NCBI GenBank assembly: GCA_041653195.1
Contig: JBAZFU010000001.1
Location: forward strand, 70,545 to 134,544
From: an archaeon
Lineage (GTDB): Archaea > Iainarchaeota > Iainarchaeia > Iainarchaeales > JAAZKV01
Length of the DNA: 64,000 bases
Direction: 5' to 3'
Shown: one piece after another, positions 1 through 64,000 of the stretch
How positions within the stretch are numbered: position 1 is the first letter of the stretch
Layout of the letters: each line of letters begins with the position of its first letter
Position numbers and translations under genes: made by a program
Notes under the pieces: generated by a model
The model's database searches: none
What the model was told of the DNA's origin: nothing
The model's input: the letters and a program-made list of their open reading frames with translations, nothing else

Positions 1-179
1 TTGCCGAAGAAATTTTTTCCTTCTCCGCGTTTTCCAAAATCTTTTTTTCAGTATGCGCGACGGCTTTTTTTATTCCATCGATTTTTCTGCGCGCGAGCTT
101 CGCTTTTTCAAAATACTCTGAAGCATTTTTATCAACTGACTTATTCAAATCAATTTCAATCAAATCTTTTTCCATCAAA

Positions 180-728
180 TCAATCCATGCCAGTTTTCTT
201 ACGCATGATTTCAATTATTGAATCGGTTCGTGAACCGCGCTTAAAAGTCGGCTCGGTCATGTAAAAGACCTGCCTGTCTTTCACAACATCATAATAATTC
301 GGAATTTTTTTCACATAACGTTCCTGTAAATTTTTGTGGTAGGATTCAACGTCCGAATAAAACTGGGAACTCACAACATTAAAGTTGCCCGAACCCATTA
401 TGGAGTACAGCGCATAAACATGCGGATCATTTTCAGCCGCTTTGAGATATTGCTCCACAAGCTCTTGTTTCGAAAAATCCAACTGCAAAAGCTCAACAGC
501 CTCAAGTTTATAACCAAGTTTCCAAAATGCAATTTTTGGGCCATAGCCGAGCAAAATTCCTTCCTTCTTCAAAAAATCAAGAGAGGCTTTAATGGTCGCC
601 AAGTGATACTTTGTTTTAGCCTTAAGCCTACGAAGATTTGGCTGAACAGAATTACTCTCGAGCAAGCCTTTCAAAATGTCAAGCCTTATTGAATCATCCA
701 CCCTCATTTTCTGTGCCACAAAAAACAC
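180..728 (-). CDS. hypothetical protein with N-terminal winged-helix/HTH-like region (possible transcription regulator)
   Basis: 182-aa ORF; N-terminal DSIRLDILKGLLESNSVQPNLRRLKAK segment resembles an HTH; no strong family motif recognised. Confidence 0.35.
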   Translation of the reverse strand: MFFVAQKMRVDDSIRLDILKGLLESNSVQPNLRRLKAKTKYHLATIKASLDFLKKEGILLGYGPKIAFWKLGYKLEAVELLQLDFSKQELVEQYLKAAENDPHVYALYSIMGSGNFNVVSSQFYSDVESYHKNLQERYVKKIPNYYDVVKDRQVFYMTEPTFKRGSRTDSIIEIMRKKTGMD

Positions 729-1054
729 CTCAAAAAAGAAGCGATTCTAACAAAAAACCGCATTAATATCAAAATATTACACAATAACCTATTTAAATGT
801 GTTTTTTAGCACATAAAAAGCCGATTAATACTTATTAAGAATAAGTGGCGTATTATGTCATAGTTTTATGGAGGGGGTTTATCTAAAAGGGATAACGCTG
901 AAAAAATTGGAAAGCTGATTGGGGTTATTGGAGAGGCTCACCAGGATCTCTAATTTTTTTTGTCTTCCAGTAACCCGCCAGTCAGCCGAATAAATAAACT
1001 TTAACGAACACTATTTTAGTCTCAGATAACTGTCTTGGGAGTTGTGTAAAAAAA

Positions 1055-3337
1055 TTAGTTTAGTTTTGAGTTCATTTCCTCTTCTTCTTCCAGCTCATTC
1101 AAAAGATCTTCAGAAACCGATTTCGCTTTTCTTTTCAAAACTTTTTTTTGCTTTGCCGTTTTCATGTTGACGGGTTTAACCACGATTCCGGAAATCGCCG
1201 AATCTTTTTTTTCAAAAACTTTTTCAACAGCACTTTTTTCAATCTTCCCAACCGCTTTTTCCACAGAATCTTTTTGTAAAGAGTTTTTCGTCAAAATTTT
1301 TTCTCTCGCTTCTTTCTTCTTGCCCCAATCCTTTTTAGTAACACAAGTCATTGTTAAACACATTTTGTAAGAAAACCTGTTGTTTCTTACCTTTATAATC
1401 GGTGCGCCGCACTCTGGGCAAGTGTCTGCAGTAGTTGTTACTGTCCCTTTCTGCGGAAGAGGAAAAGAATTATTACACCGCGGATATTCGCTGCACCCCA
1501 CAAATCGTTTTCCAGATTTTCCCTGCCTTATTACAAGCTGGCCGTTTTCACATTTTGAACATTTGCCGACAACAGAACTGAAACGCAACGCATTTCTCAA
1601 CTCACCCCCCACAGTATCTTTTTCCTTAAAAAGCAAATCCATTATTTTTCGTAAATAATTCCCGGACGCAGTTACAACTTCCTCACGCGTTTTCTTTCCT
1701 GCCGCAATTTCATCCATTTCTTTTTCAAGACTGGAAGTCATTTCCGGTTTGGTTACAAGCGAGCAGTGTTTCTCCAAAGAATCAATAACTGAAAAAGCAA
1801 CTTTGCTTGGCTCAATACTGCTTCCTCCGACAAGATAGCGTCGAGAATAAAGTTTTTGAATAATTGCAGGCCTCGTGGATTTTGTTCCAAGATTATTTTC
1901 CTCCATTAACTTTATGAGAGACCCTTGACTGTAACGCGCAGGAGGTTCTGTTTCCTTTCCAAGCAATTCAACATTCTCAATTTTAACGCTATTGCCAACT
2001 TCAAGTTTTGGAAGCAAAACTTCCGATAACTTGCTGTAAGGATAAAATGCCTTCCACCCTGCAAAAATAATAGTTTGACCCCGGGCGACAAAAGGCTCGC
2101 CCTCCGCATCCAAAACAACATTCAAATTTTCAGTTTGCGCATCATCCGAAAGAGTTGCAAAAAAACGCCTTGTAATAAGTTCATAAATTCTCCAATCATC
2201 CGCAATCAGCATTTCCTTTTGAACCGCGGAAACAGGATGAATCGGAGGATGATCTTTGGTCTCTTTTCCCGCCGAAGGTGTCAAAATTTTTTTTTCAAGA
2301 ATTTTTAATGCATCGCGCTCAAATTCATGCACCGACACAAGCCTGTTCAAAATCTCACGCAAATCAAGATTCTTTGGATAAACACAATTATCCGTGCGCG
2401 GATAGGAAGTGAAACCGCGTTGATAAAGAGCTTCTGCAACATTCATAGCTTTCCCTGCAGAAAACCCGATTGCAGTTGCGGCACGCAAAAATTCTGTCGT
2501 ATTAAAAGGAACCGGTTTTTTTAAGGTGCGAGTTTTCTTTTCAACATTTTTAACAATAGCACTTTTGGGCTTTTTTGAAAAAACCTTTTTAGCTTTTTCC
2601 TCATTCCAAAACTTTCCTTCCGCATGAGAAGCCAAAAATTTTTGTTTATCCTTTTCACAATGCGCTAAAATCTCCCAATATTTTTTTGATTTAAAAGCAA
2701 GACGTTCTTTCTCCCTGTCCACAATGAGAGCAAGTGTCGGAGTTTGAACACGCCCAACACTCAAAAACTCTTTTCCAAGTTGACCCGAAATGAGCGAAAC
2801 AAATCTTGTAAGCACCGCACCCCACATCAAATCAATTTCACGTCTGGCGTCGGCAGAATAAGCAAAATTATAATCAAATTTCTCGAGCGAATCAAAAGAC
2901 TTCGTTATATCCTCTTTTATTATTGCCGAAAAATAGGCGCGCTCAACTTTTATTTTCCCATTAGTTTCTTTCGCATAATTCAAGGCTTCCAAACCGATTG
3001 ATTCGCCTTCGCGATCAGCATCCGTTGCAACAATAATCCTTTCCGCATCAGGCGCTGAATCTCGAATGCAAGAAATTATCGCCTCTTCGGTAGGAGAATA
3101 AAGTATTTCAGCGTCAATCAATTTCCTTACATCCGTACCAATCCAGTTTGAGTACTGTGAAGGAAATTCAACATCCGAAATGTGACCTCTCAAAGGAATT
3201 AAGCGAATATCATTTCCTTTCCACTCAAACTCAAACACTTTTGCGCCGGAAATGTTTTTGTTCGAAACTTTTCCATCTGCAAGAAGTTCGGCGATTCTCT
3301 CGCCCGCAATAGCCTTTTCGGAAATAATAAGGTCCAT
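1055..3337 (-). CDS. topA: DNA topoisomerase type IA (topoisomerase I/III) with C-terminal zinc-ribbon repeats
   Basis: 760-aa ORF; Toprim motif IIVATDADREGE near N-terminus; C-terminal CxxC...CxxC zinc ribbons (CSKCENG, CSEYPRC, CPECGAP). Confidence 0.8.
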   Translation of the reverse strand: MDLIISEKAIAGERIAELLADGKVSNKNISGAKVFEFEWKGNDIRLIPLRGHISDVEFPSQYSNWIGTDVRKLIDAEILYSPTEEAIISCIRDSAPDAERIIVATDADREGESIGLEALNYAKETNGKIKVERAYFSAIIKEDITKSFDSLEKFDYNFAYSADARREIDLMWGAVLTRFVSLISGQLGKEFLSVGRVQTPTLALIVDREKERLAFKSKKYWEILAHCEKDKQKFLASHAEGKFWNEEKAKKVFSKKPKSAIVKNVEKKTRTLKKPVPFNTTEFLRAATAIGFSAGKAMNVAEALYQRGFTSYPRTDNCVYPKNLDLREILNRLVSVHEFERDALKILEKKILTPSAGKETKDHPPIHPVSAVQKEMLIADDWRIYELITRRFFATLSDDAQTENLNVVLDAEGEPFVARGQTIIFAGWKAFYPYSKLSEVLLPKLEVGNSVKIENVELLGKETEPPARYSQGSLIKLMEENNLGTKSTRPAIIQKLYSRRYLVGGSSIEPSKVAFSVIDSLEKHCSLVTKPEMTSSLEKEMDEIAAGKKTREEVVTASGNYLRKIMDLLFKEKDTVGGELRNALRFSSVVGKCSKCENGQLVIRQGKSGKRFVGCSEYPRCNNSFPLPQKGTVTTTADTCPECGAPIIKVRNNRFSYKMCLTMTCVTKKDWGKKKEAREKILTKNSLQKDSVEKAVGKIEKSAVEKVFEKKDSAISGIVVKPVNMKTAKQKKVLKRKAKSVSEDLLNELEEEEEMNSKLN

Positions 3338-3433
3338 TAAAAAAAGAAATGCTTAGAAAACAATTAAAAATCCAAAACACTGTTCAGACAATCAACGAAA
3401 AAATAATACTTCCAAAAATAGCTGACTCTGAAC

Positions 3434-3907
3434 TTACAATTTATTTTGCAATGGCATGCTTGGAAGCGTGCGAGACTGTTTCTGCTCAGCCATAACAACC
3501 ATTGTTTTCAAATCAATCACGCCATCAATAAGCCCCAATTGATTTATGAACTTTTCAGCACTTTCCAAATTCGGAACAATAATTTTCGCAATTAAATTAT
3601 ACTCGCCGAGAACCTGATAAAGCTCAAGCACAAAATCCATCGCGGCAAGTTTTCTTAGAACGTCTTTCTGTTTTGAAGTTTCAGTGCGCATCTGCACAAA
3701 AATCGGGTTCTCATAACCAAGTGCCTTATAATTTAAGTCCACAGAAATAGATTGAATCACTCTTTTTCGCTTCAATGATTCGACCCTTTTTTTTATTGCA
3801 ACATCAGTGAGTTTTGTTTCACGGGCAATCGCCGAAAAAGAAGCCCTGCCGTCCAACAGAAGTGCTTTGAGAATAATATTATCTATTTTGTCAAGTGACG
3901 CTGCCAA
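3434..3907 (-). CDS. Lrp/AsnC family transcriptional regulator
   Basis: 157 aa; N-terminal HTH (ILKALLLDGRASFSAIARETKLTDVAIKKRVESL) followed by RAM-like domain. Confidence 0.8.
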   Translation of the reverse strand: MAASLDKIDNIILKALLLDGRASFSAIARETKLTDVAIKKRVESLKRKRVIQSISVDLNYKALGYENPIFVQMRTETSKQKDVLRKLAAMDFVLELYQVLGEYNLIAKIIVPNLESAEKFINQLGLIDGVIDLKTMVVMAEQKQSRTLPSMPLQNKL

Positions 3908-4037
3908 CTAAAAACACCTTAAAAGTTCAAAAAACGAAACAACTTATTAAACAACTAAACCCAATAACTATTTAAGGTTTGCTTTTCGAAGAAAATTTGA
4001 GAAAAGCAAGTCGCCTATTCGAAAAATTTGCGACACA

Positions 4038-4048
4038 TTTATATATAT
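4038..4048 (+). promoter_or_regulatory. TATA-box-like element (TTTATATATAT) about 25 nt upstream of ATG at 4068 (leaderless arrangement)
   Basis: AT-rich TATA-like motif with archaeal spacing to the first ATG of the downstream ORF. Confidence 0.35.
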
Positions 4049-4067
4049 CAAAGAATAAGTTTTCTGC

Positions 4068-4370
4068 ATGCCAGTGAAAAAACCAACTAACAATCTAATG
4101 CACAGATTCTGGAAAAAACTTTCCGGAAGAAGCTCCGTGAACGCAAACTTGACTAGCAGATACAGCCGCGCTGGCAGCGTTGACCTTTATCAAGCTAGAC
4201 CAACCCAAGTTTTATACGCGGTTAAACCCGATGCACACGCGAGACCGATAAGACAGGACAAAAAAACTGCGCACGACAGACCACGCGTCAAATACTTTGC
4301 CGCAGAAGAAAAAAAAGTTTTGCGCGCCAGAAGCAGAAAAAGAAGAGCACGATTTTTAAAAATGAACTAA
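4068..4370 (+). CDS. small highly basic hypothetical protein (alternatively a structured ncRNA; region is GC-enriched)
   Basis: 100-aa ORF starting at the predicted TSS; Arg/Lys-rich; local GC content clearly above the flanks, so a spurious ORF over an RNA gene cannot be excluded. Confidence 0.25.
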   Translation: MPVKKPTNNLMHRFWKKLSGRSSVNANLTSRYSRAGSVDLYQARPTQVLYAVKPDAHARPIRQDKKTAHDRPRVKYFAAEEKKVLRARSRKRRARFLKMN

Positions 4371-4383
4371 TGAAACAAAATTT

Positions 4384-5262
4384 TTATAATTTTCCGCCGA
4401 AATTTTTTTCCCTGAGCCTTGTTGCATTGATCTTCATGGGCTTTGGAGCAGGAATGGCCTTTGATTGATAATATTCGACACTCCTTAGAAGATCTGATTT
4501 CATAATGTAAGAATAGGATTTCATTTGCTCAATTAGCGGGAGCAATAGAACGAGAACAATTACAAGTGAAACAAAATTTCCAGGAAATCCTGCAAGATCC
4601 AAGCCAAATTCTATGAAAAAAATTATTGCAAGAATAAAAGATCCTATTAAAACAGCAGATATTGCAAGGAGCGGCTGAGCTAAAACGAAACCTATGCTCT
4701 CGCCGATTCCAAACGATATTGAATCCTCGTCTAAAACAATACTTTGAGGAACATACATTAACACAAAAGCAACTATCAAATCAATTGCTGCAATAATTGA
4801 AAGGCTTATCCCGAATTGAAGCCCCAAAACAGAAAGAATGTAAAACAATATTGCAAGCCCCAAATAAAACAAAAATATTTTTAGGGAGGAACCGCGCAAC
4901 AATTCGTTCCAATATTCGTCTAGTGACATGTGCTGCACGTCCCTTCTCACAGAGTAAATTGTAAGGGAAACAAAAAAAGAAAAGAAATACAAAAAAACAA
5001 GTCCAACAAGCAAAGCGCCCAAAACCGAAACTGAAGAACTGTAACTCAAAAAAACAGTCCCTGAAGCAATATAAAAATCCTGAAACAAGACAAAAATAAA
5101 AACAAAAACAAGCAGAAGAAGATAACTAACCGCGACCTTTATATTTGCCGAATATTCCTCAGCAGTCTTTTTTAAGACGAGCCCAAGCATCTCAAACATA
5201 ATCGAATTATGAACTAAATATTTAAAAACCAAAAGCAATAGCGCAAACCCGAAAAAAATCAT
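4384..5262 (-). CDS. polytopic membrane protein, function unknown
   Basis: 292 aa; multiple hydrophobic helices throughout. Confidence 0.5.
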   Translation of the reverse strand: MIFFGFALLLLVFKYLVHNSIMFEMLGLVLKKTAEEYSANIKVAVSYLLLLVFVFIFVLFQDFYIASGTVFLSYSSSVSVLGALLVGLVFLYFFSFFVSLTIYSVRRDVQHMSLDEYWNELLRGSSLKIFLFYLGLAILFYILSVLGLQFGISLSIIAAIDLIVAFVLMYVPQSIVLDEDSISFGIGESIGFVLAQPLLAISAVLIGSFILAIIFFIEFGLDLAGFPGNFVSLVIVLVLLLPLIEQMKSYSYIMKSDLLRSVEYYQSKAIPAPKPMKINATRLREKNFGGKL

Positions 5263-5264
5263 TA

Positions 5265-6533
5265 CTAAATTGAAATTATTTCCCCGTCAAAAAAATTCGA
5301 ATGCGCCCTGTTCATTCTCACCCTGATAAACTCCCCAAACCGCCCTTTTACTAAAACCGGGCGATAATTCTGGGTGCGGGCGGTGAAAAAGCCGTTATTC
5401 GCCATTTCAGAAACAAACGCCTCAAATTCCTTTCCAATTAATAACTTGTTTTTTTCCAAAAACAATTTCTTACAAAAAGCAGAAATTTTACGACTGCGGG
5501 ATTTCTTCTCCAACTCGCAAACTTGTCCACCCATTTTAACCGCCGCAGTCCCAAGACGCTTACCATAACGCGAAATATTTACCACGTCAGGTTTTGCTTT
5601 CACAAGAAGGGAAAGCGTATCTTCAAAATCTTTCTGCGTTTCTCCAGGAAACCCCACAATAATATCTGTAGAAATAGTTATGCTCGGACAGGCACCCCTA
5701 GCAAGCCGAACACATTCCAAAAAATCACTCCTCGAATATTTTCTGCCCATCGCCTTCAAAATTTTATCGGAACCGCTTTGAACCGGCAAATGAAGAAATT
5801 TGTAAAGATGCTTATTTTTGAATAGGGGAAGTAATTGTCGGTGAACTTTTTTGAAATTATTCGGATTCATCATTCCCAAACGAATAAAATAATTTCCATC
5901 AGTTTGCAACAATTTTTTAAGCAACTTTGGAAGAGAAGATTTTCGATCAAATCCATAACAACCCGAATCCTGTGCAGTTAACCAAATCTCTCCAGAAACT
6001 TTTACTTCTCTTTCAAAGGCTTTCACTATTTCATTTTCTGAATAAGAACGCAACTCTCCGCGGGCAATTTTTGTGATGCAATAAGTACAATTTCCAACGC
6101 ACCCTGTTGACAATGGAATTATAGAAATATTATCCTTGCAATTAATGCTTTTTATTTTCGGAGAAAAACTTTGATTTTTTAGAGAAAGCGCTTTACAAAG
6201 AGATTCAAGATGCGTATTTAAAACAATGATTTTTTTTGAAATTTTTTTTATTTCCTCGCCCCTCGCGGCGGAAAGGCAGCCGAAAGCAACAAGTTTAGAA
6301 TTATTCTTTTTTTCCGCAAACAATTTTCTTATTCTGGAAAGCATTCTCTGTTCAGTTGTCAATTTTACCGCACAAGTGTTGATTACAACAATATCTGCTT
6401 TTTTGAAATCATCGACCAGTTGAAAACAATTTTTTTCAAGAAATCCCTGCAACTTTTCAGTTTCAGAAATATTAAGCGCACAACCGTACCCCTCAACATA
6501 AGCCGATGTTTTTTTTGCCGAATTTTTTGACAT
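5265..6533 (-). CDS. MiaB-like radical-SAM tRNA methylthiotransferase (MTTase domain, radical SAM, TRAM)
   Basis: 422 aa; N-terminal MTTase domain; CxxxCxxC (CVGNCTYC); IVGFPGETQKDFEDTLSLL motif; C-terminal TRAM-like region. Confidence 0.8.
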   Translation of the reverse strand: MSKNSAKKTSAYVEGYGCALNISETEKLQGFLEKNCFQLVDDFKKADIVVINTCAVKLTTEQRMLSRIRKLFAEKKNNSKLVAFGCLSAARGEEIKKISKKIIVLNTHLESLCKALSLKNQSFSPKIKSINCKDNISIIPLSTGCVGNCTYCITKIARGELRSYSENEIVKAFEREVKVSGEIWLTAQDSGCYGFDRKSSLPKLLKKLLQTDGNYFIRLGMMNPNNFKKVHRQLLPLFKNKHLYKFLHLPVQSGSDKILKAMGRKYSRSDFLECVRLARGACPSITISTDIIVGFPGETQKDFEDTLSLLVKAKPDVVNISRYGKRLGTAAVKMGGQVCELEKKSRSRKISAFCKKLFLEKNKLLIGKEFEAFVSEMANNGFFTARTQNYRPVLVKGRFGEFIRVRMNRAHSNFFDGEIISI

Positions 6534-6607
6534 AACAAAAAAGTTGAAGATAAGGATTAAAGCACTATTGAAATCACGTTTTTTCAGAACTAAAAACGCA
6601 GCTTAAA

Positions 6608-7273
6608 TTATTTTGCTTCTTTCCTTTTATCGTAAAAACCGAAAAGAAAAAACGGTATCCATGCAGCCATTGCACCGAGCATAAACTCCAAATACATGCT
6701 CTTTCTAAGCTCCGGCCAATAATTCACCGCGAGAAACTGCTTCACTTCGGTCGTTTGCCCGCTCTGCGCCTGCTGCAAATATTCCTGATTAATCGCACTA
6801 ACATCCTTTGAACAAGAATTCTCGTTAAAACAAAAATAAACCGCCACATTTATCCCATTACTCTGAGAAATAAGCGCCGCATTATTCCCGTAATACCAAT
6901 ATAAATTTACCAAATAACCCAAATAAAGCGCCACAACAAGCAAAACGAAAAAAATTATTGAAGACGCAAGTTTCGTATCAAAATACTCGTTAAACCATTT
7001 TATCGCAAAATAACACAGAATAAATCCCGCAACAGGGGCGAAAAAATACATTATCGAAACCCAATTATCATAGGGAAAAAGCGAACCTATTATCGGAACG
7101 TTTCTCAAGCCGTCCAGAGTGCCCGAGGAGATGCATGTTCCGCCGGAAAAAATGTTTGTGCATGCGCCGCCGATAAACCACAAAAGCGCATAAGAAATGA
7201 AAAACCACAAAAGAACCATTACAAGAAAAAATTTTTCCTTACTTTCCGAAGCCACCAAACCCACTTCCGCCAA
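6608..7273 (-). CDS. membrane protein, function unknown
   Basis: 221 aa; several predicted TM helices. Confidence 0.45.
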   Translation of the reverse strand: MAEVGLVASESKEKFFLVMVLLWFFISYALLWFIGGACTNIFSGGTCISSGTLDGLRNVPIIGSLFPYDNWVSIMYFFAPVAGFILCYFAIKWFNEYFDTKLASSIIFFVLLVVALYLGYLVNLYWYYGNNAALISQSNGINVAVYFCFNENSCSKDVSAINQEYLQQAQSGQTTEVKQFLAVNYWPELRKSMYLEFMLGAMAAWIPFFLFGFYDKRKEAK

Positions 7274-7379
7274 ATCACTTAATTTCGTTTAAGAAAAATG
7301 TCCGATAATATGCTTTTAATCTTTACTCAGCGCTCATTTCTCAGAAGCAATGAAGCTTCCGCAAAGGAACTGATTTTAC

Positions 7380-8342
7380 ATGCAAAACGAAATTCCCTGG
7401 GTTGAAAAGTACAGGCCGAATTCACTGGACGAAGTAATGGGCCACAAAGAAATAACCTCGAGGCTAAAAAGCTACGTGAAACAAAGAAACCTGCCGAACA
7501 TGCTTTTTTCAGGACCTGCAGGAAACGGAAAAACAAGCTCGGCGATAGCACTAGCAAGAGAACTTTTCGGAAAAAATATGGGAATGAATTTTTTAGAGTT
7601 GAATGCAAGCGATGAAAGAGGAATTGATGTAGTAAGAAACACAATAAAAGATTTTGCAAGAACACTCGCGTTCGATTCTGATTTCAAAATAATATTTTTA
7701 GACGAATGCGATGCGCTCACAGGCGACGCGCAACAGGCACTACGAAGAACCATGGAAAAATATACAAAAACCTGCAGATTCTGTCTCTCGTGCAATTACT
7801 CCTCAAAAATAATCGAACCGATACAATCAAGGTGCGTAATATATCGCTTCAAGCCGCTAAACCCCGAAGACATTTCAAATCAAATGGAATTCATTGCAAA
7901 AAAAGAAGGACTCACAATAGATGAAGGTGCAAAAAAAGCGGTCAATTACGTTTGCCAAGGCGATTTAAGAAAAGCAATAAACATTTTACAAGGCGCCTCA
8001 TCCACAGGAAAAAAAATAACCGAAGATATAATTTACAACGTTTCAAGCAGAGCAAAACCCGAAGAAATAAAAGAAATGATACTTCTGGCATTGCAGGCAA
8101 AATTTTTAGAGGCAAGAAAAAAACTTGACGCGCTAATGTACGAACAGGGAATGAGCGGCGAAGATGTTCTGCTACAACTATACAGGGAAACCATGGCACT
8201 TGAAGAAAAAGACCTTTCCGACAAAGCAAAAATAGAACTTGTTGACACCATCGGAGAATACGACTTCAGAATCGTTGAGGGCGCAAACGAAAGAGTTCAG
8301 TTAGAAGCGCTGCTGGCACAATTCATGAAATACAAAAAGTAA
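7380..8342 (+). CDS. rfcS: replication factor C small subunit
   Basis: 320 aa; Walker A GPAGNGKTS; DEAD-like LDECDAL; SRC motif (EPIQSRC); typical archaeal RFC-S length. Confidence 0.9.
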   Translation: MQNEIPWVEKYRPNSLDEVMGHKEITSRLKSYVKQRNLPNMLFSGPAGNGKTSSAIALARELFGKNMGMNFLELNASDERGIDVVRNTIKDFARTLAFDSDFKIIFLDECDALTGDAQQALRRTMEKYTKTCRFCLSCNYSSKIIEPIQSRCVIYRFKPLNPEDISNQMEFIAKKEGLTIDEGAKKAVNYVCQGDLRKAINILQGASSTGKKITEDIIYNVSSRAKPEEIKEMILLALQAKFLEARKKLDALMYEQGMSGEDVLLQLYRETMALEEKDLSDKAKIELVDTIGEYDFRIVEGANERVQLEALLAQFMKYKK

Positions 8343-8408
8343 ATAACTATGCTTGAACGCCAACGAAAAGAAATATAATCAACAAGTCTGTAAATATCTT
8401 CGAAACTC

Positions 8409-8819
8409 ATGAATCATCCATCCAAACCCGCAAGAAAACCCATTCTTCTTGATAGACACGACTTGATAAGATTAGGCGATATCGCTGAAAAAAGAACAGG
8501 AAGATTTGCATTGGCTGTGCGTCCAGTTCTTGCTGTCCGCGCCCAAGAAATTTACGGAACAAAAATGTTTGAAAAAAAAGTGTGCCACGAAATAATCAAA
8601 AGAATCGTTGATCAGACGACACTCAACCCGATTCAAAAATCCCAATTATACAGGTATCTTTTGCGAGAAACTCCTATAAAACTCAGTAAAGAAAAAATCA
8701 AAGCCTCCCGTGAAAAAATTGCAAAAATTGTCGGAGGAAAAGAAAAATTAGCGAAACTATTGAAAAAAATCAACGATGCACTCGAAAAAAACAGTGAAAA
8801 TATCAATGCACAAATTTAA
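8409..8819 (+). CDS. hypothetical protein
   Basis: 136-aa ORF with plausible codon usage; no recognised motif. Confidence 0.4.
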   Translation: MNHPSKPARKPILLDRHDLIRLGDIAEKRTGRFALAVRPVLAVRAQEIYGTKMFEKKVCHEIIKRIVDQTTLNPIQKSQLYRYLLRETPIKLSKEKIKASREKIAKIVGGKEKLAKLLKKINDALEKNSENINAQI

Positions 8820-8860
8820 TGCGCTCAAAAAAATATTCAAACGACTAAACAAAATTCAAT

Positions 8861-10093
8861 CTAAAACCACTCACTAATTCGCTTCTGTTCCTTAAAATGC
8901 TTCAACAAAACCGATTTCTTTTTATAATTTGCAATTGGAACCATCAACTTCTTTGAAAGAAACTCAAGCGCGAGCTCAATATTCGAAAATTCCAGAGGCT
9001 TTTGCTTCAGAGCAGCGCGAACATTCTCACGAATCTGCCACACTCCAAGCGGAACCGCGTACCCGCTTCCGATTTCCCTGAAAACGATTGCCGCCGCCTG
9101 TTTTTTTTCCTTAACCAAATACTCTGCAATCGCCAGCCGTGCCGCAAAATAAGCGCCCTCGGTTTCTTCAGGATAGCCTTTCAAACCAGAATTCAATTCG
9201 TAATCTGCCCCAATATTAATTTCCTTTGCATCAGGCGTCCAAACCCCCCCGGGCATCCAGGTTTCGAGCTGCTCGAAGGACCACGGAAAAGGCAGAAGCA
9301 TTATCCAAAAATTATTATCCAAATAATTCGAGTGAAACAATTTGAAAGAATCTATTATCGGTTTTTGCCGAATTTCTTCATTAACAAAATACTTTGAAAT
9401 GTTCGAATCGACAGCGGTTATTGCCCAGCGCGTCGGCACAAGCTTTCTATTTTTTTTTACCCCAAGAGAACCGCTTGACAAAACCTTTGAAAGCGAAGAA
9501 ACAGGAATTCCGTCCCGAAACAATTCAACTAATGCGACCGAAGATTTAGCATCAGTATCAAAATAAAAATTATCAATTTTTTTTGAAATTTTCGGGTTGC
9601 CGGAAATTTTCATGCTTTCCAGCTTTGCCGAGGGCCCCATCGGCGCGGAAAAAGAATCAAACGAAGTTTCCATGCGCGGCGTATCCGCCAGCGACAACTC
9701 CAAATCAAGCGAGCCAGAAGACATTGTTATTTCCTGAAAATCGCGCAACTCATAATTTGGATCCTTTGCCGAATTAACCGGCATTGTTTTGTAGGAACGA
9801 AGAAGAGATTCGCGAAAAGAAATAATTTTTTCCTGAGGAAGGCCGTACCACTGCTCAGGCATATCACTTATTCCACTAACTTCATCCGGAACGGAGGAAA
9901 GGGGCGCAACAGAAACCTTCGGATAATTTTTCCACGAAACAAAAAAACCGGGCGGGGTAACGCCCTCAAAATCATTGTCCCTTATCGAGGAATTTATATT
10001 AAACCGCTTTGACTGCCTCTCGAGTATCGGGCAACTTTCAAGGCCGCACAAAAGCTTCCCCTTACATTTTATACAGAGCCCTGGCGAAATCAT
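8861..10093 (-). CDS. NreA-like (DUF650/DUF651) putative DNA repair protein
   Basis: 410 aa; N-terminal CxxC...CGxxxCP zinc-binding start typical of archaeal Nre family; sits beside RFC. Confidence 0.4.
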   Translation of the reverse strand: MISPGLCIKCKGKLLCGLESCPILERQSKRFNINSSIRDNDFEGVTPPGFFVSWKNYPKVSVAPLSSVPDEVSGISDMPEQWYGLPQEKIISFRESLLRSYKTMPVNSAKDPNYELRDFQEITMSSGSLDLELSLADTPRMETSFDSFSAPMGPSAKLESMKISGNPKISKKIDNFYFDTDAKSSVALVELFRDGIPVSSLSKVLSSGSLGVKKNRKLVPTRWAITAVDSNISKYFVNEEIRQKPIIDSFKLFHSNYLDNNFWIMLLPFPWSFEQLETWMPGGVWTPDAKEINIGADYELNSGLKGYPEETEGAYFAARLAIAEYLVKEKKQAAAIVFREIGSGYAVPLGVWQIRENVRAALKQKPLEFSNIELALEFLSKKLMVPIANYKKKSVLLKHFKEQKRISEWF

Positions 10094-10517
10094 GAATTAA
10101 TTACGATTAAAAAGAAACAAAAACATTACCCGCACACCGTGCCGGTCACACAAAACGGCAAATCCTCAAAAAAAACATTTATATTCAGTTAGGTCACAAC
10201 CAATCAGTTATGCCTTTCAGAGACCTTGCAGCGGAAATAAGGAATAGACCGCAAAAACCCCGCATTCGAAATCCGGAAAGCGAAAAAAAAATAATTGACG
10301 CAAGCGGTCCGAGCATGAGCGAAGCAATTTCGAGGACTGTAACCCCTGGAAAAAGCTGGAAGGAATGCCGAAACCTCAGAATGGACGGCGACAACGCACT
10401 CTGCAGAGAATTTGTTTCAAAATGCGGCAGAGAAAAATGCGGACGAATAAAGTAACTCTCTTATTTCTAAAAGAACACGCCGCACAATATTATCGCTAAA
10501 GGCACCACAGTAGTAAT

Positions 10518-10527
10518 AAATATATAA
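10518..10527 (+). promoter_or_regulatory. TATA-box-like element upstream of pilus ATPase (leaderless spacing)
   Basis: AAATATATAA centred about 25 nt before ATG 10548. Confidence 0.35.
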
Positions 10528-10547
10528 TTAGACATTTTATCTATTGC

Positions 10548-12362
10548 ATGGCCGAAGAATACCTGAACCAATTGATGAAACAATTAAAGGAAAAAAGCGA
10601 ACCAGAGACGGAAAACGAAAAAATTCCCGACGCAGGCGTTAAACTTTCCGGAACAAAAAAAATAAGCCAAATAGAAGAGGAAATAATTGTCTCGGAAAAA
10701 AATGCCGACGAATCTTTTGTGAGAGCCCCCACCTATTCCGCAGAAACCGTCGAAAGCGAAGCGGAAGAAAAACAAAAAATTATGCCTGCACAGAGAATGA
10801 GTGCAAATGATGCCCTCTCTCCGCTAAAAAAAGAAATCAGTGAAGGAAGCGAACCAATACCCGACGCCGCGGAAAAAACGACTGCCGAAAAAGAAGTGGA
10901 AAAAAGTCAAAAAATAGAACTAAAGTCCTATGGAAAAGTAAAAATATTCAGGATACCGGAAAAACCGTTGCCGTACTACTTCATCCCGACTCCGCGCCCA
11001 ACCTCTGCAGAAAGAAAAATAATAAACACAATAAAAGAGGCAACAACAAGACTAATATCAATTGCGCCTTACAAAGTGCGCGACCCCGAACAAAGAAGAA
11101 TAGTTTACAAACAAAAAATAATCGAAATACTAAAAAACAGCCCTTCGCTCAAAGTGCCCGAAAGCAGAATAAATTTTTACGCCGAAGCCGTGGTAAGAGA
11201 AATGGTCGGATACGGAATAATTGACGACTTGATAAAGGACGACCAACTCGAAGAAATAATGGTAATCGGACCGAAACAACCCATCTACGTTTTCCACAGA
11301 GAATTCGAAATGATGAGCACCAACATAGAATTCTTTTCAGAACAAGAAATAGAGGACTTGGTAAACAAAATCGCAAGAGAAGTAGGAAGAAGAGTTGATG
11401 TTTCAGCGCCGCTACTTGATGCAAGACTTCCCGACGGAAGCAGAGTAAACGCAACAATACCTCCCGCGTCAATAAGCGGAGGAACACTCACAATAAGAAA
11501 ATTCAAGGCAGACCCCTACTCAATAATTGATTTAATAAAAATAGGAACTATTTCAAGCGAAGCGGCAGCATTCCTCTGGCTCTGCGTAGAAGGAATGAAT
11601 GTAAAACCGGCGAACATACTGATTTCGGGAGGAACCGGATCCGGAAAAACAACACTATTAAATATTTTAACCGCATTCGTTCCGGAAAGAGAAAGAGTAA
11701 TTACAATCGAAGACACTGCAGAATTAAGTTTGCCGCTAAAACACTGGATAAGAATGGAAGCAAGACCGCCCGGATTGGAAGGAACAGGCGAATTGAAAAT
11801 GGATATTCTTACAAAAAACTCTCTCCGAATGAGACCTGACAGAATAATTGTCGGAGAAGTAAGGCACGAAGAAGCATTCACGCTTTTCACCGCACTTAAC
11901 ACCGGCCACGACGGATGCATGGGAACGGTTCACGCAAACAGCCCACAGGAAACAATAATCAGGGTAACAAACCCGCCGATGAATGTCCCAAAAATAATGC
12001 TCAGCGGATTAGACATGATAATAATAGAACACAGACTGCACGACAGAAAAAAAGGAACAATAAGAAGGATAACCGAAATGGCGGAAGTTTACAACGCGCT
12101 TGAAGGGGACCCAAAAACAGAAACGATTTACAAATGGGACCCTGTAAAAGACTCGCTTGAAAGAACACTTGTAAACAGCAAGTATGTTAACAATCTCCAA
12201 ATATTCAGCGGACTAAACAAAGAACAAATCAACGCCGAAATAAACATAAGAAAAACTTTTTTAGACGAACTCACAAAACAAAATATTCGAAGCATTTTAG
12301 CCGTTTCATCAGCAACAAAAAAATTCTTGGAAAAAAGAGCCGAAGCGAGTGATTTGAAATGA
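10548..12362 (+). CDS. type IV filament assembly ATPase (TadA/FlaI/VirB11 superfamily)
   Basis: 604 aa; Walker A GGTGSGKTT; T2SS-E-like core; acidic N-terminal extension; followed by platform and pilin genes. Confidence 0.85.
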   Translation: MAEEYLNQLMKQLKEKSEPETENEKIPDAGVKLSGTKKISQIEEEIIVSEKNADESFVRAPTYSAETVESEAEEKQKIMPAQRMSANDALSPLKKEISEGSEPIPDAAEKTTAEKEVEKSQKIELKSYGKVKIFRIPEKPLPYYFIPTPRPTSAERKIINTIKEATTRLISIAPYKVRDPEQRRIVYKQKIIEILKNSPSLKVPESRINFYAEAVVREMVGYGIIDDLIKDDQLEEIMVIGPKQPIYVFHREFEMMSTNIEFFSEQEIEDLVNKIAREVGRRVDVSAPLLDARLPDGSRVNATIPPASISGGTLTIRKFKADPYSIIDLIKIGTISSEAAAFLWLCVEGMNVKPANILISGGTGSGKTTLLNILTAFVPERERVITIEDTAELSLPLKHWIRMEARPPGLEGTGELKMDILTKNSLRMRPDRIIVGEVRHEEAFTLFTALNTGHDGCMGTVHANSPQETIIRVTNPPMNVPKIMLSGLDMIIIEHRLHDRKKGTIRRITEMAEVYNALEGDPKTETIYKWDPVKDSLERTLVNSKYVNNLQIFSGLNKEQINAEINIRKTFLDELTKQNIRSILAVSSATKKFLEKRAEASDLK

Positions 12363-13465
12363 GCGGACTTGAACAGGGAAACTATTCAATAGACAAGGAA
12401 GAAGTGGACAGAATAGTCGAAGGAATGAAAAAAAAATACCAAGAAGAAGGAATGCACTTTGAAGAAGTTTCAGAAAACCTGCGCGAACTAAGAGGAATAA
12501 TTTCAGAAGAATCTTATTCAAAAATAGACATAGAAAGCGAATCGGATGTGGAAAACTTTGATTCCAAAGCAATGCAATTCTTCGGAAACCTTTACCTAAA
12601 AACAAGAGGAATACTCAAACCTATACAGGAATCACTCAAAAAACTCCCGTCAAACAAAGAACTGAGCTATTACCTCTACTCCGCAAATATGCAATACTCG
12701 TCAAACCAATATTTGGCAATATCAAGTGCGGTCGGGCTGCTCGCCGGCCTAATCATATTCGCATCAATATTATTAGTCGGAGCAATACTGCTAAGCCCGC
12801 TAATAGCAATACTTGCATTCCCCATGGCAATGTTTGCCGGAATAATCGCAACGGTAATAACCCTCATAATCCCAAAACAAAAGGCAACTGCAAGAGGCGA
12901 TGCGTGCTCGGTTGAACTGCCATTCGCTTTAAGACACATGGCAACCGAACTCAAAGCAGGAATCGGACTATACAAAACAATACAAGCTGTTGCGGCAGCG
13001 AATTACGGAGTGCTAAGCGAAGAATTTGCAAGAACAATAAATGAAATAGAAGAAGGAACAGACACAAGCCTCGCGCTCAGACACCTCGCACTAAGAACAC
13101 AAAGCAGACCGCTAAAAACTGCAATAATGCACATAATAAGAGCGATGAGAATCGGCGGAAACCTTTCAAATATAATAAATGAAATCGCAAACGATGTCTC
13201 GGAAGACCTGCGAAACAGAATAAACGCATTCTCCCAAAAAATGAATCTATTCTCGGTAATATTCATCTTCATCGGAATAGTTATGCCTGTAGGAATAACA
13301 ATACTCGGCGCAATAAGAAACTCGCCAATAACGAGCGGCGGACAGGAACTGTTTAGTGCGATTCCGCTCACACCTCCAATAATGATAATATTTTACTTAG
13401 TCGCAATGCCATCACTATTCATAATGCTAAATTTTATGATTTATGTAATGCAACCAAAAATGTGA
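12359..13465 (+). CDS. T2SSF-domain membrane platform protein (TadB-like, single domain)
   Basis: 368 aa; polytopic; 4-nt overlap with ATPase gene; one T2SSF-like cytoplasmic domain (EFARTINEIEEGTDTSLALRHLA). Confidence 0.7.
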   Translation: MSGLEQGNYSIDKEEVDRIVEGMKKKYQEEGMHFEEVSENLRELRGIISEESYSKIDIESESDVENFDSKAMQFFGNLYLKTRGILKPIQESLKKLPSNKELSYYLYSANMQYSSNQYLAISSAVGLLAGLIIFASILLVGAILLSPLIAILAFPMAMFAGIIATVITLIIPKQKATARGDACSVELPFALRHMATELKAGIGLYKTIQAVAAANYGVLSEEFARTINEIEEGTDTSLALRHLALRTQSRPLKTAIMHIIRAMRIGGNLSNIINEIANDVSEDLRNRINAFSQKMNLFSVIFIFIGIVMPVGITILGAIRNSPITSGGQELFSAIPLTPPIMIIFYLVAMPSLFIMLNFMIYVMQPKM

Positions 13466-14391
13466 AACAAAAAAGGGATGTTATGAATTTAGTAGAAGAA
13501 TATACATCATGGATAGAATTCAGCAGAATACCAATAAAGGCACCCGTGTGGGTTGCGATGTCAATAATAGTTGCAGGCCTTGTAGGAGGACTTTCTCTTG
13601 TAATGACCTTCATTATACTTCATGAAGTAACACTGCTTCCGGTAGCATTCGCAATAGCAACACTGGTATTACTCCTCGGCTACCCTTACATGAAAACCGA
13701 ATCCATAATAGACTCTATCGAAAAAAATTTCAGCGACGCACTCAAACAAATGGCAGACACTCTAAAAGCAGGAGACACTTATGAAAGCGCGCTACGCGAA
13801 GTAGCGAATGCGGAATATGGAAGACTCTCGGAAGAAATGGACTCCGCACTCAGAAGACTGGAAGAAGGAGAAAATCTTGAAACATCACTAACAGGCTTCG
13901 CTGAAAAAGTAAATTCAAAACTTGTTAGAAGAACAATGACAATAATACTTGATTCTATAAGAACCGGGGCAAGCCTCGCGGACATACTTGACGAAATATC
14001 CGATGATGTACGAGCCATAGAAAGAATAAAAGAAGAAAGAAAATCAAACACCACAATGCAATTCATGTTCATGGCGCTGGCGGGCGGATTAATAGCCCCT
14101 GCAATATTCGGCGAAGTAAACAGCGTGATGACGATATTTTCAAAAGTTTCACTAAAAATGCTTGCAACAAGCCAACTCGAAGCAAGCCAACAGGTTACAA
14201 ACTTAATATTGCTATTAATACAATCCTATTTGATAATTGAGGTTGTAGCATCAGGCGCAATGATGTCAATAATAAGAGAAGGAAAGTTGAACAAAAGCGT
14301 TATATATATCCCACTCCTATTATTGCTTGCTTTCATAGCATACTACGCCACTAGAGCGGGAACTGCCGCACTAATAGGGAGCGCAGTGTGA
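13462..14391 (+). CDS. T2SSF-domain membrane platform protein (TadC-like, single domain)
   Basis: 309 aa; paralog of the preceding gene (YGRLSEEMDSALRRLEEGENLETSL); 4-nt overlap. Confidence 0.7.
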   Translation: MKQKRDVMNLVEEYTSWIEFSRIPIKAPVWVAMSIIVAGLVGGLSLVMTFIILHEVTLLPVAFAIATLVLLLGYPYMKTESIIDSIEKNFSDALKQMADTLKAGDTYESALREVANAEYGRLSEEMDSALRRLEEGENLETSLTGFAEKVNSKLVRRTMTIILDSIRTGASLADILDEISDDVRAIERIKEERKSNTTMQFMFMALAGGLIAPAIFGEVNSVMTIFSKVSLKMLATSQLEASQQVTNLILLLIQSYLIIEVVASGAMMSIIREGKLNKSVIYIPLLLLLAFIAYYATRAGTAALIGSAV

Positions 14392-14435
14392 TTTAATACA
14401 AAAAATAGTTTTAAAAAAATCAGAGGATTGAGAAA

Positions 14436-14576
14436 ATGGAAGAAAGAGCACAAATAAATTTAGAGTACCTGTTAATAATCGCGGGAGCAGTAGTAGTAGC
14501 AACCACTGTGGGATTGTTCATAAAACAAAGCGCGTCCGCAATAACAAGTTCCGCTCAAGAACAGGCACAGAACTAA
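14436..14576 (+). CDS. small Flp/Epd-like pilin (46 aa), class III signal peptide
   Basis: Not in ORF track (<60 aa). MEERAQINLEYLLIIAGAVVVATTVGLF...; GAGG RBS 8 nt upstream; Q-x-x-x-EY motif followed by a hydrophobic helix. Confidence 0.6.
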   Translation: MEERAQINLEYLLIIAGAVVVATTVGLFIKQSASAITSSAQEQAQN

Positions 14577-14680
14577 AAAAACCACGTATTCTTATTTGGA
14601 AAAAAAATCCAAAACATTTAAAAACCAGAAAAACCTTATAGCTCCAGAATTATTCTTACAACCAAAAAGGAGGTTTACAA

Positions 14681-14944
14681 ATGAAAGGAAGAGGACAAGG
14701 ATCGCTGGAGTACCTGCTCATAATCGGAGCAGCACTAATAATCGCGATAATTGTAATTGCAGTAGTAACCGGACTTGGTTCAAACAATGCTCCACCAACA
14801 AGTGATGTTCAGGCACAAGCCGATGTTGGAAAATGCCTAAACAATTGTTGTGAATTTGGAATAAATTCTGATAAAAACTGTGAAACAATAAATCCTGCTG
14901 CATGCCAATTGCCAGACAATAACAGCAACTGGAAGGGCTGTTAA
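14681..14944 (+). CDS. class III signal-peptide pilin with Cys-rich C-terminal module
   Basis: 87 aa; MKGRGQGSLEYLLIIGAALIIAIIVIAVV; AAAGGAGG RBS; C-terminus has 6 Cys including the CLNNCC motif. Confidence 0.7.
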   Translation: MKGRGQGSLEYLLIIGAALIIAIIVIAVVTGLGSNNAPPTSDVQAQADVGKCLNNCCEFGINSDKNCETINPAACQLPDNNSNWKGC

Positions 14945-15099
14945 AAAAAATATTCTATTTCGGGATGACGCCCAAGAATAAGCATTTTTGGGCGCCATTT
15001 CTAATTTTTTTAAATTTTCAACCATAAATATTTTCCAATTTTTTATCCCGATTGCATTAAGGCAAATGTTTAAAAACTAGAAAAGCGTTATAGAACACA

Positions 15100-15591
15100 A
15101 TGGACAAACGCGGACAAGGCGCACTAGAGTACCTGCTCATAATCGGAGCAGCGCTGGTAATTGCAATAATAGTTATTTCTGTAATAGTTTTGACTGGGAC
15201 ATCTACTGACACAAGCGCCTCAACATCAAGTGCAGCAAACAAGTTGGACCAAACGAACTGTCTAAACGACTGCTGCTACAAAAGCAAAACAAGCGACCAA
15301 AACTGCGAAACAATACTTTCAAATTACTGCGCAATACCTCCTGCAAGCAGCGACGACTCGAATACTTACAAATATGAAAACTATTACAAGGAATGCGTTC
15401 CGAATTTCGTGAGAGGGGGCGATATAGCAAAATGTACTGCCACTATAAGCGGGTGCTGCTACAATGCTCCAACAACCGATAAAAACTGCGACTTAATAAT
15501 TCCAAGCGTTTGTATAGGTCCGACAAATTGCGCGGATTTGCCGACACAACCAGAAATAGACGCGTGCGACGCCAGATACCAAGGCTGCTAA
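15100..15591 (+). CDS. class III signal-peptide pilin with large Cys-rich C-terminal domain
   Basis: 163 aa; MDKRGQGALEYLLIIGAALVIAIIVISV; 16 Cys; shares the CLNDCC motif with neighbours. Confidence 0.7.
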   Translation: MDKRGQGALEYLLIIGAALVIAIIVISVIVLTGTSTDTSASTSSAANKLDQTNCLNDCCYKSKTSDQNCETILSNYCAIPPASSDDSNTYKYENYYKECVPNFVRGGDIAKCTATISGCCYNAPTTDKNCDLIIPSVCIGPTNCADLPTQPEIDACDARYQGC

Positions 15592-15689
15592 CATTAGGCT
15601 TAAATTATTCTTTCTGCAACAGAAACTATTTTTGTTTGCACCAAAACCATAAACACAATCTTTAAATACCTGAATGAATTATTATTAGC

Positions 15690-16046
15690 ATGGAAAAATC
15701 AAAACGCGGACAAGGTGCAATAGAGTACCTGCTTCTTCTAGCTGCAGGAGTAATAGTAGTTGCAGTAGTGATGATATTTTTAATTAACTCAACAACCGTT
15801 GGAAAAGAAAGCGGTTGCGCCGGTTTAAACACGTATTTGTGCGACAACTTAGACTCTAATACCGAGACCTGCGCATGCTATACCGGAAATGCAAACGGCT
15901 ACTGGTCAAGTTTGGATTGTAATACCAGTGTCTGCAAAGGACAACAAGCTTCTGTGTGCTGCAATAAGGACTGTACAGAACTCAACAGCAAGTGGAAGGA
16001 TACGAACAGCCAGTTAGGACCAACAAGTCCAAAACTTTGCGGATAA
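15690..16046 (+). CDS. class III signal-peptide pilin with Cys-rich C-terminal domain
   Basis: 118 aa; MEKSKRGQGAIEYLLLLAAGVIVVAVV; 10 Cys. Confidence 0.7.
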   Translation: MEKSKRGQGAIEYLLLLAAGVIVVAVVMIFLINSTTVGKESGCAGLNTYLCDNLDSNTETCACYTGNANGYWSSLDCNTSVCKGQQASVCCNKDCTELNSKWKDTNSQLGPTSPKLCG

Positions 16047-16065
16047 AAAAAACCAAGTGTCAAAA

Positions 16066-16243
16066 AATGTTTGAAGAAGAAAGAGCGCAAGTTTCTTTCG
16101 AATACCTACTCACAGCAGTCTTTGGAATAATGCTCGCGATAAGCGCCGCAATAATCATAGAAACTCTAAGAGAAATCGCATTGCGTGCACAGGCAGACAT
16201 ACTAACCACAAGAGAAGAAGTAATCACGAATATAATGGAATAA
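16066..16243 (+). CDS. small Flp/Epd-like pilin (59 aa)
   Basis: ATG at 16066 inside the longer ORF 15992..16243; MFEEERAQVSFEYLLTAVFGIMLAISAAII; paralog of the 14436 gene (ERAQxxxEYLL). Confidence 0.55.
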
Positions 16244-16317
16244 AATTTTCAAATCAAAAACTTGCTGCAAAATAAATGGTTTTTTAAACACAAAAAACAA
16301 TCTCTTATTGAATCAAA

Positions 16318-17439
16318 ATGTTTCTAGCACTTCCAATAATCGCCTCGATAATTGGGCTTCTGGGCGCGACCTACACGGACCTTAAAGAAAGAATAGTGCC
16401 AAACAAGCTGAATTACGGGCTGGCAATTACGGGAATATTATTATATTCTGCGCAAAGCGTAATCGAATCAAACGCGACCCCTGTTCTTTATTCAATTGGG
16501 GGGCTCGCCGCAGGATTCGTATTCGGATGGGCCCTGTGGAAAATCGGAGTATTTGCCGGAGGAGACGTAAAATTATTTGCCGGACTCGGAGCACTTAACC
16601 CAGTAACCCCCTTCATCGCACAAACGCTTCTGCCTATTCAAATTTCTTATATTCAAATTCCTTTCATTTTTCCGATAACTCTTTTCATAAATTCATTAGT
16701 AGCATTCCTTCCATACGGACTAATAGTATTGCTTTACAAATTATCAAAAAACAAAAAATTTCAAAAAAAAATAGCAGCCGAAATGCTTACAAAAACAAAA
16801 CAAGCAATACACCTCGCTCTTTTTTCCGCCGCAACCTATACCATACTGACAGCCCTTTCAATAAACCCGATTATTTCAATCGCCATCGTAATAATTTGGA
16901 GCCTTACTAGAAACCTCAAAAAAATAATCACTGCAATTGCTTCAATAGCGGCAATTTCACTAAATTTTTCTGTATTTGGACAGGCTTTTGTAGCAATCGC
17001 CATTGTGACTGTAATACTTTACGGAATAATCAAACTGCTTTTTTCATTAAGACCGCTGTTATCAAAAGAAGTTTTGATTACTCGCCTTGAAGAGGGAATG
17101 ATTCCTGCAGACACTTTTGTGAAAAAAGACGGCAAAATAATAATTGCTGAAAAAATTTCGTTCAAACAAATAATTAAATACGCGAAAACACAAAAGATAA
17201 GTGAAATGGTAAAAGAATTCTCCTTACAGAAAAAGGAAATTATTTCTGCAAACAGGGCCAGGGGGCTCACTTTGAAAGAAATTGCAATTGTAAAAAAATT
17301 TGCAAAAGAAGGAAAAATGCCAAAAAAAATAACCATAAAAGAATCGATGCCATTTGTTCCGACAATGATGCTCGGTTACCTGCTCTGCATGGCCGCAGGA
17401 GACTTTATAATAATGACTTTGCTGAAGGTGATTTTTTGA
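16318..17439 (+). CDS. A24-family prepilin/preflagellin peptidase (PibD/FlaK/EppA-like) with C-terminal extension
   Basis: 373 aa; catalytic-Asp motifs TYTDLKERIVPN and FAGGDVKLFAGLGA; polytopic membrane protein. Confidence 0.75.
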   Translation: MFLALPIIASIIGLLGATYTDLKERIVPNKLNYGLAITGILLYSAQSVIESNATPVLYSIGGLAAGFVFGWALWKIGVFAGGDVKLFAGLGALNPVTPFIAQTLLPIQISYIQIPFIFPITLFINSLVAFLPYGLIVLLYKLSKNKKFQKKIAAEMLTKTKQAIHLALFSAATYTILTALSINPIISIAIVIIWSLTRNLKKIITAIASIAAISLNFSVFGQAFVAIAIVTVILYGIIKLLFSLRPLLSKEVLITRLEEGMIPADTFVKKDGKIIIAEKISFKQIIKYAKTQKISEMVKEFSLQKKEIISANRARGLTLKEIAIVKKFAKEGKMPKKITIKESMPFVPTMMLGYLLCMAAGDFIIMTLLKVIF

Positions 17440-17897
17440 AACGCGGACAAACATCAATCGAGTTCATAATAATAATTTTGATAGTTGTGTTGTTTGTAAT
17501 AACTACTACAAAGCCGCTGATTGAAAACGCCAAAGGGATAACTGAGGACATTGTAAATATTACAAGAGCAAACAGCGAAACAAAACGAATTGCCAATGCC
17601 GCAACGGAAATATCTCTAATGGGCGTCAGTTCAAAAAAAACAATCGAAGTTTCTATTCCTGCAAAAGCAACACTGCACTGCTACCAAGACAAAAATGTCG
17701 GATTTACTGTTGAATTACAAGTTCCGCCTTATCCAAAAGACTGCAATAACGGGATATGCGACAAAAATATTCTAACGCCAACATCATTCAACGGCAGTTC
17801 GCCAATTTCGTGCAATTCGCAATTCGAAAATATAAAAGGTCAAAAAACGATAGTAATTGAAAAGGACGATGAATCAAAAATTTCAATACACCCGTAA
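17436..17897 (+). CDS. class III signal-peptide (pilin-like) protein
   Basis: 153 aa; MKRGQTSIEFIIIILIVVLFVI; 4-nt overlap with peptidase gene. Confidence 0.6.
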   Translation: MKRGQTSIEFIIIILIVVLFVITTTKPLIENAKGITEDIVNITRANSETKRIANAATEISLMGVSSKKTIEVSIPAKATLHCYQDKNVGFTVELQVPPYPKDCNNGICDKNILTPTSFNGSSPISCNSQFENIKGQKTIVIEKDDESKISIHP

Positions 17898-17920
17898 AAA
17901 GAAAACTAAAAGGGCAAAAA

Positions 17921-18271
17921 ATGAAACAAAAGGGACAAACAAATTTCGAGGCGCTGATACTGCTTCTACTGGTAATAAGCTCCGCAATATTCATATCCGC
18001 GCTTTACTTTCAAACCCATGACATCACAATTGCAACGGCCATTGCAAGAAATGATATTTTAAAACAACTCAATTCAATCGATGAACAGATTGAGATAGAA
18101 AGCGTAAAAGTAACTGTGAATTCGTTAAAAGACGCAAATATAAATATTAAAACTTCTCCAGAAACCGTTTATTCATCGAATCTTGATTCGGAAAAACTCG
18201 CGGAAACCGCTGCAAAAATAAAATCCGACACCTCATTCAATCACATACTAATTAAAATTAACGACAACTAG
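17921..18271 (+). CDS. class III signal-peptide (pilin-like) protein
   Basis: 116 aa; MKQKGQTNFEALILLLLVISSAIFI. Confidence 0.6.
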   Translation: MKQKGQTNFEALILLLLVISSAIFISALYFQTHDITIATAIARNDILKQLNSIDEQIEIESVKVTVNSLKDANINIKTSPETVYSSNLDSEKLAETAAKIKSDTSFNHILIKINDN

Positions 18272-18364
18272 AGCCCCTTGCATTTTCCGCCCGCCACGTT
18301 TTTCTGTTTCGTTAAGCGACGAAAAAAACACCTTGTTTTTATTCCTGCAAAAAAAATCCTTTTA

Positions 18365-18703
18365 ATGAATGAACAAAATCTTGCACGAATATGTCTTGCA
18401 ATAAGCGCAACCGGAATAATTCTGTTTATAATTTTCTATGCGCCCGAATTTGAAGAAAAAAGCATAAAAGAGATGCTTGAATCGGATGCGGAAAAAACAG
18501 GAATTATTTTCGGCAGAGTGGATTACGTAATAAAAAATACGCCGTCAACAAGCTTTATCCTAAACGACGGAAGCACAATTCTAATTTATTTTCCAAAACA
18601 AACAGAACTCAAAAAAAATGATTTCGTAAAAGTTTATGGAACAACGCAGGAATACGGCGATCAGAATGAAATATACGCTTACAAACTGGTCGTGGAAAAA
18701 TGA
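18365..18703 (+). CDS. membrane-anchored OB-fold-like small protein
   Basis: ATG at 18365 (MNEQNLARICLAISATGIILFII); single N-terminal TM helix then a beta-rich roughly 85-aa domain. Confidence 0.45.
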   Translation: MNEQNLARICLAISATGIILFIIFYAPEFEEKSIKEMLESDAEKTGIIFGRVDYVIKNTPSTSFILNDGSTILIYFPKQTELKKNDFVKVYGTTQEYGDQNEIYAYKLVVEK

Positions 18704-19863
18704 TAATTATCTTTTGTTTCCTCGGAATAATTGCAGGAATAATTGCGGGCTTAACGCCGGGATTGCATGCCAACAATATTGCAATAATCGCTTTGACAAG
18801 CCCGTTTTTCGGAGAGGATTTTGCGGCGTTTATACTTAGCATGTGCATCGTGCAAACATTTGTCGATTTTGTTCCCACAATTTTTTTAGGCGCACCGGAC
18901 ACGGAAACATTTGAGGGCGTACTTCCCGGCCATGCAATGCTTCTTGAAGGCAAAGGGATGGAAGCAATCTGCCTAACTGTATTTGGCGGAATAATTGCCA
19001 TAACTTTTAGCACATTATTAATCCCATTTTTCTTTATTTTTATCACACAAAACAGCGAAGCGATAGTTACGGCAACGCCCCCCGTCCTGGCTTTCGCAAT
19101 ACTTATTTTTGTCCTAAGCGAAGAAACCCGAAATAAAAAAATAGCCGCGATATTCACAATAATTTGCGCCGGAACACAAGGATTACTTTTCAGAAACCAA
19201 ATATTTCCGCTGATTACTGGGTATTTTGGCATTCCTACTATTGCATATGCGCTGCAAAAACAAACCTGTCAAAAGATTCAGTCTAAAGAGGTTAAAATAG
19301 AAAAAACCGGATTGCGAGAGGGAATTTGGGGAGTAATCGGCGGTTCAATAGTTGCACTCTTGCCGGGAATAGGAAGCAATGTTGCAGCACGAATAATACG
19401 CACATTCACAACAAAAATAAAACGAACAAATTATTTGGTTTTGATAGGAAGCGCCAACACTTCAAACTTTTTTTTCTCATACATAGTGCTTTTCGCCCTT
19501 TCAAAAGCAAGAAACGGGGCAATGATAGTCCTTAAAGAAAAAATATTCTTCACGAACTATGCGCTTCTACTCGGCACCATAATAATGATTTTCGCCGGAG
19601 GAATTGGCGGAATGGCCACAATATTTCTTGCAAAAAGCGCAATAGGCTTTTTTAATGAAAAAAGAACACAAATTCTTTCAATATTTACTCTCGCACTCAT
19701 GATAATTCTCGTAGGCTTTTTCAATGGGCCGAGTGGATTAATCGCACTGGTTTTTTCGAGTGCGCTTGGATTTTTCGTAATATTCAAAAAAATAAAAAGA
19801 AGCAGTTGCATGGCTTCAATAATCATTCCCGCAATGCTTTTCTACACATTCACCCTAATTTAA
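18700..19863 (+). CDS. TctA-family (DUF112) membrane protein
   Basis: 387 aa; GLTPGLHANN motif at N-terminus; 10 or more TM helices; 4-nt overlap with upstream gene. Confidence 0.6.
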   Translation: MIIIFCFLGIIAGIIAGLTPGLHANNIAIIALTSPFFGEDFAAFILSMCIVQTFVDFVPTIFLGAPDTETFEGVLPGHAMLLEGKGMEAICLTVFGGIIAITFSTLLIPFFFIFITQNSEAIVTATPPVLAFAILIFVLSEETRNKKIAAIFTIICAGTQGLLFRNQIFPLITGYFGIPTIAYALQKQTCQKIQSKEVKIEKTGLREGIWGVIGGSIVALLPGIGSNVAARIIRTFTTKIKRTNYLVLIGSANTSNFFFSYIVLFALSKARNGAMIVLKEKIFFTNYALLLGTIIMIFAGGIGGMATIFLAKSAIGFFNEKRTQILSIFTLALMIILVGFFNGPSGLIALVFSSALGFFVIFKKIKRSSCMASIIIPAMLFYTFTLI

Positions 19864-19865
19864 GG

Positions 19866-20243
19866 ATGGGTTGGAAAATAAAAAAAAATGTAATTGAAGC
19901 CATTATGGCCGCCTCAAAAGCCGCCTACCCAAATGAATTTGTTACATTACTTAGCGGAAGCGAAAAAGAAAAAATAGTTGATGAATATGCGATGTTGCCT
20001 GGAGACAGCGGGCCAACATTTGCTACGGTCGGCGGATGGGGCCTTGACGCCTACCCTGTAGACGAAAAATTAATAGGAAGCGCGCATTCTCATCCTTCCA
20101 ATTCAAATTTGCCAAGCATAGCGGACAAAAAATTCTTCAAGCAATACTTCTTAAACACCATAATTTGCGCCCCCTTTGAGATTCAAAATTTTGCTTTTTA
20201 CAACGCAAACGGGGAAAAAATAGGGGTTGAAATCATTGAATAG
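19866..20243 (+). CDS. JAMM/MPN-domain metalloprotease
   Basis: ATG at 19866; JAMM motif E...HSHPSNSNLPSIAD (H-x-H-x7-S-x2-D); about 125 aa. Confidence 0.7.
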   Translation: MGWKIKKNVIEAIMAASKAAYPNEFVTLLSGSEKEKIVDEYAMLPGDSGPTFATVGGWGLDAYPVDEKLIGSAHSHPSNSNLPSIADKKFFKQYFLNTIICAPFEIQNFAFYNANGEKIGVEIIE

Positions 20244-20277
20244 CAAGTTTAAAAAAAACAAAAAGCATTATCTCTGC

Positions 20278-20709
20278 ATGAAAAAAGGGCAGGTCAGCAT
20301 GGATTTCATGATTGCGGCGTTAATCGCAATAATTACAATCGGTTCCTTCCTAATAGTTGTTGAAAATTTTCGCGACGATTACGAAAAAATGTTTGTACAA
20401 AATCAACTCAAACAAATTTCTTCCAAAATAAGCTCTTTTGCAACCTCTTCCCAGGGAATGAATGGAACACAATTCAGAGTTGAAACACGACTTCCAAAAG
20501 TAATCTACAAAAACAGCACAATTCTTCCAACAATAAAATTTAATGACGCGCACACAAACGTGGACGTTAATGTTACAATAACAACCGCTTCCTCGGAAGG
20601 TTCAAAAAGCGAAATTCTAAGTTCAACAGCGTATTTCACAATTCCAGAAAACGCTAACATTGACATAAATCAACAAACATACCAATGGGTGGTAATAACA
20701 CGTGAATAA
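20278..20709 (+). CDS. class III signal-peptide (pilin-like) protein
   Basis: Internal ATG 20278; MKKGQVSMDFMIAALIAIITIGSFLIVV. Confidence 0.55.
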   Translation: MKKGQVSMDFMIAALIAIITIGSFLIVVENFRDDYEKMFVQNQLKQISSKISSFATSSQGMNGTQFRVETRLPKVIYKNSTILPTIKFNDAHTNVDVNVTITTASSEGSKSEILSSTAYFTIPENANIDINQQTYQWVVITRE

Positions 20710-21748
20710 AGGACAAATAACTACGATTGACTTCCTAATTTCAATGGCCCTTGTAATTTTCTGCGTTGGGGCAATAATGGGTTTTGCAGAACTTCAAACC
20801 TACAAAATAAAATCCGAAATAAAAGAAAACGCTCTCGTGGAAAAAGCGGACGCCGCACTCATAGTTCTTGCAAGCGGGACTGAGACGGGCTGCCTTTTGG
20901 GCGATCATAATCTTGCATATTCTTTCAATACAAGCGTTGCGAATATGAGCGACGCGGAATTAAAAAAAATATTTGGAATAGGCGCAAACGAAGATTATAA
21001 TCTCGAACTTAAAGTTGGAGAAACCACAATAATTAGCGAACAATTGAACGGAAAAAATATTATTGCGACCGATATAAACCTGCTCGTCTGCAATAATCCA
21101 AATATAAGCGGGCCAATAAGTCTTTGGCGCCTAAACAATAACACAAACGACAGCAATATCCAAACAATGAACAATCTGTTAAGCAACACTGCGAATTGGG
21201 TTACTGGAAAAGACGGCAACGCGTTAAAGTTCAATGGCGCAAACGATTATGCTGAAAAACCCAATGCATCAAAGTTGCCTCTTGGCAATGGCGCAAGAAC
21301 AATTGCACTGTGGATAAAACCAAAAATAGTTGGAACTGACCAAGGGATTATAGGCTACGGCAACAGCGGCGAAGTTTTTGCAATAATAATAAGCGCGAAT
21401 AAATGGGCACTCTTCACAGGCACAAATACTTCAACATTTGGCAACCCGATAATTACCGAAAAATGGTATCAGATTGTTTTAACATACGGGGGCGGGAACG
21501 ATGTGAACACATATGTTAACGGAGAATTTAAACAAACTGTTTCTCTCGGCGGCATTCCATTGAACACTGCCAACTCCAATTTGACAATTGGGAGATTTAC
21601 TACAAGCACTGACAAATATTTCAACGGAACACTAGACGAAATCAGCATTTGGAGCAGGGCTCTAAGCCAAGAAGAAATAAGGACACTTTATCTTGCAAAT
21701 TTGTACGAAGTAACGCGCGAAAAGGCAGTTTTAAAGGTGAGCGGATGA
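20702..21748 (+). CDS. pilin-like protein with C-terminal LamG/concanavalin-A-like lectin domain
   Basis: 348 aa; MNKGQITTIDFLISMALVIFCVGAIMGF; LamG signatures (LWRLNNNTND, NGANDYAEKPNASKLPLGNGARTIALWIKP, YQIVLTYGGGNDVNTYVNGEF, NGTLDEISIWSRALSQEEI). Confidence 0.7.
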   Translation: MNKGQITTIDFLISMALVIFCVGAIMGFAELQTYKIKSEIKENALVEKADAALIVLASGTETGCLLGDHNLAYSFNTSVANMSDAELKKIFGIGANEDYNLELKVGETTIISEQLNGKNIIATDINLLVCNNPNISGPISLWRLNNNTNDSNIQTMNNLLSNTANWVTGKDGNALKFNGANDYAEKPNASKLPLGNGARTIALWIKPKIVGTDQGIIGYGNSGEVFAIIISANKWALFTGTNTSTFGNPIITEKWYQIVLTYGGGNDVNTYVNGEFKQTVSLGGIPLNTANSNLTIGRFTTSTDKYFNGTLDEISIWSRALSQEEIRTLYLANLYEVTREKAVLKVSG

Positions 21749-22029
21749 AAAAAAACTGCGGATTCATATTTTCAGCAGAAGCACTGATTTCGATAGCATT
21801 GCTTATTGTAGCAGCAACAATCATAATCAATGCTTCGCAAAGCGCCGATAACTACCAGAAAAACTTTTTCAAACAGCGCGCCGAAAACGATGCTGCAATG
21901 GGAGTTTATTTCAATGATTCTAACAAAATTCCAACAGGTTTAGAGAATAATATTTCCTGCAAAAAAATCACCGATTACAATTCAGATGCAAAAGTTTTTG
22001 AAAAAGAATTTTGTGAGGGTGCGCAATGA
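21745..22029 (+). CDS. pilin-like small protein (class III signal peptide-like N-terminus)
   Basis: ATG 21745 overlapping the stop of the LamG pilin (ATGA); MKKNCGFIFSAEALISIALLIVAATIII. Confidence 0.5.
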   Translation: MKKNCGFIFSAEALISIALLIVAATIIINASQSADNYQKNFFKQRAENDAAMGVYFNDSNKIPTGLENNISCKKITDYNSDAKVFEKEFCEGAQ

Positions 22030-22427
22030 AAAAAAACTTTAACAGGGGCTTCGCATCAGTACTCGCAATACTGGCAGTGTTCACCGTTGCAATAATCTTA
22101 TTGAATCGGAGTTATCAGGAAACAAGTTCGCCAGATTTCAAAGGCAACTTTTCCGAAACAGCACTCTTCCTAACGACCTACGAGCTTAGCATTGAACGGG
22201 CAATCTCAGACTGCGACCCAATCAGAAATACTAACACTTGTTTAACAGACTATAATGATCAAATAATCGCCTCAAGCGCGCCAAAAAATACTCATTGCCG
22301 AACATTTTTCTCAGATGAAGCGAACAACAGAATCCGAATAATACTTGACTGCACTACACTCGTCGAAGACGACAAATCAATAGTTTTTAGAAATCAATTC
22401 AGAAAAACGTTTTTCATAACCAGATAG
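22026..22427 (+). CDS. pilin-like small protein
   Basis: 133 aa; MKKNFNRGFASVLAILAVFTVAIILL; ATGA overlap with previous gene. Confidence 0.5.
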   Translation: MKKNFNRGFASVLAILAVFTVAIILLNRSYQETSSPDFKGNFSETALFLTTYELSIERAISDCDPIRNTNTCLTDYNDQIIASSAPKNTHCRTFFSDEANNRIRIILDCTTLVEDDKSIVFRNQFRKTFFITR

Positions 22428-22467
22428 GCTGAATAAAAAAAAACAGACAATTTTAGTTATTTTAATA

Positions 22468-22479
22468 GTTTTAAAACAC
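22468..22479 (+). promoter_or_regulatory. TATA-box-like element upstream of ABCE1 (leaderless spacing)
   Basis: AGTTTTAAAACA centred about 26 nt before ATG 22500. Confidence 0.3.
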
Positions 22480-22499
22480 TTTTCCTTCGTGTTTAGTTT

Positions 22500-24257
22500 A
22501 TGAACTCGAAAAAAAGGATTGCTGCAATCGATTACGATAAATGCAACCATGAGAAGTGCGGCAATTATTTGTGCGAAAAACTCTGCCCTGTGAACCGCAC
22601 CGGAAAAAAATGCATAACTTACGAAAAAGGAGAAAAACCAAAAATTTCGGAAGAATTATGCATAGGCTGTGAAATTTGCCAAAACAGGTGCCCCTTCGAA
22701 GCAATAAGCATAGTCAACATAAACTTTGATTTGGGCGAACCGACACATTCATTCGGCGAGAACAATTTCAGGCTCCACGGCTTGCCTCTTCCAAAAGAAA
22801 AAAATGTGATGGGGCTTGTTGGAAGAAACGGAATTGGAAAAACCACTTCGCTAAAAATCCTTTCAGGAGAAATAATTCCAAATTTTGGAGATGAAGAGAC
22901 TGAAAAGGAAAAAGTGATAATGCATTATAAGGGGAAGGATGCTCAAAAATTTTTTAAAAAACTTTACTCTGAAAAAGGGTTCACAACGGCAGTTAAACCC
23001 CAAAACATAGAAAAAATAAAAACAAGCGGAAAAGTAATCGACCTTTTAAAAAAAATTGCGCCGGAAGAAAAAGTCCGCGAAACGGCGAAAAAACTAAAAA
23101 TTGAAGAAATACTTGAAAGAGATTCAAGCAGCCTTTCGGGCGGAGAATTTCAAAAGATAGCTATTGCCGCAACAGGACTCAAAGAAGCGAACCTTTACTT
23201 CTTCGACGAACCAACTTCCTTTTTAGATATTCGAGAAAGATTAAGGGTTGCAGAATACATAAGAAAATTAGCAGAAAAATCAGAAGTAATAGTTGTTGAA
23301 CACGACTTGATACTGCTCGATTATCTAAGCGATTACATTTATCTCATGTACGGAAAACCCGGCGTCTACGGATTTATCTCCCAATTGAAAACAACAAGAG
23401 AGGGAATAAATTCCTACCTTGAAGGTTACTCAAAAGAGGAAAATTATCGCTTCAGAGGATATGAAATAAATTTTTTCGGACACGGCGGAGAAGAAAGAAA
23501 GAAAAGCGGTGAAACTATTATAAGCTGGCCCACCATCGAAAAAAAACTTGGAAACTTCAAATTAAAAGTAAAAGAAAACTCTGTGAAAAAAAACGAAGTA
23601 ATAGGAATAGTCGGACCAAACGGAATAGGAAAAACAACGCTGATGAAAATTTTAGCGGGCGAACTAAGCCCCGATAACACTTCGCTTGAAACAAGGGTAA
23701 AAATATCCTACAAACCGCAATATCTGTCATATTCAGGAGAAAAAAAAGTTGCCGATTTATTTGAGAATGCAGATTTTGAAAAAGTGCGGGCGGAACTATT
23801 AAAACCACTTGAACTCGAATCTTTGCTTGAAAAAAAAGCGAAAAATCTTTCCGGCGGAGAGACGCAACGGCTCTCAATCGCGCTTTGCCTAAACAAAAAA
23901 GCCGACATATACCTGCTCGACGAGCCGTCAGCATACCTTGACATCGAACAAAGACTATCCGTCGCAAAAGTAATCAAAACCCAAATGGATGTAAAAGACT
24001 GTTCAGCAATTGTAATTGATCACGACCTGACATTCATTGATTACATAAGCGACAAGCTAATTGTTTTCACAGGAGAACCATCCATAGAGGGAATGGCAGA
24101 CGGCCCATTTTCCATGCGTGAAGGAATGAACAAACTACTGACCTATTTGGGAATAACCGTTAGACGGGACAAAGACACTAAAAGACCCAGAATAAACAAA
24201 ATCGGTTCGGTGCTGGATAGGGAACAGAAACAAAAAGGCGAATACTATTACGCATAA
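22500..24257 (+). CDS. abcE1: ABCE1 (RNase L inhibitor) ribosome-recycling ATPase
   Basis: 585 aa; N-terminal 2x[4Fe-4S] ferredoxin cysteines (CNHEKCGNYLCEKLCP, CIGCEICQNRCP); two ABC domains (GRNGIGKTT / GPNGIGKTT; LSGGE signatures). Confidence 0.9.
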   Translation: MNSKKRIAAIDYDKCNHEKCGNYLCEKLCPVNRTGKKCITYEKGEKPKISEELCIGCEICQNRCPFEAISIVNINFDLGEPTHSFGENNFRLHGLPLPKEKNVMGLVGRNGIGKTTSLKILSGEIIPNFGDEETEKEKVIMHYKGKDAQKFFKKLYSEKGFTTAVKPQNIEKIKTSGKVIDLLKKIAPEEKVRETAKKLKIEEILERDSSSLSGGEFQKIAIAATGLKEANLYFFDEPTSFLDIRERLRVAEYIRKLAEKSEVIVVEHDLILLDYLSDYIYLMYGKPGVYGFISQLKTTREGINSYLEGYSKEENYRFRGYEINFFGHGGEERKKSGETIISWPTIEKKLGNFKLKVKENSVKKNEVIGIVGPNGIGKTTLMKILAGELSPDNTSLETRVKISYKPQYLSYSGEKKVADLFENADFEKVRAELLKPLELESLLEKKAKNLSGGETQRLSIALCLNKKADIYLLDEPSAYLDIEQRLSVAKVIKTQMDVKDCSAIVIDHDLTFIDYISDKLIVFTGEPSIEGMADGPFSMREGMNKLLTYLGITVRRDKDTKRPRINKIGSVLDREQKQKGEYYYA

Positions 24258-24287
24258 AATGAATCGACAACGGGAAAAAAATAATGC

Positions 24288-24686
24288 CTACGAAAAAAGC
24301 GCTCTTCTGGAGGAAGGCGCTAACATTCCAGGCTTTATTTTTTTCATGAAAAAATATTTGAACTCCGAATGCTCATCACCCACCAAAACTTTTCCTTTTA
24401 TCTTGCATGAAAATACCATCAACAAAAACTTTCCCTTTGCCCCGTTAAAAGTGACAGCATAGGGCGCTACTTTTTCAAGCCTCAAGGCGAAACACTTGCA
24501 ACAAATTTCTTCCAAAATTTCTCTTGTAATAGCACTGTTAAAATCCTCCCCGAATTCAACTTTTCCGCCCGGAAGCTGCCACTTTCCGACAAAATTTTTG
24601 TTATTTTTGCTGCGTTTCAAAAGAAGAATTTTTCCGCGCGAATCCTTTATTATCGCTTCAACCAGAGCTATTTTTCTGCTGACCAT
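24288..24686 (-). CDS. NUDIX hydrolase
   Basis: Start moved to the internal ATG at 24686; Nudix box GGKVEFGEDFNSAITREILEEI. Confidence 0.65.
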   Translation of the reverse strand: MVSRKIALVEAIIKDSRGKILLLKRSKNNKNFVGKWQLPGGKVEFGEDFNSAITREILEEICCKCFALRLEKVAPYAVTFNGAKGKFLLMVFSCKIKGKVLVGDEHSEFKYFFMKKIKPGMLAPSSRRALFS

Positions 24687-24737
24687 TGAAATAGATAAGC
24701 TGAAAGGCTTTATAACTTTTTTTGAGACAATTAAATT

Positions 24738-25772
24738 ATGCGAATAATAAAAATAGACCAGAAAAACGGCGAAATAAGGGTTATTCCACAAACCATGGAT
24801 GACCTCTGGCACTTGGAAAAAATAATTGAGAAAGGCGACATCGCAATTGGAAAAACCGACAGAAAAATAAAACCTAAAAACGAGGGCGAAAAAGCGGAGA
24901 GAAAAACAATCTTCGTCGAAATACTTATCGAAGAGGTTCGATTCCAAGAATTCAGCGAAAACTTAAAAATAAACGGAATAATAATTGCAGGAAAACCGGA
25001 AGAACTAATAGAACTAAAAAGTTACCAAAGCCTCGACATAAAACCCGGGGACTTCGTAACTATAAGAAAAAAATCTCTAAAAAAATGGCACATTGAAAGA
25101 CTTTTTAGCGCGGAAAGGGCGAGTGCTGAAGCAACCCTTCTTGTTGCACTAATGGACGATGAAGAATGCGAACTCGCATTCGTAAACCAGTTTTCACTAA
25201 ACATAAAAGCGAAAATACTTTCAAAAAAACAGGGAAAAATGTTCAAAGAAGAAAAAAGCCCCTACTTCGAAGAAGTACTCGCCAAAATAATCGACCTAAA
25301 ACCAAAAAAAATTTTGATCGCGGGACCGGGCTTCACCAGAGACAATTTTAGAAAGTTCATCGAAAACAAAAAAATAAAAAATGCCCCGAAAATATTTGTG
25401 GAAAGCACAAACTCCATAGGCGAACCGGGTTTCAGAGAACTGCTCGCAAGCGGAAAAATAGCTGCACTTGAAAAAGAACTGCAAATTGCAATCGAAACAA
25501 AACTGATCGAAGAATTTCTTGAAAAAATTTCAAAAGGGCTTGCGGAATATGGGCCGGAAAAAGTGCAGGAAATGCTAAAAATTGGCGCTGCCGAAAAAAT
25601 GCTTATCAGTGAAAAATATTTACTGGAAAATAGAAAAAAATGCGAAAATTTGATGGACGCTGCGGAAAAAAATGGAAGCGAAATTCATATAATATCCTCA
25701 AAAAATCCGAATGAAAAGCAAATACACGGATTCGGAGGAATCGTTGTCACCCTCAGATACAAAATGGAATAG
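24738..25772 (+). CDS. pelA: Pelota/Dom34 mRNA surveillance protein
   Basis: 344 aa; MRIIKIDQKNGEIRVIPQTMDDLWHLEKII N-terminus typical of archaeal Pelota; eRF1-like domains 2/3. Confidence 0.85.
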   Translation: MRIIKIDQKNGEIRVIPQTMDDLWHLEKIIEKGDIAIGKTDRKIKPKNEGEKAERKTIFVEILIEEVRFQEFSENLKINGIIIAGKPEELIELKSYQSLDIKPGDFVTIRKKSLKKWHIERLFSAERASAEATLLVALMDDEECELAFVNQFSLNIKAKILSKKQGKMFKEEKSPYFEEVLAKIIDLKPKKILIAGPGFTRDNFRKFIENKKIKNAPKIFVESTNSIGEPGFRELLASGKIAALEKELQIAIETKLIEEFLEKISKGLAEYGPEKVQEMLKIGAAEKMLISEKYLLENRKKCENLMDAAEKNGSEIHIISSKNPNEKQIHGFGGIVVTLRYKME

Positions 25773-25792
25773 CAAGAAAGAAAACTCGCAAA

Positions 25793-26152
25793 CTAAAAAG
25801 TTCTAATCCCGTCGCCGGCAATAACAATAAACTCATACTTTGCGTCCGCGTCTTTTAATGCGGCCAAAAGAGCAAGATGCTCTTTTCCGGAACCGGAAAT
25901 AATTGAAACTTTTATATTTCCTTTTGGAAGATTTTTTTTAATCTCCTCTTTTATAACATCAAAACCTGCCCTGTTGTTAACCATTACCCAGTTGGCCTGC
26001 TTATCGGTTTTAAAATTTTCTTTACCCCACTCATTCGAAATCAAAACAACTTCTTCAAATTGCTTTTCATCAATAAGACGCTTGACATGCCCCCATGTGC
26101 CTTTTCCGATTCCCAAAACCGCTATTAAAGAGTCACCCATAAAAATCAACAA
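25793..26152 (-). CDS. hypothetical Rossmann-like small protein
   Basis: 119 aa; glycine-rich GxGxG-like start (LGIGKGTWGH); no confident family. Confidence 0.35.
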   Translation of the reverse strand: MLIFMGDSLIAVLGIGKGTWGHVKRLIDEKQFEEVVLISNEWGKENFKTDKQANWVMVNNRAGFDVIKEEIKKNLPKGNIKVSIISGSGKEHLALLAALKDADAKYEFIVIAGDGIRTF

Positions 26153-26278
26153 ATCTTTTCAAATTCAACCCGATTCACGCAAAAATTTTTGAACCCGACA
26201 AAAATTATTGAAAAAATAACAATTAAAAAACAACCGCAAAAAAAAGTAATTTATACATAACTGTTTTTTGTTGAAATG

Positions 26279-27874
26279 TCAAACTAATTTCTTCGAAACA
26301 TAATGCCCGTCATTTTTGTAACCAAAATTTTTCCTATAATACTCCTTAACCCCCAAACCTGAAATGACCACTATTTTGTTAGAATCAAATCTTTCTTTGG
26401 CGATTTTTTCAGCTTCGAACATTAATTTTTTTCCAACTCCGCGATGTTGCGTACTTTTATCGCTTCTTTTTCCCAGAGGAAGAGCTTTTCCATAGACATG
26501 CAATTCGCGAACCAAGGCTGTTTTTGATCCAATTTCTTTTCTAAACGGCTCAAATGGTTTTCTAAGCCGAATAAATCCGAATAAATCATTTTTTGATTCA
26601 AATGAAACAAAAGCCTCTTCTCCTTTGCTTGCCCCGTAAAATTCCGCTTTTATTTTTGCATCCGAAAAATTTGTTTTCCCATCCCGCTGCCTCAGGCCGG
26701 CCTCTCTGCAACGAATGCAATTGCATTTCATTCCGTGCGCACGAAGTTCCTCCTGCACAAGCTGCCTCAAATTAGTTTTACTAACTCCTGCTGAAATAAT
26801 GTTTCCGGGAATATCTCGATTAACGCGCATAACTCTTACCCAATTTGGAAGCTCTGATTTTAGTTGAGCCAGAAGCTTAGCCGCTTCAGTTTCTTCCATC
26901 GGAGAAAAATTTCCCCCCTTCCAATCATCATACAATTTTGTCCCTTTAATTACAAGACACGGATAAAATTTTACCATATCCGGCTTAAACCCATCCTCGG
27001 AAAATATTTTTCGAAAATTTTTTAGATCACGAGAATAACTGCTGCCAGGCAAACCCGGCATTAAATGATAAAGGACCTTGAAGGCAGAATCCTTCAGCAT
27101 GCGCGTAGACTCCACAACATCAGAAACCGAGTGGCCGCGATTAATTTTTTTATAAATTTCATCATCAGGGTTTTGAACGCCCAACTCAACACGCGTCCCG
27201 CCAAGAGAAAGCATCCTGTCAATTTCGTCTTTTCCGCACAAATCGGGCCTGGTTTCAAAGGTAATTCCAATCACTCTGCGTTTAGAAGTTTCAGCTTTTC
27301 GAAAAGAATCTGAAATATTTTTTGACTTTGAACCAAAAACCGCATCAACTGACTTTTTCACAACAGAAGTTTGTGCAGTTTTTGGCATCGCGGTAAAAGA
27401 ACTTCCTTGAAAAATCAACTCGATTTTTTCGGCAAAATTGCCAGTGGCATCAAGCTGCTGAATCCTATTCGAAACAATTTTGTAAGGATCATAATTGAGG
27501 CGTTGCGCACGCAAAGCACTGGGTTCAAATCCGGTATAAGACTTCGGAGATTCCCTGCCACCTAATGATGAAGGACAATAAGAACATTTTCCCGGACAGG
27601 GAAAGGGCTTAAGCATCACAGCCACTACCTGCACTCCTGAAAGGGCCCTGGTCGGTTTTATTGAAAGCAAAGAAAGCACTTTTTTTGAAGGCTTTTTTGA
27701 ACAAGAAAGCACAAAAGGGTTTGACGGCATCTCGCTTAATCCCAGACACTTGCTCCAAAAGAACCTTCTCAATGCGAGCTGGCGATGAGAAGAAATTTTT
27801 CCTGAACCGATTTCCCTCAAAATTTTTTTCGCAAAAACTCTGTCCCTATCTGAATTTGTTTTTTTGAAACCCAT
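26279..27874 (-). CDS. elp3: Elp3-like tRNA uridine(34) carboxymethyl/acetyltransferase (radical SAM + GNAT)
   Basis: 531 aa; radical-SAM CPGKCSYCPS; C-terminal GNAT motif QHRGVGKKLMFEAEKIA. Confidence 0.85.
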   Translation of the reverse strand: MGFKKTNSDRDRVFAKKILREIGSGKISSHRQLALRRFFWSKCLGLSEMPSNPFVLSCSKKPSKKVLSLLSIKPTRALSGVQVVAVMLKPFPCPGKCSYCPSSLGGRESPKSYTGFEPSALRAQRLNYDPYKIVSNRIQQLDATGNFAEKIELIFQGSSFTAMPKTAQTSVVKKSVDAVFGSKSKNISDSFRKAETSKRRVIGITFETRPDLCGKDEIDRMLSLGGTRVELGVQNPDDEIYKKINRGHSVSDVVESTRMLKDSAFKVLYHLMPGLPGSSYSRDLKNFRKIFSEDGFKPDMVKFYPCLVIKGTKLYDDWKGGNFSPMEETEAAKLLAQLKSELPNWVRVMRVNRDIPGNIISAGVSKTNLRQLVQEELRAHGMKCNCIRCREAGLRQRDGKTNFSDAKIKAEFYGASKGEEAFVSFESKNDLFGFIRLRKPFEPFRKEIGSKTALVRELHVYGKALPLGKRSDKSTQHRGVGKKLMFEAEKIAKERFDSNKIVVISGLGVKEYYRKNFGYKNDGHYVSKKLV

Positions 27875-27898
27875 AAAAATTAGTTTGAATAAATGTAA

Positions 27899-28681
27899 TT
27901 AAAAAAGCAAGGAAAGCAAACTATTCAAAAGATAACTTGGAAAAAGCGAAAAAGAATAAAAAGGAAGCCCATAAAAAGCAGAATTAAATTTGCTGAAAAT
28001 TGTAGGCAAAACATTTATCGAAGAATTAAACACACTTGATTTGTTGGAATAATCCACAATAAAATCAAACTGCCTTTTGCCCTGAACGGGCGCGTTAACT
28101 AAAAGCAACTCTATCTTCGAAGACCTTTTTGGGACCAAAACATCTGCTTTAGAAAACCATTCCTTTGAAAGTGAAGAAGACACCGAAAAAACAGCGTCAA
28201 CATCAGACTTGTTAACAAAAACAAATTCATAACCGGCTGGAGAATTTGCATAAGTTGTTTTTGAAAACCCATTCATCGAAGTCGAAAGTAATTCATTTTC
28301 AACCAAAAAATAAACATTCGCAATGTCTTTTTCGCCGGAAGAACCTGCTTTTAAAAATTCTATTGAAAGCGCGTTCCTCCAATTAACCTCTTCCTTCGGG
28401 ACAGTTATGAAAATTTTAAATGCCTCCAATTCCTCCGTTACAACAAAAGAATATTCTTCCGGGAGCGCGGTCAACAAATTAACTTCCGAATATTTGCCAT
28501 TCTCTTTTGAAAAAATAAGCTCAAGAGTGCCGCCCGGATAAACTTTTCCAACTAAATCATCCCCTTCAAGGACCTTCGACTCCGGTTCAATAAGCCTAAC
28601 GGCGAAAACATTGGAAGCCGCCAAAATCACAAAGAGAAAAACCGAAAACAGCGCAAGAGACTTTTTAAACATTACAACCAC
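27899..28681 (-). CDS. secreted/membrane-anchored hypothetical protein
   Basis: 260 aa; N-terminal signal peptide/TM and C-terminal hydrophobic segment. Confidence 0.45.
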   Translation of the reverse strand: MVVMFKKSLALFSVFLFVILAASNVFAVRLIEPESKVLEGDDLVGKVYPGGTLELIFSKENGKYSEVNLLTALPEEYSFVVTEELEAFKIFITVPKEEVNWRNALSIEFLKAGSSGEKDIANVYFLVENELLSTSMNGFSKTTYANSPAGYEFVFVNKSDVDAVFSVSSSLSKEWFSKADVLVPKRSSKIELLLVNAPVQGKRQFDFIVDYSNKSSVFNSSINVLPTIFSKFNSAFYGLPFYSFSLFPSYLLNSLLSLLF

Positions 28682-28723
28682 TTATTTGAATAATTAACAG
28701 CTAATAATAAAAAGGTTGGTTTT

Positions 28724-29323
28724 ATGAAAAACGCTGGCGAAGAAAGCAGATTCAAAATGACAAAAACACATCACCGAGAAACCTTCGAAAAGTCTCTAAG
28801 GGAAGGAAAAATGGACAAGGACTTCATCCCCCTCTGCAAGTACGTTGCAAAAACAAAAAACTATTTCACATCAAGCGGATGCGCAGGAAGAATCGCCCTT
28901 GTCGCTCTCGACGAGGAAGAAACAAAAAAAGAAAGCGCGTTCTATAGGAAATGGCACAGAAAAGTAAGTGAAAAAGAAGTAATTGAGGCGGTAAAAAAAT
29001 TTGAAGGAAAAATTCTGTGGTTCAAGCAGGAACCGCTGATACTGCATATCGGTGCAGGAACTCTTGAAAATGCGAAAAAAATATTGTCTGCATCGGAACG
29101 GGCGGGAATAAAACGAGCCGGAATAAAAGTCGCAAAAGAGGGAAAATTTATTATTGAAATGGTCGGCACACAAAACATAAATGCACCAATAAAAGAAAAC
29201 GGAAAAATGCTTGCAAACGAAGAGTTTTTGAAATACCTGGTGAAAAAAGCAAACCAAAAGTTTTTGAAAAATCTTGAAACCATTAAAAAATTCGAAAAAG
29301 AATTTAAAAAAAATTTAAAATAA
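28724..29323 (+). CDS. taw3: TYW3/Taw3-like tRNA wyosine-derivative methyltransferase
   Basis: 199 aa; SSGCAGRI motif resembling the TYW3 S(S/G)C(S/A)GR signature; true start may be an internal Met. Confidence 0.5.
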   Translation: MKNAGEESRFKMTKTHHRETFEKSLREGKMDKDFIPLCKYVAKTKNYFTSSGCAGRIALVALDEEETKKESAFYRKWHRKVSEKEVIEAVKKFEGKILWFKQEPLILHIGAGTLENAKKILSASERAGIKRAGIKVAKEGKFIIEMVGTQNINAPIKENGKMLANEEFLKYLVKKANQKFLKNLETIKKFEKEFKKNLK

Positions 29324-29373
29324 TCAAAAAATGCACGCGATTTATTCAATGCCAAAAAAATATTTGAAAAAAA

Positions 29374-30912
29374 TCAGCTGAAATGCTTTGAAACAAGCGA
29401 AAGCACCTTATTCGGTTGGAAATAATAGTCCTGAATAACTTCAAGAACCTCTTCCGGCTTTCTTATTTTCTTTTCAAACATCCACTCAAGAATTTTTTGG
29501 CGCATCAAAATTTCCTGCTTTAACTCGTTTTTTGAAATCGCGTTGGAGTTGGCCATCTTCTCAATTATGCCGCTGGGCAAATCCGTTTTCTTGACAACAT
29601 TCGCAGTTTTATCCCACTCAAAAATATTCGCAAGCAAAACCCTGCTCTCCATCCTAGAAACTTCTGCAACCTCTAAAACATTTCTCTGCATTCCACCACT
29701 GCCCGAATGGTGTCTGCCAAGCACAACAATTAAATCGATGAGCGGGAGGAGCGCCTGAGGAACAGACATTGGAGGCTCCTGCAAACGAATAATAGCTTCT
29801 CGAGCATCATTAGCATGAATTGTCCCCATAACCCCATCATGACCGGTATCCATCGCAATAAACATTGTAAGCGCTTCATTGCCCCTAACTTCCCCCACAA
29901 GTATCCTGTCCGGACGCATTCTCAAAGAATTCTTTAACAAATCATTCATCGAAACTTCTTCATCAACAGAACTTCTTGCTTCCAAAGGAACCCAATTCTT
30001 TCTATCCAAAAGAGAAAGCTCTAAAGTGTCTTCAATTGAAACAATTCTATTATTTATTCGAATAAAATTAGCTAAAACATTAAGGAAAGTAGTTTTTCCT
30101 GTTGCAGTTCCTCCAGTTATCAAAATATTTGCAGGAGAAACATCGAACCCGTCAACCATTGCCCACAAAAAAGCTGCTAACTCGAAATTAAGAGTTCCGG
30201 ATTCAATCAAATCAATAACTGTAAGCGGAATAGGCGAAAATTTTCTTATTGTCAAAGAAATTCCACGCGGAGAAACATCACTAAAAGTCGCATTGACCCT
30301 GCTCCCGTCCGGCAAGCGCGCATCAAGCAAAGGGCTCTTCGAATCAAATTTTTTCCCGACACTTGAAGCAACTCTTTGAAGAATCACTCCAAAAGATTTT
30401 TCATCAATGGCCATGCTCGCCTTGCACATACCATACTGCTTATGAAAAACAAAAACATTATCCATCCCGTTAACCATCAGCTCTTCCAACGAATCATCCA
30501 ACAAAAAAAAAGCAAACTGCTTCAAACCAATAGAATTTTGAAGAACAACGCCTGCAAAAAGTTCCTTGTTGGAAACAAAATTTATTTGATTGAGGCATTT
30601 CACCAGTGCATTGAAAAGATCAGAAAAAACTTTATTTGAAGGAAGCTTCTCAAGAAGCGAATTTATTTCAACAATAGAAATTACTTCCTCCCTGAACGCT
30701 GTCGAAAATTCTTCGCCCGCACCTTCAAAATCGGAAAGTTCCTTAAATGAAGCTTTTCTTTGAATTACTCTTTCAAGCAAATCCATGAAAGCCTGCTCCG
30801 CTCCGGCAAAAGGCATCTGCGCAACTTCGTAAAAATTCTGAGGAAACCCCTCATAAACATCCCCAAACGGAGAAGAGGAAAGCTTTTTCCCTTTAGATTC
30901 GTTAAGAGTCAT
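29374..30912 (-). CDS. second type IV filament/secretion ATPase (PilB/FlaI/TadA superfamily), orphan
   Basis: 512 aa; Walker A GGTATGKTTFLN; RMRPDRILVGEVRGNEA box; paralog of the 10548 ATPase but no neighbouring platform or pilin genes. Confidence 0.8.
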   Translation of the reverse strand: MTLNESKGKKLSSSPFGDVYEGFPQNFYEVAQMPFAGAEQAFMDLLERVIQRKASFKELSDFEGAGEEFSTAFREEVISIVEINSLLEKLPSNKVFSDLFNALVKCLNQINFVSNKELFAGVVLQNSIGLKQFAFFLLDDSLEELMVNGMDNVFVFHKQYGMCKASMAIDEKSFGVILQRVASSVGKKFDSKSPLLDARLPDGSRVNATFSDVSPRGISLTIRKFSPIPLTVIDLIESGTLNFELAAFLWAMVDGFDVSPANILITGGTATGKTTFLNVLANFIRINNRIVSIEDTLELSLLDRKNWVPLEARSSVDEEVSMNDLLKNSLRMRPDRILVGEVRGNEALTMFIAMDTGHDGVMGTIHANDAREAIIRLQEPPMSVPQALLPLIDLIVVLGRHHSGSGGMQRNVLEVAEVSRMESRVLLANIFEWDKTANVVKKTDLPSGIIEKMANSNAISKNELKQEILMRQKILEWMFEKKIRKPEEVLEVIQDYYFQPNKVLSLVSKHFS

Positions 30913-30977
30913 AAAAACGTCGCTTATATATAAGGAAAAGTAGTATAATAATTTTAGTCTTATAAAAAAGTGGTAAC

Positions 30978-32342
30978 ATGAAACCGCTATACGAAAAAAT
31001 ACTCAAAAAAATTACTCCTGCAAAAAAGGAACTCGAAAAAGAAAAGCTACTTGTAGAAAAAATAAGAAAAAAAATTGAAAATATTGATGGAAAACATTCT
31101 CACGTCGAATGGTGCGGAAGCAGCGCGCGCGGAACACACCTTCTCGGAGACAGGGATATTGATCTATTCGTGATGTTTGACCAAAAAATTTCAGATGCCG
31201 AACTTGAAAAAGAAGGACTGCGAATTGGAAAAGCGGTTTTCAGGGGAAAAAAATGGAAAAAGGCTTATTCCCAGCATCCGTACATACGCGGAGTGTTTGA
31301 AGGATTTGATGTAGAAGTAGTTCCAAGCTATATTGTCGAGCACGGCCATTTGAAAAAAAGCGCGGTGGACAGGACTCCTTTCCACAACAGGTATTTGCTC
31401 AAAAGATTAAATGAAAAAAATCAGAAAGAAGTGAGATTGCTAAAACAATTCATGAAAGGAATTGGCGCGTACGGCGCGGACCTAAAAAACAATGCTTTGC
31501 CAGGATATGGAATCGAACTGCTCGTAATAACTTACGGGGCATTTGAAAATGCGCTAAAACAAATTTCGAACTGGCAACCGGGAAAAATAATTTCATTCGG
31601 CGCGGACGAAAAAATCGCGAAAGAAAATTTCAAAGGAGCGCCGCTAATAATAGTAGACCCTGTGGATGAAAACAGAAATGTCGCATCTGCGCTTTCACTC
31701 GAACAATTTAATAGAATGATTCTTGCCGCAAAACTTTTCCTAAAAAAACCTTCAGAAAAATTCTTTTTCAGCGCGAAAACGAAAAAATGGGCAAAAGGAA
31801 AAATTGCAAAAATGCTCAAAAAAACTGAACTAATCGCGGTTAAAGGAAAATTTCCGACCACGATCCTTCCGGATCTTGTCTGGGGGCAATTGGCACGCTT
31901 CGAAAAAAAAATTTCAACACATTTTAAGGAAAACGATTTTTCAATTATGAGAAGCACACACTGGAGCGACGAAAAAAACGTTTTCTTTATTTTTGAACTT
32001 GAATCGCTTAGGCTTCAAAAAGCCAAAAAAATAATTGGCCCTTTCGCAAGCGACGCGGAAAATTCAAAAAAGTTTTTGGAAAAGAAAAGAAAAATACTTT
32101 CAGGGCCGCGCATTGAAAAGGGGCGGCTTGTGCTTGAAATCGAGCGGAGCGAAAACGAAATTCATGCTAAAAAAATTCTTGAAAAGTTTTTGAAAAAAAG
32201 CAAGTGCGAGGAAAAATCAGGAATAAGGATTTGCATTAAAAGCGCAAAAGTTTTGGCGGAAAAGGATTTGCTCCGCGAATACAAAGGAAAATTCGCAGAA
32301 TATTTGACGACTTATTTGAGCGGAAAAGAAGTTTTTGAATAA
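30978..32342 (+). CDS. cca: archaeal class I CCA-adding tRNA nucleotidyltransferase
   Basis: 454 aa; GSSARGTHLLGDRDIDLFVMF nucleotidyltransferase motif. Confidence 0.85.
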   Translation: MKPLYEKILKKITPAKKELEKEKLLVEKIRKKIENIDGKHSHVEWCGSSARGTHLLGDRDIDLFVMFDQKISDAELEKEGLRIGKAVFRGKKWKKAYSQHPYIRGVFEGFDVEVVPSYIVEHGHLKKSAVDRTPFHNRYLLKRLNEKNQKEVRLLKQFMKGIGAYGADLKNNALPGYGIELLVITYGAFENALKQISNWQPGKIISFGADEKIAKENFKGAPLIIVDPVDENRNVASALSLEQFNRMILAAKLFLKKPSEKFFFSAKTKKWAKGKIAKMLKKTELIAVKGKFPTTILPDLVWGQLARFEKKISTHFKENDFSIMRSTHWSDEKNVFFIFELESLRLQKAKKIIGPFASDAENSKKFLEKKRKILSGPRIEKGRLVLEIERSENEIHAKKILEKFLKKSKCEEKSGIRICIKSAKVLAEKDLLREYKGKFAEYLTTYLSGKEVFE

Positions 32343-32378
32343 AATTCATCTTGTTTGCCAAATAAAAAAAGCAGCTAA

Positions 32379-32672
32379 TTATGATAAGGTGCCAACAACA
32401 AAGAGTATAATTGCGAGAACAAATATGATTCCAATCACTATAAAGAAATACACGGATTTTTCGTATCCTGTTTGCTTTGCTTTTTCGATAATATTGCATA
32501 AAAATATTGCATAAATCACTCCTATAATTATAAGGAAAAAAACTGTATAACCCAAAACCCCAAGCCAAACCTGTCCATCTGAATTAATTGGCAGATAACG
32601 AACAGCAAGTGAACCACAAAAACCGGCTACTGAAAAAAGTGCAGCCAATGCAATAGAAGTGCTATCAACCAT
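32379..32672 (-). CDS. small membrane protein
   Basis: 97 aa; three hydrophobic helices. Confidence 0.4.
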   Translation of the reverse strand: MVDSTSIALAALFSVAGFCGSLAVRYLPINSDGQVWLGVLGYTVFFLIIIGVIYAIFLCNIIEKAKQTGYEKSVYFFIVIGIIFVLAIILFVVGTLS

Positions 32673-32789
32673 GAATTAATAACTTCTTTTCTGTTTATAT
32701 ATTTTGGTTATTAGGTTCCTATCTAAATAACAGTTGATTTTATGCTGTAAAAAACATAGATTTTTAACAAGTTTAAATGGCTTATTTTT

Positions 32790-33059
32790 ATGGAATTACT
32801 AAAAATTAGTTTTATTGTTTTACTGATTTTTGTGCTTTTTTCTCTTTTTGGTTGCACAGCATTAAATCAATTAAACCCAAACCTTGAGAAAAAAGAAACT
32901 GATATTCCTACAACAAGCATTAAAAACATAGGAAAGACGTTGGGTTCAGATATTTCTGACGCTGAAGCGGTTATGAGTTGCATTGATATTTGCAAACCTA
33001 ACGCAGTAGACAGCGCCGACTATTCGGGTAAAACAATTGCCTGTTGGTGCGAGAAATAG
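32790..33059 (+). CDS. small secreted Cys-containing lipoprotein-like protein
   Basis: 89 aa; signal peptide ending in lipobox-like LFGC followed by TALNQLNPN; paralogous leader to gene 35489. Confidence 0.5.
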   Translation: MELLKISFIVLLIFVLFSLFGCTALNQLNPNLEKKETDIPTTSIKNIGKTLGSDISDAEAVMSCIDICKPNAVDSADYSGKTIACWCEK

Positions 33060-33171
33060 CTTTTTCAACCATCTTTTGACAAAAAATGATAAGTCAATAA
33101 AATCAACCACAAGTGCCAAAATCTGCAAGAAGCCCCAAACAACCGATTATATGCCAAAGCCCATTATCAAA

Positions 33172-33200
33172 CGGGCTCTGGGGGAATCGAACCCCCTGCT
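33172..33200 (-). pseudogene. orphan tRNA 3'-fragment (T-arm + acceptor 3' strand) immediately downstream of tRNA-Ala
   Basis: Minus strand reads GGGGGTTCGATTCCCCCAGAGCCCG (T-stem/loop/stem + 7-nt acceptor strand + discriminator); no matching 5' half nearby. Confidence 0.4.
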
Positions 33201-33209
33201 ATTTTTTAA

Positions 33210-33282
33210 TGGACCGTGGGGGATTCGCACCCCCGACCACGCCGTTGCGAACGGCGGATCATAACTGCTAGACCAACGGCCC
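33210..33282 (-). tRNA. tRNA-Ala (anticodon CGC)
   Basis: Manual fold: acceptor GGGCCGT/ACGGTCC with G3:U70; anticodon stem CGCCG/CGGCG, loop TTCGCAA; T-arm GGGGG-TGCGAAT-CCCCC; 73 nt. Confidence 0.8.
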
Positions 33283-34410
33283 TGGCAATATCTTACCTGT
33301 TTCGCAGAACTCTTTATATTTGTTTAGAATTCTTGGGTTGCTACTGCCAATTAGTTCAAACCACTTGTGTGTGTTTTCTATGCCTCTAACACTTACACTT
33401 TCCGCATGAACAAATGCCTTAATTCCCTGTTTCAAAAGTATTTCTTTTATTTGATTTCGCAAAACTGGGCTGTAAGAACAAATTGTCACATAAGGATACC
33501 TGAATCGCTCATCCTTTCTTGCATTCATGTGACCATCTGTATCAAGCAAACCTCTAATCACAAAATTCAAGTTCTCAGTTTTAAGGCTTAAAAAATTATT
33601 CGAGATTCCGAAATCTTTTGGCTTTCCATTTGTATGATAACCATTGCTTAAAAGCCATTCATAAAATAGCCTACTGCTGAATTGAAGACGCACTGAATTA
33701 TCTTTACGAAAAAATATTGCCGGCTTAATTGGGAAATACTTTCTAATTATCGCATCAAGATACTTAACGTATTCTACGTCTTTTTTTGCGTTCCCAACAA
33801 TTGCCCCGTGATAAACATATTGCCCAGAGCTTTTTGAAAAATATTTCCCACAATGGCCATCGCCCAGCATTGCCCCAAATAATTCACACAATTCTGGATT
33901 TGCAATATCGGGAAAACCGTCATAAGTTTCCCAAGTTATTTTCTTCTTACAAGACCTAACTTTTTTTAGGTGCTTTCTAAACCCGCTTTCCCCCAAACAC
34001 TTTTTCATAGTTCTTATTGAATTTGTTCCGCCTTTTTTGGCGCCCCAATTATTTGGCAAAAAATTTATCTGTTTTAAAAATTCAAATTTTTGTTCAGTAG
34101 GCAAATAATTCAATAACCCGAAGAAAACTCTCGAAGGAAAAGTTATTTCGCCTCGCCTTATTCTCTTGAGACCTGTATTTCCAATGTTGAATTCTTTAAG
34201 CCATTCATTCCAAGAAACATACTTCTGAGAAGCTTTCGCAAGAGCAAATAACTTTCTCGGATTTGGAATTCGGACTCTCCGGTCGCTTTTATCCTCTTCC
34301 ATTTCAGATTTTTGTTTTTCTTCGTTTTTAACCGCATCGGAGCTTTCATGCCAGTCATTCATCAAAATCACCCTCCGAAAAGTTTTCCAAAATCCAGAGT
34401 TCCCTTCCAT
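33268..34410 (-). CDS. HTH + double-motif LAGLIDADG homing-endonuclease-like protein (paralog 1)
   Basis: 380 aa; LAGLIDADG motifs FGAMLGDGH and GLLDTDGHM; N-terminal HTH-like region; stop codon lies 15 nt inside tRNA-Ala 5' end. Confidence 0.65.
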   Translation of the reverse strand: MEGNSGFWKTFRRVILMNDWHESSDAVKNEEKQKSEMEEDKSDRRVRIPNPRKLFALAKASQKYVSWNEWLKEFNIGNTGLKRIRRGEITFPSRVFFGLLNYLPTEQKFEFLKQINFLPNNWGAKKGGTNSIRTMKKCLGESGFRKHLKKVRSCKKKITWETYDGFPDIANPELCELFGAMLGDGHCGKYFSKSSGQYVYHGAIVGNAKKDVEYVKYLDAIIRKYFPIKPAIFFRKDNSVRLQFSSRLFYEWLLSNGYHTNGKPKDFGISNNFLSLKTENLNFVIRGLLDTDGHMNARKDERFRYPYVTICSYSPVLRNQIKEILLKQGIKAFVHAESVSVRGIENTHKWFELIGSSNPRILNKYKEFCETGKILPGPLV

Positions 34411-34549
34411 CGAGTTCTACTGAATTTTCAGCCAGTTCTTTGACTGACTGAAATTCTTCCCGAGTGGGAAATTCAAATTCAAAATTCATACAAAAATCGC
34501 CTCCGTTAAAATTTTTTTTCTGGAGACTTTTGGAAGGCTTTTGAGGCAT
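34355..34549 (-). CDS. small acidic hypothetical protein (uncertain)
   Basis: 64-aa ORF overlapping start of the LAGLIDADG gene in another frame; could be spurious. Confidence 0.2.
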   Translation of the reverse strand: MPQKPSKSLQKKNFNGGDFCMNFEFEFPTREEFQSVKELAENSVELDGRELWILENFSEGDFDE

Positions 34550-34683
34550 TAAACCCTTTAGCCGAAGGCGACCCGCTCAAAAGCGGGTAAAGGTTTAAGC
34601 CGAAAAAGCCGAAGTCGAAAGAAAAAAATTAGGAGGCGATTTCAACGAGAATTTTGAACTCAAAAATTAGAAAAGTGGTGTGG

Positions 34684-35190
34684 TCAAAACTCCGCCTCAT
34701 CAATTTCAACATCGATAAGCTTTTCATTGTCATCGCCGAAAACAAATTTGCCCACAATCTTTTTCCCGCACAAAATCATTGGCAACCAGTGCTTATCGTC
34801 CTGCCACATTTTATCAAAAGGAATATTTTTCACATGCGTCCAAACGGGTTTCATTTCCTCGCTTTCCTTCGGCTCACCTTCCCAATCGCGCACCAAAAAA
34901 ACATGCACGACCTGATCCCAATGCCACTTTTTATCTTCTGGAATTGACGGAAAAATAAATGTCAGTTCGCCCATCCGTTCAATTGATTCAGGGTAAGTGT
35001 TCACGCCGGATTCTTCCCACAACTCGCGGATAATGGCTTCCTCAATCGTTTCACCAGGTTCGACCTTTCCGCCGAAACCGTTCAATTTTCCGCTCCCGAA
35101 GCCGCGCTTCTTCATTCCGAGAAGAACGAATTCCACCGGATCCTCTTTCACAAGAAAACAGAGAGTCGCCTGCTTCAATTTTTTTTCCAT
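34684..35190 (-). CDS. NUDIX hydrolase (MutT-like)
   Basis: 168 aa; Nudix box GGKVEPGETIEEAIIRELWEESGV. Confidence 0.7.
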   Translation of the reverse strand: MEKKLKQATLCFLVKEDPVEFVLLGMKKRGFGSGKLNGFGGKVEPGETIEEAIIRELWEESGVNTYPESIERMGELTFIFPSIPEDKKWHWDQVVHVFLVRDWEGEPKESEEMKPVWTHVKNIPFDKMWQDDKHWLPMILCGKKIVGKFVFGDDNEKLIDVEIDEAEF

Positions 35191-35236
35191 ACTAATTTCA
35201 CAAGAAATACTGAAAACAAGCCTTTTTTAGATTTTG

Positions 35237-35267
35237 GTTTTCGCCGGCCTTTTGGAAAAAGGCCGAA
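35237..35267 (-). repeat. hairpin + GGCGAAAAC repeat unit (tRNA-trailer/intron module family)
   Basis: Minus strand: TTCGGCCTTTTTCCAAAAGGCCGGCGAAAAC directly after the tRNA 3'-exon fragment. Confidence 0.6.
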
Positions 35268-35301
35268 TGCAGCCGCCGGGATTTGAACCCGGGTCATAGC
35301 C
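35268..35301 (-). pseudogene. tRNA 3' exon remnant (positions 39-73; acceptor strand CGGCTGC) preceded by intron-like sequence ending AATTAG
   Basis: Minus: GGCTA-TGAC-CCGGG-TTCAAAT-CCCGG-CGGCTGC-A; upstream is an intron-like module as in the tRNA-Gly introns; no 5' exon within about 200 nt. Confidence 0.4.
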
Positions 35302-35310
35302 TAATTCCAT

Positions 35311-35389
35311 TTTTCGCTAATTTTCGCCAACCTTTTCGAAAAAGGTTGTTCGCCGGCCTTTTTTTTAAAAAGGCCGAATGCGACCGCTG
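35311..35389 (-). repeat. two tandem hairpin-repeat units plus tRNA-Gly(GCC) 3'-end-like 13-mer
   Basis: Minus: CAGCGGTCGCATTCGGCCTTTTTAAAAAAAAGGCCGGCGAAC + AACCTTTTTCGAAAAGGTTGGCGAAAAT; mirrors tRNA-Gly(GCC) 3' end + trailer at 58856-58897. Confidence 0.55.
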
Positions 35390-35488
35390 TACAGCTACCA
35401 AAAAAGTTGTATCGCCCTCCACCTTTGTTAGACTTTTAACCTAACTTAAATGCTACAAAAGTAGCATGTAAAGAGATATAAAAATATA

Positions 35489-36091
35489 ATGCGCCATCAG
35501 AATCGTATGAAAAACAAAGTATTGCTAACAACCTTATTTTTGCTAGTGATTACTCTTTTAGGTTGCACAGAATTAAATCAACTTAACCAAAACACAGAAA
35601 GTGACAATAATAATACTGTTGAAATAAATTTGTTCGAAAAATATGAATCCAACAACCCATTCAAAGTGGATCAAGAATATTTATCTTATTGCGAGTCGCT
35701 TTCGACACCAGATAAACAATACGCTTGTAAAACCAATTCTGCCAAAGGCCCGCAATATTGTGAATTTACCAATGCCCAAAAAGAAAAAGAGAATTGTATT
35801 CTAAGTTCAATCAAAAATAGCAACTTTGTGCTTTTAGGAGACGAAAGATACACCAATTTTCACTATTATTGGTACTTAAAGTACCTTGAAGATGTTGAAG
35901 ATGTGCAGTCAAAACAGAAATTTTATCAAGAGTTTATGATTTGCGACTACATTGATAATAATGGCCAAAAAGACACCTGTTTAACTTGGCTTTTTAATAA
36001 AAATCAGGCTTTTGTTCCTTATGATGATGACCCAAACTTTATTGAAGCAAGACAGGTCTTTGTGGAAAATTATATAAAAAAAAATAATTGA
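35489..36091 (+). CDS. secreted Cys-containing lipoprotein-like protein
   Basis: 200 aa; signal peptide LLVITLLGCTELNQLNQN near-identical to gene 32790 leader; 8 Cys in mature part. Confidence 0.55.
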   Translation: MRHQNRMKNKVLLTTLFLLVITLLGCTELNQLNQNTESDNNNTVEINLFEKYESNNPFKVDQEYLSYCESLSTPDKQYACKTNSAKGPQYCEFTNAQKEKENCILSSIKNSNFVLLGDERYTNFHYYWYLKYLEDVEDVQSKQKFYQEFMICDYIDNNGQKDTCLTWLFNKNQAFVPYDDDPNFIEARQVFVENYIKKNN

Positions 36092-36222
36092 TAATAACTA
36101 AAAATAACACTTAACTGAAATGAACATAAAAAATTTTTAATATGAAAAGAATATGGTTTCAAGGACATTTAGAATACAAAAAACCAATGAACGGAAAAAA
36201 AAACAGTTAAAGAGGCGATTCT

Positions 36223-36384
36223 ATGTTTTCAAATAAAAATGCAGGCATAACCTATATTGTTCTAGCATTTGTCCTTTTGAGTTTGCTTTTTTTGAACATC
36301 ATAAATGTTGATAGCATGACTGTGCTTGGAACAACTATGACTATCATTGGAATTGGAATTATGTTCTTGCTGCAAAAAAAGTAG
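36223..36384 (+). CDS. small two-helix membrane protein (53 aa)
   Basis: Not in ORF track; AAAGAGGCG RBS 6 nt upstream of ATG 36223; MFSNKNAGITYIVLAFVLLSLLFLNII... Confidence 0.35.
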   Translation: MFSNKNAGITYIVLAFVLLSLLFLNIINVDSMTVLGTTMTIIGIGIMFLLQKK

Positions 36385-36405
36385 GGCAATACAACATTTT
36401 TCGTC

Positions 36406-36418
36406 AATGCGACCGCTG
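36406..36418 (+). repeat. 13-bp direct repeat AATGCGACCGCTG (second copy; first at 35377-35389)
   Basis: Exact 13/13 match to 35377-35389; reverse complement resembles tRNA-Gly(GCC) 3' end + trailer (CGGCGGTCGCATT). Confidence 0.5.
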
Positions 36419-36546
36419 GGACTCTTTTACTTTTGGTTGCTGGTTTGTGGCTGGTTGTTTTTAGTGGAATGTATTCACACAGGTTCTACTTGGCTTACCT
36501 TGCCTTTCATTCAAATCAGCCCCTGATAAAACACAATTCTTGTGTT

Positions 36547-37329
36547 CTAAAAATCACGTATTTTTAATAATTCATCAACTTTTTTGAACCATTTAATATC
36601 TTCACTACTTAGTTTCATTTTTTTTGAGTCTTTTTTTAACCTATTAAGCATTTTATGAATATCTTCCTGAAAAGCAGATCTATCTTTTTCAGGATAGAAT
36701 TTGGCATACCTTATGCGCATTTCTACAGAATAAACAAATTTAAGCACTCCTGACCAATATGTGACCAAAGGTCTATCGCCATCCATGCTAATATCCATAG
36801 AACCTTTTCGCAGAGGAAGCTTAGTTCTTTCAATAATCCATTTATTCGCTTGAGCCAAAAGAAGCAAATCATAATCTAAATCAATCAAAGAATACAAATG
36901 AAGCTCTTTATCATTTTTTAAAGGAAAAAGAAAAATTCGCCACTTATCTTCCTCCGAATCTTTAAATACTCCATAACTGAAAGAATGAGTAAGTTTTCTG
37001 ATTATTTTCTTTTCATTTTTATCATACGCAACGAATGCGTTTAATCCAAGATATGGGTTAATATATCCAAGGAACCCCGAATTTTCTCCAATAATCATTT
37101 GGGTATTAATTAATACCGATACCACATCTTCTGCTATTTTTTGAACTTGTTCTTTGGCAGACTCTTTTGAATATAACACATTTAACGAAACATTAATCCA
37201 TTCAAAATTTAGGTCCGGGGCAACAATTTTTATGGCTTCTTCATTTTTTTCTAATTTTGGGTCATCCAAATTATTTGTTTTTTTGAAAAAATCAAATGCG
37301 CCCATTAAATCAACTCCTTTTTGTGCCAT
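36547..37329 (-). CDS. hypothetical protein
   Basis: 260-aa ORF; no recognisable motif; lies between the LAGLIDADG paralog/tRNA-Gly and the repeat cassette. Confidence 0.45.
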   Translation of the reverse strand: MAQKGVDLMGAFDFFKKTNNLDDPKLEKNEEAIKIVAPDLNFEWINVSLNVLYSKESAKEQVQKIAEDVVSVLINTQMIIGENSGFLGYINPYLGLNAFVAYDKNEKKIIRKLTHSFSYGVFKDSEEDKWRIFLFPLKNDKELHLYSLIDLDYDLLLLAQANKWIIERTKLPLRKGSMDISMDGDRPLVTYWSGVLKFVYSVEMRIRYAKFYPEKDRSAFQEDIHKMLNRLKKDSKKMKLSSEDIKWFKKVDELLKIRDF

Positions 37330-38374
37330 TATGCGGCTTACGGGAATTGAACCCGTTCATCCACCTTGGGAAGGTGGAATCATACCAGTAGACCAAAGCC
37401 GCTTTGAATGGTTCTTCAACTTGCAAGCCAGTTATTTCACTCCAAATACATTCCTTTAATGGAATTTCCCCCGTTTCAATGAAATACTTGTAGCGCATAA
37501 TATTTTTAGGGTTTGCACAACCCACCAACGTTAAGAACCGATGCACTTCCTCTTGCCTTTGAATTCTCACATTAACATCACTTTTTGAAGGAGCGAATCC
37601 AATTTGCCAGAGCATTTGATAAAGATTTGACCTTATTTGAGGAGAATCAGTTTGAAATTCTATTATTAATCTTTTATACTTTTTCTGTTTTTGATAAATT
37701 CCCCCATCTGTGTCCAAAAGCCCTCTCAACGCACCATAAATATATACGTCTTTTTCAAAAATCCATCGTGGAAGAGATACCTTATTTTTTATTTTATCTC
37801 CCAAAACAAGCGAGTTTTTGAGCAAAAATTTTACTAACTCTGTTGAGTTTACTTTCAATTGCATCGCGTTTGAATTTTTTAACCGAAATATCTTAGAGCT
37901 CAAACCAAAAAGCTGCTTAATCATATTTTGCAAATATTTGTAATGTTCAATTTCATAAAAATTGCCAGTTATTGTAAGTGTTTTCGAATCAATATGCCCA
38001 TCGCCCAGAATTACTCCGAAAAGCTCCGCTAATTTTTCACTTTTCTCAGGCACTTTAATATTCTTTTTATTTTTACCGCCACCCAATTCCTGCCCCCAGT
38101 TTTTGGCAAGGGTTTTTTCCACCCACTTTTTTCTAATCACAACCCAACTTTCAAAAGGGTGTTTTGCTAAAAGCCTTTTTGCATAGCTCAGCGGAATCGT
38201 AGTGCGTTCTTTTCTCCAATCTATTCTAATAGTGTGTTCTGACAAATTCAACTCTTTTGCTAAAGCAATCCATGTCAAGCCGCTTTTTTTCTTAATCTGT
38301 TCAATAAACTTTCTTTGCAATCCTTTCTTGAACTTGACTCGTTCTTCCCTGATTAGTTCGCCAACTTTCCTCAT
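37310..38374 (-). CDS. HTH + double-motif LAGLIDADG homing-endonuclease-like protein (paralog 2)
   Basis: Start taken at Met61 (ATG 38374) of ORF 37310..38554; motifs FGVILGDGH and GLLDTDGGI; N-terminal region aligns with paralog 1; reading frame continues through the whole tRNA-Gly(CCC) before the stop. Confidence 0.6.
   Translation of the reverse strand: MRKVGELIREERVKFKKGLQRKFIEQIKKKSGLTWIALAKELNLSEHTIRIDWRKERTTIPLSYAKRLLAKHPFESWVVIRKKWVEKTLAKNWGQELGGGKNKKNIKVPEKSEKLAELFGVILGDGHIDSKTLTITGNFYEIEHYKYLQNMIKQLFGLSSKIFRLKNSNAMQLKVNSTELVKFLLKNSLVLGDKIKNKVSLPRWIFEKDVYIYGALRGLLDTDGGIYQKQKKYKRLIIEFQTDSPQIRSNLYQMLWQIGFAPSKSDVNVRIQRQEEVHRFLTLVGCANPKNIMRYKYFIETGEIPLKECIWSEITGLQVEEPFKAALVYWYDSTFPRWMNGFNSRKPHNGTKRS
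37332..37402 (-). tRNA. tRNA-Gly (anticodon CCC)
   Basis: Manual fold: acceptor GCGGCTT/AAGCCGC; anticodon stem CCACC/GGTGG, loop TTCCCAA; T-arm ACGGG-TTCAATT-CCCGT; 71 nt. Confidence 0.8.
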
Positions 38375-38470
38375 AAGAAAATATTTTTGTGCGAATTTTA
38401 TATTTGCTTCTGGACTGCCGTGCCGGTGACCGGCCAAATTTGTAAAATGATCACAAAAAGAGCAAATAAA

Positions 38471-38502
38471 GGAATTGAACCCTACCACTAGACTACGGCT
38501 GC
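38471..38502 (-). pseudogene. internally deleted tRNA-like fragment (acceptor 5' strand GCAGCCG + D-arm fused to T-arm-like GGGTTCAATTCC)
   Basis: Minus: GCAGCCGTAGTCTAGTGGTAGGGTTCAATTCC; 5' strand complementary to the acceptor 3' strand of fragment 35268-35301; T-arm identical to the tRNA-Gly(CCC) T-arm. Confidence 0.4.
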
Positions 38503-38514
38503 AAAATAAATTCC

Positions 38515-39225
38515 TTAAATTTTTTCCCAATAATATATCGAAACCCACAAGCAATACGGGGAAGGGGTAAACGCCCTCTCCGGCGGCTTAATCTCCCTAA
38601 AGCCATCCGGCACTTTTAGTGAGGGATTGCGTTCCTGCGTATTGAACAAAAATCTTCCGCCCTTTTTTAAAACTTTTGAAATTCCAGAAATCGCTTTCTT
38701 TTGGTCATAGGCATGCTCAACTCCAAGAGTGGAACAAACAAAATCAAGGGACTCCGGAGCAAAATACTTTGATATTTTTGACGCTTCCATAACCCGCCAC
38801 CTAATTTTGCCGCTGTTCTTCCAAGTTTTCCAAACTGGACTTCTTTTCAAGCCGGTAACTGAAAGATTTATTTTTCCGCCAATTTTTTCATACAAATCGT
38901 TTGCCAAACGCCCTGTTCCGCCACCAACCTCCAACACATTCAACCCGCCCCCGTTTTTTGCTGAAACTTTTTTTATTTCATGAAAAAGATCCACTCCAAA
39001 AAACATTTGCGAATCCCTTAAGGAAAGATTAAACGAACCGTTCCACCCCAACGTACTGTCCAATTGCCTTGCTTCCCTATGGCAGATTGCGAGCCTTTTC
39101 CTGACTTTCCAATCCTCAGTAATTGCGCCATATAACCCTTTGCCTGGAAATCTTCGCTTGGAATTCTCTTCGGCAACACGCGTCAATCTTGCCCTTTCAA
39201 TAGGGCTAATTTTTTTAACCACCAT
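38515..39225 (-). CDS. class I SAM-dependent methyltransferase
   Basis: 236 aa; motif I LNVLEVGGGTGRLANDL. Confidence 0.7.
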   Translation of the reverse strand: MVVKKISPIERARLTRVAEENSKRRFPGKGLYGAITEDWKVRKRLAICHREARQLDSTLGWNGSFNLSLRDSQMFFGVDLFHEIKKVSAKNGGGLNVLEVGGGTGRLANDLYEKIGGKINLSVTGLKRSPVWKTWKNSGKIRWRVMEASKISKYFAPESLDFVCSTLGVEHAYDQKKAISGISKVLKKGGRFLFNTQERNPSLKVPDGFREIKPPERAFTPSPYCLWVSIYYWEKI

Positions 39226-39238
39226 AAAACCACCAAAG

Positions 39239-39310
39239 CGGGCCCGGAGGGAATCGAACCCCCATCTCGAGATCCGAAGTCTCGCCGGTTATCCATTGCC
39301 ACACGGGCCC
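39239..39310 (-). tRNA. tRNA-Arg (anticodon UCG)
   Basis: Manual fold: acceptor GGGCCCG/CGGGCCC; anticodon stem CGAGA/TCTCG, loop CTTCGGA; T-arm GGGGG-TTCGATT-CCCTC; 72 nt; D-stem weak. Confidence 0.7.
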
Positions 39311-39460
39311 TTGAAATAATTATTTAACGCAATCATTTAATAATTCTGGCAAAAGACAGGTTTCAGATGCCGACTGGCCGAACAGCCGGCGAGAAGGCTT
39401 ATTAAAGCTTTCTTCCAAGAAAATCATTAAAGTTTTTTGAAAACTTTATTGGTGAGCAAA

Positions 39461-39616
39461 ATGAAAAAATGCGGAACATGCAGCAAAACTGTAACAAGCG
39501 AATACATAGAATTCAAATGCCCAAGTTGCGGCAAAAGCAACGTCATAAGGTGCGGGCACTGCAAAGAAACGGCAAAAACATACACCTGCGGCGAATGCGG
39601 ATTCACAGGCCCTTAA
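39461..39616 (+). CDS. Zn-ribbon protein (4 CxxC pairs), typical neighbour of aEF-1beta
   Basis: Not in ORF track (51 aa): MKKCGTCSKTVTSEYIEFKCPSCGKSNVIRCGHCKETAKTYTCGECGFTGP. Confidence 0.55.
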   Translation: MKKCGTCSKTVTSEYIEFKCPSCGKSNVIRCGHCKETAKTYTCGECGFTGP

Positions 39617-39647
39617 ACAAAAACTTGCTTTTTAGCGGTGAATAAAA

Positions 39648-39905
39648 ATGGGAAACGCATTAGTCATATTCAAAATATTTACCGATCCTGAAAACATGGA
39701 CTCTGTTGAGCAGGAACTCAGAAAAATTACTGCGGGCGCATTCAAAGACTTGAAAAGAGAACCTGTAGGATTCGGAATCGAAGTAATAAGGGTAGGGTAC
39801 ATGGTCCCGGATAAAGTGGACGGAGTAATGGAAAAACTTGAAACTGCTGTTAGGGCCGTCAAGGGAATAAACGAAGTTGAAGTGGACGGCGTAACCCTTC
39901 TATAA
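39648..39905 (+). CDS. ef1b: translation elongation factor aEF-1 beta
   Basis: 85 aa; archaeal EF-1beta length and pattern (…EPVGFGIEVIRVGYMVPDKVDGV…INEVEVDGVTLL). Confidence 0.8.
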   Translation: MGNALVIFKIFTDPENMDSVEQELRKITAGAFKDLKREPVGFGIEVIRVGYMVPDKVDGVMEKLETAVRAVKGINEVEVDGVTLL

Positions 39906-39982
39906 ACCAATCACTATAAGTGCTTCGAGCGGCACAACCCTGAGATAGCTTTTTTATTGCTTTTTAACCCCAATTCTTCCGA

Positions 39983-42022
39983 ATGATAAAATCAATAACA
40001 CTTGAAAACTGGCGCACGCACAAAAAAAGCGAATTCGAATTCGAAAAAGGAACCAATGTTATAGTCGGAATAATGGGCTCTGGAAAGAGCTCGGTTATAA
40101 ACGCGATGAGTTACGCGCTTTTCGGAACTTTTCCGGCATTGCAAAGCAAACAGGTGAGCCTCGGCGAAATAATAATGGCGCGACCGAACAAATGCGAAAC
40201 CGCAAAAATAAGCCTCTGTTTCGAATATGGGGGAAAAGAATACAAAATAGAACGAGAAATTTCCGAAACGAAAACGAATTACGCGAAACTGTTTGAAGGC
40301 GGAAAACTAATTGCGGGCCCGAAACAAAAAGATGCTAACGAAGGAATCGAAAAAATACTCGGAATAGATTATGAATTGTTTAGCAGAGCGATTTATGCCG
40401 AACAAAACGAAATCGACTTTTTCCTCAAATTGAGCCCGCGGGACAGAAAACAAAAATTCGACGACCTGCTCGGAATAGAAAAATACGAGACTGCGAGAAA
40501 AAACGCGGTTTCTTTGCAAAACCAGCTCTCAAAATCCGGAAAAGAAATGAACGAATTCCTAAAAGAACAGAAAAAAACGGTTTCGCCAAAAGAAGAGGCG
40601 GAACTCGTAAAAAAAATCGCTGAGGAGAAAAAAGCGGCGGAGGAATTTGAAAAAAAAATGGCTGAAACGAAAAAAGAAGCGGCAGAAATTGAAAAAAAAG
40701 TTGCGGAGGAAGAAGAAAAAGAAAAAGAACACAAACTATATTCAGACCTCCTGATAAAAACGAACTCGAAACTAGAAACGCTCAAAGAACAAATAGAGAA
40801 AAGCAAAATCATTTCTCTGAAAGAAATCGAGAGAAAATCAGAGAACGCGGGAAAGGAACTTAAGGAAAAAGAAAGCAAATTGAAAAGATGCGAAAAAGAA
40901 ATAGAAAAAACAGAAAAAGAATACAAAAAATGCGCGGAAGAAACGAAAGTACTTGAATACAAAAAAGAAAAACTCGAAAAAGAATTAAAAGAAATAGGAA
41001 CACTCGAAGGAAAATGCCCCACATGCAAAAGAGAGTTAACGCAGGAGTGCAAAAAAGGCCTCGAAAAAGAAATAAAAGAAAAATTAACCGAAACTGTTGC
41101 GGAAGAAAGAAAAATTGAAAAACTGGCGGAAGAAGCGAATGCGAAACTCGAAAAAGAAAAAAAATTGAGGAGGGCTTGCGAGGATGAAATAAAAAAAATG
41201 CAAAGGGAATGCTACGAACTTGAGGCAAAGCAAAAAAATGCGAAAGAAGCCGAAGAAAAAATAAAACAATTCGAGGCGCTCAAAAAAGAGCCTGAAAACT
41301 TGGAAAAGGAAATAAAAAAAATCGGATTTGAAAAACAAAAATTGGAAAAACTTCGGAAAGAATTGTTTGAAAAAAAATCAGACGCGAATGTTATTGGGGA
41401 AAAAATATCATCAAAAAAAGAGTTAACGGCGAATTACAAGAGTGAATTAAAAAAAATAGCCGAAACGAAAAAACTATTCGAGGAAACCGAAAAACGAATA
41501 CAAAAAACAGAGAAAGCCGCGGAAACACTTGGAGTGTTCGGCAACTGCCTCATCGCGACACAGAACGAATTGAGGGAATCGCTAATAGAAACAATAAACG
41601 ACGCGACCTCAAGCATCTGGCAAAAAATATACCCTTACGAGGATTACGTCGATGCAAAACTTTCTGTTGAGGAAAACGGCTACGAGTTAAGAGTGCTTAC
41701 GCGGAACGGCGAATGGGTGAGAGTAGAAGGAATACTTTCTGGCGGAGAAAGAAGCGCTGCCGCAATATGCATAAGGATAGCGTTCGCGCTCGTACTCACA
41801 AAAAAACTTTCAATGCTGATACTGGATGAGCCGACCCACAACCTCGACACTAACGCGGTTGAAAAACTCGGGAAAATGCTTCGCGACGATTTGCCGAAAA
41901 TAATCGAACAAATATTTGTGATAACTCACGACAAACAGCTGGAGAACGCGGCATCCGGAAAAATTTATCTGCTCAAAAGAAATAAAGCGGCTGACGAAGC
42001 GACGAGAATAGAAAAAATTTGA
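39983..42022 (+). CDS. rad50: Rad50 DNA double-strand-break repair ATPase
   Basis: 679 aa; N-terminal Walker A GIMGSGKSS; long K/E-rich coiled coil with zinc-hook CPTC; C-terminal signature LSGGERSAAAI and D-loop LILDEPTHNLD. Confidence 0.85.
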   Translation: MIKSITLENWRTHKKSEFEFEKGTNVIVGIMGSGKSSVINAMSYALFGTFPALQSKQVSLGEIIMARPNKCETAKISLCFEYGGKEYKIEREISETKTNYAKLFEGGKLIAGPKQKDANEGIEKILGIDYELFSRAIYAEQNEIDFFLKLSPRDRKQKFDDLLGIEKYETARKNAVSLQNQLSKSGKEMNEFLKEQKKTVSPKEEAELVKKIAEEKKAAEEFEKKMAETKKEAAEIEKKVAEEEEKEKEHKLYSDLLIKTNSKLETLKEQIEKSKIISLKEIERKSENAGKELKEKESKLKRCEKEIEKTEKEYKKCAEETKVLEYKKEKLEKELKEIGTLEGKCPTCKRELTQECKKGLEKEIKEKLTETVAEERKIEKLAEEANAKLEKEKKLRRACEDEIKKMQRECYELEAKQKNAKEAEEKIKQFEALKKEPENLEKEIKKIGFEKQKLEKLRKELFEKKSDANVIGEKISSKKELTANYKSELKKIAETKKLFEETEKRIQKTEKAAETLGVFGNCLIATQNELRESLIETINDATSSIWQKIYPYEDYVDAKLSVEENGYELRVLTRNGEWVRVEGILSGGERSAAAICIRIAFALVLTKKLSMLILDEPTHNLDTNAVEKLGKMLRDDLPKIIEQIFVITHDKQLENAASGKIYLLKRNKAADEATRIEKI

Positions 42023-42057
42023 ACCAAAAAAACAACTAAAAAATAAGAACAATTGCT

Positions 42058-42252
42058 TTACTGTTTTTCTTTTTTAGCAACGAGCCTGGTAATATAACCT
42101 GCAACAATGTTTCTGCTCGATTTTGAAAGCCCGAGTTCCATTGTGTCCAAAAACTTTTTGTTCTTCTCGTGGCTAGCCCCGAGAGAATCTGGAAATTCTT
42201 TCAACAAAACCTCTGACCTATATTTTAAAGATTTCAAAACAGATTTACCCAT
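42058..42252 (-). CDS. rps17e: ribosomal protein eS17
   Basis: 64 aa; C-terminal RNIVAGYITRLVAKK resembles the eS17 NKIAGYVTHLMKR signature. Confidence 0.55.
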   Translation of the reverse strand: MGKSVLKSLKYRSEVLLKEFPDSLGASHEKNKKFLDTMELGLSKSSRNIVAGYITRLVAKKEKQ

Positions 42253-42269
42253 TAAAAACCACCAAAAAA

Positions 42270-42527
42270 TTATTCCAAATCAATTACTTTCATTTTCCCA
42301 TTAGGGTATTTTCTTAAAACACTTAATGGCAAAACGTGGTCCGAATATTCTTTTTCAGAAACCTCAAGCATTGTCATTTCCTTTGTGCCCTTAACAAGCG
42401 GCGGCGCACCCAGAGAAAGCTGAAGGCTCCTTGCGGAGAGAACTCTAGTAACCTCAAAACGCGTTAGTCTGACCAATAGCTCACCAATAAGCAATAGGTT
42501 CAAAGGAAGCTTTAAAAACGTAATCAA
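42270..42527 (-). CDS. hypothetical small protein
   Basis: 85-aa ORF; no motif. Confidence 0.3.
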   Translation of the reverse strand: MITFLKLPLNLLLIGELLVRLTRFEVTRVLSARSLQLSLGAPPLVKGTKEMTMLEVSEKEYSDHVLPLSVLRKYPNGKMKVIDLE

Positions 42528-42552
42528 AAAACGAAAAAAAGGAAAAAACGAA

Positions 42553-44055
42553 TCAAGCCCAAATGGATTGCCTGCCGGAAAGCCTTTTACCCGAAGAAAA
42601 GTCCTTAACGACCGGCTGGGGAAGGGAAAGCTCCTCCGAAAAGCCCTTTACAAGCGAAAGCGAAGAAAAACCCTTAACGAAAGCCCCCTTCTGGTCAGCA
42701 TACAAAACCCTATAGCCCCTCTTTTCGGAAAACTCGCGGAATTTGCTCACAGTGGATTCCTGTATGGCAGAAATGGATGCGGCCGTTTCGTGGGAAAAAA
42801 ACTTCGAATTGAGGTTCATCAACTGAAAAGGCACTTCCGCCAAAATACTTTCAATAACACCCATTTGGGAAAGAGAAAACCAATAAACCGAATCACCCTT
42901 AACAAACAAAGAATCCGAGCCCTTACTAATATTCCTGCCAAGCAAAGAAATTTCTGAAAGTACCGAAGAAAGTTCCTTGGAAAAAGAACTTTCATTTTTT
43001 TTGCAGAACCAGCTAAGAGAATGATTTTTCCCGAGAGAAACCTTTTCGTCCGAAAGAAGGCGTTTCGCGTCGCTCACAGGAACCAATTCTTTCTGACCCT
43101 TAAAGAAAGGCCCGATTGGAGGCGCTTTCAAAAAAAATTCTTTCTTCTTTTGCTCCCTCGTGAGTTTCAAAGGTTTTGATTCGTGAAAACTGGCGGAAAA
43201 ACTTTTAGAGGAACTCTCGAAAAAAAAGCCGTCCTCAAGGAAAGAAACTTCAATCAGGGAATCTGGGTAAAGGTTCGAGTCGTCAATCGTAACCGGCTGG
43301 CAACAATCACAATTCTTTGTTTCCACGCCGATGTTAAAAAAATTTTTTGTGAACAAACGGGCCCAAACGGGAGAAAAATCTATTTCGGAAACATCGCCGT
43401 AATAACCAAGCGGCGCGAATTCACGCGCAACAAAAAATTCCCCCCTTTCTCTGAAAGAAAACTGCTGGCCGGTTTTGAAATAAAAATTCTCCAAAAAACT
43501 TTCCGCAATATCCTTGGGCGAGGAAGGAATATTCTCCATTTTTATCGAGAGGGCTCTTGAAATTGCCGCTCTTTTTAACAGCGCGAGAGTTTCACTCTCA
43601 CTAAGCCTCATCGCTTCGGAAAAAGGAACTTCCTTCGTAAGAAAAAAACCTATATCGGGAAAAAAGTTTTCAATCTTTTCTGGAATTTCACCGCTCAAAT
43701 CAAACTCGTCAAAAAATTTCCAGCCTTTGCTAAGCAAAAACTGCCTTTCAGGTTCAAGCAAAAGAGGTTTCTGCCCGAAAGAAACTGCGAGCGCTGTTGA
43801 AATTCTTTTTAACTCTGAAAAATCCGAGGACTCAATTTTTTTTAAATCACTTTTTGAAGAAATGCGAAATTTTTTTATGCCAAGGGAGAGCAGCAACTCT
43901 TCGATTTGGTTTTCCGAAAGCGCAGAAGAAAAACTAATGAAAGGAAAAAAGGCGAAGCGCTCAACCTCTTTCCCGCTTTCGCTGGAAAACTCTGCGAAAA
44001 TTTGCTGCTTGTCTCCGCTGTACGCTACATCTGTTAAGTAAGCGTGTGTTGGCAT
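42553..44055 (-). CDS. hypothetical 500-aa protein (Ser/Phe-rich) in the position usually taken by Mre11
   Basis: Long ORF with consistent codon usage; no phosphoesterase motifs (no GDxHD/GNHE); CDCC motif. Confidence 0.5.
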   Translation of the reverse strand: MPTHAYLTDVAYSGDKQQIFAEFSSESGKEVERFAFFPFISFSSALSENQIEELLLSLGIKKFRISSKSDLKKIESSDFSELKRISTALAVSFGQKPLLLEPERQFLLSKGWKFFDEFDLSGEIPEKIENFFPDIGFFLTKEVPFSEAMRLSESETLALLKRAAISRALSIKMENIPSSPKDIAESFLENFYFKTGQQFSFRERGEFFVAREFAPLGYYGDVSEIDFSPVWARLFTKNFFNIGVETKNCDCCQPVTIDDSNLYPDSLIEVSFLEDGFFFESSSKSFSASFHESKPLKLTREQKKKEFFLKAPPIGPFFKGQKELVPVSDAKRLLSDEKVSLGKNHSLSWFCKKNESSFSKELSSVLSEISLLGRNISKGSDSLFVKGDSVYWFSLSQMGVIESILAEVPFQLMNLNSKFFSHETAASISAIQESTVSKFREFSEKRGYRVLYADQKGAFVKGFSSLSLVKGFSEELSLPQPVVKDFSSGKRLSGRQSIWA

Positions 44056-44110
44056 GAAAACTGCTGTATTTTCTTTTGTTTAAAAGCGCTTTGAGGGTTC
44101 CATGCCGGTC

Positions 44111-44176
44111 AGCCTTCGGCCTTTTAAAAAAGGCCGGCGAAAAGGCTTCGCACCCCTAAAAGACTGGCGAAAAATT
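44111..44176 (+). repeat. free-standing copy of the hairpin + GGCGAAAAGGCTTCGCA module (intron-like repeat family)
   Basis: CGGCCTTTTAAAAAAGGCCGGCGAAAAGGCTTCGCACCCCTAAAAGACTGGCGAAAAA; near-identical to the first half of the tRNA-Gly(GCC) intron. Confidence 0.6.
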
Positions 44177-45778
44177 TTACAGAAACGAATCCGTTTCTGT
44201 TTCTGAGGCTTCTTCCGCGGCGGAAAACATTCTCGCCGCTTCCTCCAAAGAAAACTCGTGCTTGCTCGGCTGGGACTTGCGCATTCGAACTCTGAAAAAA
44301 GTCGGAGCATTAACCGCTTCGCCAAGGAGAAGCGCTTCGCCGACGCGGAGCGAAGAAACCAAATCCATGCTCGACTGGTCAAGGGCTTCGCTGCTCTCCG
44401 CAATATGCTTCAAATCATAAGGGTTCGTAATTCGGAGAATAACATTAGTGTTGCAGTTTGCAAGCGTAGTTGTGTCAAGGTGCTTTGGCCGCTGGGAAAT
44501 AATTACAAGCGACGCACCGAACTTTCTGCCCTCACGCGCAATGGTTCGCATAATTCCCTTTGCAATCGCATACTCTTCAGCCGTTTTTTCCGGAATAAAA
44601 TTATGCGCCTCTTCCAGGAAAAGCGCGAAAGGAGGAATCCCCCTTTTCAAGCGGCGATCCCTGAACAATTTATTCGCGAAATAAGCGACAATAATTTGTT
44701 TTTTGCGCTGAGAAATTATCCTACTCAAATCAATAACTGTGAGTTGGCCCTGCTTAACCAAATCCTGAATACTCGGATTATCGATTTTTGAAAACAAGTC
44801 AAGGTCCTCTAATTCGCCGACAGTAGCGAGAATAGTGGAAGCGGTTTTCTCATTCAAATCCGACTGCATTATTTCACTCTTAATCGCATTCAAATCGAAA
44901 GGACCAACACCGCTCTTCATTTCCGAAGAAAGCTTCGAAATTATTGAAGATAGTTCGCGCCTCTGAGGAGAAGAAAGCTTCGGAAGAATCATTGAAAGAA
45001 AACCAGAATCAAGTTTTGAAGCAGCAATTTTAACTTTAGATGCGTCAACTACACGCGTCTTGGAAGAAAAATCAACGTATTTTCCGGAATCTTTTTGCTG
45101 AACAGGTTCGCCGAAACAAGTGTACTCTCCGTGAATATCAAAAACGACGATTGCGATTTGGCCTTGTTCCTTTGTGCGCGACAAAATTTCTTCAATAAGA
45201 GAAGCGGCAAAAACTGATTTTCCCGCACCGCTCAAAGCGAGAACCGCCAAGTGCTTTTGAAGAAGACGGGAAAGATTCGGTGCAACATCAACATTGTGAA
45301 ACTGCATGCGCCCGAGCTTCAAACCATTATCGTCAAAACCTAAAAAATCTTTCAAGCGCGAATCTTCCGCAGCATAAACTTTTGTTCCTGGTGAGGGGGG
45401 GAAAGATGTGCGTTCAACAACAACTTTTCCTTCTGAATTTTTTTTGAAAACCCCGAGCGGACGCGCCTTTCCGAGCAAAAACTCCCACTCCGCAGTCGGA
45501 AACTTTCTTTCAAGCTCGTCGCCAATTTCCTTCACCGAATCTGGACGCTCAAAATACTTGTTCGTTTTCACAACATCATTAACGCGGCAAATCATTACTC
45601 CTTCCGAATAATCCAATTCCACAAACATTCCCTTGTGAACCTTTCCGTTATTCACAACAAAATCCATTATTGTGGGTGAGGGCCCTTCGAAAGTCGACAC
45701 AACCGTTCCTAAAACTTCTCTCTCGCCCCCAAAACTTTTCTCGACTTCCTTTGCACTTTCTTTTCCTTTAACAGCCAT
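44177..45778 (-). CDS. herA: HerA-like bipolar DNA helicase/ATPase
   Basis: 533 aa; Walker A LALSGAGKS; HerA-type HAS-barrel + FtsK-like ATPase pattern; beside a NurA-like gene. Confidence 0.75.
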   Translation of the reverse strand: MAVKGKESAKEVEKSFGGEREVLGTVVSTFEGPSPTIMDFVVNNGKVHKGMFVELDYSEGVMICRVNDVVKTNKYFERPDSVKEIGDELERKFPTAEWEFLLGKARPLGVFKKNSEGKVVVERTSFPPSPGTKVYAAEDSRLKDFLGFDDNGLKLGRMQFHNVDVAPNLSRLLQKHLAVLALSGAGKSVFAASLIEEILSRTKEQGQIAIVVFDIHGEYTCFGEPVQQKDSGKYVDFSSKTRVVDASKVKIAASKLDSGFLSMILPKLSSPQRRELSSIISKLSSEMKSGVGPFDLNAIKSEIMQSDLNEKTASTILATVGELEDLDLFSKIDNPSIQDLVKQGQLTVIDLSRIISQRKKQIIVAYFANKLFRDRRLKRGIPPFALFLEEAHNFIPEKTAEEYAIAKGIMRTIAREGRKFGASLVIISQRPKHLDTTTLANCNTNVILRITNPYDLKHIAESSEALDQSSMDLVSSLRVGEALLLGEAVNAPTFFRVRMRKSQPSKHEFSLEEAARMFSAAEEASETETDSFL

Positions 45779-45791
45779 AAAAATCCCCCTC

Positions 45792-46505
45792 TTATTTTTT
45801 GTTAAGCTCGCCTAAAATTTTGAAAATTTCGTCAAGCGAACCAATAACATAATCAGGTTTAACTCCGAAATGCTCGTTACGCACTCTTGAAAGCGAACGA
45901 ACAATTCTACAAGTGCGCATGCCGACGCTATTCGCTCCGAAAATGTCTGAACGAAGGCTGTCACCGACCATCAGGCACTCTTCAGGTTTTAGTTTCAAGC
46001 CATTTAGAACTGCGTTAAATGCGGCCTTATCAGGTTTAACTGCGCCGATTTCAAAACTATAAAAAATTGAATCAAAATACTTTCGGAAATTCAGTTTTTT
46101 TTCAACTTCCTTGGCTTTGAAACTTTCTGTATTTGAAAGAAGAACAACTTTGTAACCCTCGCTTCTCAACTTCAGCAAAGTTTTCTCTGCCTCTGGATAA
46201 AAATAAACTTTGTCAAAACGATTTGCCCAAACCTCGTAAAACGCTGATTCAAGAAACTCTTCGTCCATACCGGGAAAGGCTTTCAAAAAGCCCGCACGCA
46301 GAGTCTCAAGAGAATCAAATTTCCCAAGCTGTGCAGAGCGCTCGTAACGCTCAACAAATTCCTCAACAGGAAGACCATTCTTTTCTGTAAGCGACTTCAA
46401 ATGAACGAAATCAATTGTGGTGGGAACAATAGTTTCCCACAAATCAAAAATAACCGCCTTAATCATTTTTTCACCATCAAACAAATCTCCCAAAACAATT
46501 TTCAA
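45792..46505 (-). CDS. HAD-superfamily hydrolase
   Basis: 237 aa; motif I VIFDLWET; motif II LLSNTES; motif IV VGDSLRSDIFGANSVG. Confidence 0.65.
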   Translation of the reverse strand: MKIVLGDLFDGEKMIKAVIFDLWETIVPTTIDFVHLKSLTEKNGLPVEEFVERYERSAQLGKFDSLETLRAGFLKAFPGMDEEFLESAFYEVWANRFDKVYFYPEAEKTLLKLRSEGYKVVLLSNTESFKAKEVEKKLNFRKYFDSIFYSFEIGAVKPDKAAFNAVLNGLKLKPEECLMVGDSLRSDIFGANSVGMRTCRIVRSLSRVRNEHFGVKPDYVIGSLDEIFKILGELNKK

Positions 46506-46507
46506 AC

Positions 46508-47617
46508 CTACCCGAAAGGTCTCGCGTTCCTGCGGAGCATTACCTTTGTTCCGACCTTATCGATTAACTTCTCGTAAATAATATTAATTTCATTCGGAGT
46601 GAGACGCGCGCGCAAATCCGCTTCAATCAAAATGCTCGGATAAACGTATTCTTTGTGCAAACAGCTTAGCGAAAAGACTGTTTCAGAAATTTCGTCCGCG
46701 CATTTTTTCAAACCGTCGCCGGAATTTTTTTTGCAAATGAATTCGACGCGCAAAGGCTTATCATGCGCCGAGGCTTTCAAATAAAAAACAAAAATGCTCT
46801 CCGACCACTGCTTCGAATAATCCTTCAAAATCGCGTGATTATCAGTGTTTTTCGTGTAAGGAAAAGCGAAGGTGCGCTCGCCCTCATTCAAAAAATAATC
46901 AAGGAAAACAGAGTCAAAAGTTTTTTCTAACGTGCCACGCGAAACCGAAATTTTTGATTTCGGCAAAATTTCTTCGCGCATAATCTGATTAAACCGCGAA
47001 CCGCGGGAATCCTCAACACAAGAAATTAGAGTGCACGAATTTTTTTCAGCTGCGGAGTAAAGGCTTTGAAAACACTCCACAATAGAATGATAATCGGCAT
47101 TGATTTCGGATTCTTTGCGCGGCTTGTCCTGATACTGTGGAACAATAGAACCGTCAATAAAAAAATATTTCGGCTTAAATTTTTCAATAACCTCAATTGA
47201 AAGAGAAACTTCTTTCCTCAACCTTTCGAGAGAAGTACTCTGCCCCACTTCATCGTTTTCAAGGGAAGAGCGGAGCATAATCGGCTCGGGAAAAGAAACT
47301 ACTCTCGGCAAATAAGCGGAATTTTGCAACAATCCTTCCCTGTACTCAAAAACCACGCCCGCCGCTTTAATCAGCAAGAGGTCGAGAAAGGCGAGCTTCT
47401 TCGGAACGAAACCGGAATCAACGCCTGCAACGACAGCAGAAAGCTGAATTCTTTTAACAGGAACAACAACATTCTCAACAGAATCGGGCGCACCCTGAAT
47501 TTTTAGCGGAACTAATTTGCTGCTCAACGCCTCATGGAACGAGTGATACTGCTGAATGGCAGAAACAGCCCTATCCATAAAATCGTTGATGGCCATGAAG
47601 ACAGCCAATAAAAGCAA
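46508..47617 (-). CDS. nurA: NurA-like 5'-3' nuclease
   Basis: 369 aa; conserved IDGS motif (KYFFIDGSIVPQ); adjacent to herA. Confidence 0.55.
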   Translation of the reverse strand: MLLLAVFMAINDFMDRAVSAIQQYHSFHEALSSKLVPLKIQGAPDSVENVVVPVKRIQLSAVVAGVDSGFVPKKLAFLDLLLIKAAGVVFEYREGLLQNSAYLPRVVSFPEPIMLRSSLENDEVGQSTSLERLRKEVSLSIEVIEKFKPKYFFIDGSIVPQYQDKPRKESEINADYHSIVECFQSLYSAAEKNSCTLISCVEDSRGSRFNQIMREEILPKSKISVSRGTLEKTFDSVFLDYFLNEGERTFAFPYTKNTDNHAILKDYSKQWSESIFVFYLKASAHDKPLRVEFICKKNSGDGLKKCADEISETVFSLSCLHKEYVYPSILIEADLRARLTPNEINIIYEKLIDKVGTKVMLRRNARPFG

Positions 47618-47680
47618 AATAGAAAGAATTCTTTAATATAAAAAGGTTTTGAGAGCAACGTGCCGGTCGAAGAGCAATAG

Positions 47681-47710
47681 TTTTCGCCAGCCTTTTAGAA
47701 AAAGGCTGAA
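47681..47710 (-). repeat. hairpin + GGCGAAAAC unit immediately 3' of tRNA-Ala(GGC)
   Basis: Minus: TTCAGCCTTTTTCTAAAAGGCTGGCGAAAAC. Confidence 0.55.
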
Positions 47711-47781
47711 TGGACCCTGCGGGAATCGAACTCGCATCAAATCCATGCCATGGATCTAGCTTAACCATTAGCAGAAGGGCC
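47711..47781 (-). tRNA. tRNA-Ala (anticodon GGC)
   Basis: Manual fold: acceptor GGGCCCT/AGGGTCC with G3:U70; anticodon stem GATCC/GGATT, loop ATGGCAT; T-arm with one mismatch; 71 nt. Confidence 0.7.
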
Positions 47782-47895
47782 CTGCCACAAAAATAGTCTG
47801 AGAAAAACTATTAAAAAGAAACCAGAGACAAAACAAAACGGAAAAATGAAACCGAACCAAATCCTTTAAATACCTTCATATGAAGAATAATTCAT

Positions 47896-48216
47896 ATGAA
47901 AGTTGATTCATTTGAACACACATGCGGGCTTAATTGCTTCGAAGTTCTTGGCAACAAACTCAGAGTTTCAATAATAAAATCGCTTATAAAGAAGCCGAAA
48001 ACCGTTCAGCAATTATGCAAAGAGCTGGGAAAGGAACAAAGCGCGGTGAGCCATGCACTTGCACAACTCAGAAAATGCAATTTTGTTGATTACAAAAGAA
48101 AAGGAAAAGAGAAAGAATATTTTCTGAAGAGCGGAATCTTCACCGAAAAAATGAACAAACCGCTTTTTGAAGCGATTGAGGAACACGCGAAAAAACACTG
48201 CGGAGCGAAAAAATAA
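47896..48216 (+). CDS. ArsR-family HTH transcriptional regulator
   Basis: 106 aa; wHTH (LRVSIIKSLIKKPKTVQQLCKELGKEQSAVSHALAQLRK). Confidence 0.65.
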   Translation: MKVDSFEHTCGLNCFEVLGNKLRVSIIKSLIKKPKTVQQLCKELGKEQSAVSHALAQLRKCNFVDYKRKGKEKEYFLKSGIFTEKMNKPLFEAIEEHAKKHCGAKK

Positions 48217-48246
48217 AAAAAGAAAAAATAAAAAAAGTGAGTTTAA

Positions 48247-49446
48247 ATGAAAAATGGAAAAACCAAAAAAGCAAAAGAAATTTACTTGGATTACAGCGCA
48301 ACAACTCCTGTGCGCGCGGAAGTGCTGAAAGAGGCACTGCCCTATTTTTCTGAAAAATACGGAAACCCGAGCAGTTTCCATTCGCGCGGACTTGAAGCGA
48401 AAAATGCGATTGAAAGCGCAAGAAAAAGAATCGCGAAAATTCTTGGCTGCGAAGAGGATGAAATAATTTTCTGCGGAAGCGGAACCGAAAGCATAAACTT
48501 GGCAATAAAAGGAATCGCATTCAGAGAAATGACTGCGGGAAAAAGAGGGCACTTCATTACGCAAAAAACAGAACACGAAGCGGTTCTGAAAACGATGAAA
48601 TGGCTCGAGAAGATTGGATTCAAAGTCACTTATTTAGATGTTGATAATGACGGATTGATTGATTTGGGAGAATTAACGCGGAGCATAAGAGAAGACACGC
48701 TGCTGGTTTCAATAATGTACGCGAACAACGAAGTCGGAACAATACAACCAATAAAACAAATAGCAGAAATCTGCCACTCGAAAGGAGTGCCTTTCCACAC
48801 AGACGCATGCCAGGCTTCCGAATATTTGGATTTGAATGTCAAAAGGCTTGGCGCAGATATGATGACGCTAAATGGAAGCAAAGTTTACTCGTTCAAAGGA
48901 ACAGGGCTGCTTTACAAGAAAAAAGAAATTGAAATCGAAGCACTAATACACGGCGGCGGACAGGAAAGCGGAGCAAGATCGGGAACGGAAAATGTTCCGG
49001 GAATAGTGGCGATGGCGAAAGCACTGGAAATCGCGGAGCATGAGAAAAAAAAAGAGTCAAAGCGCGTTGCGGGGCTGAGAGATTATTTTATTGAAAAAGT
49101 GGAAAAGGAAATTCCGAAAGCGAAGCTGAACGGCCACAGAACGAAGCGGCTGCCGAACAACGTTAACTTCTCTTTTATAGGAGTTGAGGGAGAAGGGCTG
49201 ATACTTTACATGAACGAAGAAGGAGTAAGGTTGAGCACGGGCTCCGCCTGCAGTTCAAAATCATTAAACCCGAGCCACGTGCTAACCGCGATGGGAATAT
49301 CGCACGGAACGGCGCACGGAAGCATAAGATTCTCGCTTGGAAAAGGAACTACAAAAAAAGATTTGGATTTCACGATTAAAAAATTAAAGGAAAAAGTAAA
49401 TTTTTTAAGAAAAATTTCTCCGGCTTGGCACGGAGTGGAAGAATAA
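48247..49446 (+). CDS. iscS: cysteine desulfurase (IscS/NifS family)
   Basis: 399 aa; class V aminotransferase; PLP-Lys region (NGSKVY); active-site Cys loop SACSS. Confidence 0.85.
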   Translation: MKNGKTKKAKEIYLDYSATTPVRAEVLKEALPYFSEKYGNPSSFHSRGLEAKNAIESARKRIAKILGCEEDEIIFCGSGTESINLAIKGIAFREMTAGKRGHFITQKTEHEAVLKTMKWLEKIGFKVTYLDVDNDGLIDLGELTRSIREDTLLVSIMYANNEVGTIQPIKQIAEICHSKGVPFHTDACQASEYLDLNVKRLGADMMTLNGSKVYSFKGTGLLYKKKEIEIEALIHGGGQESGARSGTENVPGIVAMAKALEIAEHEKKKESKRVAGLRDYFIEKVEKEIPKAKLNGHRTKRLPNNVNFSFIGVEGEGLILYMNEEGVRLSTGSACSSKSLNPSHVLTAMGISHGTAHGSIRFSLGKGTTKKDLDFTIKKLKEKVNFLRKISPAWHGVEE

Positions 49447-49457
49447 GGTGATGAAAA

Positions 49458-49889
49458 ATGAAAGTTGAAGGACAAGACTGGTTCTATTCGGAAACGGTCA
49501 AAGAACATTTCATGAAACCAAAAAATTTCATAAAAGACATGAAAGAAGTCGAAGGATTCGACGGATACGGAAAAACAGGAAACATGAAATGCGGCGACGT
49601 AATGGAAATGTGGATAAAAATTTCAAACGGAAAAATAAAAGGATGCAAGTGGAGAACATTCGGCTGCGCGAGTGCTATTGCGGCGACTTCAATGCTTTCA
49701 GTAATGGTAACGGAAAAAGGCGGAATGAAAATCGAAGATGCTTTGAAGATAACAGGAAACGACATAATGAAAAGGCTCGGGGGCTTGCCTGCAGTAAAAA
49801 TACACTGCTCGGTTTTGGGCGACCAGGCGCTAAGAGAAGCCGTGAAAGACTACGAGCAAAAGAATAAAAACAAAAAGAAGCTTAATTAA
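49458..49889 (+). CDS. iscU: IscU/NifU-like Fe-S cluster scaffold
   Basis: 143 aa; three conserved Cys (GCKWRTFGCASAIAATS … IHCSVLG). Confidence 0.85.
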   Translation: MKVEGQDWFYSETVKEHFMKPKNFIKDMKEVEGFDGYGKTGNMKCGDVMEMWIKISNGKIKGCKWRTFGCASAIAATSMLSVMVTEKGGMKIEDALKITGNDIMKRLGGLPAVKIHCSVLGDQALREAVKDYEQKNKNKKKLN

Positions 49890-49897
49890 ACGGAAAC

Positions 49898-50248
49898 GTG
49901 AAAACTATGGAACTCACACAATACATAATAGTAAACAACGGCCTGAAGATGCAAAAAGGAAAGATTGCAGCGCAATCGGCCCACGCATCGGTGCAAGTAC
50001 TCGAAAAAGTTGATTCGGAAATAATTGAAGAATGGAAAGCCGGCGGAATGAAAAAAATTGTTTTAAAAGTAAAAGACGAAACAGAACTGCTTGAATTATT
50101 TGAAAGAGCAAAAAGAGAATTGCCGTGCGCACTCATAAGGGACGCGGGACATACGCAGGTCGCGCCTGGCTCGAAAACATGCTTCGCGTGCGGACCCGTT
50201 GACGAATCGAAGGCCGCGAAATATTTCAAGCAACTGAAACTGCTTTAA
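49898..50248 (+). CDS. pth2: peptidyl-tRNA hydrolase Pth2
   Basis: 116 aa; archaeal PTH2 pattern (KMQKGKIAAQSAHAS … GPVDE). Confidence 0.8.
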   Translation: MKTMELTQYIIVNNGLKMQKGKIAAQSAHASVQVLEKVDSEIIEEWKAGGMKKIVLKVKDETELLELFERAKRELPCALIRDAGHTQVAPGSKTCFACGPVDESKAAKYFKQLKLL

Positions 50249-50272
50249 AAAAATAGCTGCATTAATTACTAT

Positions 50273-51043
50273 ATGAAAAAAAGCTTTACACAGCAAATAG
50301 ACATCCTCATACAGGAAAGCGACATACTACTCGAAATACTTGACTCAAGATTTCCGGACAAAACACGAAACGAAAAACTCGAAAAAAAAATACTCGGAAA
50401 AAGAAAAAAACTAATCGTCGTTCTGAATAAAGCGGACTTGCGGACAAAGGAAGAGCTCGAGGAAACAAAGCGACAGGTTTCATCGCAAATCAAAGCGCGA
50501 ATAGTTTTCATTTCGGCAAAAGACCGCGACGGAATAAACCTGCTAAAAAGAGAAATTGCGATTGCAAAAGGAAGCAACAAAACAGCAGTCATCGGACTAC
50601 TTGGCTACCCGAACTCGGGAAAAAGCACGCTAATAAACGCACTCGCTGGAGCCGGGAGGGCAAGGGTTCGCGTATCAAGAAAAGCCGGATTCACGCGCGG
50701 CTTGCAAAGAATAAAGGTTGAGGAAGGAATTTATTTGATAGATGCACCCGGAATAATTCCTATCGACAAGAAAGACGAATTTGATTTATTTTTGGTGAGT
50801 GCGAGAAACCCTAATCAGTTGAAGGATGTGGAAACAATCGCGATAAAAATGATTCAATTTCTCGGAAAGAAAAAACTATCGGAAAAATTCGGAATAAGCG
50901 AAAGCGAACTCGAAAAACTTGACGAAGAAGAAACACTCGAAGCGATTGCAATAAAAAAAAGCTGGCTCGCAACAGGCGGAAAAGGAAACGTTGAACGAGC
51001 GGCGAGAGAACTGCTCGAAATGTTCCAAAGGAATGAGATTTGA
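50273..51043 (+). CDS. circularly permuted ribosome-biogenesis GTPase (YlqF/RbgA-like)
   Basis: 256 aa; G4 (VVLNKADL) precedes G1 (GYPNSGKST) and G3 (DAPG). Confidence 0.7.
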   Translation: MKKSFTQQIDILIQESDILLEILDSRFPDKTRNEKLEKKILGKRKKLIVVLNKADLRTKEELEETKRQVSSQIKARIVFISAKDRDGINLLKREIAIAKGSNKTAVIGLLGYPNSGKSTLINALAGAGRARVRVSRKAGFTRGLQRIKVEEGIYLIDAPGIIPIDKKDEFDLFLVSARNPNQLKDVETIAIKMIQFLGKKKLSEKFGISESELEKLDEEETLEAIAIKKSWLATGGKGNVERAARELLEMFQRNEI

Positions 51044-51062
51044 AAAAACAGTTAAAAAAAAT

Positions 51063-52157
51063 TTAAACAAACCCGAATAAAACAACTATTCCAAGTGCGA
51101 GCATAACCAATCCTGCAACAAGGTGCAACTTCCTCAAATTATTCTCTTTCCACTTTGAAGCCGAATCCACATTCGCGAATCCGAAATAAAGAAGCAAAGT
51201 AATTGCAATCAACGGCAAAACAAAAAACATGTTATAAAGCAACAAAATCGGTATTGCCGAAAGGAAAGTTGCGCGCTCCGCGAGCAATCCCAAAATAAAA
51301 ATATAAGGCCCGCCGGTGCAAGGCAATTCAAAAAGGCAAACCGCGAAACCCATAACGAAGGCACCGAACGGAGAAGTTACTGTGCCAAGCATTTTCTTCA
51401 AAGTCGGACGCCAACTCCGCGGAATTTCCATAACAAACCCTCCGCCCCCATACCAAAAATAATCCTTAATATTCGCCAAGCCGACTAAAATCGCCAACGC
51501 CCCGACAAGTTTGTAAAACAAATAAGAAACTCCTGAAATTTGAATTGCGGAAAATAATCCAAGCCCGAACAAAAAATAAGAAATATAAATTGAAATTGTG
51601 AATGCGATTCCGGCTTTTAACGCCCTCTTTTTCCCGCCCGAAGCAACCAAGGCACCAAACAAAATCAAAAGAACTGCAATCGCACAAGGATTAATCGAAT
51701 CAACTATTGCGGCACCGATAATTGTCATGAGCGAGAGTGTTCCGATATCATTAGAAGAGCCCCCTGCATGCGAAGCAATAATACTCTCAATATTCGGGCA
51801 CGAAGTGTTTTTGTCCGAAAGCAGGCGCGACTCAAAATCATTCATTATTTTAGAATCGCCGACAAAGTAATCATTTCCGAAAAAAACTACCGGGACGCCG
51901 CGTTCATTTGAGGGCACGCCAAAAGCGTCAAAATAATCGTTAAACAAAGAAGCATTGCTTTTATTGCCGTAAATTTCGAATTTCTCAACTCTCAGCCAAG
52001 AATACTTCGATTCAAGAGAGGAAAGAAAGGGTTCTACTTTTGCGCAATGCACACAACCGTTTCCGTAAAAAAAATAAGCGCACGCCGAATCTGCAAAAGA
52101 ATAAGAAACTAAAAAAATAAGAAAAATTGCAAAAACAAAATTTCTTTCGAAGCGCAA
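51063..52157 (-). CDS. thioredoxin-like domain fused to DsbD/CcdA-type transmembrane thiol-disulfide transporter
   Basis: 364 aa; CVHC thioredoxin motif; C-terminal polytopic domain with paired Cys (… CLFELPCTGGPY). Confidence 0.65.
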   Translation of the reverse strand: MRFERNFVFAIFLIFLVSYSFADSACAYFFYGNGCVHCAKVEPFLSSLESKYSWLRVEKFEIYGNKSNASLFNDYFDAFGVPSNERGVPVVFFGNDYFVGDSKIMNDFESRLLSDKNTSCPNIESIIASHAGGSSNDIGTLSLMTIIGAAIVDSINPCAIAVLLILFGALVASGGKKRALKAGIAFTISIYISYFLFGLGLFSAIQISGVSYLFYKLVGALAILVGLANIKDYFWYGGGGFVMEIPRSWRPTLKKMLGTVTSPFGAFVMGFAVCLFELPCTGGPYIFILGLLAERATFLSAIPILLLYNMFFVLPLIAITLLLYFGFANVDSASKWKENNLRKLHLVAGLVMLALGIVVLFGFV

Positions 52158-52172
52158 AAAAACACCTTAAAA

Positions 52173-52472
52173 CTATTTCCTATGAAACTTGAAGCTCCCG
52201 CCCTCAATCCTTATCGCTTTTCCGTTAACAATTGCATCGGCAATTTTTTTTCTCGCCGAAATAACGAGACGATGAAAAGTCGGCTGGGAAATGCCCATTT
52301 TTTTCGCCGCTTCGCCCTGCTCGAATTCCAAAAGATCTTTTAGGCGCACCGCCTCAAATTCCTCAACAAAAAGAACAACCTCTTCGAGTTCCGTAAGCCT
52401 AATGCCCGCCGGCTTGAAGTAATCAACAGTCGGCTCGAAGCCGACGCGCCTGCAAATCCTAGGTCTTGGCAT
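52173..52472 (-). CDS. DUF134 (UPF0251) family putative DNA-binding protein
   Basis: 99 aa; MPRPRICRRV N-terminus characteristic of DUF134. Confidence 0.7.
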   Translation of the reverse strand: MPRPRICRRVGFEPTVDYFKPAGIRLTELEEVVLFVEEFEAVRLKDLLEFEQGEAAKKMGISQPTFHRLVISARKKIADAIVNGKAIRIEGGSFKFHRK

Positions 52473-52544
52473 AAAAAAGCACTAACGAATAATTATTCAC
52501 AACCATATTTAAATATTATTTGAAAGGGCTGCGAGCCCTTCCAA

Positions 52545-52787
52545 TTATTTCAATTCTTTTAATTTTTTCTTGATGGCTTCCTTTTCGGCTTCGAGTTCTT
52601 TCAAATTCGATTCAAGAATTTTTTTCTCATCAATTTCAGTTAAGGCATCGCTTTCCGCAAACCTGTAACCTAAGCCTCTTCCGAAGCCCCTGCCGAAACC
52701 GCGTTTAAATCCGCAGCCGCACGGGCCCAAGCCCCTTCCAGTCATCGGACCAAATCCATTTGGTCCTTTTCCATTGTATCCTGGCAT
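52545..52787 (-). CDS. DUF5320-like small Gly/Arg-rich protein
   Basis: 80 aa; MPGYNGKGPNGFGPMTGRGLGPCGCG N-terminus, coiled-coil tail. Confidence 0.5.
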   Translation of the reverse strand: MPGYNGKGPNGFGPMTGRGLGPCGCGFKRGFGRGFGRGLGYRFAESDALTEIDEKKILESNLKELEAEKEAIKKKLKELK

Positions 52788-52842
52788 AAAATATCACCTC
52801 TTTATTTATTTTTTTATTAACTTCAATGTTTTTGAAATCTAA

Positions 52843-52935
52843 TTATTTTTTTCTTTTTGGCTTCGGGCAGTTTCCCAACCCTCTGCCCGTTCTTTTGCCC
52901 TTTCCTCTCGGGCCTGTTCCGTCTCTATTTGGCAT
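52843..52935 (-). CDS. DUF5320-like micro-protein (30 aa)
   Basis: Not in ORF track; MPNRDGTGPRGKGKRTGRGLGNCPKPKRKK; paralogous N-terminus to 52545 gene. Confidence 0.3.
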   Translation of the reverse strand: MPNRDGTGPRGKGKRTGRGLGNCPKPKRKK

Positions 52936-53285
52936 AAAATTACCTCCCTTAAACTATTCTTGTTCTGAATTCTTATTCAAAACATAATGAATACTTATTC
53001 ATAACCTTTTAAAAAGGTTCCGCCGAACGAAAAAATCCGCGAAAATACTGAAAACAAAGGAGTTAAAGCTGAGAAACATTCTCAATAATCTTCTTCAACA
53101 AAACTTTCTTCTTAATCGATTTTTCCTTAGAAAGACGCATTTTCAGCTCGTCCAAAATATCGTCGTTTGAAAGCTTCATAAAAACCAATTCCTCAAAAAT
53201 CAACCGTTTAAAACCAAGCTCTGTTAGAAAAAATTTGGAATGAATTGTTTTTAAAGAAATACTACAAACAAAACTTAACAAACTT

Positions 53286-53666
53286 TCAACAAATATTTCT
53301 GACTTCGCATTTGCCATCATTGCATTCTGGAACCATTTTACACAAAAAATTATTGAGCTGTGACGCACATTCAACCTGACTTAGCCATTGCCTGGATTTG
53401 ATAAAATTTTCTATCTTTGGCGCCTCAGCCCTATTAACGTAATTTAAAACACAACAATCTGGAACCGACACGACATTTAGCCTAACACAATCATCGTTCG
53501 TATCGCAATAATTTGCTTTTTCAATTTTACCGCACATCTCAATCATTGCCAAATCTTCCATATTCATTAACAATCTTTCCAAAAATTTTAAATTCACTGC
53601 CAACATTAATGCAATTACAAAAATAACAATTATTACGAGAACAAATATTTTGCGCATAACCCTCAA
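53286..53666 (-). CDS. small secreted Cys-rich protein
   Basis: 126 aa; N-terminal signal peptide; 9 Cys; overlaps alternative ORF 53063..53374 (lower confidence). Confidence 0.4.
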   Translation of the reverse strand: MRVMRKIFVLVIIVIFVIALMLAVNLKFLERLLMNMEDLAMIEMCGKIEKANYCDTNDDCVRLNVVSVPDCCVLNYVNRAEAPKIENFIKSRQWLSQVECASQLNNFLCKMVPECNDGKCEVRNIC

Positions 53667-54094
53667 CCCTTAACAAGCTTCAACTGCGACTGCGAACCCA
53701 AAATTACGCCCAAATCAACACCTTTAAGTTTCGCTTCGTGCAAAGAAATCATGTAATTTTTACCTGCTTTGTGAAAAGCATCGGCGCGGACAAAAAGCCA
53801 GCCGGCATTAGGAACCTTCCATGCGATAAAAAACTCGGCGCCCGCGGTTTCAGCCCAGCCAACTTCCTCAGCCATATTGATGTGAGGGATTGCAAGGTGA
53901 TTACCTTTCCAGGCTTTGCATTCAAAGGCGATAATGCGCCCCTTTTTGAGAGCAATAACATCCGGGCACGGAAGAGGATTTACTCCCGAGCCTGCGACAC
54001 GCGTAACGGCGAAGCCCGCGCGAAAAAGCTCTTTAATGAGCTCTCTTTCGGCATTTGCACCCTTATTGTAGTGAGTCATTCGAAATCGCTCCAA
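53663..54094 (-). CDS. hjc: Holliday junction resolvase Hjc
   Basis: 143 aa; KGANAERELIKELFRAGFAVTRVAGSG … PDVIALKKGRIIAFECKA matches Hjc catalytic core. Confidence 0.8.
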   Translation of the reverse strand: MERFRMTHYNKGANAERELIKELFRAGFAVTRVAGSGVNPLPCPDVIALKKGRIIAFECKAWKGNHLAIPHINMAEEVGWAETAGAEFFIAWKVPNAGWLFVRADAFHKAGKNYMISLHEAKLKGVDLGVILGSQSQLKLVKG

Positions 54095-54147
54095 ACGGAT
54101 AAATTTATATACACTTTACTGGGAAGGTTTTTTATACATAGGCAGAA

Positions 54148-54420
54148 TTGTTTGTGTTTAAAGTGGAAACAATAATAAGTTTGAGAGTCTCGGCAGGCAG
54201 AAGAAAATTCTCCATGCACTGGGACGATGAAAAAAAAGTTTTGTTTATCGAAACTAAAGAAAAGGCTTTGAAAGGAAAAGCCAATATTGAAATTTTGAAA
54301 GAAACGAAAAAATTCTTCAAAACTGAAACAAGGATTGTTTCCGGCGAAAAAAACAAAAACAAAATAATAAAAGTAATGACCTCGAAAGAAGAGGTTATGA
54401 AAAAACTTATTCCAAACTAA
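54148..54420 (+). CDS. hypothetical small basic protein
   Basis: 90-aa ORF; no motif. Confidence 0.3.
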   Translation: MFVFKVETIISLRVSAGRRKFSMHWDDEKKVLFIETKEKALKGKANIEILKETKKFFKTETRIVSGEKNKNKIIKVMTSKEEVMKKLIPN

Positions 54421-54560
54421 TTCTGCAAATGCAAAAAACTGTGGCGCAAAATGAGTTAATTCAGAATAGCGCTACAAGTTCCAAAAATAAAAAGAATGCA
54501 AAAAAAATTGCAATACAAAAATAAGAGCGAAAAATATTCGCAAAAAGGAGATGATTAGCA

Positions 54561-55994
54561 ATGGCAAAAACATATTTAGGAACAGTAAAATACGAAATAC
54601 AAGCAAGCTACGAAGTTGAGGGAGTAGTTGAAAAACCCGACATAGTCGGAGCAATATTCGGACAATCTGAGGGCTTACTCGGAGAAGACATGGACCTCAA
54701 AGAATTACAGCAAAACGGAAAAATCGGAAGAATAGAAATCACTGTAAAAAAAGGAAAGGGAACAACCGAAGGAGAAATAATAATTCCGAGCTCGCTTGAC
54801 AGAGTAAAAACAAGTATACTCGCCGCGGCCATGGAAACCGTTGAAAAGGTTGGACCGTGCGGAGCAAAAGTGAAGGTGAACAAAATAACCGACACGAGAA
54901 AAGAAAAACGAGAACAAATAACCGACAGGGCACAGCAATTGCTCAAACAAATGATGAAATTTGAGGGCGCGGAAAGCGGCGAGCTGGCGGAAACAATCAA
55001 AGCAGGAGTGAGAACCGAAAAAATTGTGAACATAGACGGAATGGCTGCGGGCCCGGATGTCGAGGAAAGCGATTCAATAATAGTTGTTGAAGGAAGAGCA
55101 GATGTTCTAAAACTTTTGAGCTACGGAATAAAGACCGCGATTGAAATGAACGGAAGCAATATTTCAAAAGCACTCATCGAACTGTGCAAATCAAAGAATG
55201 TAACAGTTCTAACCGACGGAGATAGGGGCGGAGAACTCAACGCAAAAAAACTTGCGCAACTAACAAAAGTTGATTTCATTGCAAGCGCGCCAGACGGAAA
55301 AGAAGTTGAGGAACTAACGCAAAAAGAAATTTTGCAGGCATTGAAAAAAAGAAGACCCGCTTCAGAAACACCCGGAAGAGAGTTCGTTCCACGCAGAGAA
55401 GAAAGACACGAAAATTATTCTAGACCATACGAACAAAGGTATCCGCAGCGAAGCGGATATGGAGAAAGAAATCCGCAGGGCTACCATGACCGAAGAGATA
55501 ACGCGCCTCGCTATGATGATCGAAGAAACAGCTATGACAGGCCATTTCGTTCGGACAGATTTGGAGAAAACAGAAACGGGCCAAGGCAGTTTGATAACCG
55601 CGACCGAAGACCAAGATTTGATGACAGAGGAGAAAGACCTCAATTCAACGACAGATTCAGAAACAATTACTACGAACAAAGAGAAGCGCCAAGATACGAA
55701 GTAAGAGAAGAAATTCCTGCGGAAATACTGGCACTCAAAAAAGATCTTGAATCTCTAAAGGGAAAAGTAAAGGCAAGGTTCCTTGACGAAAAGAAAAAGA
55801 AAATAAAAGACGTTGCAGTAAAGGAAATGCTTGAAACGCTAAAAAAAAGCAAGAAAAAGGTCGACACAGTAATATTCGACGGAATAATCACTCAAAGAGT
55901 AATTGATGCTGCAGAAGAAAAAGGCGTCAAAAATGTTGTGGGCGTAAAAAAAGCCGGCATAACTTTGAAAACTGCGAAAGCATACTCACTGTAA
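54561..55994 (+). CDS. dnaG: archaeal DnaG-like primase (Toprim) with Arg/Asp-rich low-complexity insert
   Basis: 477 aa; archaeal DnaG N-terminus (MAKTYLGTVKYEIQASYEVEGVVEKPDIVGAIFGQSEGLLG); Toprim IIVVEGRADV; about 110-aa RDxR-rich insert. Confidence 0.8.
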   Translation: MAKTYLGTVKYEIQASYEVEGVVEKPDIVGAIFGQSEGLLGEDMDLKELQQNGKIGRIEITVKKGKGTTEGEIIIPSSLDRVKTSILAAAMETVEKVGPCGAKVKVNKITDTRKEKREQITDRAQQLLKQMMKFEGAESGELAETIKAGVRTEKIVNIDGMAAGPDVEESDSIIVVEGRADVLKLLSYGIKTAIEMNGSNISKALIELCKSKNVTVLTDGDRGGELNAKKLAQLTKVDFIASAPDGKEVEELTQKEILQALKKRRPASETPGREFVPRREERHENYSRPYEQRYPQRSGYGERNPQGYHDRRDNAPRYDDRRNSYDRPFRSDRFGENRNGPRQFDNRDRRPRFDDRGERPQFNDRFRNNYYEQREAPRYEVREEIPAEILALKKDLESLKGKVKARFLDEKKKKIKDVAVKEMLETLKKSKKKVDTVIFDGIITQRVIDAAEEKGVKNVVGVKKAGITLKTAKAYSL

Positions 55995-56071
55995 AAGCGT
56001 TAGCTAACGCGAGTTAAAAAAAAATAGAAAATTGGAAAGGAAAGCTCATTTGCTTTCCCTTTCAAAAAAAA

Positions 56072-56539
56072 TTATTTTCGCCTTCTTTTAGCAAAGCTCG
56101 ATTCCAAAGTAACTTGTTCTATAGGAATCACTATTGAAGGATTAGCCCACGCAAACAAGCCGATCAAAAGCGCGATAGCCCATACAAAAAACTGGCTAAT
56201 CGGGCCTATGAGAGCCGTCCAAAACTGCCTCTGAGTAAGCGGAGAATAATCTCCCTGCACCTGCGCACCAGTCATCTGGAAAAGAGTATTCCTGCAATCC
56301 TGATACCTCAGTTCAGCAGAAATATAATCAGGATTTCCAAGCATTTGCAAATCCCTGACACCCGAAGACTCTACACAAGTATTAAAATTTTTGAGAGAAT
56401 TCCACGAATCGAACATTACTGCTCCACCCCTGATAAGCATCAGGACTGAAAGCACGATTAGGAAAGCCCCCAAAAGTCTCGGCAGCTGAGCATCCTTAGA
56501 GCCAATACGCAAAAAAACCATTTGTCTCAAAAGAATCAC
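56072..56539 (-). CDS. membrane protein, function unknown
   Basis: 155 aa; 3-4 TM helices. Confidence 0.4.
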   Translation of the reverse strand: MILLRQMVFLRIGSKDAQLPRLLGAFLIVLSVLMLIRGGAVMFDSWNSLKNFNTCVESSGVRDLQMLGNPDYISAELRYQDCRNTLFQMTGAQVQGDYSPLTQRQFWTALIGPISQFFVWAIALLIGLFAWANPSIVIPIEQVTLESSFAKRRRK

Positions 56540-56733
56540 CTAAACCTAATAAGAAAACCTACTATTTAAACCTTCGTTTCGACAAAAAACTCGCCCCTGC
56601 AAAATGCGGAGACGCATATCAAGGTTTAAAAAAACAGCGCAACAGTTTCTCTTTTGTGTGCAGAAATCCCAAAAGGGAGCTGCATCGAGCAGTAGCGAAG
56701 ATGCTGCCCGCATGCCAACTGGGCGTGACAGTT

Positions 56734-56805
56734 GGGCCGGTGGTCTAGCGGTATGACATCACCCTTACAAGGTGAGAGTCGTCGGTTCGAATCCGACTCG
56801 GCCCA
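56734..56805 (+). tRNA. tRNA-Val (anticodon UAC)
   Basis: Manual fold: acceptor GGGCCGG/TCGGCCC; anticodon stem TCACC/GGTGA, loop CTTACAA; T-arm GTCGG-TTCGAAT-CCGAC; 72 nt. Confidence 0.8.
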
Positions 56806-56875
56806 TTAATTTTTTTAATTTTTTCAAAATGAGAGCGTTTTTATATATCATTAATACAATCTATTTGTCTTCAAA

Positions 56876-58660
56876 ATGAAAAAAGCCTTTCTAATTCTAA
56901 CTGCGCTTGTTCTAATTGTCACAGCTGTGCCAATTGTTTCGGCTGCGGACGACGAAAACACTTTTTATCCCACAACAATCGGGGAAATGACTGCACTAGT
57001 AAGGATTCATGGTTGGGGAACCGTAAGCGGATTAGAAGAGGGAGAAGATGCGAAATTACAAATTCTTACATTTCAAGAATCAGAAATACAACACTCAAAA
57101 ATAATAAAAGAAGCGCTTTACATAAACGCACAAACAGTAATGGCAGAAAGAGTCGTCGACGAATTCGGAAACAATTACGCGAGATTTTCAATAAACGAAA
57201 ACGGAAATTTCACTTACGAATTAATCGCAGAAGTAACAAGAAAATCTTTAATATATGCGCTGGATGACTACAACATAAGCGATGCGAACTTATCAGACAA
57301 GGAAAAACTTTATTTGAAACAAAGCAACAAAATAGAAAGCGATTCAAGTGAAATAAAAACCGTTGCGATGAATAAGCTCCAAACCAACAGCTTTATTGAT
57401 TCACTTAATGAAACAGTTGCGTGGGTGAATAGCTATGTGAAATATGCAGAGGGCGATGACTTTTACAAATATTACACTTCACAAAAATCCGCGCTTGAAA
57501 CGCTGTTCAATAAAGAAGGCGTGTGTGACGAATTCGCGAACTTGGCAGCAGCCATACTGCGCGCCAAAGGCATTCCTGCACAAGTAATAATTGGAATAAC
57601 TTTCGACGGACAAGCGTGGGGAAATCATGCATGGATTTCGGTCAGAAACAGCAAAGGCGAGTGGATATCATCCGACCCAACTTTCAGGGAAGCGGGTTTT
57701 GTGGACGCCACACATATAAGACTGGGCACATACAGCGACGTCACGTTGTCCTTGGCAAAAGCATTCTACCCATCAACCGCAAAAATATCCTTCTACACCC
57801 AAACAATACCTGATGTTCAAATATTAAGCAAAAAATATTTTGACGCGGTTGAAGCAAGCATTGAAGACTCAAAAAAAATAGAACTTAAAGAAAAAACTTG
57901 GAACAGCATCAAAGTAAAAGTAACAAACAAAACTACTGATGAAATCTTAGTTCCGGTTTCACTCCCAAGAAAATTTTCAAAACTTTACATCCATGAATCG
58001 AGTCAATCCGTTTTCTTAAAATCAAAAGAAACAAAAGAAATAGAATTTTTGATATATCCTGACCTGAACCTAAACAACCAGGTGGCAACCGCGTATCTGC
58101 GAGTAAACACTCTTTCGACACCGATTGAAAAAGAATTTACCGTAATTGAATCAAACCCCGTTGAAAACGGCAAAGTGCAGGTAAAAGATGTGACACCCAT
58201 AGTTACCGGAAAAAATCTTCAAGTAAATATTGAAATAGGAAATTACAAAATAAAAAATGCTGATGTTAACATAAAAATTTACGACGGGGCGCTTGATGAT
58301 GACTCGAAGGAAACACTCGAAACATTCCTGTACTCGGAAGATGAAACCACTCCTTACATAAACGAAATAAAAAAAGAAATAAAATCATTCAAAGAAGGCG
58401 CCTATAGCCTCCGAATAGAAACTCCTACCGAAATTTATCTCCAAGAAATACGCCCCTTGGAAATAAGCGGCGACAACTCAAATGAACCCGACAAAAATAC
58501 TGAACAAACCCCAACAATAACACAACAAATAACTCTGCCCGAACAAGAAACCATATTTGGATATATTACCTCTCACCCCGAAATACCTTTGGCAATTGTA
58601 TTATTCGGGATAGTTGCTGCATTACTAATTGTTGTCAGTCGGAACAAAAGATACATATAA
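56876..58660 (+). CDS. secreted transglutaminase-like cysteine protease superfamily protein with C-terminal membrane anchor
   Basis: 594 aa; signal peptide; Cys-His-Asp core (GVCDEFANLAAAI … GNHAWISV … SSDPT); C-terminal TM helix. Confidence 0.65.
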   Translation: MKKAFLILTALVLIVTAVPIVSAADDENTFYPTTIGEMTALVRIHGWGTVSGLEEGEDAKLQILTFQESEIQHSKIIKEALYINAQTVMAERVVDEFGNNYARFSINENGNFTYELIAEVTRKSLIYALDDYNISDANLSDKEKLYLKQSNKIESDSSEIKTVAMNKLQTNSFIDSLNETVAWVNSYVKYAEGDDFYKYYTSQKSALETLFNKEGVCDEFANLAAAILRAKGIPAQVIIGITFDGQAWGNHAWISVRNSKGEWISSDPTFREAGFVDATHIRLGTYSDVTLSLAKAFYPSTAKISFYTQTIPDVQILSKKYFDAVEASIEDSKKIELKEKTWNSIKVKVTNKTTDEILVPVSLPRKFSKLYIHESSQSVFLKSKETKEIEFLIYPDLNLNNQVATAYLRVNTLSTPIEKEFTVIESNPVENGKVQVKDVTPIVTGKNLQVNIEIGNYKIKNADVNIKIYDGALDDDSKETLETFLYSEDETTPYINEIKKEIKSFKEGAYSLRIETPTEIYLQEIRPLEISGDNSNEPDKNTEQTPTITQQITLPEQETIFGYITSHPEIPLAIVLFGIVAALLIVVSRNKRYI

Positions 58661-58692
58661 ACTTTTAAACAATACCAACTGAATTGTTTTAA

Positions 58693-58863
58693 CGCGACCG
58701 TAGTCTAACGGTTATGATTCAACCTTGCCAACAGCCTTTTAAAAAAGGCTGGCGAAAAGGCTTCGCAACGGCTTTTTGAGAAAAGACCGGCGAAAAAACG
58801 CAAACAAAAAATCAATAAAAAAGCAATTAGGTTGAGGACCGGGTCCAATTCCCGGCGGTCGCA
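58693..58863 (+). tRNA. tRNA-Gly (anticodon GCC) with 99-nt intron at 37/38
   Basis: 5' exon GCGACCG-TA-GTCT…CAACC-TTGCCA; 3' exon A-GGTTG-AGGA-CCGGG-TCCAATT-CCCGG-CGGTCGC-A; intron about 58731-58829 carries two hairpin-repeat units. Confidence 0.7.
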
Positions 58864-58897
58864 TTCGACCTTTCAGGAAAAGGCCGGCGAAAAAAGG
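58864..58897 (+). repeat. hairpin + GGCGAAAAAAGG unit in the tRNA-Gly(GCC) trailer
   Basis: TTCGACCTTTCAGGAAAAGGCCGGCGAAAAAAGG. Confidence 0.5.
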
Positions 58898-58904
58898 CGT
58901 TAAA

Positions 58905-59066
58905 TTGAAAAAAAAATTTGAAAAAGTTTGTCCAAAGTGCAAAAGTGAAAGCATAAAACAATGGCTGCCTCAAATAACAAATTCATGGGAATGCGGCAAC
59001 TGCGGAAACACAAACTTCTACCCTATCGAAATAAAAAAACAAAGCAACACAAAAGTGATTAAATGA
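58905..59066 (+). CDS. small Zn-ribbon protein (about 53 aa)
   Basis: Not in ORF track; putative TTG start; …KVCPKCKSESIKQWLPQITNSWECGNCGNTNFYPIEIKK…; stop overlaps ATG of the next gene. Confidence 0.4.
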   Translation: MKKKFEKVCPKCKSESIKQWLPQITNSWECGNCGNTNFYPIEIKKQSNTKVIK

Positions 59067-59725
59067 ACAAGAAAAGCATGCTGATAATTACAATAATAAT
59101 CGCTTCAGCGGCGATAGCGGCCATATCATACTCTGCCATGCCTGACCCGATGGCGACACACTGGGGAATAAACGGCGAACCGAACGGTTACTCCGACAAA
59201 TTCTTCGGAACCTTCCTGATGCCCGGAATAATATTCCTGATTACAGCGTTACTAATATTCATTCCAAAAATTGATCCGCTAAAAGAAAACATAAAAAAAT
59301 TTTACAGTTACTACGAAAATTTTGTAATTGTCATTATCGGATTCATGCTCCTCACCCAAATATTTATGCTTCTGTGGAATACGGGCATAAAAATTAATCC
59401 CTCAATCGCAATCCCCCTTGGAATCGGAGTGCTTTTTTACTATGCGGGAATAATGATGCAAAAAGCAAAAAGAAACTGGACAATCGGAATAAGGACGCCG
59501 TGGACGCTAAGCAGCGAAAAAGTCTGGGACAAGACCCATAGGCTCGGCGGCAGAATGTTCCGAGCCGCCGGAATAATATCCCTAATCGGGGCATTCATAC
59601 CCGCCTATTCCTTCTTTTTCATAATAGTGCCCGTGCTGTTATCTTCAGCCTGCCTGATAGTTTATTCCTATTTAGAATATAGAAAAGAAATGCGCAAAAG
59701 CAAAAATAGAAAAAAAAGAAAATAA
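59063..59725 (+). CDS. DUF1648/SdpI-like membrane protein
   Basis: 220 aa; N-terminal TM + HWGINGEPNGY motif typical of DUF1648; 4 more TM helices. Confidence 0.5.
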   Translation: MNKKSMLIITIIIASAAIAAISYSAMPDPMATHWGINGEPNGYSDKFFGTFLMPGIIFLITALLIFIPKIDPLKENIKKFYSYYENFVIVIIGFMLLTQIFMLLWNTGIKINPSIAIPLGIGVLFYYAGIMMQKAKRNWTIGIRTPWTLSSEKVWDKTHRLGGRMFRAAGIISLIGAFIPAYSFFFIIVPVLLSSACLIVYSYLEYRKEMRKSKNRKKRK

Positions 59726-59750
59726 AAAAATTTAGAAATAAACCAAACAA

Positions 59751-60710
59751 TTACTTTCTTCTTTTCTTAATCGCCTTCGATTTGCGAGCCGCTTTTGCAA
59801 AACGCTTTGAAGCGATTTTTCTGGGGTAGAGCACGCGCCATGAAAGTATTCTTCTTATCTTGTTAGAAGAATCCTGGTGTTTAACGGCTTGAGAGTATAA
59901 CCTGGTAACGGAAAAACAATAACCAACCACAAAAACAGAAACCCCGAACGCGGTTCCAAAAATTCTTGCAAATTCCAAATCACTCAATGTTGTCCCATCA
60001 AAAAAAGAGTGAAACCCCACCGATAAGAGAACTATATTCGCTATTGTCGATGCGAAAAAAGACGACACGGCGCACAAAAAAAACAAGAACACTAAAAGAA
60101 CACAAAAAGCAGAAAACAATCCTCCAAAACGCTGATGCGTCAAACTCCATGAACCCCTCAGTGCATCGCCTATTTTAGTTCCTCTGTTCAAAATAATAAG
60201 CGACGAAAACAAAAGTCGAACTGAATTATAAACTATGCATGACAAATAAATCGCCAAAAGAAAAATAAAAGATAAAACAACAACCCAAGATGAAACAACA
60301 GACAAAGTAATTACCGCCAAAAAAATTCCTACGAGAGAAAGAATTTGAATGCGCCTATAACGCCTGCTCATAGACCAAACAAATATGTACCAGAGCTCAA
60401 AAACCTGAAGAAAAAAAACATCCAGTATTTTGGAAACAGAAATTTTAACCGTTTGAAATCCGGCTGATTTGAGACAAAATCCTAACAAAAAAACTATTCC
60501 GACAAAAATTACTGCCTGTGCGATATAGTAAACATCATTAAAAATAGAAAAAACATTTTCTGAAACTACAAGATTTCCCCAAAAAATCGCGTCAACGCCC
60601 TGAATAAAAAAAACGGCCAAGAAAATCAAAAAGAAAAAAAGAAGGTAAACAAGAGCCTTGCCCTGAAAAACCCATCTATAAGTAGATTCTATTATTCCAT
60701 CATAATCCAT
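59751..60710 (-). CDS. polytopic membrane protein, function unknown
   Basis: 319 aa; 7 or more hydrophobic helices; basic C-terminal tail. Confidence 0.45.
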   Translation of the reverse strand: MDYDGIIESTYRWVFQGKALVYLLFFFLIFLAVFFIQGVDAIFWGNLVVSENVFSIFNDVYYIAQAVIFVGIVFLLGFCLKSAGFQTVKISVSKILDVFFLQVFELWYIFVWSMSRRYRRIQILSLVGIFLAVITLSVVSSWVVVLSFIFLLAIYLSCIVYNSVRLLFSSLIILNRGTKIGDALRGSWSLTHQRFGGLFSAFCVLLVFLFFLCAVSSFFASTIANIVLLSVGFHSFFDGTTLSDLEFARIFGTAFGVSVFVVGYCFSVTRLYSQAVKHQDSSNKIRRILSWRVLYPRKIASKRFAKAARKSKAIKKRRK

Positions 60711-60762
60711 TCTAAACTAATGCTTTTCTAGTTTTTAATAATTACTTTCTGAAAAAAAGCGC

Positions 60763-61401
60763 TCACTGAAGAACTTCATCCAAAAAAGGCTTTATTTGGG
60801 CAAAAACTTCGTCAACAGACTTATTCGCATCAATTATTTTTATATTTTCATTCGGCAAGAGCTTTGGCGCATCCAAAAAAAGTTTTCTCAAACCCGAAAT
60901 GAATTCTAATCCCCTGAACTTGTCAGATTCCTTTCTTTTCTCGGACTTTTCCGAATTCATGCGCCCATAAGCTTCCGCAGGTTCGACATCAAGAATGACT
61001 GCCAAATCCGGTGCCAAAAAATTTTTGTGCGCCGCAAAAACTTTCTCAAAGTCGTTGCCTTGCGCCGTTTGATACGCAATACTTGAATATTTGTAACGAT
61101 CACAAATCACTACAAAATTCTTTCCAAGCGCCGGCTTAACGATATTTTCAATATGCCACTCCCGATCCTTCACAAACAAATCAAAAATTTCTTCAGCCAA
61201 ATCCTCCGAAGACTTTTGTTTTTTGAAACACTCGCGAAGCTCTAAACCGTAGGGTCCGCGCGTCGGCTCATCAGTAATAAGAATATTATCAAATTTTTTG
61301 CTCTTATCGTAAATGTACTCAAAAGTTTTTTTTATCATCGTGCCTTTTCCACAGCCCGAAATTCCGTCAAAAGCAATAAAAATTCCTTTCCTTTCAACCA
61401 T
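60763..61401 (-). CDS. P-loop (d)NMP kinase, thymidylate-kinase-like paralog
   Basis: 212 aa; P-loop FDGISGCGKGT; dNK/Tmk-like fold features; tandem with tmk. Confidence 0.55.
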   Translation of the reverse strand: MVERKGIFIAFDGISGCGKGTMIKKTFEYIYDKSKKFDNILITDEPTRGPYGLELRECFKKQKSSEDLAEEIFDLFVKDREWHIENIVKPALGKNFVVICDRYKYSSIAYQTAQGNDFEKVFAAHKNFLAPDLAVILDVEPAEAYGRMNSEKSEKRKESDKFRGLEFISGLRKLFLDAPKLLPNENIKIIDANKSVDEVFAQIKPFLDEVLQ

Positions 61402-61423
61402 TAAATCGCCCGCAATATTTAAT

Positions 61424-62071
61424 CTATTTCTCCAAAACCTTTTTTACTTCCGCCCAAACCATTTCGTGAATCTCTTCAACTGAAAGCAGGGAATCGTTTT
61501 TAACGCAATTAATTTTACTCCATCCAAGATCGCCGATGTTTCTCTCATACTCCGAAAAAACATTTCTTTGAAAACTTTTATCCGACTCGTGCTGATCCAT
61601 TTTTTCAGCCCTCTTAGCCATTAATTTTTCCGCAAAGTTTGGTGAAACTGAAAGCACCAAAACCAAGTCTGGCACAGGAAGCCGCTCACATGCTTTAGAT
61701 ATCCATTTCCACAAAGAATCTTTTTCACTTTCTTTTGCAAGCGCGACCTGATAAGTGAGCGTCGAAGTGAAATACCTGCTCAATAAAACATTTTTCCCGC
61801 TTTTGAGCAAATTTTCAACCCTGCTTTTCGATTCATAAAAATCAGTCATATACAGAAGCGAAATAAACTCTGGCGGCAAATCCTCTTTTGCCCCAAATTT
61901 TCCGTCCAAATAATCATCAACAACTTTTCCAAAAGACTCGCCGTGCTTAGGAAAATGCATTTGCTCAACATGAAAGCCCTCACTTTGAATACGCTTAAAA
62001 AGAAGCTCCAATTGAGTCGATTTTCCGGACCCATCCGTGCCTTCCAAAACTATTAACTTTCCATCCATCAA
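61424..62071 (-). CDS. tmk: thymidylate kinase
   Basis: 215 aa; LIVLEGTDGSGKSTQ P-loop characteristic of dTMP kinase. Confidence 0.8.
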   Translation of the reverse strand: MMDGKLIVLEGTDGSGKSTQLELLFKRIQSEGFHVEQMHFPKHGESFGKVVDDYLDGKFGAKEDLPPEFISLLYMTDFYESKSRVENLLKSGKNVLLSRYFTSTLTYQVALAKESEKDSLWKWISKACERLPVPDLVLVLSVSPNFAEKLMAKRAEKMDQHESDKSFQRNVFSEYERNIGDLGWSKINCVKNDSLLSVEEIHEMVWAEVKKVLEK

Positions 62072-62215
62072 AACCGTTCAAAGAAAGGCACGAACCAATT
62101 AAAAATGGTTTTAGCGCACAAGCATGAATTTAAAAAAGAAACCAAATTTAAGTTAGTTAATTGAAAAAAAAGTGTCATCGCGGAGCGATGGCACGCGTAA
62201 CGCATATGCAATAGC

Positions 62216-62377
62216 GCGTCCGTGATGTAACGGTAGCATGAAAGCCTTCCACGGCCTTTTTCAAAGGCCGGCGAAAAGCACTGTCTTCGCTTTTGGCTCG
62301 ACAGAGCGTGCTTCGCAGGTTTTGTAAAAAAAAACTGGAGTTAGCTTTCCGTCGGGGTTCAAATCCCCGCGGGCGCA
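62216..62377 (+). tRNA. tRNA-Gly (anticodon UCC) with about 91-nt intron at 37/38
   Basis: 5' exon GCGTCCG-TG-ATGT…AAAGC-CTTCCA; 3' exon A-GCTTT-CCGT-CGGGG-TTCAAAT-CCCCG-CGGGCGC-A; intron about 62252-62342 starts with the hairpin-repeat module CGGCCTTTTTCAAAGGCCGGCGAAAAGC. Confidence 0.7.
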
Positions 62378-62380
62378 TTT

Positions 62381-63745
62381 TCATTCTTTTCTTTTTTTTA
62401 AAAACTCCTTAAAAGAATTATAATCATTTTCAATCAAACCATACTCTTCTTTTTTATTCGCGACTTCCATTAATGCGGGGTGAAGCGAAGGCTTCATGTT
62501 CAACAAGGATTCAATTTCTTCCGGAAATTTTGAAGGATGCGCGGTTTCAAGCGAAACAAATTTTTCGCCAGGAAAAGTGTCTTCTTTTTCTAAAAAAACT
62601 TCCAAACCCTTCCAAGCAACAGCGCCGTGAGGCTCAAGAAGCAACATATAATTTTTGTAAGCATTAATTATTGCTTCACGGGTTTCAGAATCCGAAACGC
62701 TAACAGCAAAAATTTCTTTCCTCAATTTCTCCATATTCGGAAGTTTTTCAATATTGCCGTTCTCATCCATTTTCCCAGTATACAAATCAATTAAGCGGGA
62801 AAGATTGCTCGGGTGACCGACATTCATCGCGTTCGAAATGCATCCTTTCGAAGGAACAATCTTCTCATACTTTCCCGTTTCAACAAATTTTGAGAACTCG
62901 TCGTTCTCATTCACCGCAACAACAAATCTTTTTACAGGCAAACCCATTCTCTGCGCAATGAGACCGCCGCACAAATCACCGAAATTTCCGGAAGGAACTG
63001 AAAAAACCACTTCTTCGCCTGGAGCGGTTGCAACGCGCGAGTACGCATAAAAGTAATAGACTGCCTGCGGAATGAGGCGCCCCAAATTAATTGAATTGGC
63101 TGAAGAAAAATTGTATAAGGTGTTCAAATCAGGGTCGACAAAAGCGCGTTTAACCATTGCCTGACAATCATCAAATTTTCCCTTAACAGCGAGAACAAAA
63201 ACATTTTTTCCGAGAGTAGTCATCTGTTTGCGCTGATTTGGAGTAACTTCTTTTTCCGGAAAAAGAACAATCACTTCAATATTATCCAAACCATAAAAAG
63301 CGTTTGCAACCGCGCTGCCGGTATCACCACTCGTTGCAACCAAAATTGTGAGTTTTCTCGCATCCTCGCGCATAAAATAATTCATTAAGCGGGCCATAGC
63401 GCGCGCAGCAAAATCCTTGAAAGAAGCGGTTGGGCCGCCATCCAAACGGAGCACGTAAGCTTCATGCGGAAAACCTTTAATCTTCTCAAGCGGGACAGAA
63501 AAATTGTAAGCATCCTTAACAATCGTCTCCAATTCTGCCGCAGGAATTTCATCCGCCAAAAATTTTGAAATAACTTCAAAAGCGATTTCATAATACTTCT
63601 TTTCTTTAAAGCCGAAAATTTCTTTCTGTGAAAATTGAGGAACGGATTCGGGCATGAACAGCCCTTTGTCCTCGGCAAGACCCTGCAAAAGAACATCCTT
63701 GAAAGAGGATTTCGAGGAAATGCCGTTCGTGCTATAATAATTCAT
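62381..63745 (-). CDS. thrC: threonine synthase
   Basis: 454 aa; PLP-binding Lys motif PTASFKDFAARAM; fold-type II PLP enzyme. Confidence 0.85.
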   Translation of the reverse strand: MNYYSTNGISSKSSFKDVLLQGLAEDKGLFMPESVPQFSQKEIFGFKEKKYYEIAFEVISKFLADEIPAAELETIVKDAYNFSVPLEKIKGFPHEAYVLRLDGGPTASFKDFAARAMARLMNYFMREDARKLTILVATSGDTGSAVANAFYGLDNIEVIVLFPEKEVTPNQRKQMTTLGKNVFVLAVKGKFDDCQAMVKRAFVDPDLNTLYNFSSANSINLGRLIPQAVYYFYAYSRVATAPGEEVVFSVPSGNFGDLCGGLIAQRMGLPVKRFVVAVNENDEFSKFVETGKYEKIVPSKGCISNAMNVGHPSNLSRLIDLYTGKMDENGNIEKLPNMEKLRKEIFAVSVSDSETREAIINAYKNYMLLLEPHGAVAWKGLEVFLEKEDTFPGEKFVSLETAHPSKFPEEIESLLNMKPSLHPALMEVANKKEEYGLIENDYNSFKEFLKKRKE

Positions 63746-64000
63746 GCTAAAACAAATTGGCGAGAAGCATATTTTTAACCATATGGCAGCAAAGCAAATT
63801 TATGGAAAAAAAATTAAAAGCCGGGCAGAAACTCGCACTCGAAAGGATTTACAGGCTCTTCGAACTCGCGGAAGAAGAAGAAAAAAAGTGCGAAGGAAAA
63901 CGCACAAAACGATATTTAAAACTCGCTTTTGAAATCGGAAAAAAACTAAATGTGCCCGTCCCAAAAGAATTGAAAAAAAAATTCTGCAAAAAGTGTTATT

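Follow-up and report, generated by a model that had tools for sequence, protein, structure and literature searches.

Three forward-strand open reading frames, here called genes 1, 2 and 3, were confirmed in a 64,000-nucleotide stretch of archaeal DNA, which is referred to as the window. They belong to a complete operon for an Epd/Tad-like type IV pilus in the genome of a tiny, uncultured member of the Iainarchaeota (DPANN), in which the pilin and pilin-like genes occupy positions lettered A to F (Table 1). The genes that match T2SSE, T2SSF (two genes) and Peptidase_A24 are on the same strand as genes 1–3 and within 4 kb of them, and the gene order of the locus agrees with that of about 20 Iainarchaeota loci. 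The presence of two platform genes is a hallmark of archaeal "system 1" (Epd-type) loci (bioRxiv 10.64898/2026.04.22.720090).

Table 1. Features of the pilus locus, with positions in the window; a slash in a leader marks the predicted cut
Feature	Position	Strand	Basis
Pilus assembly ATPase (TadA/FlaI-type secretion ATPase)	10548..12362	+	Pfam T2SSE, E=1.2e-44
Platform protein 1 (TadB/TadC-like)	12359..13465	+	Pfam T2SSF, E=4.6e-20
Platform protein 2 (TadB/TadC-like)	13462..14391	+	Pfam T2SSF, E=1.2e-17
Position-A pilin, 46 aa, headless, Flp-like, no Cys	14436..14576	+	PF04021, 24.3 bits
Gene 1, position-B pilin, 87 aa, 6 Cys	14681..14944	+	PF04021, 34.3 bits
Candidate terminator, hairpin and T-run 3′ of gene 1	14962..15011	+	RNA fold
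Gene 2, position-B pilin, 163 aa, 14 Cys, two tandem knob modules	15100..15591	+	PF04021, 35.4 bits
Gene 2 module A, residues 54-99, 6 Cys, C-3-CC-9-C-7-C-21-C	15259..15396	+	gene 1 tail match, E=2e-7
Gene 2 module B, residues 112-163, 8 Cys, C-6-CC-9-C-7-C-5-C-11-C-6-C	15433..15588	+	module A match, E=2e-7
Gene 3, position-C pilin, 118 aa, 10 Cys	15690..16046	+	PF04021, 27.3 bits
Position-D short pilin-like protein, 58 aa, no Cys	16067..16243	+	leader EERA/QVSFEYLL
Prepilin peptidase, long archaeal form, EppA-like architecture, 373 aa	16318..17439	+	Pfam Peptidase_A24, E=9.7e-15; Arc_PepC, E=3.1e-11
Position-E pilin, 153 aa	17436..17897	+	PF04021, 27.9 bits
Position-F pilin-like protein, 116 aa, no Cys	17921..18271	+	leader MKQKG/QTNFE and hydrophobic helix
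Lectin-domain pilin (fused to Laminin_G_3), 4 kb downstream	20702-21748		

The ATPase is 82% identical to that of a Ca. Iainarchaeum MAG (L003). Beyond Iainarchaeota and two Micrarchaeota MAGs, its next relatives are found in Hydrothermarchaeota, Thermococcus and methanogen (Methanobrevibacter, Methanococci) loci at 44–55% identity, and the NCBIfam FlaI and TadA models match it below their cut-offs. The NCBIfam equivalog models FlaK and EppA match the prepilin peptidase at scores far below cut-off (EppA, NF053826, 28.7 bits against 450), which separates it from the Epd peptidase EppA; it would be termed EppA-like by its domain architecture only (A24 plus Arc_PepC). Among the other pilin-like genes, those at positions A and F keep their places in related loci. 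The position-D protein, which has no Pfam match, is identical to its counterpart in the related L083 genome at 58 of 58 residues. The position-E pilin has orthologues in nearly every related locus, with 4 cysteines in nearly all relatives and 5 in two.

A preliminary description of this DNA had assigned near-identical class III signal peptides to genes 1–3, and this is confirmed by their leaders (RGQGSLEYLL, RGQGALEYLL and RGQGAIEYLL, respectively) and by Pfam PF04021 (Class_IIIsignal) scores above the gathering score of 23.7. The view that the products resemble type IV pilins and have extracellular parts rich in Cys is likewise supported. Cleavage is predicted at MKGRG/QGSLEYLLIIGAAL... in gene 1, MDKRG/QGALEYLL... 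in gene 2 and MEKSKRG/QGAIEYLL... in gene 3, with Glu as the fifth residue past the predicted cut in each. The pattern [GA]/Q-x3-E, with Gln at the predicted +1 position, precedes about 20 hydrophobic residues in each of the seven pilin-like genes found at this locus. Pfam Flp_Fap gives no match to the pilins at E≤0.1, and only the G/x4-EY motif is common to both.

The three genes had also been presented as tandem paralogues with 6, 16 and 10 cysteines and a shared C-L-N-[DN]-C-C motif, and this needs revision. The counts stand for genes 1 and 3, while gene 2 has 14; the motif is present in gene 1 (CLNNCC) and gene 2 (CLNDCC) and missing from gene 3. Both halves of the gene 2 tail are similar to the tail of gene 1 (E=2e-7 and 5e-6) and to one another (E=2e-7). 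Therefore, genes 1 and 2 are paralogues that share a module of the form C-x(3,6)-CC-x9-C-x7-C. The idea of a single paralogous trio was rejected, since the gene 3 tail has no significant similarity to that of gene 1 (BLASTP E=0.32). By sequence comparison, gene 3 has only the signal peptide, the helix and the Cys richness in common with genes 1 and 2, and the three genes are best described as two families at two fixed positions of a conserved operon, not as three equivalent paralogues.

The two families were found through profiles built from syntenic loci, and the profile searches recovered homologues in DPANN metagenomes, where the preliminary description had proposed to search. The position-B family is defined here by a QG[AS][IL]EYLLIIGAA helix, by a location between the position-A and position-C pilins, and by a variable tail in which the first Cys falls at mature residue 46–54. 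Its profile scores gene 1 at 90 bits and gene 2 at 89 bits, and gave 357 matches in metagenomes at E≤1; the Cys number is even in 92 of the 115 new family matches listed. Mature residues 1–26 are 81% identical across members, against 26% for the tails, and 72 different Cys spacings occur among 84 sequences. Related loci contain 1–3 position-B genes, whose tails are headless or form a 4-Cys or 6-Cys knob. In 10 of the 21 listed loci, by our tally, all position-B genes seen whole are headless. In longer relatives (L030 ORF, P0080, P0087), a Pfam scan gives the signal peptide alone. Pilin heads of this kind have no detectable similarity outside Iainarchaeota in word-index, phmmer and profile searches, and both the position-B and the position-C family appear to be confined to this lineage. 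The two families are undescribed yet widespread, their members being annotated merely as "class III signal peptide protein" or "hypothetical".

Gene 1 has the simplest Cys-bearing layout, in which the leader, with Gln following the cut and Glu at +5, and the hydrophobic helix are followed by a linker of about 20 aa and one 6-Cys knob (C-3-CC-9-C-7-C-11-C). Two homologues (P0058 and P0076) are 70% identical to it and have the same Cys count and pattern. Here the suggestion that Cys spacing is kept while the intervening sequence diverges holds true for close homologues: the spacing is 3-0-9-7-11 in gene 1 and 3-0-8-7-11 in the two relatives, with tails that are only about 54% identical. Gene 1 also has its own promoter-like box, a Shine-Dalgarno sequence (GGAGG, 7 nt upstream of the ATG) and a terminator-like hairpin. 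The hairpin has a folding energy of -21.4 kcal/mol (z=-3.9), which was equalled by 0 of 200 shuffles, and its 3′ arm and T-run are kept in L083, although an automated terminator scan did not pick it up. A promoter scan with the sigma-70 consensus gave a chance-level result and was disregarded.

Gene 2 is the sole double-module member found in word-index, phmmer and profile searches, which gave no orthologue of it, and it has no counterpart in the two nearest relatives, L003 and L083. A word-index search with the full-length protein returned itself and proteins with the common signal peptide, and nothing else. An exhaustive phmmer search with its tail against 1.84 billion representatives also returned only itself; gene 1 was not recovered either, which shows that one module of 40 residues is too short for this method, and its failure to find a homologue means little. 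This isolation raises the possibility that gene 2 arose as a duplicate that is now decaying or without function, and that genes 1 and 3 alone matter. Its third-position GC content (GC3 0.45, against 0.30 in gene 1) and the poorly predicted module B (AlphaFold2 pLDDT mostly below 50, compared to 73–86 over residues 41–80 in module A) fit this explanation. However, its 163 codons are intact, each module has an even Cys number (6 and 8), and the leader, Glu +5 and helix are retained, with an N-terminal dN/dS of 0.24 relative to gene 1 at dS 0.85. Moreover, a promoter-like element upstream of gene 2 is kept in L083, and NCBI, JGI and Logan, three sources independent of one another, contain the identical protein. 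Decay is thus improbable, and gene 2 is apparently maintained, as its intact reading frame, N-terminal dN/dS and conserved upstream element indicate.

The tandem duplication proposed earlier is supported by the variable position-B copy number and by a spacer alignment with L083 that fits a tandem duplication creating gene 2. A recent origin of gene 2 by duplication of gene 1 is ruled out, because dS between the two genes is 0.85–1.6.

Gene 3 belongs to the conserved position-C family, which is defined here by an EYLLLLAA helix and four invariant cysteines (C...C-x-C-Y...C) and comprises about 96 clusters in metagenomes. The core of gene 3 reads Y-x-C...C-A-C-Y...C, and its C51, C61, C63 and C90 are the four cysteines that are invariant in 90 of 90 aligned members. 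The additional cysteines come and go together. An extra Cys near CGCY or in a CC pair is accompanied by a C-terminal Cys in 59 sequences, both are missing in 31, and discordant cases number 0. C43 and C95 co-occur in 2 of 2 cases, and the gene-3-specific C77 and C82 lie together within one insertion.

Beyond the hydrophobic helix, cysteine makes up 11–12.5% of the residues in genes 1–3, compared to 1.1% in the long ORFs of the window (binomial P of 2e-5, 3e-10 and 3e-8 for genes 1, 2 and 3). Cys counts are even in 193 of the 196 Cys-bearing members of both families: 98 are even and 2 odd among the position-B matches with at least one Cys, and 95 are even and 1 odd in position-C, where the odd sequence is incomplete. 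The even counts and the strictly pairwise gain of extra cysteines therefore favour disulfides, and argue that the products of genes 1–3 would form them. The high Cys density would also suit clusters that coordinate Zn, Fe, Cu or other ions at the cell surface and form no disulfides. This alternative would agree with the apparently reducing habitats of the relatives, judged from MAG names, and with the result that none of the approximately 57 window ORFs scanned encodes an exported thiol oxidase (DsbA, VKOR or thioredoxin-like). Metal binding is nonetheless very unlikely: Cys counts of 2, 4, 6, 8, 10 and 14 increase by two and not by four, cysteines co-occur strictly in pairs, CxxC...CxxC pairs and conserved His are absent, and there is no match to a Pfam metal-binding family.

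A knottin or EGF-like fold had been raised for these heads and is not supported by profile, sequence and structure comparisons. The tails of genes 1–3 match nothing in Pfam or NCBIfam, Foldseek against the PDB gives no match for the gene 2 or gene 3 models, a PDB sequence search returns nothing significant, and a scan of viral contigs reveals no relatives. AlphaFold2 predicts an all-helical head of four short helices for gene 3 (pLDDT of about 70–84) and helix plus coil for gene 2, without a beta-hairpin knot. The modules of genes 1 and 2 resemble knottin and EGF-like mini-domains in size (35–50 aa) and in having six Cys per module, whereas those mini-domains contain a beta-hairpin knot in place of the helix or coil predicted here.

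The exposed parts of both families are the fastest-evolving parts of the pilus operon. Compared with the L083 orthologues, dN is 0.38 in the gene 1 tail and 0.31 in the gene 3 tail, while other genes of the locus range from 0.007 to 0.15. For the tails, dN/dS stays under 1 (0.27 in gene 1), at a dS of about 1 or near saturation; fast evolution of the tails is evident from these values, positive selection is not.

The most likely reading of genes 1–3 is that their products are filament subunits with disulfide-stapled surface knobs. In this mechanism, the A24 peptidase of the operon would cut the precursors after the Gly of R-G/Q, so that the mature proteins start with Gln and have Glu as their fifth residue. 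The hydrophobic N-terminal helices would then be raised from the membrane into the filament core by the ATPase together with both platform proteins, and the short C-terminal parts would come to lie on the filament surface. In genes 1 and 2, this surface part would consist of a flexible linker of about 20 residues and one or two knobs of 35–50 residues with 3–4 disulfides each. In gene 3, it would be a small helical head with five disulfides, two of them universal in the family and three added stepwise. The domains are too small for a hydrophobic core, and the disulfides may therefore enable folding.

Assembly into a filament is predicted from the company these genes keep. Archaeal class III signal peptides also occur on non-pilus surface proteins, and the three products could instead be membrane-anchored proteins with such peptides, or form a short pseudopilus like the Sulfolobus bindosome or the T2SS pseudopilins. 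The ATPase does match the bindosome ATPase model, well below cut-off. This explanation has little probability, as the proteins are far too small for binding proteins, and two platform genes, headless pilins and a long A24 peptidase constitute the Epd-type "system 1" architecture.

Within the favoured filament reading, position-B behaves like a variable major subunit: a highly conserved helix is combined with a hypervariable tail, the number of copies differs between loci, and gene 1 comes with expression signals of its own. The headless pilin at position A could be the major subunit just as well. On this basis, the knobs are proposed to set what the filament binds or what binds the filament, and they may serve in recognition or adhesion, including host recognition. 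The placement of the Cys-rich parts at the pilus tip, as suggested previously, is not upheld: they form the head of each of these subunits, and nothing puts genes 1–3 at the tip. The lectin-domain pilin downstream appears to be a better tip-adhesin candidate.

It could also be that the disulfides merely stabilise tiny heads, that the diversity of the tails reflects relaxed constraint with no binding role, and that other proteins bind. The tail dN/dS below 1 is consistent with this, headless position-B pilins suffice in about half of the related loci, and the Laminin_G_3-fused pilin could do the binding; in addition, a disulfide in the pilin of Pyrobaculum arsenaticum has been interpreted as stabilising (PMC7347861). 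However, a purely structural role leaves unexplained why knobs sit on a long flexible linker, why position-B is repeatedly duplicated and the gene 2 module doubled, and why Cys positions are retained amid change of everything between them. It is a possible explanation, although on the unlikely side. The preferred view, in which genes 1–3 encode Epd/Tad-like pilus subunits whose disulfide-stapled knobs set the surface properties of the filament, is probably correct. More tentatively, and with considerable doubt, position-B might be a hypervariable display scaffold in which a near-invariant helix bears knobs that can be exchanged (none, 4-Cys, 6-Cys or doubled as in gene 2). Tandem duplication and the shuffling of modules would diversify these knobs, which would set the host cell or surface attached or the viruses using the pilus. 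If true, this would resemble the antigenic variation of bacterial pilins, and would imply unrecognised extracellular disulfide-making in organisms without a respiratory chain.

The locus resembles several known systems in part. Its gene set is like that for the Epd pili of Methanococcus maripaludis (EpdE major pilin, EppA peptidase): a single ATPase is accompanied by two platform proteins, by multiple pilins and by a dedicated A24 peptidase of the long type, whose C-terminal domain is archaeal. In both, the mature pilin starts with Gln, as predicted here, and short headless pilins are encoded. However, a multi-disulfide head has been reported for none of the Epd pilins. Bacterial Flp/Tad systems have very short mature pilins, the G/x4-EY motif and TadA/TadB/TadC-type machinery, as here, but Flp pilins lack a folded head and Cys knobs, and the locus described here has an archaeal peptidase type; the match of the position-B profile to Caulobacter PilA (8u1k, E=0.65) is weak and not significant. 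In bacterial type IVa pilins (PilA/PilE), the D-region is a C-terminal, exposed, hypervariable and disulfide-closed segment involved in binding and antigenic variation. The likeness, a hypervariable disulfide-closed surface segment on a conserved pilin, is one of analogy and not homology, and Foldseek and PDB sequence searches reveal no sequence or fold similarity. Moreover, the D-region contains a single disulfide and lies within an alpha/beta head, whereas here 2–7 disulfides would make up the whole head.

The earlier statement that disulfide-rich tips are atypical for archaeal pilins holds only partly, since multi-Cys pilus components have been reported in hyperthermophilic Thermoproteales, where the pilins are read as disulfide-stabilised (PMC4858521). 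The pilins of Thermoproteales and P. arsenaticum are, like genes 1–3, archaeal with conserved Cys, but they come from hyperthermophiles and have normal beta-rich heads with one or few disulfides. In contrast, genes 1–3 are from a DPANN lineage that is mesophilic on our reading, and combine miniature heads with a Cys content of 11–12.5%. Diapherotrites genomes have been reported to lack an electron transport chain (PMC8561730), and the names of several related MAGs point, on our reading, to anoxic sources, among them lake sediment and digesters. Together with the lack of an exported thiol oxidase among the window ORFs scanned, this weighs against the disulfide model and raises the question of how up to seven Cys pairs per subunit would be oxidised without such a chain.

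The position-B and position-C pilins matter beyond this locus. They may decide what Iainarchaeota cells stick to, and as simple markers they would allow types of pilus surface to be compared with hosts or habitats. A dependence on contact with other cells is assumed for DPANN archaea, and the two families are concrete, sequence-defined candidates for the molecules that make this contact, few of which are known.

Genes g1, g2 and g3, the three pilin genes of the preliminary description, are present as open reading frames at the positions reported there, all on the plus strand. They sit inside a complete type IV pilus operon, in which every gene lies on one strand.

Pilus operon and second pilin-like cluster (A to F, fixed pilin positions; headless, lacking a Cys-rich tail extension or knob)
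Feature	Positions	Strand	Remark
T2SSE ATPase	10548-12362	+	Pfam
T2SSF platform protein, first	12359-13465	+	Pfam
T2SSF platform protein, second	13462-14391	+	Pfam
Position-A pilin, headless, 46 aa	14436-14576	+	
g1, position-B pilin, 87 aa	14681-14944	+	
g2, position-B pilin, 163 aa	15100-15591	+	
g3, position-C pilin, 118 aa	15690-16046	+	
Position-D pilin-like protein, 58 aa	16067-16243	+	
A24 prepilin peptidase with archaeal C-terminal domain	16318-17439	+	Pfam
Position-E pilin	17436-17897	+	
Position-F pilin-like protein	17921-18271	+	
Pilin-like ORF	20227-20709	+	internal start MKKGQVSMDFMIAAL
Pilin with Laminin_G_3 lectin-like domain	20702-21748	+	start MNKGQITTIDFLISMALV; E=2.9e-25
Pilin-like ORF	21649-22029	+	N-terminal hydrophobic helix
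Pilin-like ORF	22026-22427	+	N-terminal hydrophobic helix

Two platform genes together with many pilins characterize archaeal "system 1" (Epd type) of methanogens and some DPANN (bioRxiv 10.64898/2026.04.22.720090), and the machinery of this operon corresponds to it. The peptidase is not an NCBIfam equivalog of EppA (28.7 bits versus a cut-off of 450). The window's pilins are like Flp and EpdE pilins in size and in their G/x4-EY motif (slash, cleavage site), and none matches Pfam Flp_Fap. The ATPase shares 82% identity with its counterpart in a Candidatus Iainarchaeum MAG and 64–80% with those of ~20 further MAGs labelled Iainarchaeum, "ainarchaeum", Forterrea or just "archaeon". Outside Iainarchaeota and two MAGs of Micrarchaeota, its next relatives are in Hydrothermarchaeota, Thermococcus and methanogen loci (44–55% identity). 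The lineage of the locus is DPANN (kingdom Nanobdellati), and the remainder of the window is ordinary archaeal housekeeping (RFC, Nre, ABCE1, aRF1, CCA-adding enzyme, Hjc, HerA/NurA).

The N-termini of g1 (MKGRGQGSLEYLL), g2 (MDKRGQGALEYLL) and g3 (MEKSKRGQGAIEYLL) are each followed by ~20 hydrophobic residues, and all three score above the curated cut-off of Pfam PF04021 (Class_IIIsignal). The motif [GA]/Q-x3-E occurs in 7/7 pilin-like genes of the operon, so that a cut before Gln would place the classical Glu at +5. Past the helix, the three proteins contain 11–12.5% Cys compared to 1.1% in the window's long ORFs (binomial P 2e-5, 3e-10 and 3e-8). The counts first reported hold for g1 (6) and g3 (10), but g2 has 14 Cys rather than 16; likewise, the supposedly common C-L-N-[ND]-C-C motif occurs in g1 and g2 but not in g3. 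The Cys spacing is C-3-CC-9-C-7-C-11-C in g1, C-3-CC-9-C-7-C-21-C in the first half of g2 (module A), C-6-CC-9-C-7-C-5-C-11-C-6-C in its second half (module B), and C-7-C-9-C-1-C-13-C-4-C-7-CC-3-C-21-C in g3. Both halves of the g2 tail are similar to the g1 tail (BLASTP E=2e-7 and 5e-6) and to one another (E=2e-7), while the g1 and g3 tails do not match (E=0.32).

The three genes are therefore not one set of three tandem paralogues as first described: separate operon positions and the dissimilar g1 and g3 tails rule out a single trio, g1 and g2 belonging to the position-B family and g3 to the position-C family. A single gene order, A, B, C, D, peptidase, E, F, is common to the fetched Iainarchaeota loci. 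In related loci, position A holds a ~45-aa pilin without Cys, B one to three pilin copies with the helix QGAIEYLLIIGAAILVVAIVI, C a ~105-aa pilin with EYLLLLAA and Y-x-Y-x-C...C-G-C-Y, D a 53-aa protein starting RAQVSFEYLLTAVF, and E a 150-aa pilin whose Cys number is 4 at almost every locus and 5 at two.

A word-index search with g2 gave signal-peptide matches only, and exhaustive phmmer of its tail against 1.84 billion representatives found only g2 itself. This search also missed g1, which means that a single 40-residue module is invisible to it. Family profiles built from the syntenic genes of Iainarchaeota loci did recover homologues in metagenomic DPANN, namely 357 position-B relatives at E<=1 and 107 position-C matches, of which 96 are family members. 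Named sources of the matches are Diapherotrites, Iainarchaeum or "archaeon". Two pilin-like proteins, one with 6 Cys and one with 4, are also encoded in the pilus locus of a Micrarchaeota MAG (L022; ~10517 and ~12912, minus strand). Neither is related in sequence to the families of Iainarchaeota, and pilins bearing Cys may therefore be of wider occurrence in DPANN.

In the position-B family, mean identity is 81% over mature residues 1–26 and 26% in the tails; in the loci, these are either short and Cys-free (54–62 aa in total) or extended with a Cys-rich knob. By tally, the position-B genes that could be seen in full are all headless in 10/21 loci. Among the best 120 of the 357 profile matches plus four signal-peptide matches from the word-index search, tails contain 0 Cys in 24 proteins, 2 in 2, 4 in 50, 6 in 44, 8 in 1, 14 in 1 (g2) and an odd number in 2. 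The first Cys is always at mature residue 46–54. Conserved Cys spacing around variable sequence is seen between close homologues: P0058 and P0076 (70% identical to g1) have a nearly unchanged N-terminal 36 residues and keep C-3-CC-8-C-7-C-11-C in tails that are 54% identical. Family-wide, C-x3-C at the first Cys occurs in 58/84 sequences, and beyond it there are 72 distinct spacings in the 84. In a further locus (L030), an ORF at 6221-7027, broken off by the contig end, joins a position-B-type N-terminus to a >240-aa Thr/Asn-rich region with C-x13-CC-x8-C, which shows that far larger displayed parts are possible on this core helix.

The only two-module position-B member found is g2, which is absent from the nearest relatives (loci L003 and L083), where a g1-like gene leads directly to a g3-like gene. 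The L083 spacer between these aligns with the window's g1–g2 spacer, including a TATA-like GGCAAATGyTTAAAAACTAGAAAA ~25 nt before the ATG. Thus g2 lies between this promoter-like element and g3, as expected if g1 had been duplicated in tandem along with the spacer that follows it, in keeping with the proposal of diversification by this route. A recent duplication is ruled out by the dS between g1 and g2 (0.85–1.6); their N-terminal parts have been under purifying selection since (dN/dS 0.24).

In the position-C family, C51, C61, C63 and C90 (g3 numbering) are invariant in 90/90 aligned members. Cys counts are 4 in 32 members, 6 in 60, 8 in 3 and odd in 1 (a truncated sequence); g3 is the richest member seen. 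Additional Cys are strictly pairwise. Members with an additional Cys following CGCY, or with a second one beside C90, always have a C-terminal Cys too (both in 39+20, neither in 31, discordant 0), C43 and C95 co-occur (2/2), and C77 and C82 lie within one short insertion unique to g3.

Across both families, 193/196 Cys-bearing members (including g1, g2 and the four word-index matches) have even counts, which step by two (2, 4, 6, 8, 10, 14). Even counts, steps of two and pairwise gain are predicted by intramolecular disulfides and not by a Cys4 metal site. That the Cys of g1–g3 would be disulfide-bonded is thus well supported at the sequence level. The formation route poses a problem, since no exported thiol oxidase was found among the roughly 57 ORFs of the window that were scanned, an electron transport chain is reported to be missing from Diapherotrites (PMC8561730), and the names of several related MAGs point to anoxic settings. 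AlphaFold2 models made with family alignments do not bear out the suggested knottin/EGF-like fold. For g3 (mean pLDDT 77, pTM 0.53), four short helices (39–54, 59–65, 80–91, 96–109) and no beta sheet follow the N-terminal helix; for g2 (mean pLDDT 66), module A (73–86) is a helix into the first Cys, then coil, and module B is mostly <50.

Compared to L083 orthologues, dN is 0.38 for the g1 tail, 0.31 for the g3 tail, 0.15 for the peptidase, 0.14 for position F, 0.10 for E, 0.07 for the second platform protein and 0.008 for D, so that no other protein segment of the locus evolves as fast as the two tails. With dS ~1 or saturated and tail dN/dS < 1, this is fast evolution, not demonstrated positive selection. 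The position-D protein (58/58 identical residues, dS ~1.1), by far the most constrained operon gene, has no Pfam match. Upstream of g1 are GGAGG 7 nt before the ATG and a TTTAAAAA box ~57 nt before it; downstream of g1 lies a stable hairpin (-21.4 kcal/mol, z=-3.9) with a T-run behind it, and the 3′ arm and T-run are kept in L083. Both g2 and g3 have a TTTAAA[AT]A box 23–31 nt before the ATG. These signals would fit separately, strongly expressed genes.

Most economically, g1–g3 can be read as subunits of the filament of an Epd/Tad-like pilus. The operon peptidase would cut their precursors at RG/Q, and the ATPase and platform proteins would assemble the products into a filament with the conserved helix as core and disulfide-stapled mini-domains at the surface. 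The position-B family has the features expected of a variable major subunit, since its core is invariant, its exposed tail is hypervariable, its paralogue number varies and it has expression signals of its own; alternatively, the headless position-A pilin could be the major subunit. The knobs may plausibly recognise a host cell, surface or virus, the main rival being a purely stabilising role. By analogy only, the tails recall the variable, disulfide-closed, exposed C-terminal D-region of bacterial type IVa pilins. A place of g1–g3 at "pilin tips" is not demonstrable, and the separate plus-strand cluster of four pilin-like ORFs at 20227-22427, with its pilin fused to a Laminin_G_3 domain, looks more like a minor-pilin or tip-adhesin set.

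Cys-rich pilins were called atypical for archaea, but Cys-containing pilus components have been noted in Thermoproteales (PMC4858521) and one disulfide was seen in a P. arsenaticum pilin (PMC7347861). The searchable literature yielded no account of Cys-rich pilins from DPANN or Iainarchaeota.

Two further data sets yield assemblies of the same pilus locus. The NCBI copies of g1 and g3 (P0023, P0221) are labelled "Candidatus Izemoplasmatales bacterium"; since the locus is clearly archaeal and P0221 is recorded on a 9,391-base contig, as long as the JGI copy of the locus, a short copy was apparently placed in a bacterial MAG during binning. In P0221, g3 is called 27 residues short (91 aa) and loses its signal peptide. 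A second T2SSE-type secretion ATPase lies at 29374-30912 (minus strand, E=8.7e-42), with no platform or pilin gene seen beside it among the neighbouring ORFs as listed and scanned with Pfam. Two minus-strand LAGLIDADG_3 ORFs abut or overlap tRNA genes: 33268-34410 (E=2e-5) at tRNA-Ala (33210-33282) and 37310-38554 (E=4e-8) at tRNA-Gly (37332-37402).

What the first reader, a model, noticed from the sequence alone, without database searches (positions are those of the whole stretch)
20702..21748. Pilin-like protein carrying a LamG/concanavalin-A-like lectin domain
A class III signal peptide (MNKGQITTIDFLISMALVIF) is fused to a domain with clear LamG hallmarks (…ALWIKP…, YQIVLTYGGG…VNGEF, NGTLDEISIWSRALSQEEI). 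A lectin-like domain mounted on a pilin scaffold suggests a carbohydrate-binding pilus tip adhesin.
Basis: partly seen in the sequence, partly recalled or inferred. Interest (0 to 1): 0.55.

Follow-up and report, generated by a model that had tools for sequence, protein, structure and literature searches.

The report
Archaeal minor pilin with inserted LamG domain
A small DPANN archaeon has inserted a lectin-like (LamG) domain into one of four conserved small pilin-like proteins of its type IV pilus gene cluster, probably making a sticky pilus subunit much like one already characterised in a streptococcus.

Summary
Window 20702-21748 (+) encodes a 348-aa protein with a strong Laminin_G_3 hit (E 2.9e-25) and a confident predicted beta-sandwich. 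Its N-terminus (MNKG|QITTID + hydrophobic helix) looks like an archaeal class III signal, although Pfam's Class_IIIsignal model does not match it.

Three refinements:
- Residues 1-135 belong to an unannotated family of about 100 stand-alone ~160-aa proteins found in Iainarchaeota (Diapherotrites, DPANN) and unclassified archaeal MAGs. Their predicted fold is pilin-like: a 55-residue helix plus a small sheet.
- The LamG domain is inserted before the family's last beta-strand, replacing a short Cys loop. It is not a C-terminal fusion. Only 3 of about 100 clusters have it.
- The gene is always second in a translationally coupled block of four pilin-like genes. Acidic-residue positions are fixed at +5, +6, +6 and none. 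The block lies in a complete pilus locus (ATPase, two TadC-like genes, class III pilins, A24 peptidase).

The most likely function is a minor pilin that displays a ligand-binding module, probably at the pilus tip. The closest precedent is S. sanguinis PilC. Tip location, cleavage and ligand are inferred, not shown. I rate it a new variant of a known kind, of moderate interest.

The parts
20702..21748 (+). Gene B: 348-aa pilin-like protein with an inserted LamG domain (the finding)
   Evidence: ORF; Laminin_G_3 E 2.9e-25; orthologs P0002 and P0003 in syntenic loci
20702..20713 (+). Predicted leader peptide MNKG; cleavage predicted after Gly4
   Evidence: Sequence; Gly4 and Gln5 invariant or nearly invariant in the family. 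Cleavage is inferred.
20714..21106 (+). Pilin-like scaffold, residues 5-135: alpha1 helix (3-58) plus strands 100-105, 108-112 and 120-130; conserved Cys64 and Cys130
   Evidence: HMM of 53 stand-alone members hits residues 1 to about 135 at E about 4e-40; AF2 pLDDT about 95; 99 family clusters
21107..21709 (+). Inserted module, residues 136-336: low-confidence linker (about 131-170) plus the LamG/ConA-like beta-sandwich (Pfam 178-326 = nt 21233-21679)
21710..21745 (+). Terminal beta-strand, residues 337-348 (VTREKAVLKVSG), matching the family's C-terminal strand
   Evidence: PSSM of the family's last 12 columns scores best at the exact C-terminus of all three LamG orthologs (10.3, 23.5, 21.3 bits; 0 of 2000 shuffles); pLDDT 97
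20278..20709 (+). Gene A: 143-aa pilin-like protein (MKKG|QVSMD, Asp at +5); its stop overlaps the gene B start by 8 nt
   Evidence: hhalign to class III pilins 81.6%
21745..22029 (+). Gene C: 94-aa pilin-like protein (MKKNCG|FIFSAE, Glu at +6); ATGA overlap with gene B
   Evidence: hhalign to the B family 89%
22026..22427 (+). Gene D: 133-aa pilin-like protein (NRG|FASVLAIL, no acidic residue near the N-terminus); 4-nt overlap with gene C
16318..17439 (+). Archaeal prepilin peptidase (Peptidase_A24 + Arc_PepC)
   Evidence: NCBIfam FlaK/EppA-like, below cutoff
17436..18271 (+). Two further minor-pilin-like genes, 17436-17897 and 17921-18271 (G|QTSIE and G|QTNFE)
   Evidence: Class_IIIsignal on the first; motif scan
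14681..16243 (+). Candidate major pilins: 14681-14944, 15100-15591, 15690-16046 (Cys-rich), and a 58-aa alpha1-only pilin-like ORF at 16067-16243
   Evidence: Pfam Class_IIIsignal E 2e-8 to 3e-6 on the first three
10548..14391 (+). Assembly core: T2SSE-family ATPase (10548-12362) and two T2SSF/TadC-like platform proteins (12359-13465, 13462-14391)

Best explanation
Gene B encodes a modular minor type IV pilin of an Iainarchaeota (DPANN) archaeon.

Inferred steps:
1. The prepilin is inserted into the membrane through its N-terminal hydrophobic helix.
2. The locus's A24 prepilin peptidase removes the MNKG leader.
3. The mature protein assembles through its long alpha1 helix with the three co-encoded small pilin-like proteins (A, C, D) into a minor-pilin complex. 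This complex primes or caps the pilus built from the Cys-rich major pilins by the T2SSE ATPase and TadC-like platform.

Shown computationally: the ancestral ~160-aa subunit acquired a ~200-residue LamG/ConA-like beta-sandwich in the loop before its last beta-strand. The module therefore projects from the pilin head while the pilin fold stays intact.

Inferred function: the module is the ligand-binding (adhesive) part. It most likely recognises a glycan or glycoprotein on a partner cell, a particle or a matrix, as the lectin module of S. sanguinis PilC does at the pilus tip.
For: - LamG identity: Pfam E 2.9e-25; AF2 beta-sandwich; Foldseek hits to carbohydrate-binding ConA-like modules and to PilC 7oa8, E 4.6e-9; PDB sequence hits only in residues 153-337.
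- Scaffold is a conserved small-protein family: 99 clusters, nearly all 140-200 aa. Gly4, Gln5, Asp10, Cys64 and Cys130 are invariant or nearly invariant. The AF2 model of stand-alone P0010 has pLDDT 95.4, with helix 4-58 plus four strands, and lines up element by element with the target model.
- Insertion, not fusion: the family's C-terminal strand is retained at the exact C-terminus of all three LamG orthologs.
- Pilin homology chain by hhalign: B to A 94.5%, A to Pfam-positive class III pilins 81.6%, B to C 89%.
- Context: T2SSE ATPase, two T2SSF genes, Class_IIIsignal pilins and Peptidase_A24+Arc_PepC on the same strand.
- The four-gene block has overlapping start and stop codons and fixed N-terminal signatures. 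In 16 loci, A has an acidic residue at +5 (16/16), B at +6 (16/16) and C at +6 (10/10 called). D has none in 12 of 13 called.
- The syntenic locus L004 has a 161-aa LamG-less gene at the same position.
- The LamG module evolves faster (29-42% identity) than the scaffold (53-73%), as expected for an exposed binding module.
- Precedents: PF13385 modular pilins are frequent in bacteria and GspK has a domain inserted in its pilin sheet (PMC8179133); PilC is a tip-located glycan-binding pilin (PMC9934059); LamG-like genes are linked to T4P loci in DPANN (PMC5498576). Other pilin-N-terminus+LamG proteins exist: P0144, P0163, P0131, P0130, P0153.
Against: - No curated pilin model matches the scaffold (Pfam and NCBIfam).
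- The acidic residue is Asp at +6, not the canonical Glu at +5. The direct profile match to Pfam-positive pilins is weak (22%).
- Cleavage, incorporation into a filament, tip location and ligand are all untested.
- The LamG fold alone does not specify carbohydrate versus protein ligands; structural matches are only 15-24% identical.
- The pairing of the last strand with the scaffold sheet is inferred from secondary structure and pLDDT. I could not inspect coordinates.
Confidence: 0.62

Rival explanations
1. It is a membrane-anchored surface lectin, not a filament subunit. The N-terminal hydrophobic helix is an uncleaved signal anchor, and the protein (with A, C and D) stays in the membrane as a short stalk displaying LamG at the cell surface. 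An alternative version is a FlaF/FlaG-like, S-layer-contacting accessory of the pilus machine.
For: No Class_IIIsignal or other pilin model hit for the scaffold family. No solved pilin matched by Foldseek. Asp is at +6 instead of Glu at +5. The closest PDB sequence match of the LamG part is an 'S-layer domain-containing protein', 4qvs, E 1.9e-14.
Against: A conserved K/R-G|Q motif at the exact expected cleavage site across about 100 clusters is not expected for a plain signal anchor. hhalign links the alpha1 region to bona fide class III pilins of the locus. A prepilin peptidase is encoded in the same locus. The predicted 55-residue alpha1 plus small sheet is the pilin architecture.
Confidence: 0.17
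2. It is part of a bindosome-like or pseudopilus uptake assembly. As with Sulfolobus sugar-binding proteins that carry class III signals, the four proteins would form a short cell-proximal structure. LamG would capture glycans or other solutes for import, possibly handing them to the TctA-family transporter encoded in the locus.
For: A TctA-family membrane protein and a small TM protein lie between the peptidase/minor pilins and the four-gene block, and both are conserved in L001 and L004. Class III signals on sugar-binding proteins and the bindosome are an archaeal precedent (PMC4858521). The best structural match of the LamG domain is an arabinan-binding domain (5hon).
Against: TctA and the four-gene block are conserved whether or not LamG is present, so the LamG module is not integral to them. 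No solute-binding-protein domain is present. The locus encodes several candidate major pilins, which fits a real filament.
Confidence: 0.1
3. The ConA-like domain is catalytic (a glucanase or trans-glycosidase) rather than a binding module, making this an enzyme delivered on a pilin.
For: The ConA-like lectin/glucanase superfamily includes GH16-type enzymes. Modular pilins with predicted enzymatic modules exist (PMC8179133).
Against: The only significant Pfam family is Laminin_G_3, with no glycoside-hydrolase family hit. The top structural matches are non-catalytic binding domains of enzymes and toxins, and pentraxins.
Confidence: 0.04

Closest known systems
Streptococcus sanguinis PilC (PDB 7oa8), a modular minor type IV pilin with a ConA-like lectin module (PMC9934059)
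   Same: A class III signal and short pilin moiety carry a ConA-like/LamG beta-sandwich. It is encoded with other minor pilins, one of which lacks the acidic residue (PilA there, gene D here). The model matches 7oa8 structurally at E 4.6e-9.
   Different: PilC is bacterial (G|F..E5, IPR012902) and this protein is archaeal (KG|Q....D6). PilC's modules are grafted C-terminally (Ig-like plus lectin), whereas here the module is inserted before the last strand of the pilin fold. Only 15% identity over the aligned region. Glycan binding and tip location are shown or modelled for PilC and untested here.
Bacterial modular pilins with the architecture IPR012902 + PF13385 (Raynaud et al. 2021, PMC8179133); examples found here are P0130 and P0153
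   Same: The same domain pair, pilin N-terminus plus Laminin_G_3, and the same evolutionary logic of adding a binding module to a pilin.
   Different: The survey was restricted to the bacterial N-methylation motif. Those are C-terminal fusions. The scaffold here is an unannotated archaeal family.
GspK/PilX-type 'K' subunit and the HIJK minor-pilin tip complex of T2SS/T4P
   Same: Four contiguous minor-pilin genes; one bulky subunit with a domain inserted into the pilin head (the GspK alpha-domain is inserted in the beta-sheet); one subunit without the conserved acidic residue.
   Different: No detectable sequence similarity (only ComGE-like hits at E about 0.1 for gene C). Here the bulky subunit (B) keeps an acidic residue and a different subunit (D) lacks it. 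The inserted domain is a LamG sandwich, not an alpha-domain.
Haloarcula hispanica TafC, tip subunit of Tat-fimbriae (PMC11821415)
   Same: An archaeal filament subunit module joined to a laminin-G-like domain and proposed as a tip adhesin. NCBIfam TafC matches the LamG region at E 2.2e-9.
   Different: The score of 36.9 is far below the cutoff of 410. TafC is Tat-secreted, with an Ig-like donor-strand-exchange subunit and no relation to type IV pilins. No twin-arginine motif is present here.
DUF2341/PilY1-like large proteins predicted as tip adhesins in methanococcal T4P loci (Makarova et al. 2016, PMC4858521), and LamG-like proteins linked to T4P loci in Micrarchaeota Mia14 (PMC5498576)
   Same: ConA-like-fold proteins encoded in archaeal/DPANN type IV pilus loci and proposed to mediate adhesion or host contact.
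   Different: Those are described as large separate proteins, and the text I read does not describe them as pilin-LamG chimeras. Here the LamG lies inside a minor-pilin fold. No DUF2341 hit.

Membership tests
Laminin_G_3 / ConA-like lectin-glucanase superfamily | Sequence match above Pfam's gathering threshold | tested here: met
   PF13385 E 2.9e-25, 89.6 bits against cutoff 27.6, residues 178-326, covering the full model
Laminin_G_3 / ConA-like lectin-glucanase superfamily | Curved beta-sandwich (jelly-roll) fold | tested here: met
   AF2 strands 172-317, pLDDT 70-92; 587 Foldseek PDB matches at E<=1e-3, the top ones all ConA-like modules
Laminin_G_3 / ConA-like lectin-glucanase superfamily | Carbohydrate (or Ca2+-dependent ligand) binding | not testable with these tools
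   Only fold-level similarity (15-24% identity) to sugar-binding modules
Archaeal type IV pilin (class III signal peptide protein) | Short basic leader ending in Gly/Ala, followed by about 20 hydrophobic residues | tested here: met
   MNKG|QITTIDFLISMALVIFCVGAIMGF; motif and hydrophobicity scan; conserved in 16 loci
Archaeal type IV pilin (class III signal peptide protein) | Match to a curated signal or pilin model (Pfam Class_IIIsignal PF04021, N_methyl, archaeal pilin DUFs) | tested here: not met
   No hit for the target. 0 of 60 family members hit PF04021; only weak DUF5411, DUF7287 and PilX_N matches. Indirect link by hhalign: B to A 94.5%, A to PF04021-positive pilins 81.6%; direct B to pilins only 22%
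Archaeal type IV pilin (class III signal peptide protein) | Acidic residue at +5 of the mature protein | tested here: not met
   Asp is at +6, invariant in the family. hhalign places it opposite Glu5 with a one-residue insertion
Archaeal type IV pilin (class III signal peptide protein) | Long N-terminal alpha1 helix packed on a small beta-sheet head ('lollipop') | tested here: inconclusive
Archaeal type IV pilin (class III signal peptide protein) | Encoded with a prepilin peptidase, assembly ATPase and platform protein | tested here: met
   Peptidase_A24+Arc_PepC, T2SSE and two T2SSF genes on the same strand within 10 kb; syntenic in L001 and L004
Archaeal type IV pilin (class III signal peptide protein) | Leader cleaved by the peptidase and subunit incorporated into a filament | not testable with these tools
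   Needs biochemistry or EM
Modular pilins sensu Raynaud et al. 2021 | [quoted passage not shown] | tested here: met
   Scaffold family plus PF13385
Modular pilins sensu Raynaud et al. 2021 | Extra module grafted C-terminally via a short linker; N-terminal IPR012902 motif | tested here: not met
   The module is inserted before the last strand; the N-terminus is archaeal-type with no N_methyl hit
HIJK-like minor-pilin tip/priming complex | A set of about four co-transcribed minor pilins, one lacking the conserved acidic residue | tested here: met
   Four overlapping genes A-D. D lacks an acidic residue in 12 of 13 loci where it was called; the exception, L010, has Glu at +3
HIJK-like minor-pilin tip/priming complex | Homology to GspH/I/J/K, PilV/W/X/FimU or ComGD-G families | tested here: not met
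   No significant Pfam or NCBIfam hits; ComGE at E 0.09-0.12 for gene C only
HIJK-like minor-pilin tip/priming complex | Forms a quasi-helical complex at the filament tip and is required for assembly | not testable with these tools
   No multimer prediction tool was available; needs AF-Multimer/AF3, genetics or cryo-ET
TafC (Tat-fimbria tip subunit) | NCBIfam NF052521 above cutoff; twin-arginine signal | tested here: not met
   36.9 bits against cutoff 410, LamG region only; no RR motif in the N-terminus

The most novel reading that the evidence does not exclude
The conserved A-B-C-D block is an archaeal counterpart, convergent or very distantly homologous, of the bacterial HIJK/PilABC minor-pilin tip complex. 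Its subunit order would be encoded in the position or absence of the N-terminal acidic residue (+5, +6, +6, none). The loop before the last strand of subunit B would be an insertion hot-spot through which Iainarchaeota lineages swap in partner-recognition modules. The LamG version would then be a lineage-specific host- or substrate-recognition determinant of a DPANN archaeon whose lifestyle is unknown.
Probability: 0.3. Interest if true: 0.65.

Novelty: new variant of a known kind. Interest (0 to 1): 0.45.

Why it matters
How DPANN archaea recognise and attach to partners or surfaces is largely unknown, and almost nothing is known about tip or minor-pilin complexes of archaeal type IV pili. 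This locus gives a concrete, testable candidate. It has a defined four-gene minor-pilin set with a natural 'with module / without module' comparison across related genomes, and a soluble ~200-residue LamG module that could go straight onto glycan arrays or partner-cell binding assays. It also extends the modular-pilin principle, established in bacteria, to archaea, with a different topology (insertion rather than C-terminal graft). The general idea of a lectin domain on a pilin is already established experimentally (S. sanguinis PilC), and LamG-pilus links in DPANN have been noted before. The result refines that picture but does not overturn it.

Tried and rejected
- A PDB sequence profile of the scaffold family found nothing meaningful.
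- Pfam and NCBIfam scans of the scaffold family and of genes A, C and D gave only sub-threshold hits: DUF7266, DUF7287, DUF5411, ComGE, PilX_N.
- HMMER could not report the 12-residue terminal strand as a separate domain. A PSSM scan with shuffles replaced it.
An 8-sequence alignment worked.
- I looked for a LamG paralog in the window as a donor of the insert and found none. The closest LamG relatives elsewhere are at most 32% identical, so the origin of the insert cannot be traced.
- Rejected readings: assembly or fusion artefact (three independent assemblies share the architecture and the retained terminal strand); TafC membership (score far below cutoff, no Tat motif); pentraxin (E 0.14); glucanase (no GH family hit); archaellum locus (no archaellin or Fla accessory families among the locus proteins scanned).
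Full report
**1. The observation**

Window 20702-21748 (+) is an intact ORF of 348 aa with a GTG start. Its start overlaps the stop codon of the upstream gene by 8 nt.

- Pfam gives Laminin_G_3 over residues 178-326 at E 2.9e-25, matching the model end to end.
- An AlphaFold2 model built on a 48-sequence alignment has mean pLDDT 81.5 and a beta-sandwich between residues ~172 and 317.
- Foldseek against the PDB returns 587 matches at E<=1e-3. The leaders are non-catalytic ConA-like binding modules: AbnA arabinan-binding domain 4, the trans-sialidase lectin domain, tetanus and botulinum Hc, pentraxins and NanA CBM40. The S. sanguinis minor pilin PilC (7oa8) appears at E 4.6e-9.
- PDB sequence profiles hit only residues 153-337.

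The LamG part is therefore certain.

**2. The N-terminus**

MNKG|QITTIDFLISMALVIFCVGAIMGF has the shape of an archaeal class III signal. However, Pfam's Class_IIIsignal model does not match it, and the acidic residue is Asp at +6 rather than Glu at +5.

A FlaFind-like scan of every ORF in the window finds ten such N-termini, all on the + strand between 14.7 and 22.4 kb, with only a few loose matches elsewhere. Four of the ten are Pfam-positive Class_IIIsignal proteins.

**3. What the N-terminal half is**

A profile of residues 1-140 from the three orthologs was searched exhaustively against 1.84 billion representative proteins. It found 99 clusters at E<=1e-3, of which 49 were at E<=1e-10.

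- Apart from the two LamG orthologs, almost all are stand-alone proteins of 140-200 aa.
- They share M(x)KG|QIFS(I/L)DF, a hydrophobic helix and two invariant Cys (Cys64 and Cys130 in the target). Most also have a short Cys-x-Cys loop and a terminal strand '..L.LKVGK' or '..TLxVWK'.
- None of the 60 members scanned matches any curated pilin family, and the PDB has no sequence relative.
- An AF2 model of the stand-alone member P0010 is very confident (pLDDT 95.4): helix 4-58 followed by strands 96-101, 104-107, 117-127 and 141-149. This is the alpha1-plus-small-sheet layout of a pilin.

Profile-profile comparison gives a homology chain through alpha1. The B family matches gene A at 94.5% (E 7e-8). 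Gene A matches the locus's Pfam-positive class III pilins at 81.6% (E 1e-5, 72 columns). The B family matches gene C at 89%. The direct comparison of B with the pilins is weak (22%), but it aligns the invariant Asp with the pilins' Glu5 through a one-residue insertion.

**4. Insertion, not fusion**

An HMM built only from 53 stand-alone members matches the target from residue 1 to about 135 (E about 4e-40).

A PSSM of the family's last 12 alignment columns, slid along each LamG ortholog, scores highest at the exact C-terminus of all three: 10.3, 23.5 and 21.3 bits. The next-best windows score 3.6 bits or less, 0 of 2000 shuffles reach the observed value, and unrelated LamG proteins score 0.2 bits or less.

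In the target model that last strand (337-347) has pLDDT ~97, while the linker at 131-170 is low-confidence. The secondary-structure elements of the target and of P0010 correspond one to one, except that the LamG module replaces P0010's short loop helix.

So a ~200-residue LamG module replaced the short Cys loop between the '..DINLLVCN' strand and the terminal strand. That this strand pairs back into the scaffold sheet is inferred; I could not inspect coordinates.

**5. Genomic context**

The gene lies in a complete archaeal type IV pilus locus, all on one strand:
- T2SSE ATPase (10548-12362);
- two T2SSF/TadC-like genes (12359-14391);
- three Cys-rich Class_IIIsignal pilins and a 58-aa alpha1-only ORF (14681-16243);
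- Peptidase_A24+Arc_PepC (16318-17439);
- two more pilin-like genes (17436-18271);
- a small TM/OB-like protein, a TctA-family protein and a JAB protein;
- the block A (20278-20709), B (the finding), C (21745-22029), D (22026-22427);
- ABCE1, NUDIX, Pelota and Elp3.

A/B, B/C and C/D overlap by 8, 4 and 4 nt. The same order occurs around the 52% and 44% orthologs. It also occurs in a much more distant genome (L004), where position 2 is a 161-aa LamG-less member.

Across 16 loci the N-terminal signatures are fixed:
- A: G|Q.S.D, acidic residue at +5 (16/16);
- B: G|QIFSxD, acidic residue at +6 (16/16);
- C: G|F.FS.E, acidic residue at +6 (10/10 where called);
- D: G|F..., no acidic residue in the first nine positions (12/13; L010 has Glu at +3).

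The major and other minor pilins of the locus have Glu at +5.

**6. Distribution**

A scan of one genome per GTDB species found the family in 13 genomes, all Ca. Iainarchaeum/Iainarchaeota or unclassified archaeal MAGs. Only one of them, the P0003 genome from Lake Pavin sediment, has the LamG version.

In 5.8 billion proteins there are only three full-length LamG versions. The LamG module diverges faster than the scaffold: 29-42% against 53-73% identity. There is no LamG paralog in the window, and the nearest LamG domains elsewhere are at most 32% identical.

**7. Mechanism**

Shown computationally:
- a LamG domain sits inside a conserved small protein with pilin-like features;
- that protein is translationally coupled to three others with pilin-like N-termini;
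- all four lie in a locus encoding the full pilus assembly machinery.

Inferred:
- cleavage after Gly4 by the A24 peptidase;
- assembly of A-D through alpha1 into a minor-pilin complex that primes or caps the pilus;
- outward display of LamG as the ligand-binding element.

The analogy is with HIJK and with S. sanguinis PilABC. [quoted passage not shown] The ligand (glycan or protein) is unknown.

Rivals, with my confidence in each:
- an uncleaved membrane-anchored lectin or an S-layer-contacting accessory (0.17);
- a bindosome-like uptake assembly linked to the embedded TctA gene (0.10);
- a catalytic ConA-like module (0.04).

**8. Comparison with what is known**

- Modular pilins, including the PF13385 architecture, are widespread in bacteria (PMC8179133). 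PilC is the characterised example (PMC9934059).
- My LamG-only search also recovered bacterial G|FTLIE+LamG proteins (P0130, P0153). It recovered proteins with archaeal-type pilin N-termini and a C-terminal LamG as well: P0144 with GAQGAIEYLLIIGAA, and P0163 and P0131 with MKGISTIIATIIL.
- LamG-like genes near T4P loci in DPANN were noted for Mia14 (PMC5498576). ConA-like DUF2341 proteins were proposed as tip adhesins in methanococcal loci (PMC4858521). Haloarchaeal Tat-fimbriae have a LamG-bearing tip subunit, TafC (PMC11821415).

So a LamG domain on a filament subunit is a recurrent, known solution. Four things are new here: the unannotated Iainarchaeota-specific scaffold family; the GspK-like insertion topology instead of a C-terminal graft; the fixed four-gene context with its acidic-residue pattern; and the natural presence/absence polymorphism among related genomes.

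**9. Verdict**

I rate it a new variant of a known kind, of moderate interest (0.45).

Noticed in passing
window 14681-14944, 15100-15591, 15690-16046, 16067-16243: Three candidate major pilins (Pfam Class_IIIsignal) are unusually Cys-rich, about 6-16 Cys in 87-163 aa, with repeated 'C..DCC...DKNCE' motifs. A 58-aa ORF (ERA|QVSFEYLL...) is essentially an alpha1 helix only and is conserved in L004 (3403-3582).
   Followed up: partly
window 18278-20243: A small TM/OB-like protein, a TctA-family membrane protein (E 2e-35) and a Prok-JAB protein sit between the two pilin sub-clusters. The TctA gene and the small protein keep this position in L001 and L004; JAB is missing in L004. Why a transporter-like gene is embedded in a pilus locus is unexplained.
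   Followed up: partly
window 29374-30912 (-): A second T2SSE-family ATPase (512 aa) has no adjacent T2SSF/TadC gene. It is syntenic in L001 and L002.
   Followed up: no
L004 1-150 (ATPase gene running off the locus): In the distant syntenic locus the pilus ATPase (775 aa) carries an intein (Pfam Intein_splicing). The window's ATPase does not.
   Followed up: no
window 33268-34410 (-) and 37310-38554 (-): Two ORFs with LAGLIDADG_3 domains each end on or over a tRNA gene on the same strand (tRNA-Ala 33210-33282 and tRNA-Gly 37332-37402).
   Followed up: no
window 56876-58660 (+): A 594-aa protein with a Sec-type signal peptide and a transglutaminase-like core domain (E 1e-18). It is another possible surface or secreted factor.
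   Followed up: no
P0144 (L019 8001-8903), P0163 (L020 634-1614), P0131: Independent pilin-N-terminus+LamG proteins outside this family. P0144 has a canonical archaeal GAQGAIEYLLIIGAA N-terminus and is a stand-alone gene away from any T4P locus. P0163 is annotated 'flagellin-like protein'. This suggests repeated, independent LamG-pilin fusions.
   Followed up: partly
family members P0063 (265 aa), P0073 (216 aa), P0099 (222 aa), L012 4001-4642 (213 aa): Some members of the scaffold family are 50-100 aa longer than typical without a LamG domain, so the head region may tolerate other insertions. A 'VWK'-ending subfamily matches the profile only over alpha1.
   Followed up: no
L010 about 4755-5174: This is the one exception to the 'gene D has no acidic residue' pattern: MKG|FIEIIV has Glu at +3.
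   Followed up: no

Follow-up and report, generated by a model that had tools for sequence, protein, structure and literature searches.

Why should two related nuclease genes in a small archaeal genome each run into a tRNA gene on their own strand? The window analysed here is a stretch of 64,000 nt of that genome, and all coordinates are counted from its first letter. We call the two genes HEG1 (ORF1) and HEG2 (ORF2), and give L-numbers to the related loci with which they were compared, about 140 in all. A sequence-only reading had described two paralogous LAGLIDADG-like genes on the minus strand, each overlapping a same-strand tRNA gene, and this description held. That reading had them welded to the tRNAs from upstream; we refine this: the elements lie within a tRNA gene and come with a replacement tRNA, whole or partial. 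The most probable reading, in our view, is that of a homing-endonuclease element which invades a tRNA gene and provides its replacement.

Table 1. Features of the two nuclease loci and their surroundings in the window.
Feature	Position	Strand	Description
HEG1	33268-34410	minus	Ala-subfamily nuclease gene, 380 aa
HEG2	37310-38374	minus	Gly-subfamily nuclease gene, 354 aa
Small ORF	34355-34549	minus	44-64 aa; just upstream of HEG1 and overlapping it
tRNA-Ala(CGC)	33210-33282	minus	linked to HEG1; ARAGORN and Rfam (51.6 bits)
tRNA-Gly(CCC), inner	37332-37402	minus	intact, intron-less, carried with HEG2; ARAGORN and Rfam (60 bits)
TATA-like box AAATATAAAA	38396-38405	minus	22-31 nt upstream of HEG2 ATG
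Outer 5' fragment	38479-38502	minus	acceptor 5' strand GCAGCCG and D arm (GCAGCCGTAGTCTAGTGGTAGGGT)
T-loop piece GGGTTCAATTCC	38471-38482	minus	12 nt, fused to outer 5' fragment
Native tRNA-Gly 3' exon	35268-35302	minus	nt 38-73, AGGCTATGACCCGGGTTCAAATCCCGGCGGCTGCA
Intron-like hairpin units	35303-35398	minus	each ends GGCGAAMA
Second relic of tRNA 3' end, ..GCGGTCGCA	35379-35398	minus	precedes hairpin units
DNA between HEG2 cassette and native 3' exon	35489-37329	n/a	three ORFs
Orphan ORF	36547-37329	minus	between cassette and native 3' exon
Small membrane ORF	36223-36384	plus	between cassette and native 3' exon
Lipoprotein-like ORF	35489-36091	plus	between cassette and native 3' exon
Orphan tRNA 3' fragment	33172-33196	minus	T arm GGGGGTTCGATTCCCCC, then AGAGCCC and G
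TATA-like box AAATATAAAG	33312-33321	minus	within HEG1 3' end, 30-39 nt upstream of tRNA-Ala
GAAATAA	37432-37439		similar to AAATATAAAG; upstream of tRNA-Gly

HEG1 and HEG2 encode paralogous proteins, each with two LAGLIDADG domains, both catalytic Asp residues and a helical domain at the N-terminus. They align over 212 aa at 28% identity (E 2e-22) and score 25.2 and 33.9 bits, respectively, against Pfam LAGLIDADG_3, above its gathering cut-off of 22.5. Motif 1 (GDG) and motif 2 (DTDG) are invariant in family alignments of 15 and 40 sequences, and an AF2 model (pLDDT 91.8) has I-Tsp061I, intein endonucleases and I-DmoI as its top PDB matches. The proposed LAGLIDADG identity was thus upheld by score, fold and motifs. 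Fold and catalytic residues match those of archaeal intron and intein homing endonucleases; nuclease activity itself is inferred, and none has been observed. The N-terminal helix-turn-helix of the sequence-only reading has only weak sequence support (Pfam HTH_23, E 0.05; XRE-type PDB chains, E 0.02-0.1), and the region is predicted as a confident helical domain in the AF2 model.

The HEG1 stop codon, TAG, is nt 13-15 of tRNA-Ala(CGC), an overlap of 15 nt; the deposited HEG1 protein starts 16 codons later than the ORF in Table 1. For HEG2, the mechanical ORF spans 37310-38554 (minus strand), and the start supported by homology is the ATG at 38374. Its homologous part ends at 37388, and the first 15 nt of the inner tRNA-Gly(CCC) encode the conserved nuclease C-terminus KAALV. 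The remainder, 37310-37387, is a 26-codon read-through across the tRNA, because the in-tRNA stop has been lost: the triplet is TAC where relatives have TAA or TAG, and HEG2 consequently carries 26 extra residues relative to its 328-aa homologues. The earlier claim that this frame continues through the entire tRNA, to 37310, therefore held. The small ORF overlapping HEG1 resembles one upstream of L046, a member of the Leu(GAG) subfamily, and could possibly be an accessory gene.

Linkage to a tRNA gene is a trait of the whole nuclease family. We counted how often a tRNA on the same strand starts no more than 20 nt to either side of an ORF's stop: this is so for 32 out of 56 free-standing relatives (DPANN archaea and CPR bacteria) but for only 2 out of 1101 other ORFs, which excludes chance adjacency; with a wider interval (-100 to +150 nt), the counts are 45 out of 56 and 23 out of 1101. 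Each subfamily is paired with one isoacceptor. The Gly subfamily has tRNA-Gly(CCC) in 17 of the 17 loci that could be scored, a count that leaves out the heavily degraded L031; at L010, ARAGORN calls an intron-containing Phe(AAA), and the Gly(CCC) anticodon was read from the sequence instead. The Ala subfamily has tRNA-Ala(CGC), to which HEG1 homologues are linked in three other loci, and CPR bacterial members have tRNA-Ser(GGA). The homologues are mostly intact, with a uniform length of 328 aa and 46-73% identity across ~57 protein clusters, and their ORFs stop inside the tRNA at U8-A9-G10 or U13-A14-R15. This in-tRNA stop and a junction near nt 25 recur across dozens of loci, and DPANN and CPR genomes with the gene-tRNA unit also number in the dozens.

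In the Gly subfamily, the cassette, comprising a TATA box, the nuclease gene and a tRNA, sits inside a second, broken tRNA-Gly gene: nt 1-25 of the latter lie upstream of the cassette, and its T arm and acceptor strand lie downstream or, alternatively, the 3' part of the inner tRNA is reused. The outer 5' fragments end at nt ~25, 40-130 nt upstream of the nuclease ATG, and 10 out of 24 loci reach or exceed the top 2.5% of control windows. Four orphan T arms lie within 30 nt downstream of cassettes, compared with two in 243 kb. Furthermore, outer 5' strands pair with their own-locus partners with a sum of 64/70, against a cross-locus mean of 5.1/7, and 0 of 20000 permutations matched the observed sum. 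L021 and L014 retain the native tRNA promoter ATAAAAACCTAACT, which also precedes the resident tRNA of two empty loci, L071 and L111. A tRNA tree, noisy as it rests on only 50 nt, places the inner tRNAs of nine loci in one cluster and the outer fragments of L018 and L021 with resident tRNAs; the inner tRNAs of L003, L010, L014 and L023 are contrary cases that group with residents. Outer fragments are recognisable in only ~40% of loci, and none is recognisable in the Ala subfamily, HEG1 included. The outer 3' pieces, for their part, have decayed in L001 and L016 and are cut short in L005 and L020; many loci have none.

The litter of tRNA fragments that had been noted in the window is real (the outer 5' fragment, the native 3' exon, the second 3'-end relic and the orphan 3' fragment of Table 1), and we explain it as the remains of a native tRNA gene split by a cassette. 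The outer 5' fragment is the 5' remnant of the disrupted tRNA-Gly gene, and the acceptor strand of the 3' exon (CGGCTGC) pairs 7/7 with that fragment, which lies 3.2 kb upstream. The introns of the resident tRNA-Gly(GCC) and tRNA-Gly(TCC) contain the same hairpin units as those next to this exon; the genome has tRNA introns of 91-98 nt. The native relic thus has host-type intron hairpin units, whereas the inner tRNA-Gly(CCC) has neither intron nor trailer. The T-loop piece, whose origin is unexplained, matches nt 49-60 of the inner tRNA exactly. The orphan 3' fragment, 13 nt downstream of tRNA-Ala(CGC), resembles the 3' end of tRNA-Arg(TCG); an Ala acceptor was ruled out, as it lacks G3:U70. 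On inspection of the sequence, we infer that the AAATATAAAA box, to which TTTATATA boxes correspond in position in homologous loci, is the cassette promoter. The AAATATAAAG box, conserved in L007 and L009, and GAAATAA are putative internal tRNA promoters.

The sequence-only reading had called for a search for empty sites in relatives, and cassette-free MetRS/tRNA-Gly(CCC) neighbourhoods were found. In L071, L075, L080, L111 and L090, tRNA-Gly(CCC) lies 52-87 nt from MetRS, in the place that the outer fragment takes in occupied loci. The nuclease is absent from 80 out of the 80 closest MetRS loci compared; occupied loci are scattered over the MetRS tree, and their nearest MetRS relatives have no nuclease. 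Nuclease and MetRS distances correlate poorly (Mantel r 0.25, p 0.09), and the nearest relative by nuclease disagrees with that by MetRS at 9 out of 9 loci, while between-locus divergence is similar (44-63% identity for the nuclease, 42-69% for MetRS). Decay is seen as frameshifted copies (L024, L040 and L031) and as C-terminal stubs beside tRNAs (L034, L047 and L064). The comparison yielded no clean, recent pair of an occupied and an empty locus (L016 and L075 differ by extra genes), and other samples of the window's genome have the same arrangement, without strain-level polymorphism.

Architecture, linkage, native-gene remnants, presence or absence at a syntenic site and decay products are thus shown, and it is on fold, recurrence, empty sites, decay and fragments that the earlier suggestion of a selfish LAGLIDADG element tied to tRNA genes finds support. 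Cleavage, target site, repair route, immunity of the inner tRNA and mode of expression are inferred. We propose that each gene and its tRNA together form a compact mobile cassette, ~1.1 kb long, made up of an archaeal TATA promoter, a free-standing homing endonuclease with two LAGLIDADG domains and an additional N-terminal domain of DNA-binding type, and a tRNA gene that starts before the ORF ends. The nuclease would cut a cassette-free allele of the cognate tRNA gene somewhere in nt ~25-48, placed there because this segment is missing from the native gene in occupied loci, and the cassette would be copied in by repair from an occupied allele. It would bring its own tRNA, because an insert of 1 kb cannot be spliced from a tRNA gene. 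Two configurations are seen. In one, type A, the cassette would contribute no more than a new 5' part (nt 1-25), joined to the native 3' part; in the other, type B, the whole tRNA would be brought, with the native T arm and acceptor strand also left downstream; in both, native nt 1-25 would remain upstream as a dead stub. As the ORF stops inside the tRNA, the nuclease gene could not be cleanly deleted without damage to the tRNA. The tRNA might be released by RNase P from the 3' end of the nuclease transcript, or be expressed from a TATA-like box in the last 40 nt of the ORF. In the window, one cassette would serve tRNA-Ala(CGC), and the other would have replaced an intron-containing native tRNA-Gly, leaving the two remnants now 3.2 kb apart.

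Several points weaken this reading. Nuclease activity, target site and transcript are all unobserved. The inner tRNA and the presumed target share their anticodon loop, and no consistent sequence difference between them was found that would explain immunity. Similar divergence of nuclease and MetRS, together with mostly intact 328-aa copies, would also fit long vertical inheritance under purifying selection. Type B junctions are not obtainable by simple homologous gene conversion. The limited share of loci with recognisable outer fragments, the failure to recognise any in the Ala subfamily, the noise of the tRNA tree with its contrary cases and the want of a clean occupied/empty pair count against it as well. 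Lastly, the fragment after tRNA-Ala(CGC) is not from an Ala tRNA, and the native 3' exon in the window lies 3.2 kb off, with unrelated genes between.

The strongest rival, which we consider unlikely, is a frozen or domesticated element: a LAGLIDADG gene inserted long ago in or beside tRNA genes and now inherited vertically, its patchiness due to loss only. It might be kept because its 3' end overlaps and promotes an essential tRNA, or because the protein serves the host, for instance by binding DNA specifically at tRNA genes or by regulation, as WhiA does. The uniform length and the identity range across clusters, the recurring MetRS synteny with similar divergence, the XRE-like helical N-terminal domain, WhiA among the structural matches, the TATA-like boxes within the ORF and the lack of strain-level polymorphism all speak for it. 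However, both catalytic Asp residues are invariant, unlike in WhiA; the gene is found in none of the 80 closest MetRS loci, though several share the tRNA neighbour, nor in the nearest MetRS relatives of occupied loci; and nearest neighbours disagree throughout. Pseudogenised copies are known, the family spans archaea and CPR bacteria, and native fragments keep lineage-specific, mutually complementary acceptor strands that old neutral relics should have lost. Domestication, raised earlier as an alternative, stays possible, but the patchy distribution and the retained active site are harder to reconcile with it.

Two further rivals seem to us very unlikely. The nuclease ORF might lie in a giant intron of bulge-helix-bulge type, as LAGLIDADG genes do in archaeal rRNA introns, within a functional split or intron-containing archaeal tRNA gene whose parts would be the outer fragments and the inner tRNA. 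Outer acceptor strands are complementary in several divergent loci, with differing sequences, outer 3' fragments have intact T arms, this genome has tRNA introns, and among solved structures an archaeal intron endonuclease comes closest. Nevertheless, nothing of the anticodon arm (nt 26-48) is left in the outer pieces, so that no decoding tRNA could come from them; a TATA box separates the outer 5' piece from the ORF; outer 3' pieces are often decayed or missing; CPR bacteria, without the archaeal splicing endonuclease system, have the same architecture; and no intron RNA family was found in 32000-40000. Least favoured of all, the fragments could be att-site scars of integrase-type elements or unrelated rearrangements, with the nucleases ordinary free-standing HEGs in tRNA-rich regions. 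Integrative elements classically target tRNA genes, 3.2 kb of orphan genes separate the two native tRNA-Gly pieces, and the fragment after tRNA-Ala(CGC) comes from another tRNA. Against this, no integrase or recombinase was found in or beside cassettes, the fragments are the 5' part of one gene upstream and its 3' part downstream rather than direct 3'-end repeats, the nt ~25 junction and in-tRNA stop are fixed across dozens of loci, and the adjacency statistics rule out coincidence.

The sequence-only reading did not recognise the arrangement as a described system, and we likewise found no earlier description of it. Closest to the family in sequence and fold are monomeric LAGLIDADG endonucleases encoded by archaeal introns and inteins (I-Tsp061I, I-DmoI, PI-PfuI and the Tli VMA intein), which likewise have two LAGLIDADG domains per chain with GDG/DxDG catalytic motifs. 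Each of those enzymes lies in an intron or intein that removes itself, which makes insertion phenotypically silent, whereas the cassettes are free-standing, with their own putative promoter, and would achieve silence through a replacement gene. WhiA, a bacterial transcription factor derived from LAGLIDADG proteins and a lower-rank structural match whose Pfam models score below cut-off, shares the two-LAGLIDADG scaffold and a helix-turn-helix-type domain, but it has lost the catalytic residues, has the HTH at the C-terminus and is conserved throughout its lineages, none of which is true of the family here. Among the free-standing homing endonucleases of phages ('intronless homing'), T4 SegB is encoded by a gene that lies among tRNA genes and adjoins a resistant allele of its own target, with co-conversion of flanking markers. 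The cassettes share the setting among tRNA genes and the place beside a resistant allele, their own immunity being inferred; SegB differs in being GIY-YIG, phage-borne and active during co-infection, with no ORF-tRNA overlap, nested broken tRNA gene or isoacceptor-specific subfamilies.

Split, tri-split and intron-containing tRNA genes of archaea (Nanoarchaeum, Caldivirga), for which disruption models exist (e.g. PMC3293823), give further cases of fragmented tRNA genes in small archaeal genomes. The D-arm/anticodon-stem boundary, the break site here, is also reported for archaeal tRNA splits. The pieces here, however, lack the anticodon arm and flank a nuclease gene with an intact tRNA, and look like by-products of invasion rather than functional halves. 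A precedent is offered by the mobile endonuclease ORFs (mORFs) of fungal mitochondria, in Allomyces macrogynus atp6 and in Glomus atp6, atp9, cox2 and nad3, which arrive with a foreign gene end that displaces the native one (PMC3630166). In both, on our reading of the cassettes, an endonuclease ORF (LAGLIDADG, and in mORFs also GIY-YIG) travels with part of the invaded gene, to which it is fused or which it overlaps; the carried copy takes over, and the displaced native part, left as a nearby fragment, resembles close relatives while the carried part does not. Unlike in mORFs, the host gene here is a tRNA rather than a protein gene, DPANN archaea and CPR bacteria take the place of mitochondria as hosts, a helical domain is added at the N-terminus of the protein, each subfamily is dedicated to one isoacceptor, and the cassette carries the 5' part or the whole gene with the ORF upstream, the mirror image of the fungal arrangement.

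ORF1 (380 aa) and ORF2, the two nuclease genes of the window, score above the curated cut-off for Pfam LAGLIDADG_3, share 28% identity across 212 residues (E 2e-22) and both carry the LGDGH and LLDTDG motifs. Residues G124-D125-G126 (motif 1) and D221-x-D223-G224 (motif 2) are invariant in alignments of 15 and 40 sequences. An AF2 model of the nuclease is confident (pLDDT 91.8), and its best solved match in Foldseek is the archaeal rRNA-intron enzyme I-Tsp061I (E 1.3e-10, target-normalised TM 0.75), followed by intein endonucleases, I-DmoI and, at lower rank, WhiA; a profile search of PDB sequences concurs (2dch at 1.4e-11). A helical domain occupies the first ~100 residues, and its similarity to XRE-type HTH is weak (E 0.02-0.1). 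The family combines a two-domain LAGLIDADG enzyme, its active site intact, with an extra domain at the N-terminus; that these enzymes cleave DNA is inferred. The claim of paralogous LAGLIDADG genes in the sequence-only reading held, by LAGLIDADG_3 profile match and by the double-domain fold of the family, and the alternative that the motif matches are not LAGLIDADG folds is ruled out by the alpha-beta-beta-alpha-beta-beta-alpha double-domain match from AF2 and Foldseek. No intron RNA family was found in 32000-40000 and no intein domains by Pfam search, and the genes are free-standing ORFs outside any intron or intein, each with its own TATA box, whose function is inferred and which for ORF2 lies at 38396-38405. 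NCBIfam returned intein-containing equivalogs alone, far under cut-off, and PHROGs weak generic endonuclease matches. A scan of viral contigs recovered inteins alone, in 600-1450-aa ORFs, and no member of the family, and so gives no evidence of a viral vector. The 15-sequence alignment of all subfamilies was too diverse as a genome-scan seed, and a Gly-subfamily alignment was used in its place.

Both genes run into a tRNA gene. ARAGORN and Rfam call tRNA-Ala(CGC) and tRNA-Gly(CCC) on the nucleases' strand, and the 3' end of ORF1 reads ...cca ggg ccg ttg gtc TAG, where TAG is nt 13-15 of tRNA-Ala. Homologues of ORF2, which place its start at an internal ATG, are 328 aa long and likewise end in a D-loop TAA or TAG; because the triplet at this position is TAC in the window, the frame continues for 26 codons, through tRNA-Gly. 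The earlier claim that each ORF overlaps a same-strand tRNA, with the ORF2 frame crossing it whole, held in every particular. A practical point for annotation is that an ORF crossing a tRNA, as ORF2 does, is a genuine gene that normally stops in the D-loop. The tRNA-Gly(CCC) of ORF2 has C15 where relatives have A or G, which abolishes the nuclease stop and creates an unusual C15/A48 combination, and the tRNA still scores 60 bits.

The linkage extends well beyond the window. All ORF2 homologues whose context was checked precede tRNA-Gly(CCC), notwithstanding their flanking genes, three ORF1 homologues precede tRNA-Ala(CGC), and more distant members adjoin Ser(GGA), Gln(UUG), Val(UAC), Leu, Arg and other tRNAs. 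A same-strand tRNA starts within ±20 nt of the stop in 32 out of 56 family members, compared with 2 out of 1101 other ORFs (at least 150 aa, from the same loci), and from -100 to +150 nt in 45/56 versus 23/1101. The nuclease stop is mostly made of conserved tRNA nucleotides, either U8-A9-G10 (offset -10/-11) or U13-A14-R15 (offset -15/-16). Linkage to a tRNA is a property of the family, whose archaeal hosts are Woese-, Pace-, Nano-, Micr-, Nanohalo- and Aenigmatarchaeota and whose CPR bacterial hosts include Kaiserbacteria, Saccharibacteria and Nealsonbacteria. These counts should be read as "at least", because some tRNAs are probably mis-oriented calls: six members counted as lacking a tRNA, at the compared loci L029, L035, L036, L038, L052 and L055, have a minus-strand tRNA call exactly at the stop, most likely a mis-oriented plus-strand tRNA.

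Several side observations concern the calls and contents of these loci. With introns allowed, ARAGORN misnames intron-containing tRNA-Gly(CCC) as Phe(AAA) in loci L010, L090 and L039, which is certain for the first two from their ..CTTCCCA.. anticodon loop. Two family members occur in the window and two (L021 and L057) in MAG JAHIVR01. The contig of L003, a locus with a Gly-subfamily cassette, holds a second LAGLIDADG_3 gene (339 aa, start near 188) pointing away from a tRNA called Pro(AGG), so one genome can hold several members. In L009, an Ala(CGC)-linked member has an RVT_1 reverse-transcriptase gene 1.3 kb upstream, next to which is an Rfam RT-16 RNA (87 bits). The gene calls of L156 (the window genome, JGI sample 3300035208) omit both nucleases and leave gaps that match the cassettes exactly in size; because such calls skip both genes, the family is probably under-represented in protein databases built from JGI-type calls.

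Gly-subfamily loci reveal the structure into which the cassette (TATA box, nuclease gene and tRNA) is set. At a distance of 40-130 nt ahead of the ATG is a tRNA 5' fragment, comprising the acceptor strand and D arm to nt ~25; an A-rich stretch follows, and then a TTTATATA-type box 24-34 nt ahead of the ATG. By local alignment against a panel, this outer fragment reaches the score range of the best 2.5% of 1420 control windows in 10 out of 24 loci; a strict D-arm regular expression had missed most. In L013, L015, L018 and L021, an orphan T arm with the acceptor 3' strand and A73 lies 11-29 nt past the inner tRNA, that is, the copy carried by the cassette, and elsewhere 243 kb yielded only two orphan T arms; shorter outer 3' fragments are present in L020, L005, L039 and L026. 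The outer 5' and 3' strands form 7/7 pairs in L015 (GCAGCCA / TGGCTGC), L018 (GCGCTAG / CTGGCGC) and L020 (GCATCAG / CTGGTGC) and 6/7 in L021 (GCGCTGG / CAGGCGC), and the outer 5' strands of the same four loci pair poorly (3-5/7) with the inner tRNA 3' strand. At loci without an outer 3' piece, the outer 5' strand fits the inner tRNA 3' strand (7/7 in L019, 6/7 in L003 and L010). Summed over ten loci, strands from one locus form 64/70 pairs, where strands from different loci average 5.1/7; none of 20000 permutations equalled the observed sum. The outer 5' and 3' strands are parts of one gene. Two layouts are found: type A, [native 1-25][promoter-nuclease-new 1-25][native 26-73], and type B, [native 1-25][promoter-nuclease-whole tRNA-short spacer][native 49-73].

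In the window Gly locus, the outer 5' fragment GCAGCCGTAGTCTAGTGGTAGGGT has a perfect partner in the 3' exon AGGCTATGACCCGGGTTCAAATCCCGGCGGCTGCA, which has hairpin units ending GGCGAAMA ahead of it and a trailer hairpin behind. The same units fill the introns of tRNA-Gly(GCC) (98 nt) and tRNA-Gly(TCC) (91 nt) and trail tRNA-Gly(GCC) and tRNA-Ala(GGC); the inner tRNA-Gly(CCC) is without intron and without trailer. Because the relic shares hairpin units with the introns of resident Gly tRNAs, the disrupted gene was a host-type, intron-bearing Gly tRNA, and its isoacceptor is, by elimination, likely to have been CCC. The locus is an untidy type B, since 2 kb of orphan or unassigned ORFs separate the cassette from the native 3' exon. 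One of its ORFs (260 aa) begins 3 nt past tRNA-Gly(CCC) and has no Pfam, NCBIfam or PHROG match, its sole match among 5.8 billion protein clusters being itself. Fused directly to the outer 5' fragment is the 12-nt GGGTTCAATTCC, which equals nt 49-60 (T-arm) of the inner tRNA-Gly(CCC); the native 3' exon has a different T-arm. An earlier invasion, or an end-joining event, may have left this piece behind. The hairpin unit, TTCGRCC-T-run...A-run-GGCCGGCGAAAA, is genome-specific, also trails the relic tRNA, and occurs in two copies after an unidentified sequence; GGYYGGCGAAMA has 12 matches where 3.4 are expected. It is possibly a small mobile hairpin repeat, or a terminator-like element that colonised tRNA introns. 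Three T-loop-like 11-mers were unlike tRNA remnants, two of them when read in context and the third lying within the CCA-adding enzyme gene; all three were treated as chance.

The Ala locus is less informative. An outer 5' fragment was detected in no Ala-subfamily locus, and the T-arm fragment 13 nt past tRNA-Ala comes from a different tRNA, because it has discriminator G and no G3:U70. A small ORF (..FEFEFPTREEF..GRELWILENF..) lies upstream of ORF1 and overlaps it; it has no Pfam match and shares 36% identity over 36 aa (pairwise E 2e-8) with a small ORF of L046, a locus of an Iainarchaeum MAG, where it precedes a Leu(GAG)-linked family member. This ORF type could be an accessory gene of some cassettes. 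Two lipoprotein-like ORFs, with a signal peptide and Cys and 44 nt that are 86% identical in the lipobox region, are each convergent with, and just past, one of the two cassette or relic sites, the significance of which is unknown.

Positions of features in the window and in the compared loci (L-numbers)
Feature	Sequence	Position	Strand
Lipoprotein-like ORF	window	32790-33059	+
T-arm fragment past tRNA-Ala	window	33172-33196	
tRNA-Ala(CGC)	window	33210-33282	-
ORF1	window	33268-34410	-
Small ORF overlapping ORF1	window	34355-34549	-
3' exon AGGCTATGACCCGGGTTCAAATCCCGGCGGCTGCA	window	35268-35302	
Lipoprotein-like ORF	window	35489-36091	+
ORF past tRNA-Gly(CCC)	window	36547-37329	-
ORF2, mechanical ORF	window	37310-38554	-
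ORF2, start ATG by homologues	window	38374	-
tRNA-Gly(CCC)	window	37332-37402	-
D-loop TAC (nt 13-15)	window	37388-37390	-
GGGTTCAATTCC	window	38471-38482	-
Outer 5' fragment GCAGCCGTAGTCTAGTGGTAGGGT	window	38479-38502	
Hairpin units at relic tRNA	window	35235-35378	-
Hairpin units, two copies	window	44110-44175	+
Hairpin unit	window	47681-47710	-
tRNA-Gly(GCC), hairpin units in its intron	window	58694-58863	+
Hairpin unit	window	58864-58893	+
tRNA-Gly(TCC), hairpin units in its intron	window	62216-62377	+
T-loop-like 11-mers, read in context	window	24935, 27522	
T-loop-like 11-mer in CCA-adding enzyme gene	window	31509	
tRNA-Gly(CCC) misnamed Phe(AAA)	L010	5976-6060	
tRNA-Gly(CCC) misnamed Phe(AAA)	L090	1185-1275	
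tRNA-Gly(CCC) misnamed Phe(AAA)	L039	3990-4076	
Second LAGLIDADG_3 gene	L003	1-397	-
Reverse-transcriptase gene and RT-16 RNA	L009	2316-3694	
Small ORF	L046	about 3720-3860	
Nucleases omitted from gene calls	L156	2677-3861, 6837-8131	

A gene for MetRS neighbours several Gly-subfamily cassettes, divergently in L003, L005, L014, L016, L017, L020 and L021 and downstream in L022 and L023. When metagenomes were scanned with a MetRS alignment and the best 80 loci taken, none (0/80) contained the nuclease by profile search (E<1e-5). Five of the empty loci (L071, L075, L080, L111 and L090) have an intact tRNA-Gly(CCC) on the opposite strand, 52-87 nt off the MetRS start, and the occupied L003 has its outer 5' fragment at the equivalent place, 57 nt from MetRS. 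The native promoter string ATAAAAACCTAACT is kept in the occupied L021 and L014, and upstream of the resident tRNA its 13-nt core is found in L071 and a close variant in L111. Resident tRNAs and the outer fragments of L018 and L021 have in common a GCGC... acceptor and CCGGGTTCRAWTCCCGG T arm. Nine inner tRNAs cluster apart, for example GCGGCTT...AAGCCGC in the window, L016, L017 and L020, and four fall with the residents in a tRNA tree that is short and noisy (50 nt compared). Occupied loci are scattered over a MetRS neighbour-joining tree, where their nearest relatives are without a cassette; distances between loci for the nuclease and for MetRS are only weakly correlated (Mantel r 0.25, p 0.09), and the nearest nuclease relative is the nearest MetRS relative in 0/9 loci. 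Decay is also apparent. L024 has a single frameshift with tRNA-Gly(CCC) still adjoining, the gene is broken in two in L040 and in four pieces in L031, and C-terminal stubs precede Val or Ser tRNAs in L034, L047 and L064. The check for empty sites proposed in the sequence-only reading thus held: the MetRS/tRNA-Gly(CCC) site is found both occupied and empty, occupied loci are scattered and decayed copies are present. The closest occupied/empty pair by MetRS, L016 and L075, was rejected as a clean comparison, as the two loci differ by extra genes (one ORF ITPase-like and one DNA ligase-like, identified solely by their translated sequence) and have a downstream relic in common. When identical proteins were sought for the methyltransferase and NUDIX genes that flank the locus, only the same arrangement in other samples was recovered, and so no strain-level empty site.

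We suggest that the cassettes are likely homing-endonuclease elements that use a tRNA gene as their niche, which is the best-supported reading, although cleavage and target site are inferred. The element would make its insertion harmless by carrying a whole tRNA or its first 25 nt, and the cut site is inferred at nt ~25-48, the segment replaced in the native gene. The tRNA may be co-transcribed with the nuclease mRNA, or start from TATA-like boxes 30-39 nt upstream, inside the ORF, at 33312-33321 for tRNA-Ala and 37432-37439 for tRNA-Gly; if co-transcribed, RNase P would part the tRNA from the nuclease message, leaving a stop-less mRNA. How the type B junction forms and how the inner tRNA is spared are likewise inferences, and a search for an anticodon-stem difference that would consistently set inner tRNAs apart from resident ones, and so explain immunity, found none. 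It would be tempting to go further and see a natural "cleave-and-rescue" drive, in which the nuclease destroys one isoacceptor gene and is inherited with a resistant replacement, spreads between DPANN archaea and CPR bacteria and, by repeated invasions, gives rise to the fragmented, intron-bearing and split tRNA genes of small archaeal genomes. On present evidence we lean slightly against this bolder reading.

The serious alternative, clearly less likely but still possible, is a domesticated or "stuck" gene under long vertical inheritance. In its favor, nuclease length is uniform, nuclease divergence is similar to MetRS divergence, and no clean recent gain was found. A functional split or BHB-intron tRNA gene could also leave separated pieces, but this is unlikely: the outer pieces are nt 1-25 and 49-73 alone, with the anticodon arm missing and several of them degraded, a promoter lies between the pieces, and the architecture is common to CPR bacteria. 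The fragments might instead be scars of integrase-mediated elements at tRNA genes. This too we consider improbable, given that there is no recombinase in the cassettes or neighbouring genes and that the fragments are complementary 5' and 3' parts of one gene, the wrong geometry for direct repeats. Finally, the family does not fit a domesticated regulator of the WhiA type, with the catalytic Asp invariant, the helical domain N-terminal and the gene in 0/80 of the closest MetRS loci; WhiA Pfam models are under cut-off for the window proteins.

Homing endonucleases are thought to persist mainly inside introns and inteins, where insertion is harmless. If the homing reading is true, a different solution exists in cellular genomes, namely to enter a small essential RNA gene and bring a substitute. 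There would then be a widespread nuclease family, unannotated as such, with tRNA genes as its probable targets and with natural specificities potentially useful as meganuclease scaffolds. It would account for the tRNA-gene fragments of DPANN and CPR genomes and for replacement of their tRNA genes, serve as a marker of horizontal exchange between DPANN and CPR, both groups of ultra-small organisms, and bear on the frequent interruption of archaeal tRNA genes. Should the drive reading be true, the long-debated question of "tRNA genes in pieces" would gain a concrete, testable agent.

The literature searched turned up endonuclease-bearing group I introns of tRNAs, phage SegB, fractured genes and mitochondrial mORFs, but no account of nuclease-tRNA cassettes from DPANN or CPR genomes; the search is incomplete and a prior report elsewhere is not excluded. 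A term search of a paper on Patescibacteria tRNA introns found the cassettes unmentioned. The traits of WhiA (lost catalytic residues, a C-terminal HTH and lineage-wide conservation) are absent from the nuclease family. Among described systems, the endonuclease mORF of fungal mitochondria comes nearest, in which a foreign C-terminal gene part is carried and the native part displaced (PMC3630166). As there, the nuclease ORF is contiguous with the carried gene part, the inner tRNA beginning inside the ORF with native nt 1-25 upstream, and in type B the native 3' fragment is left downstream of the cassette. On the mORF trait of a foreign carried part and a native part like that of relatives, the tRNAs point both ways: nine inner tRNAs cluster together and the L018 and L021 outer fragments fall with residents, but four inner tRNAs also group with residents, over only 50 nt. 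Compared with the mORF, the cassette is a mirror image, and on an RNA gene. In kind, the cassettes would belong with the known homing-endonuclease elements.
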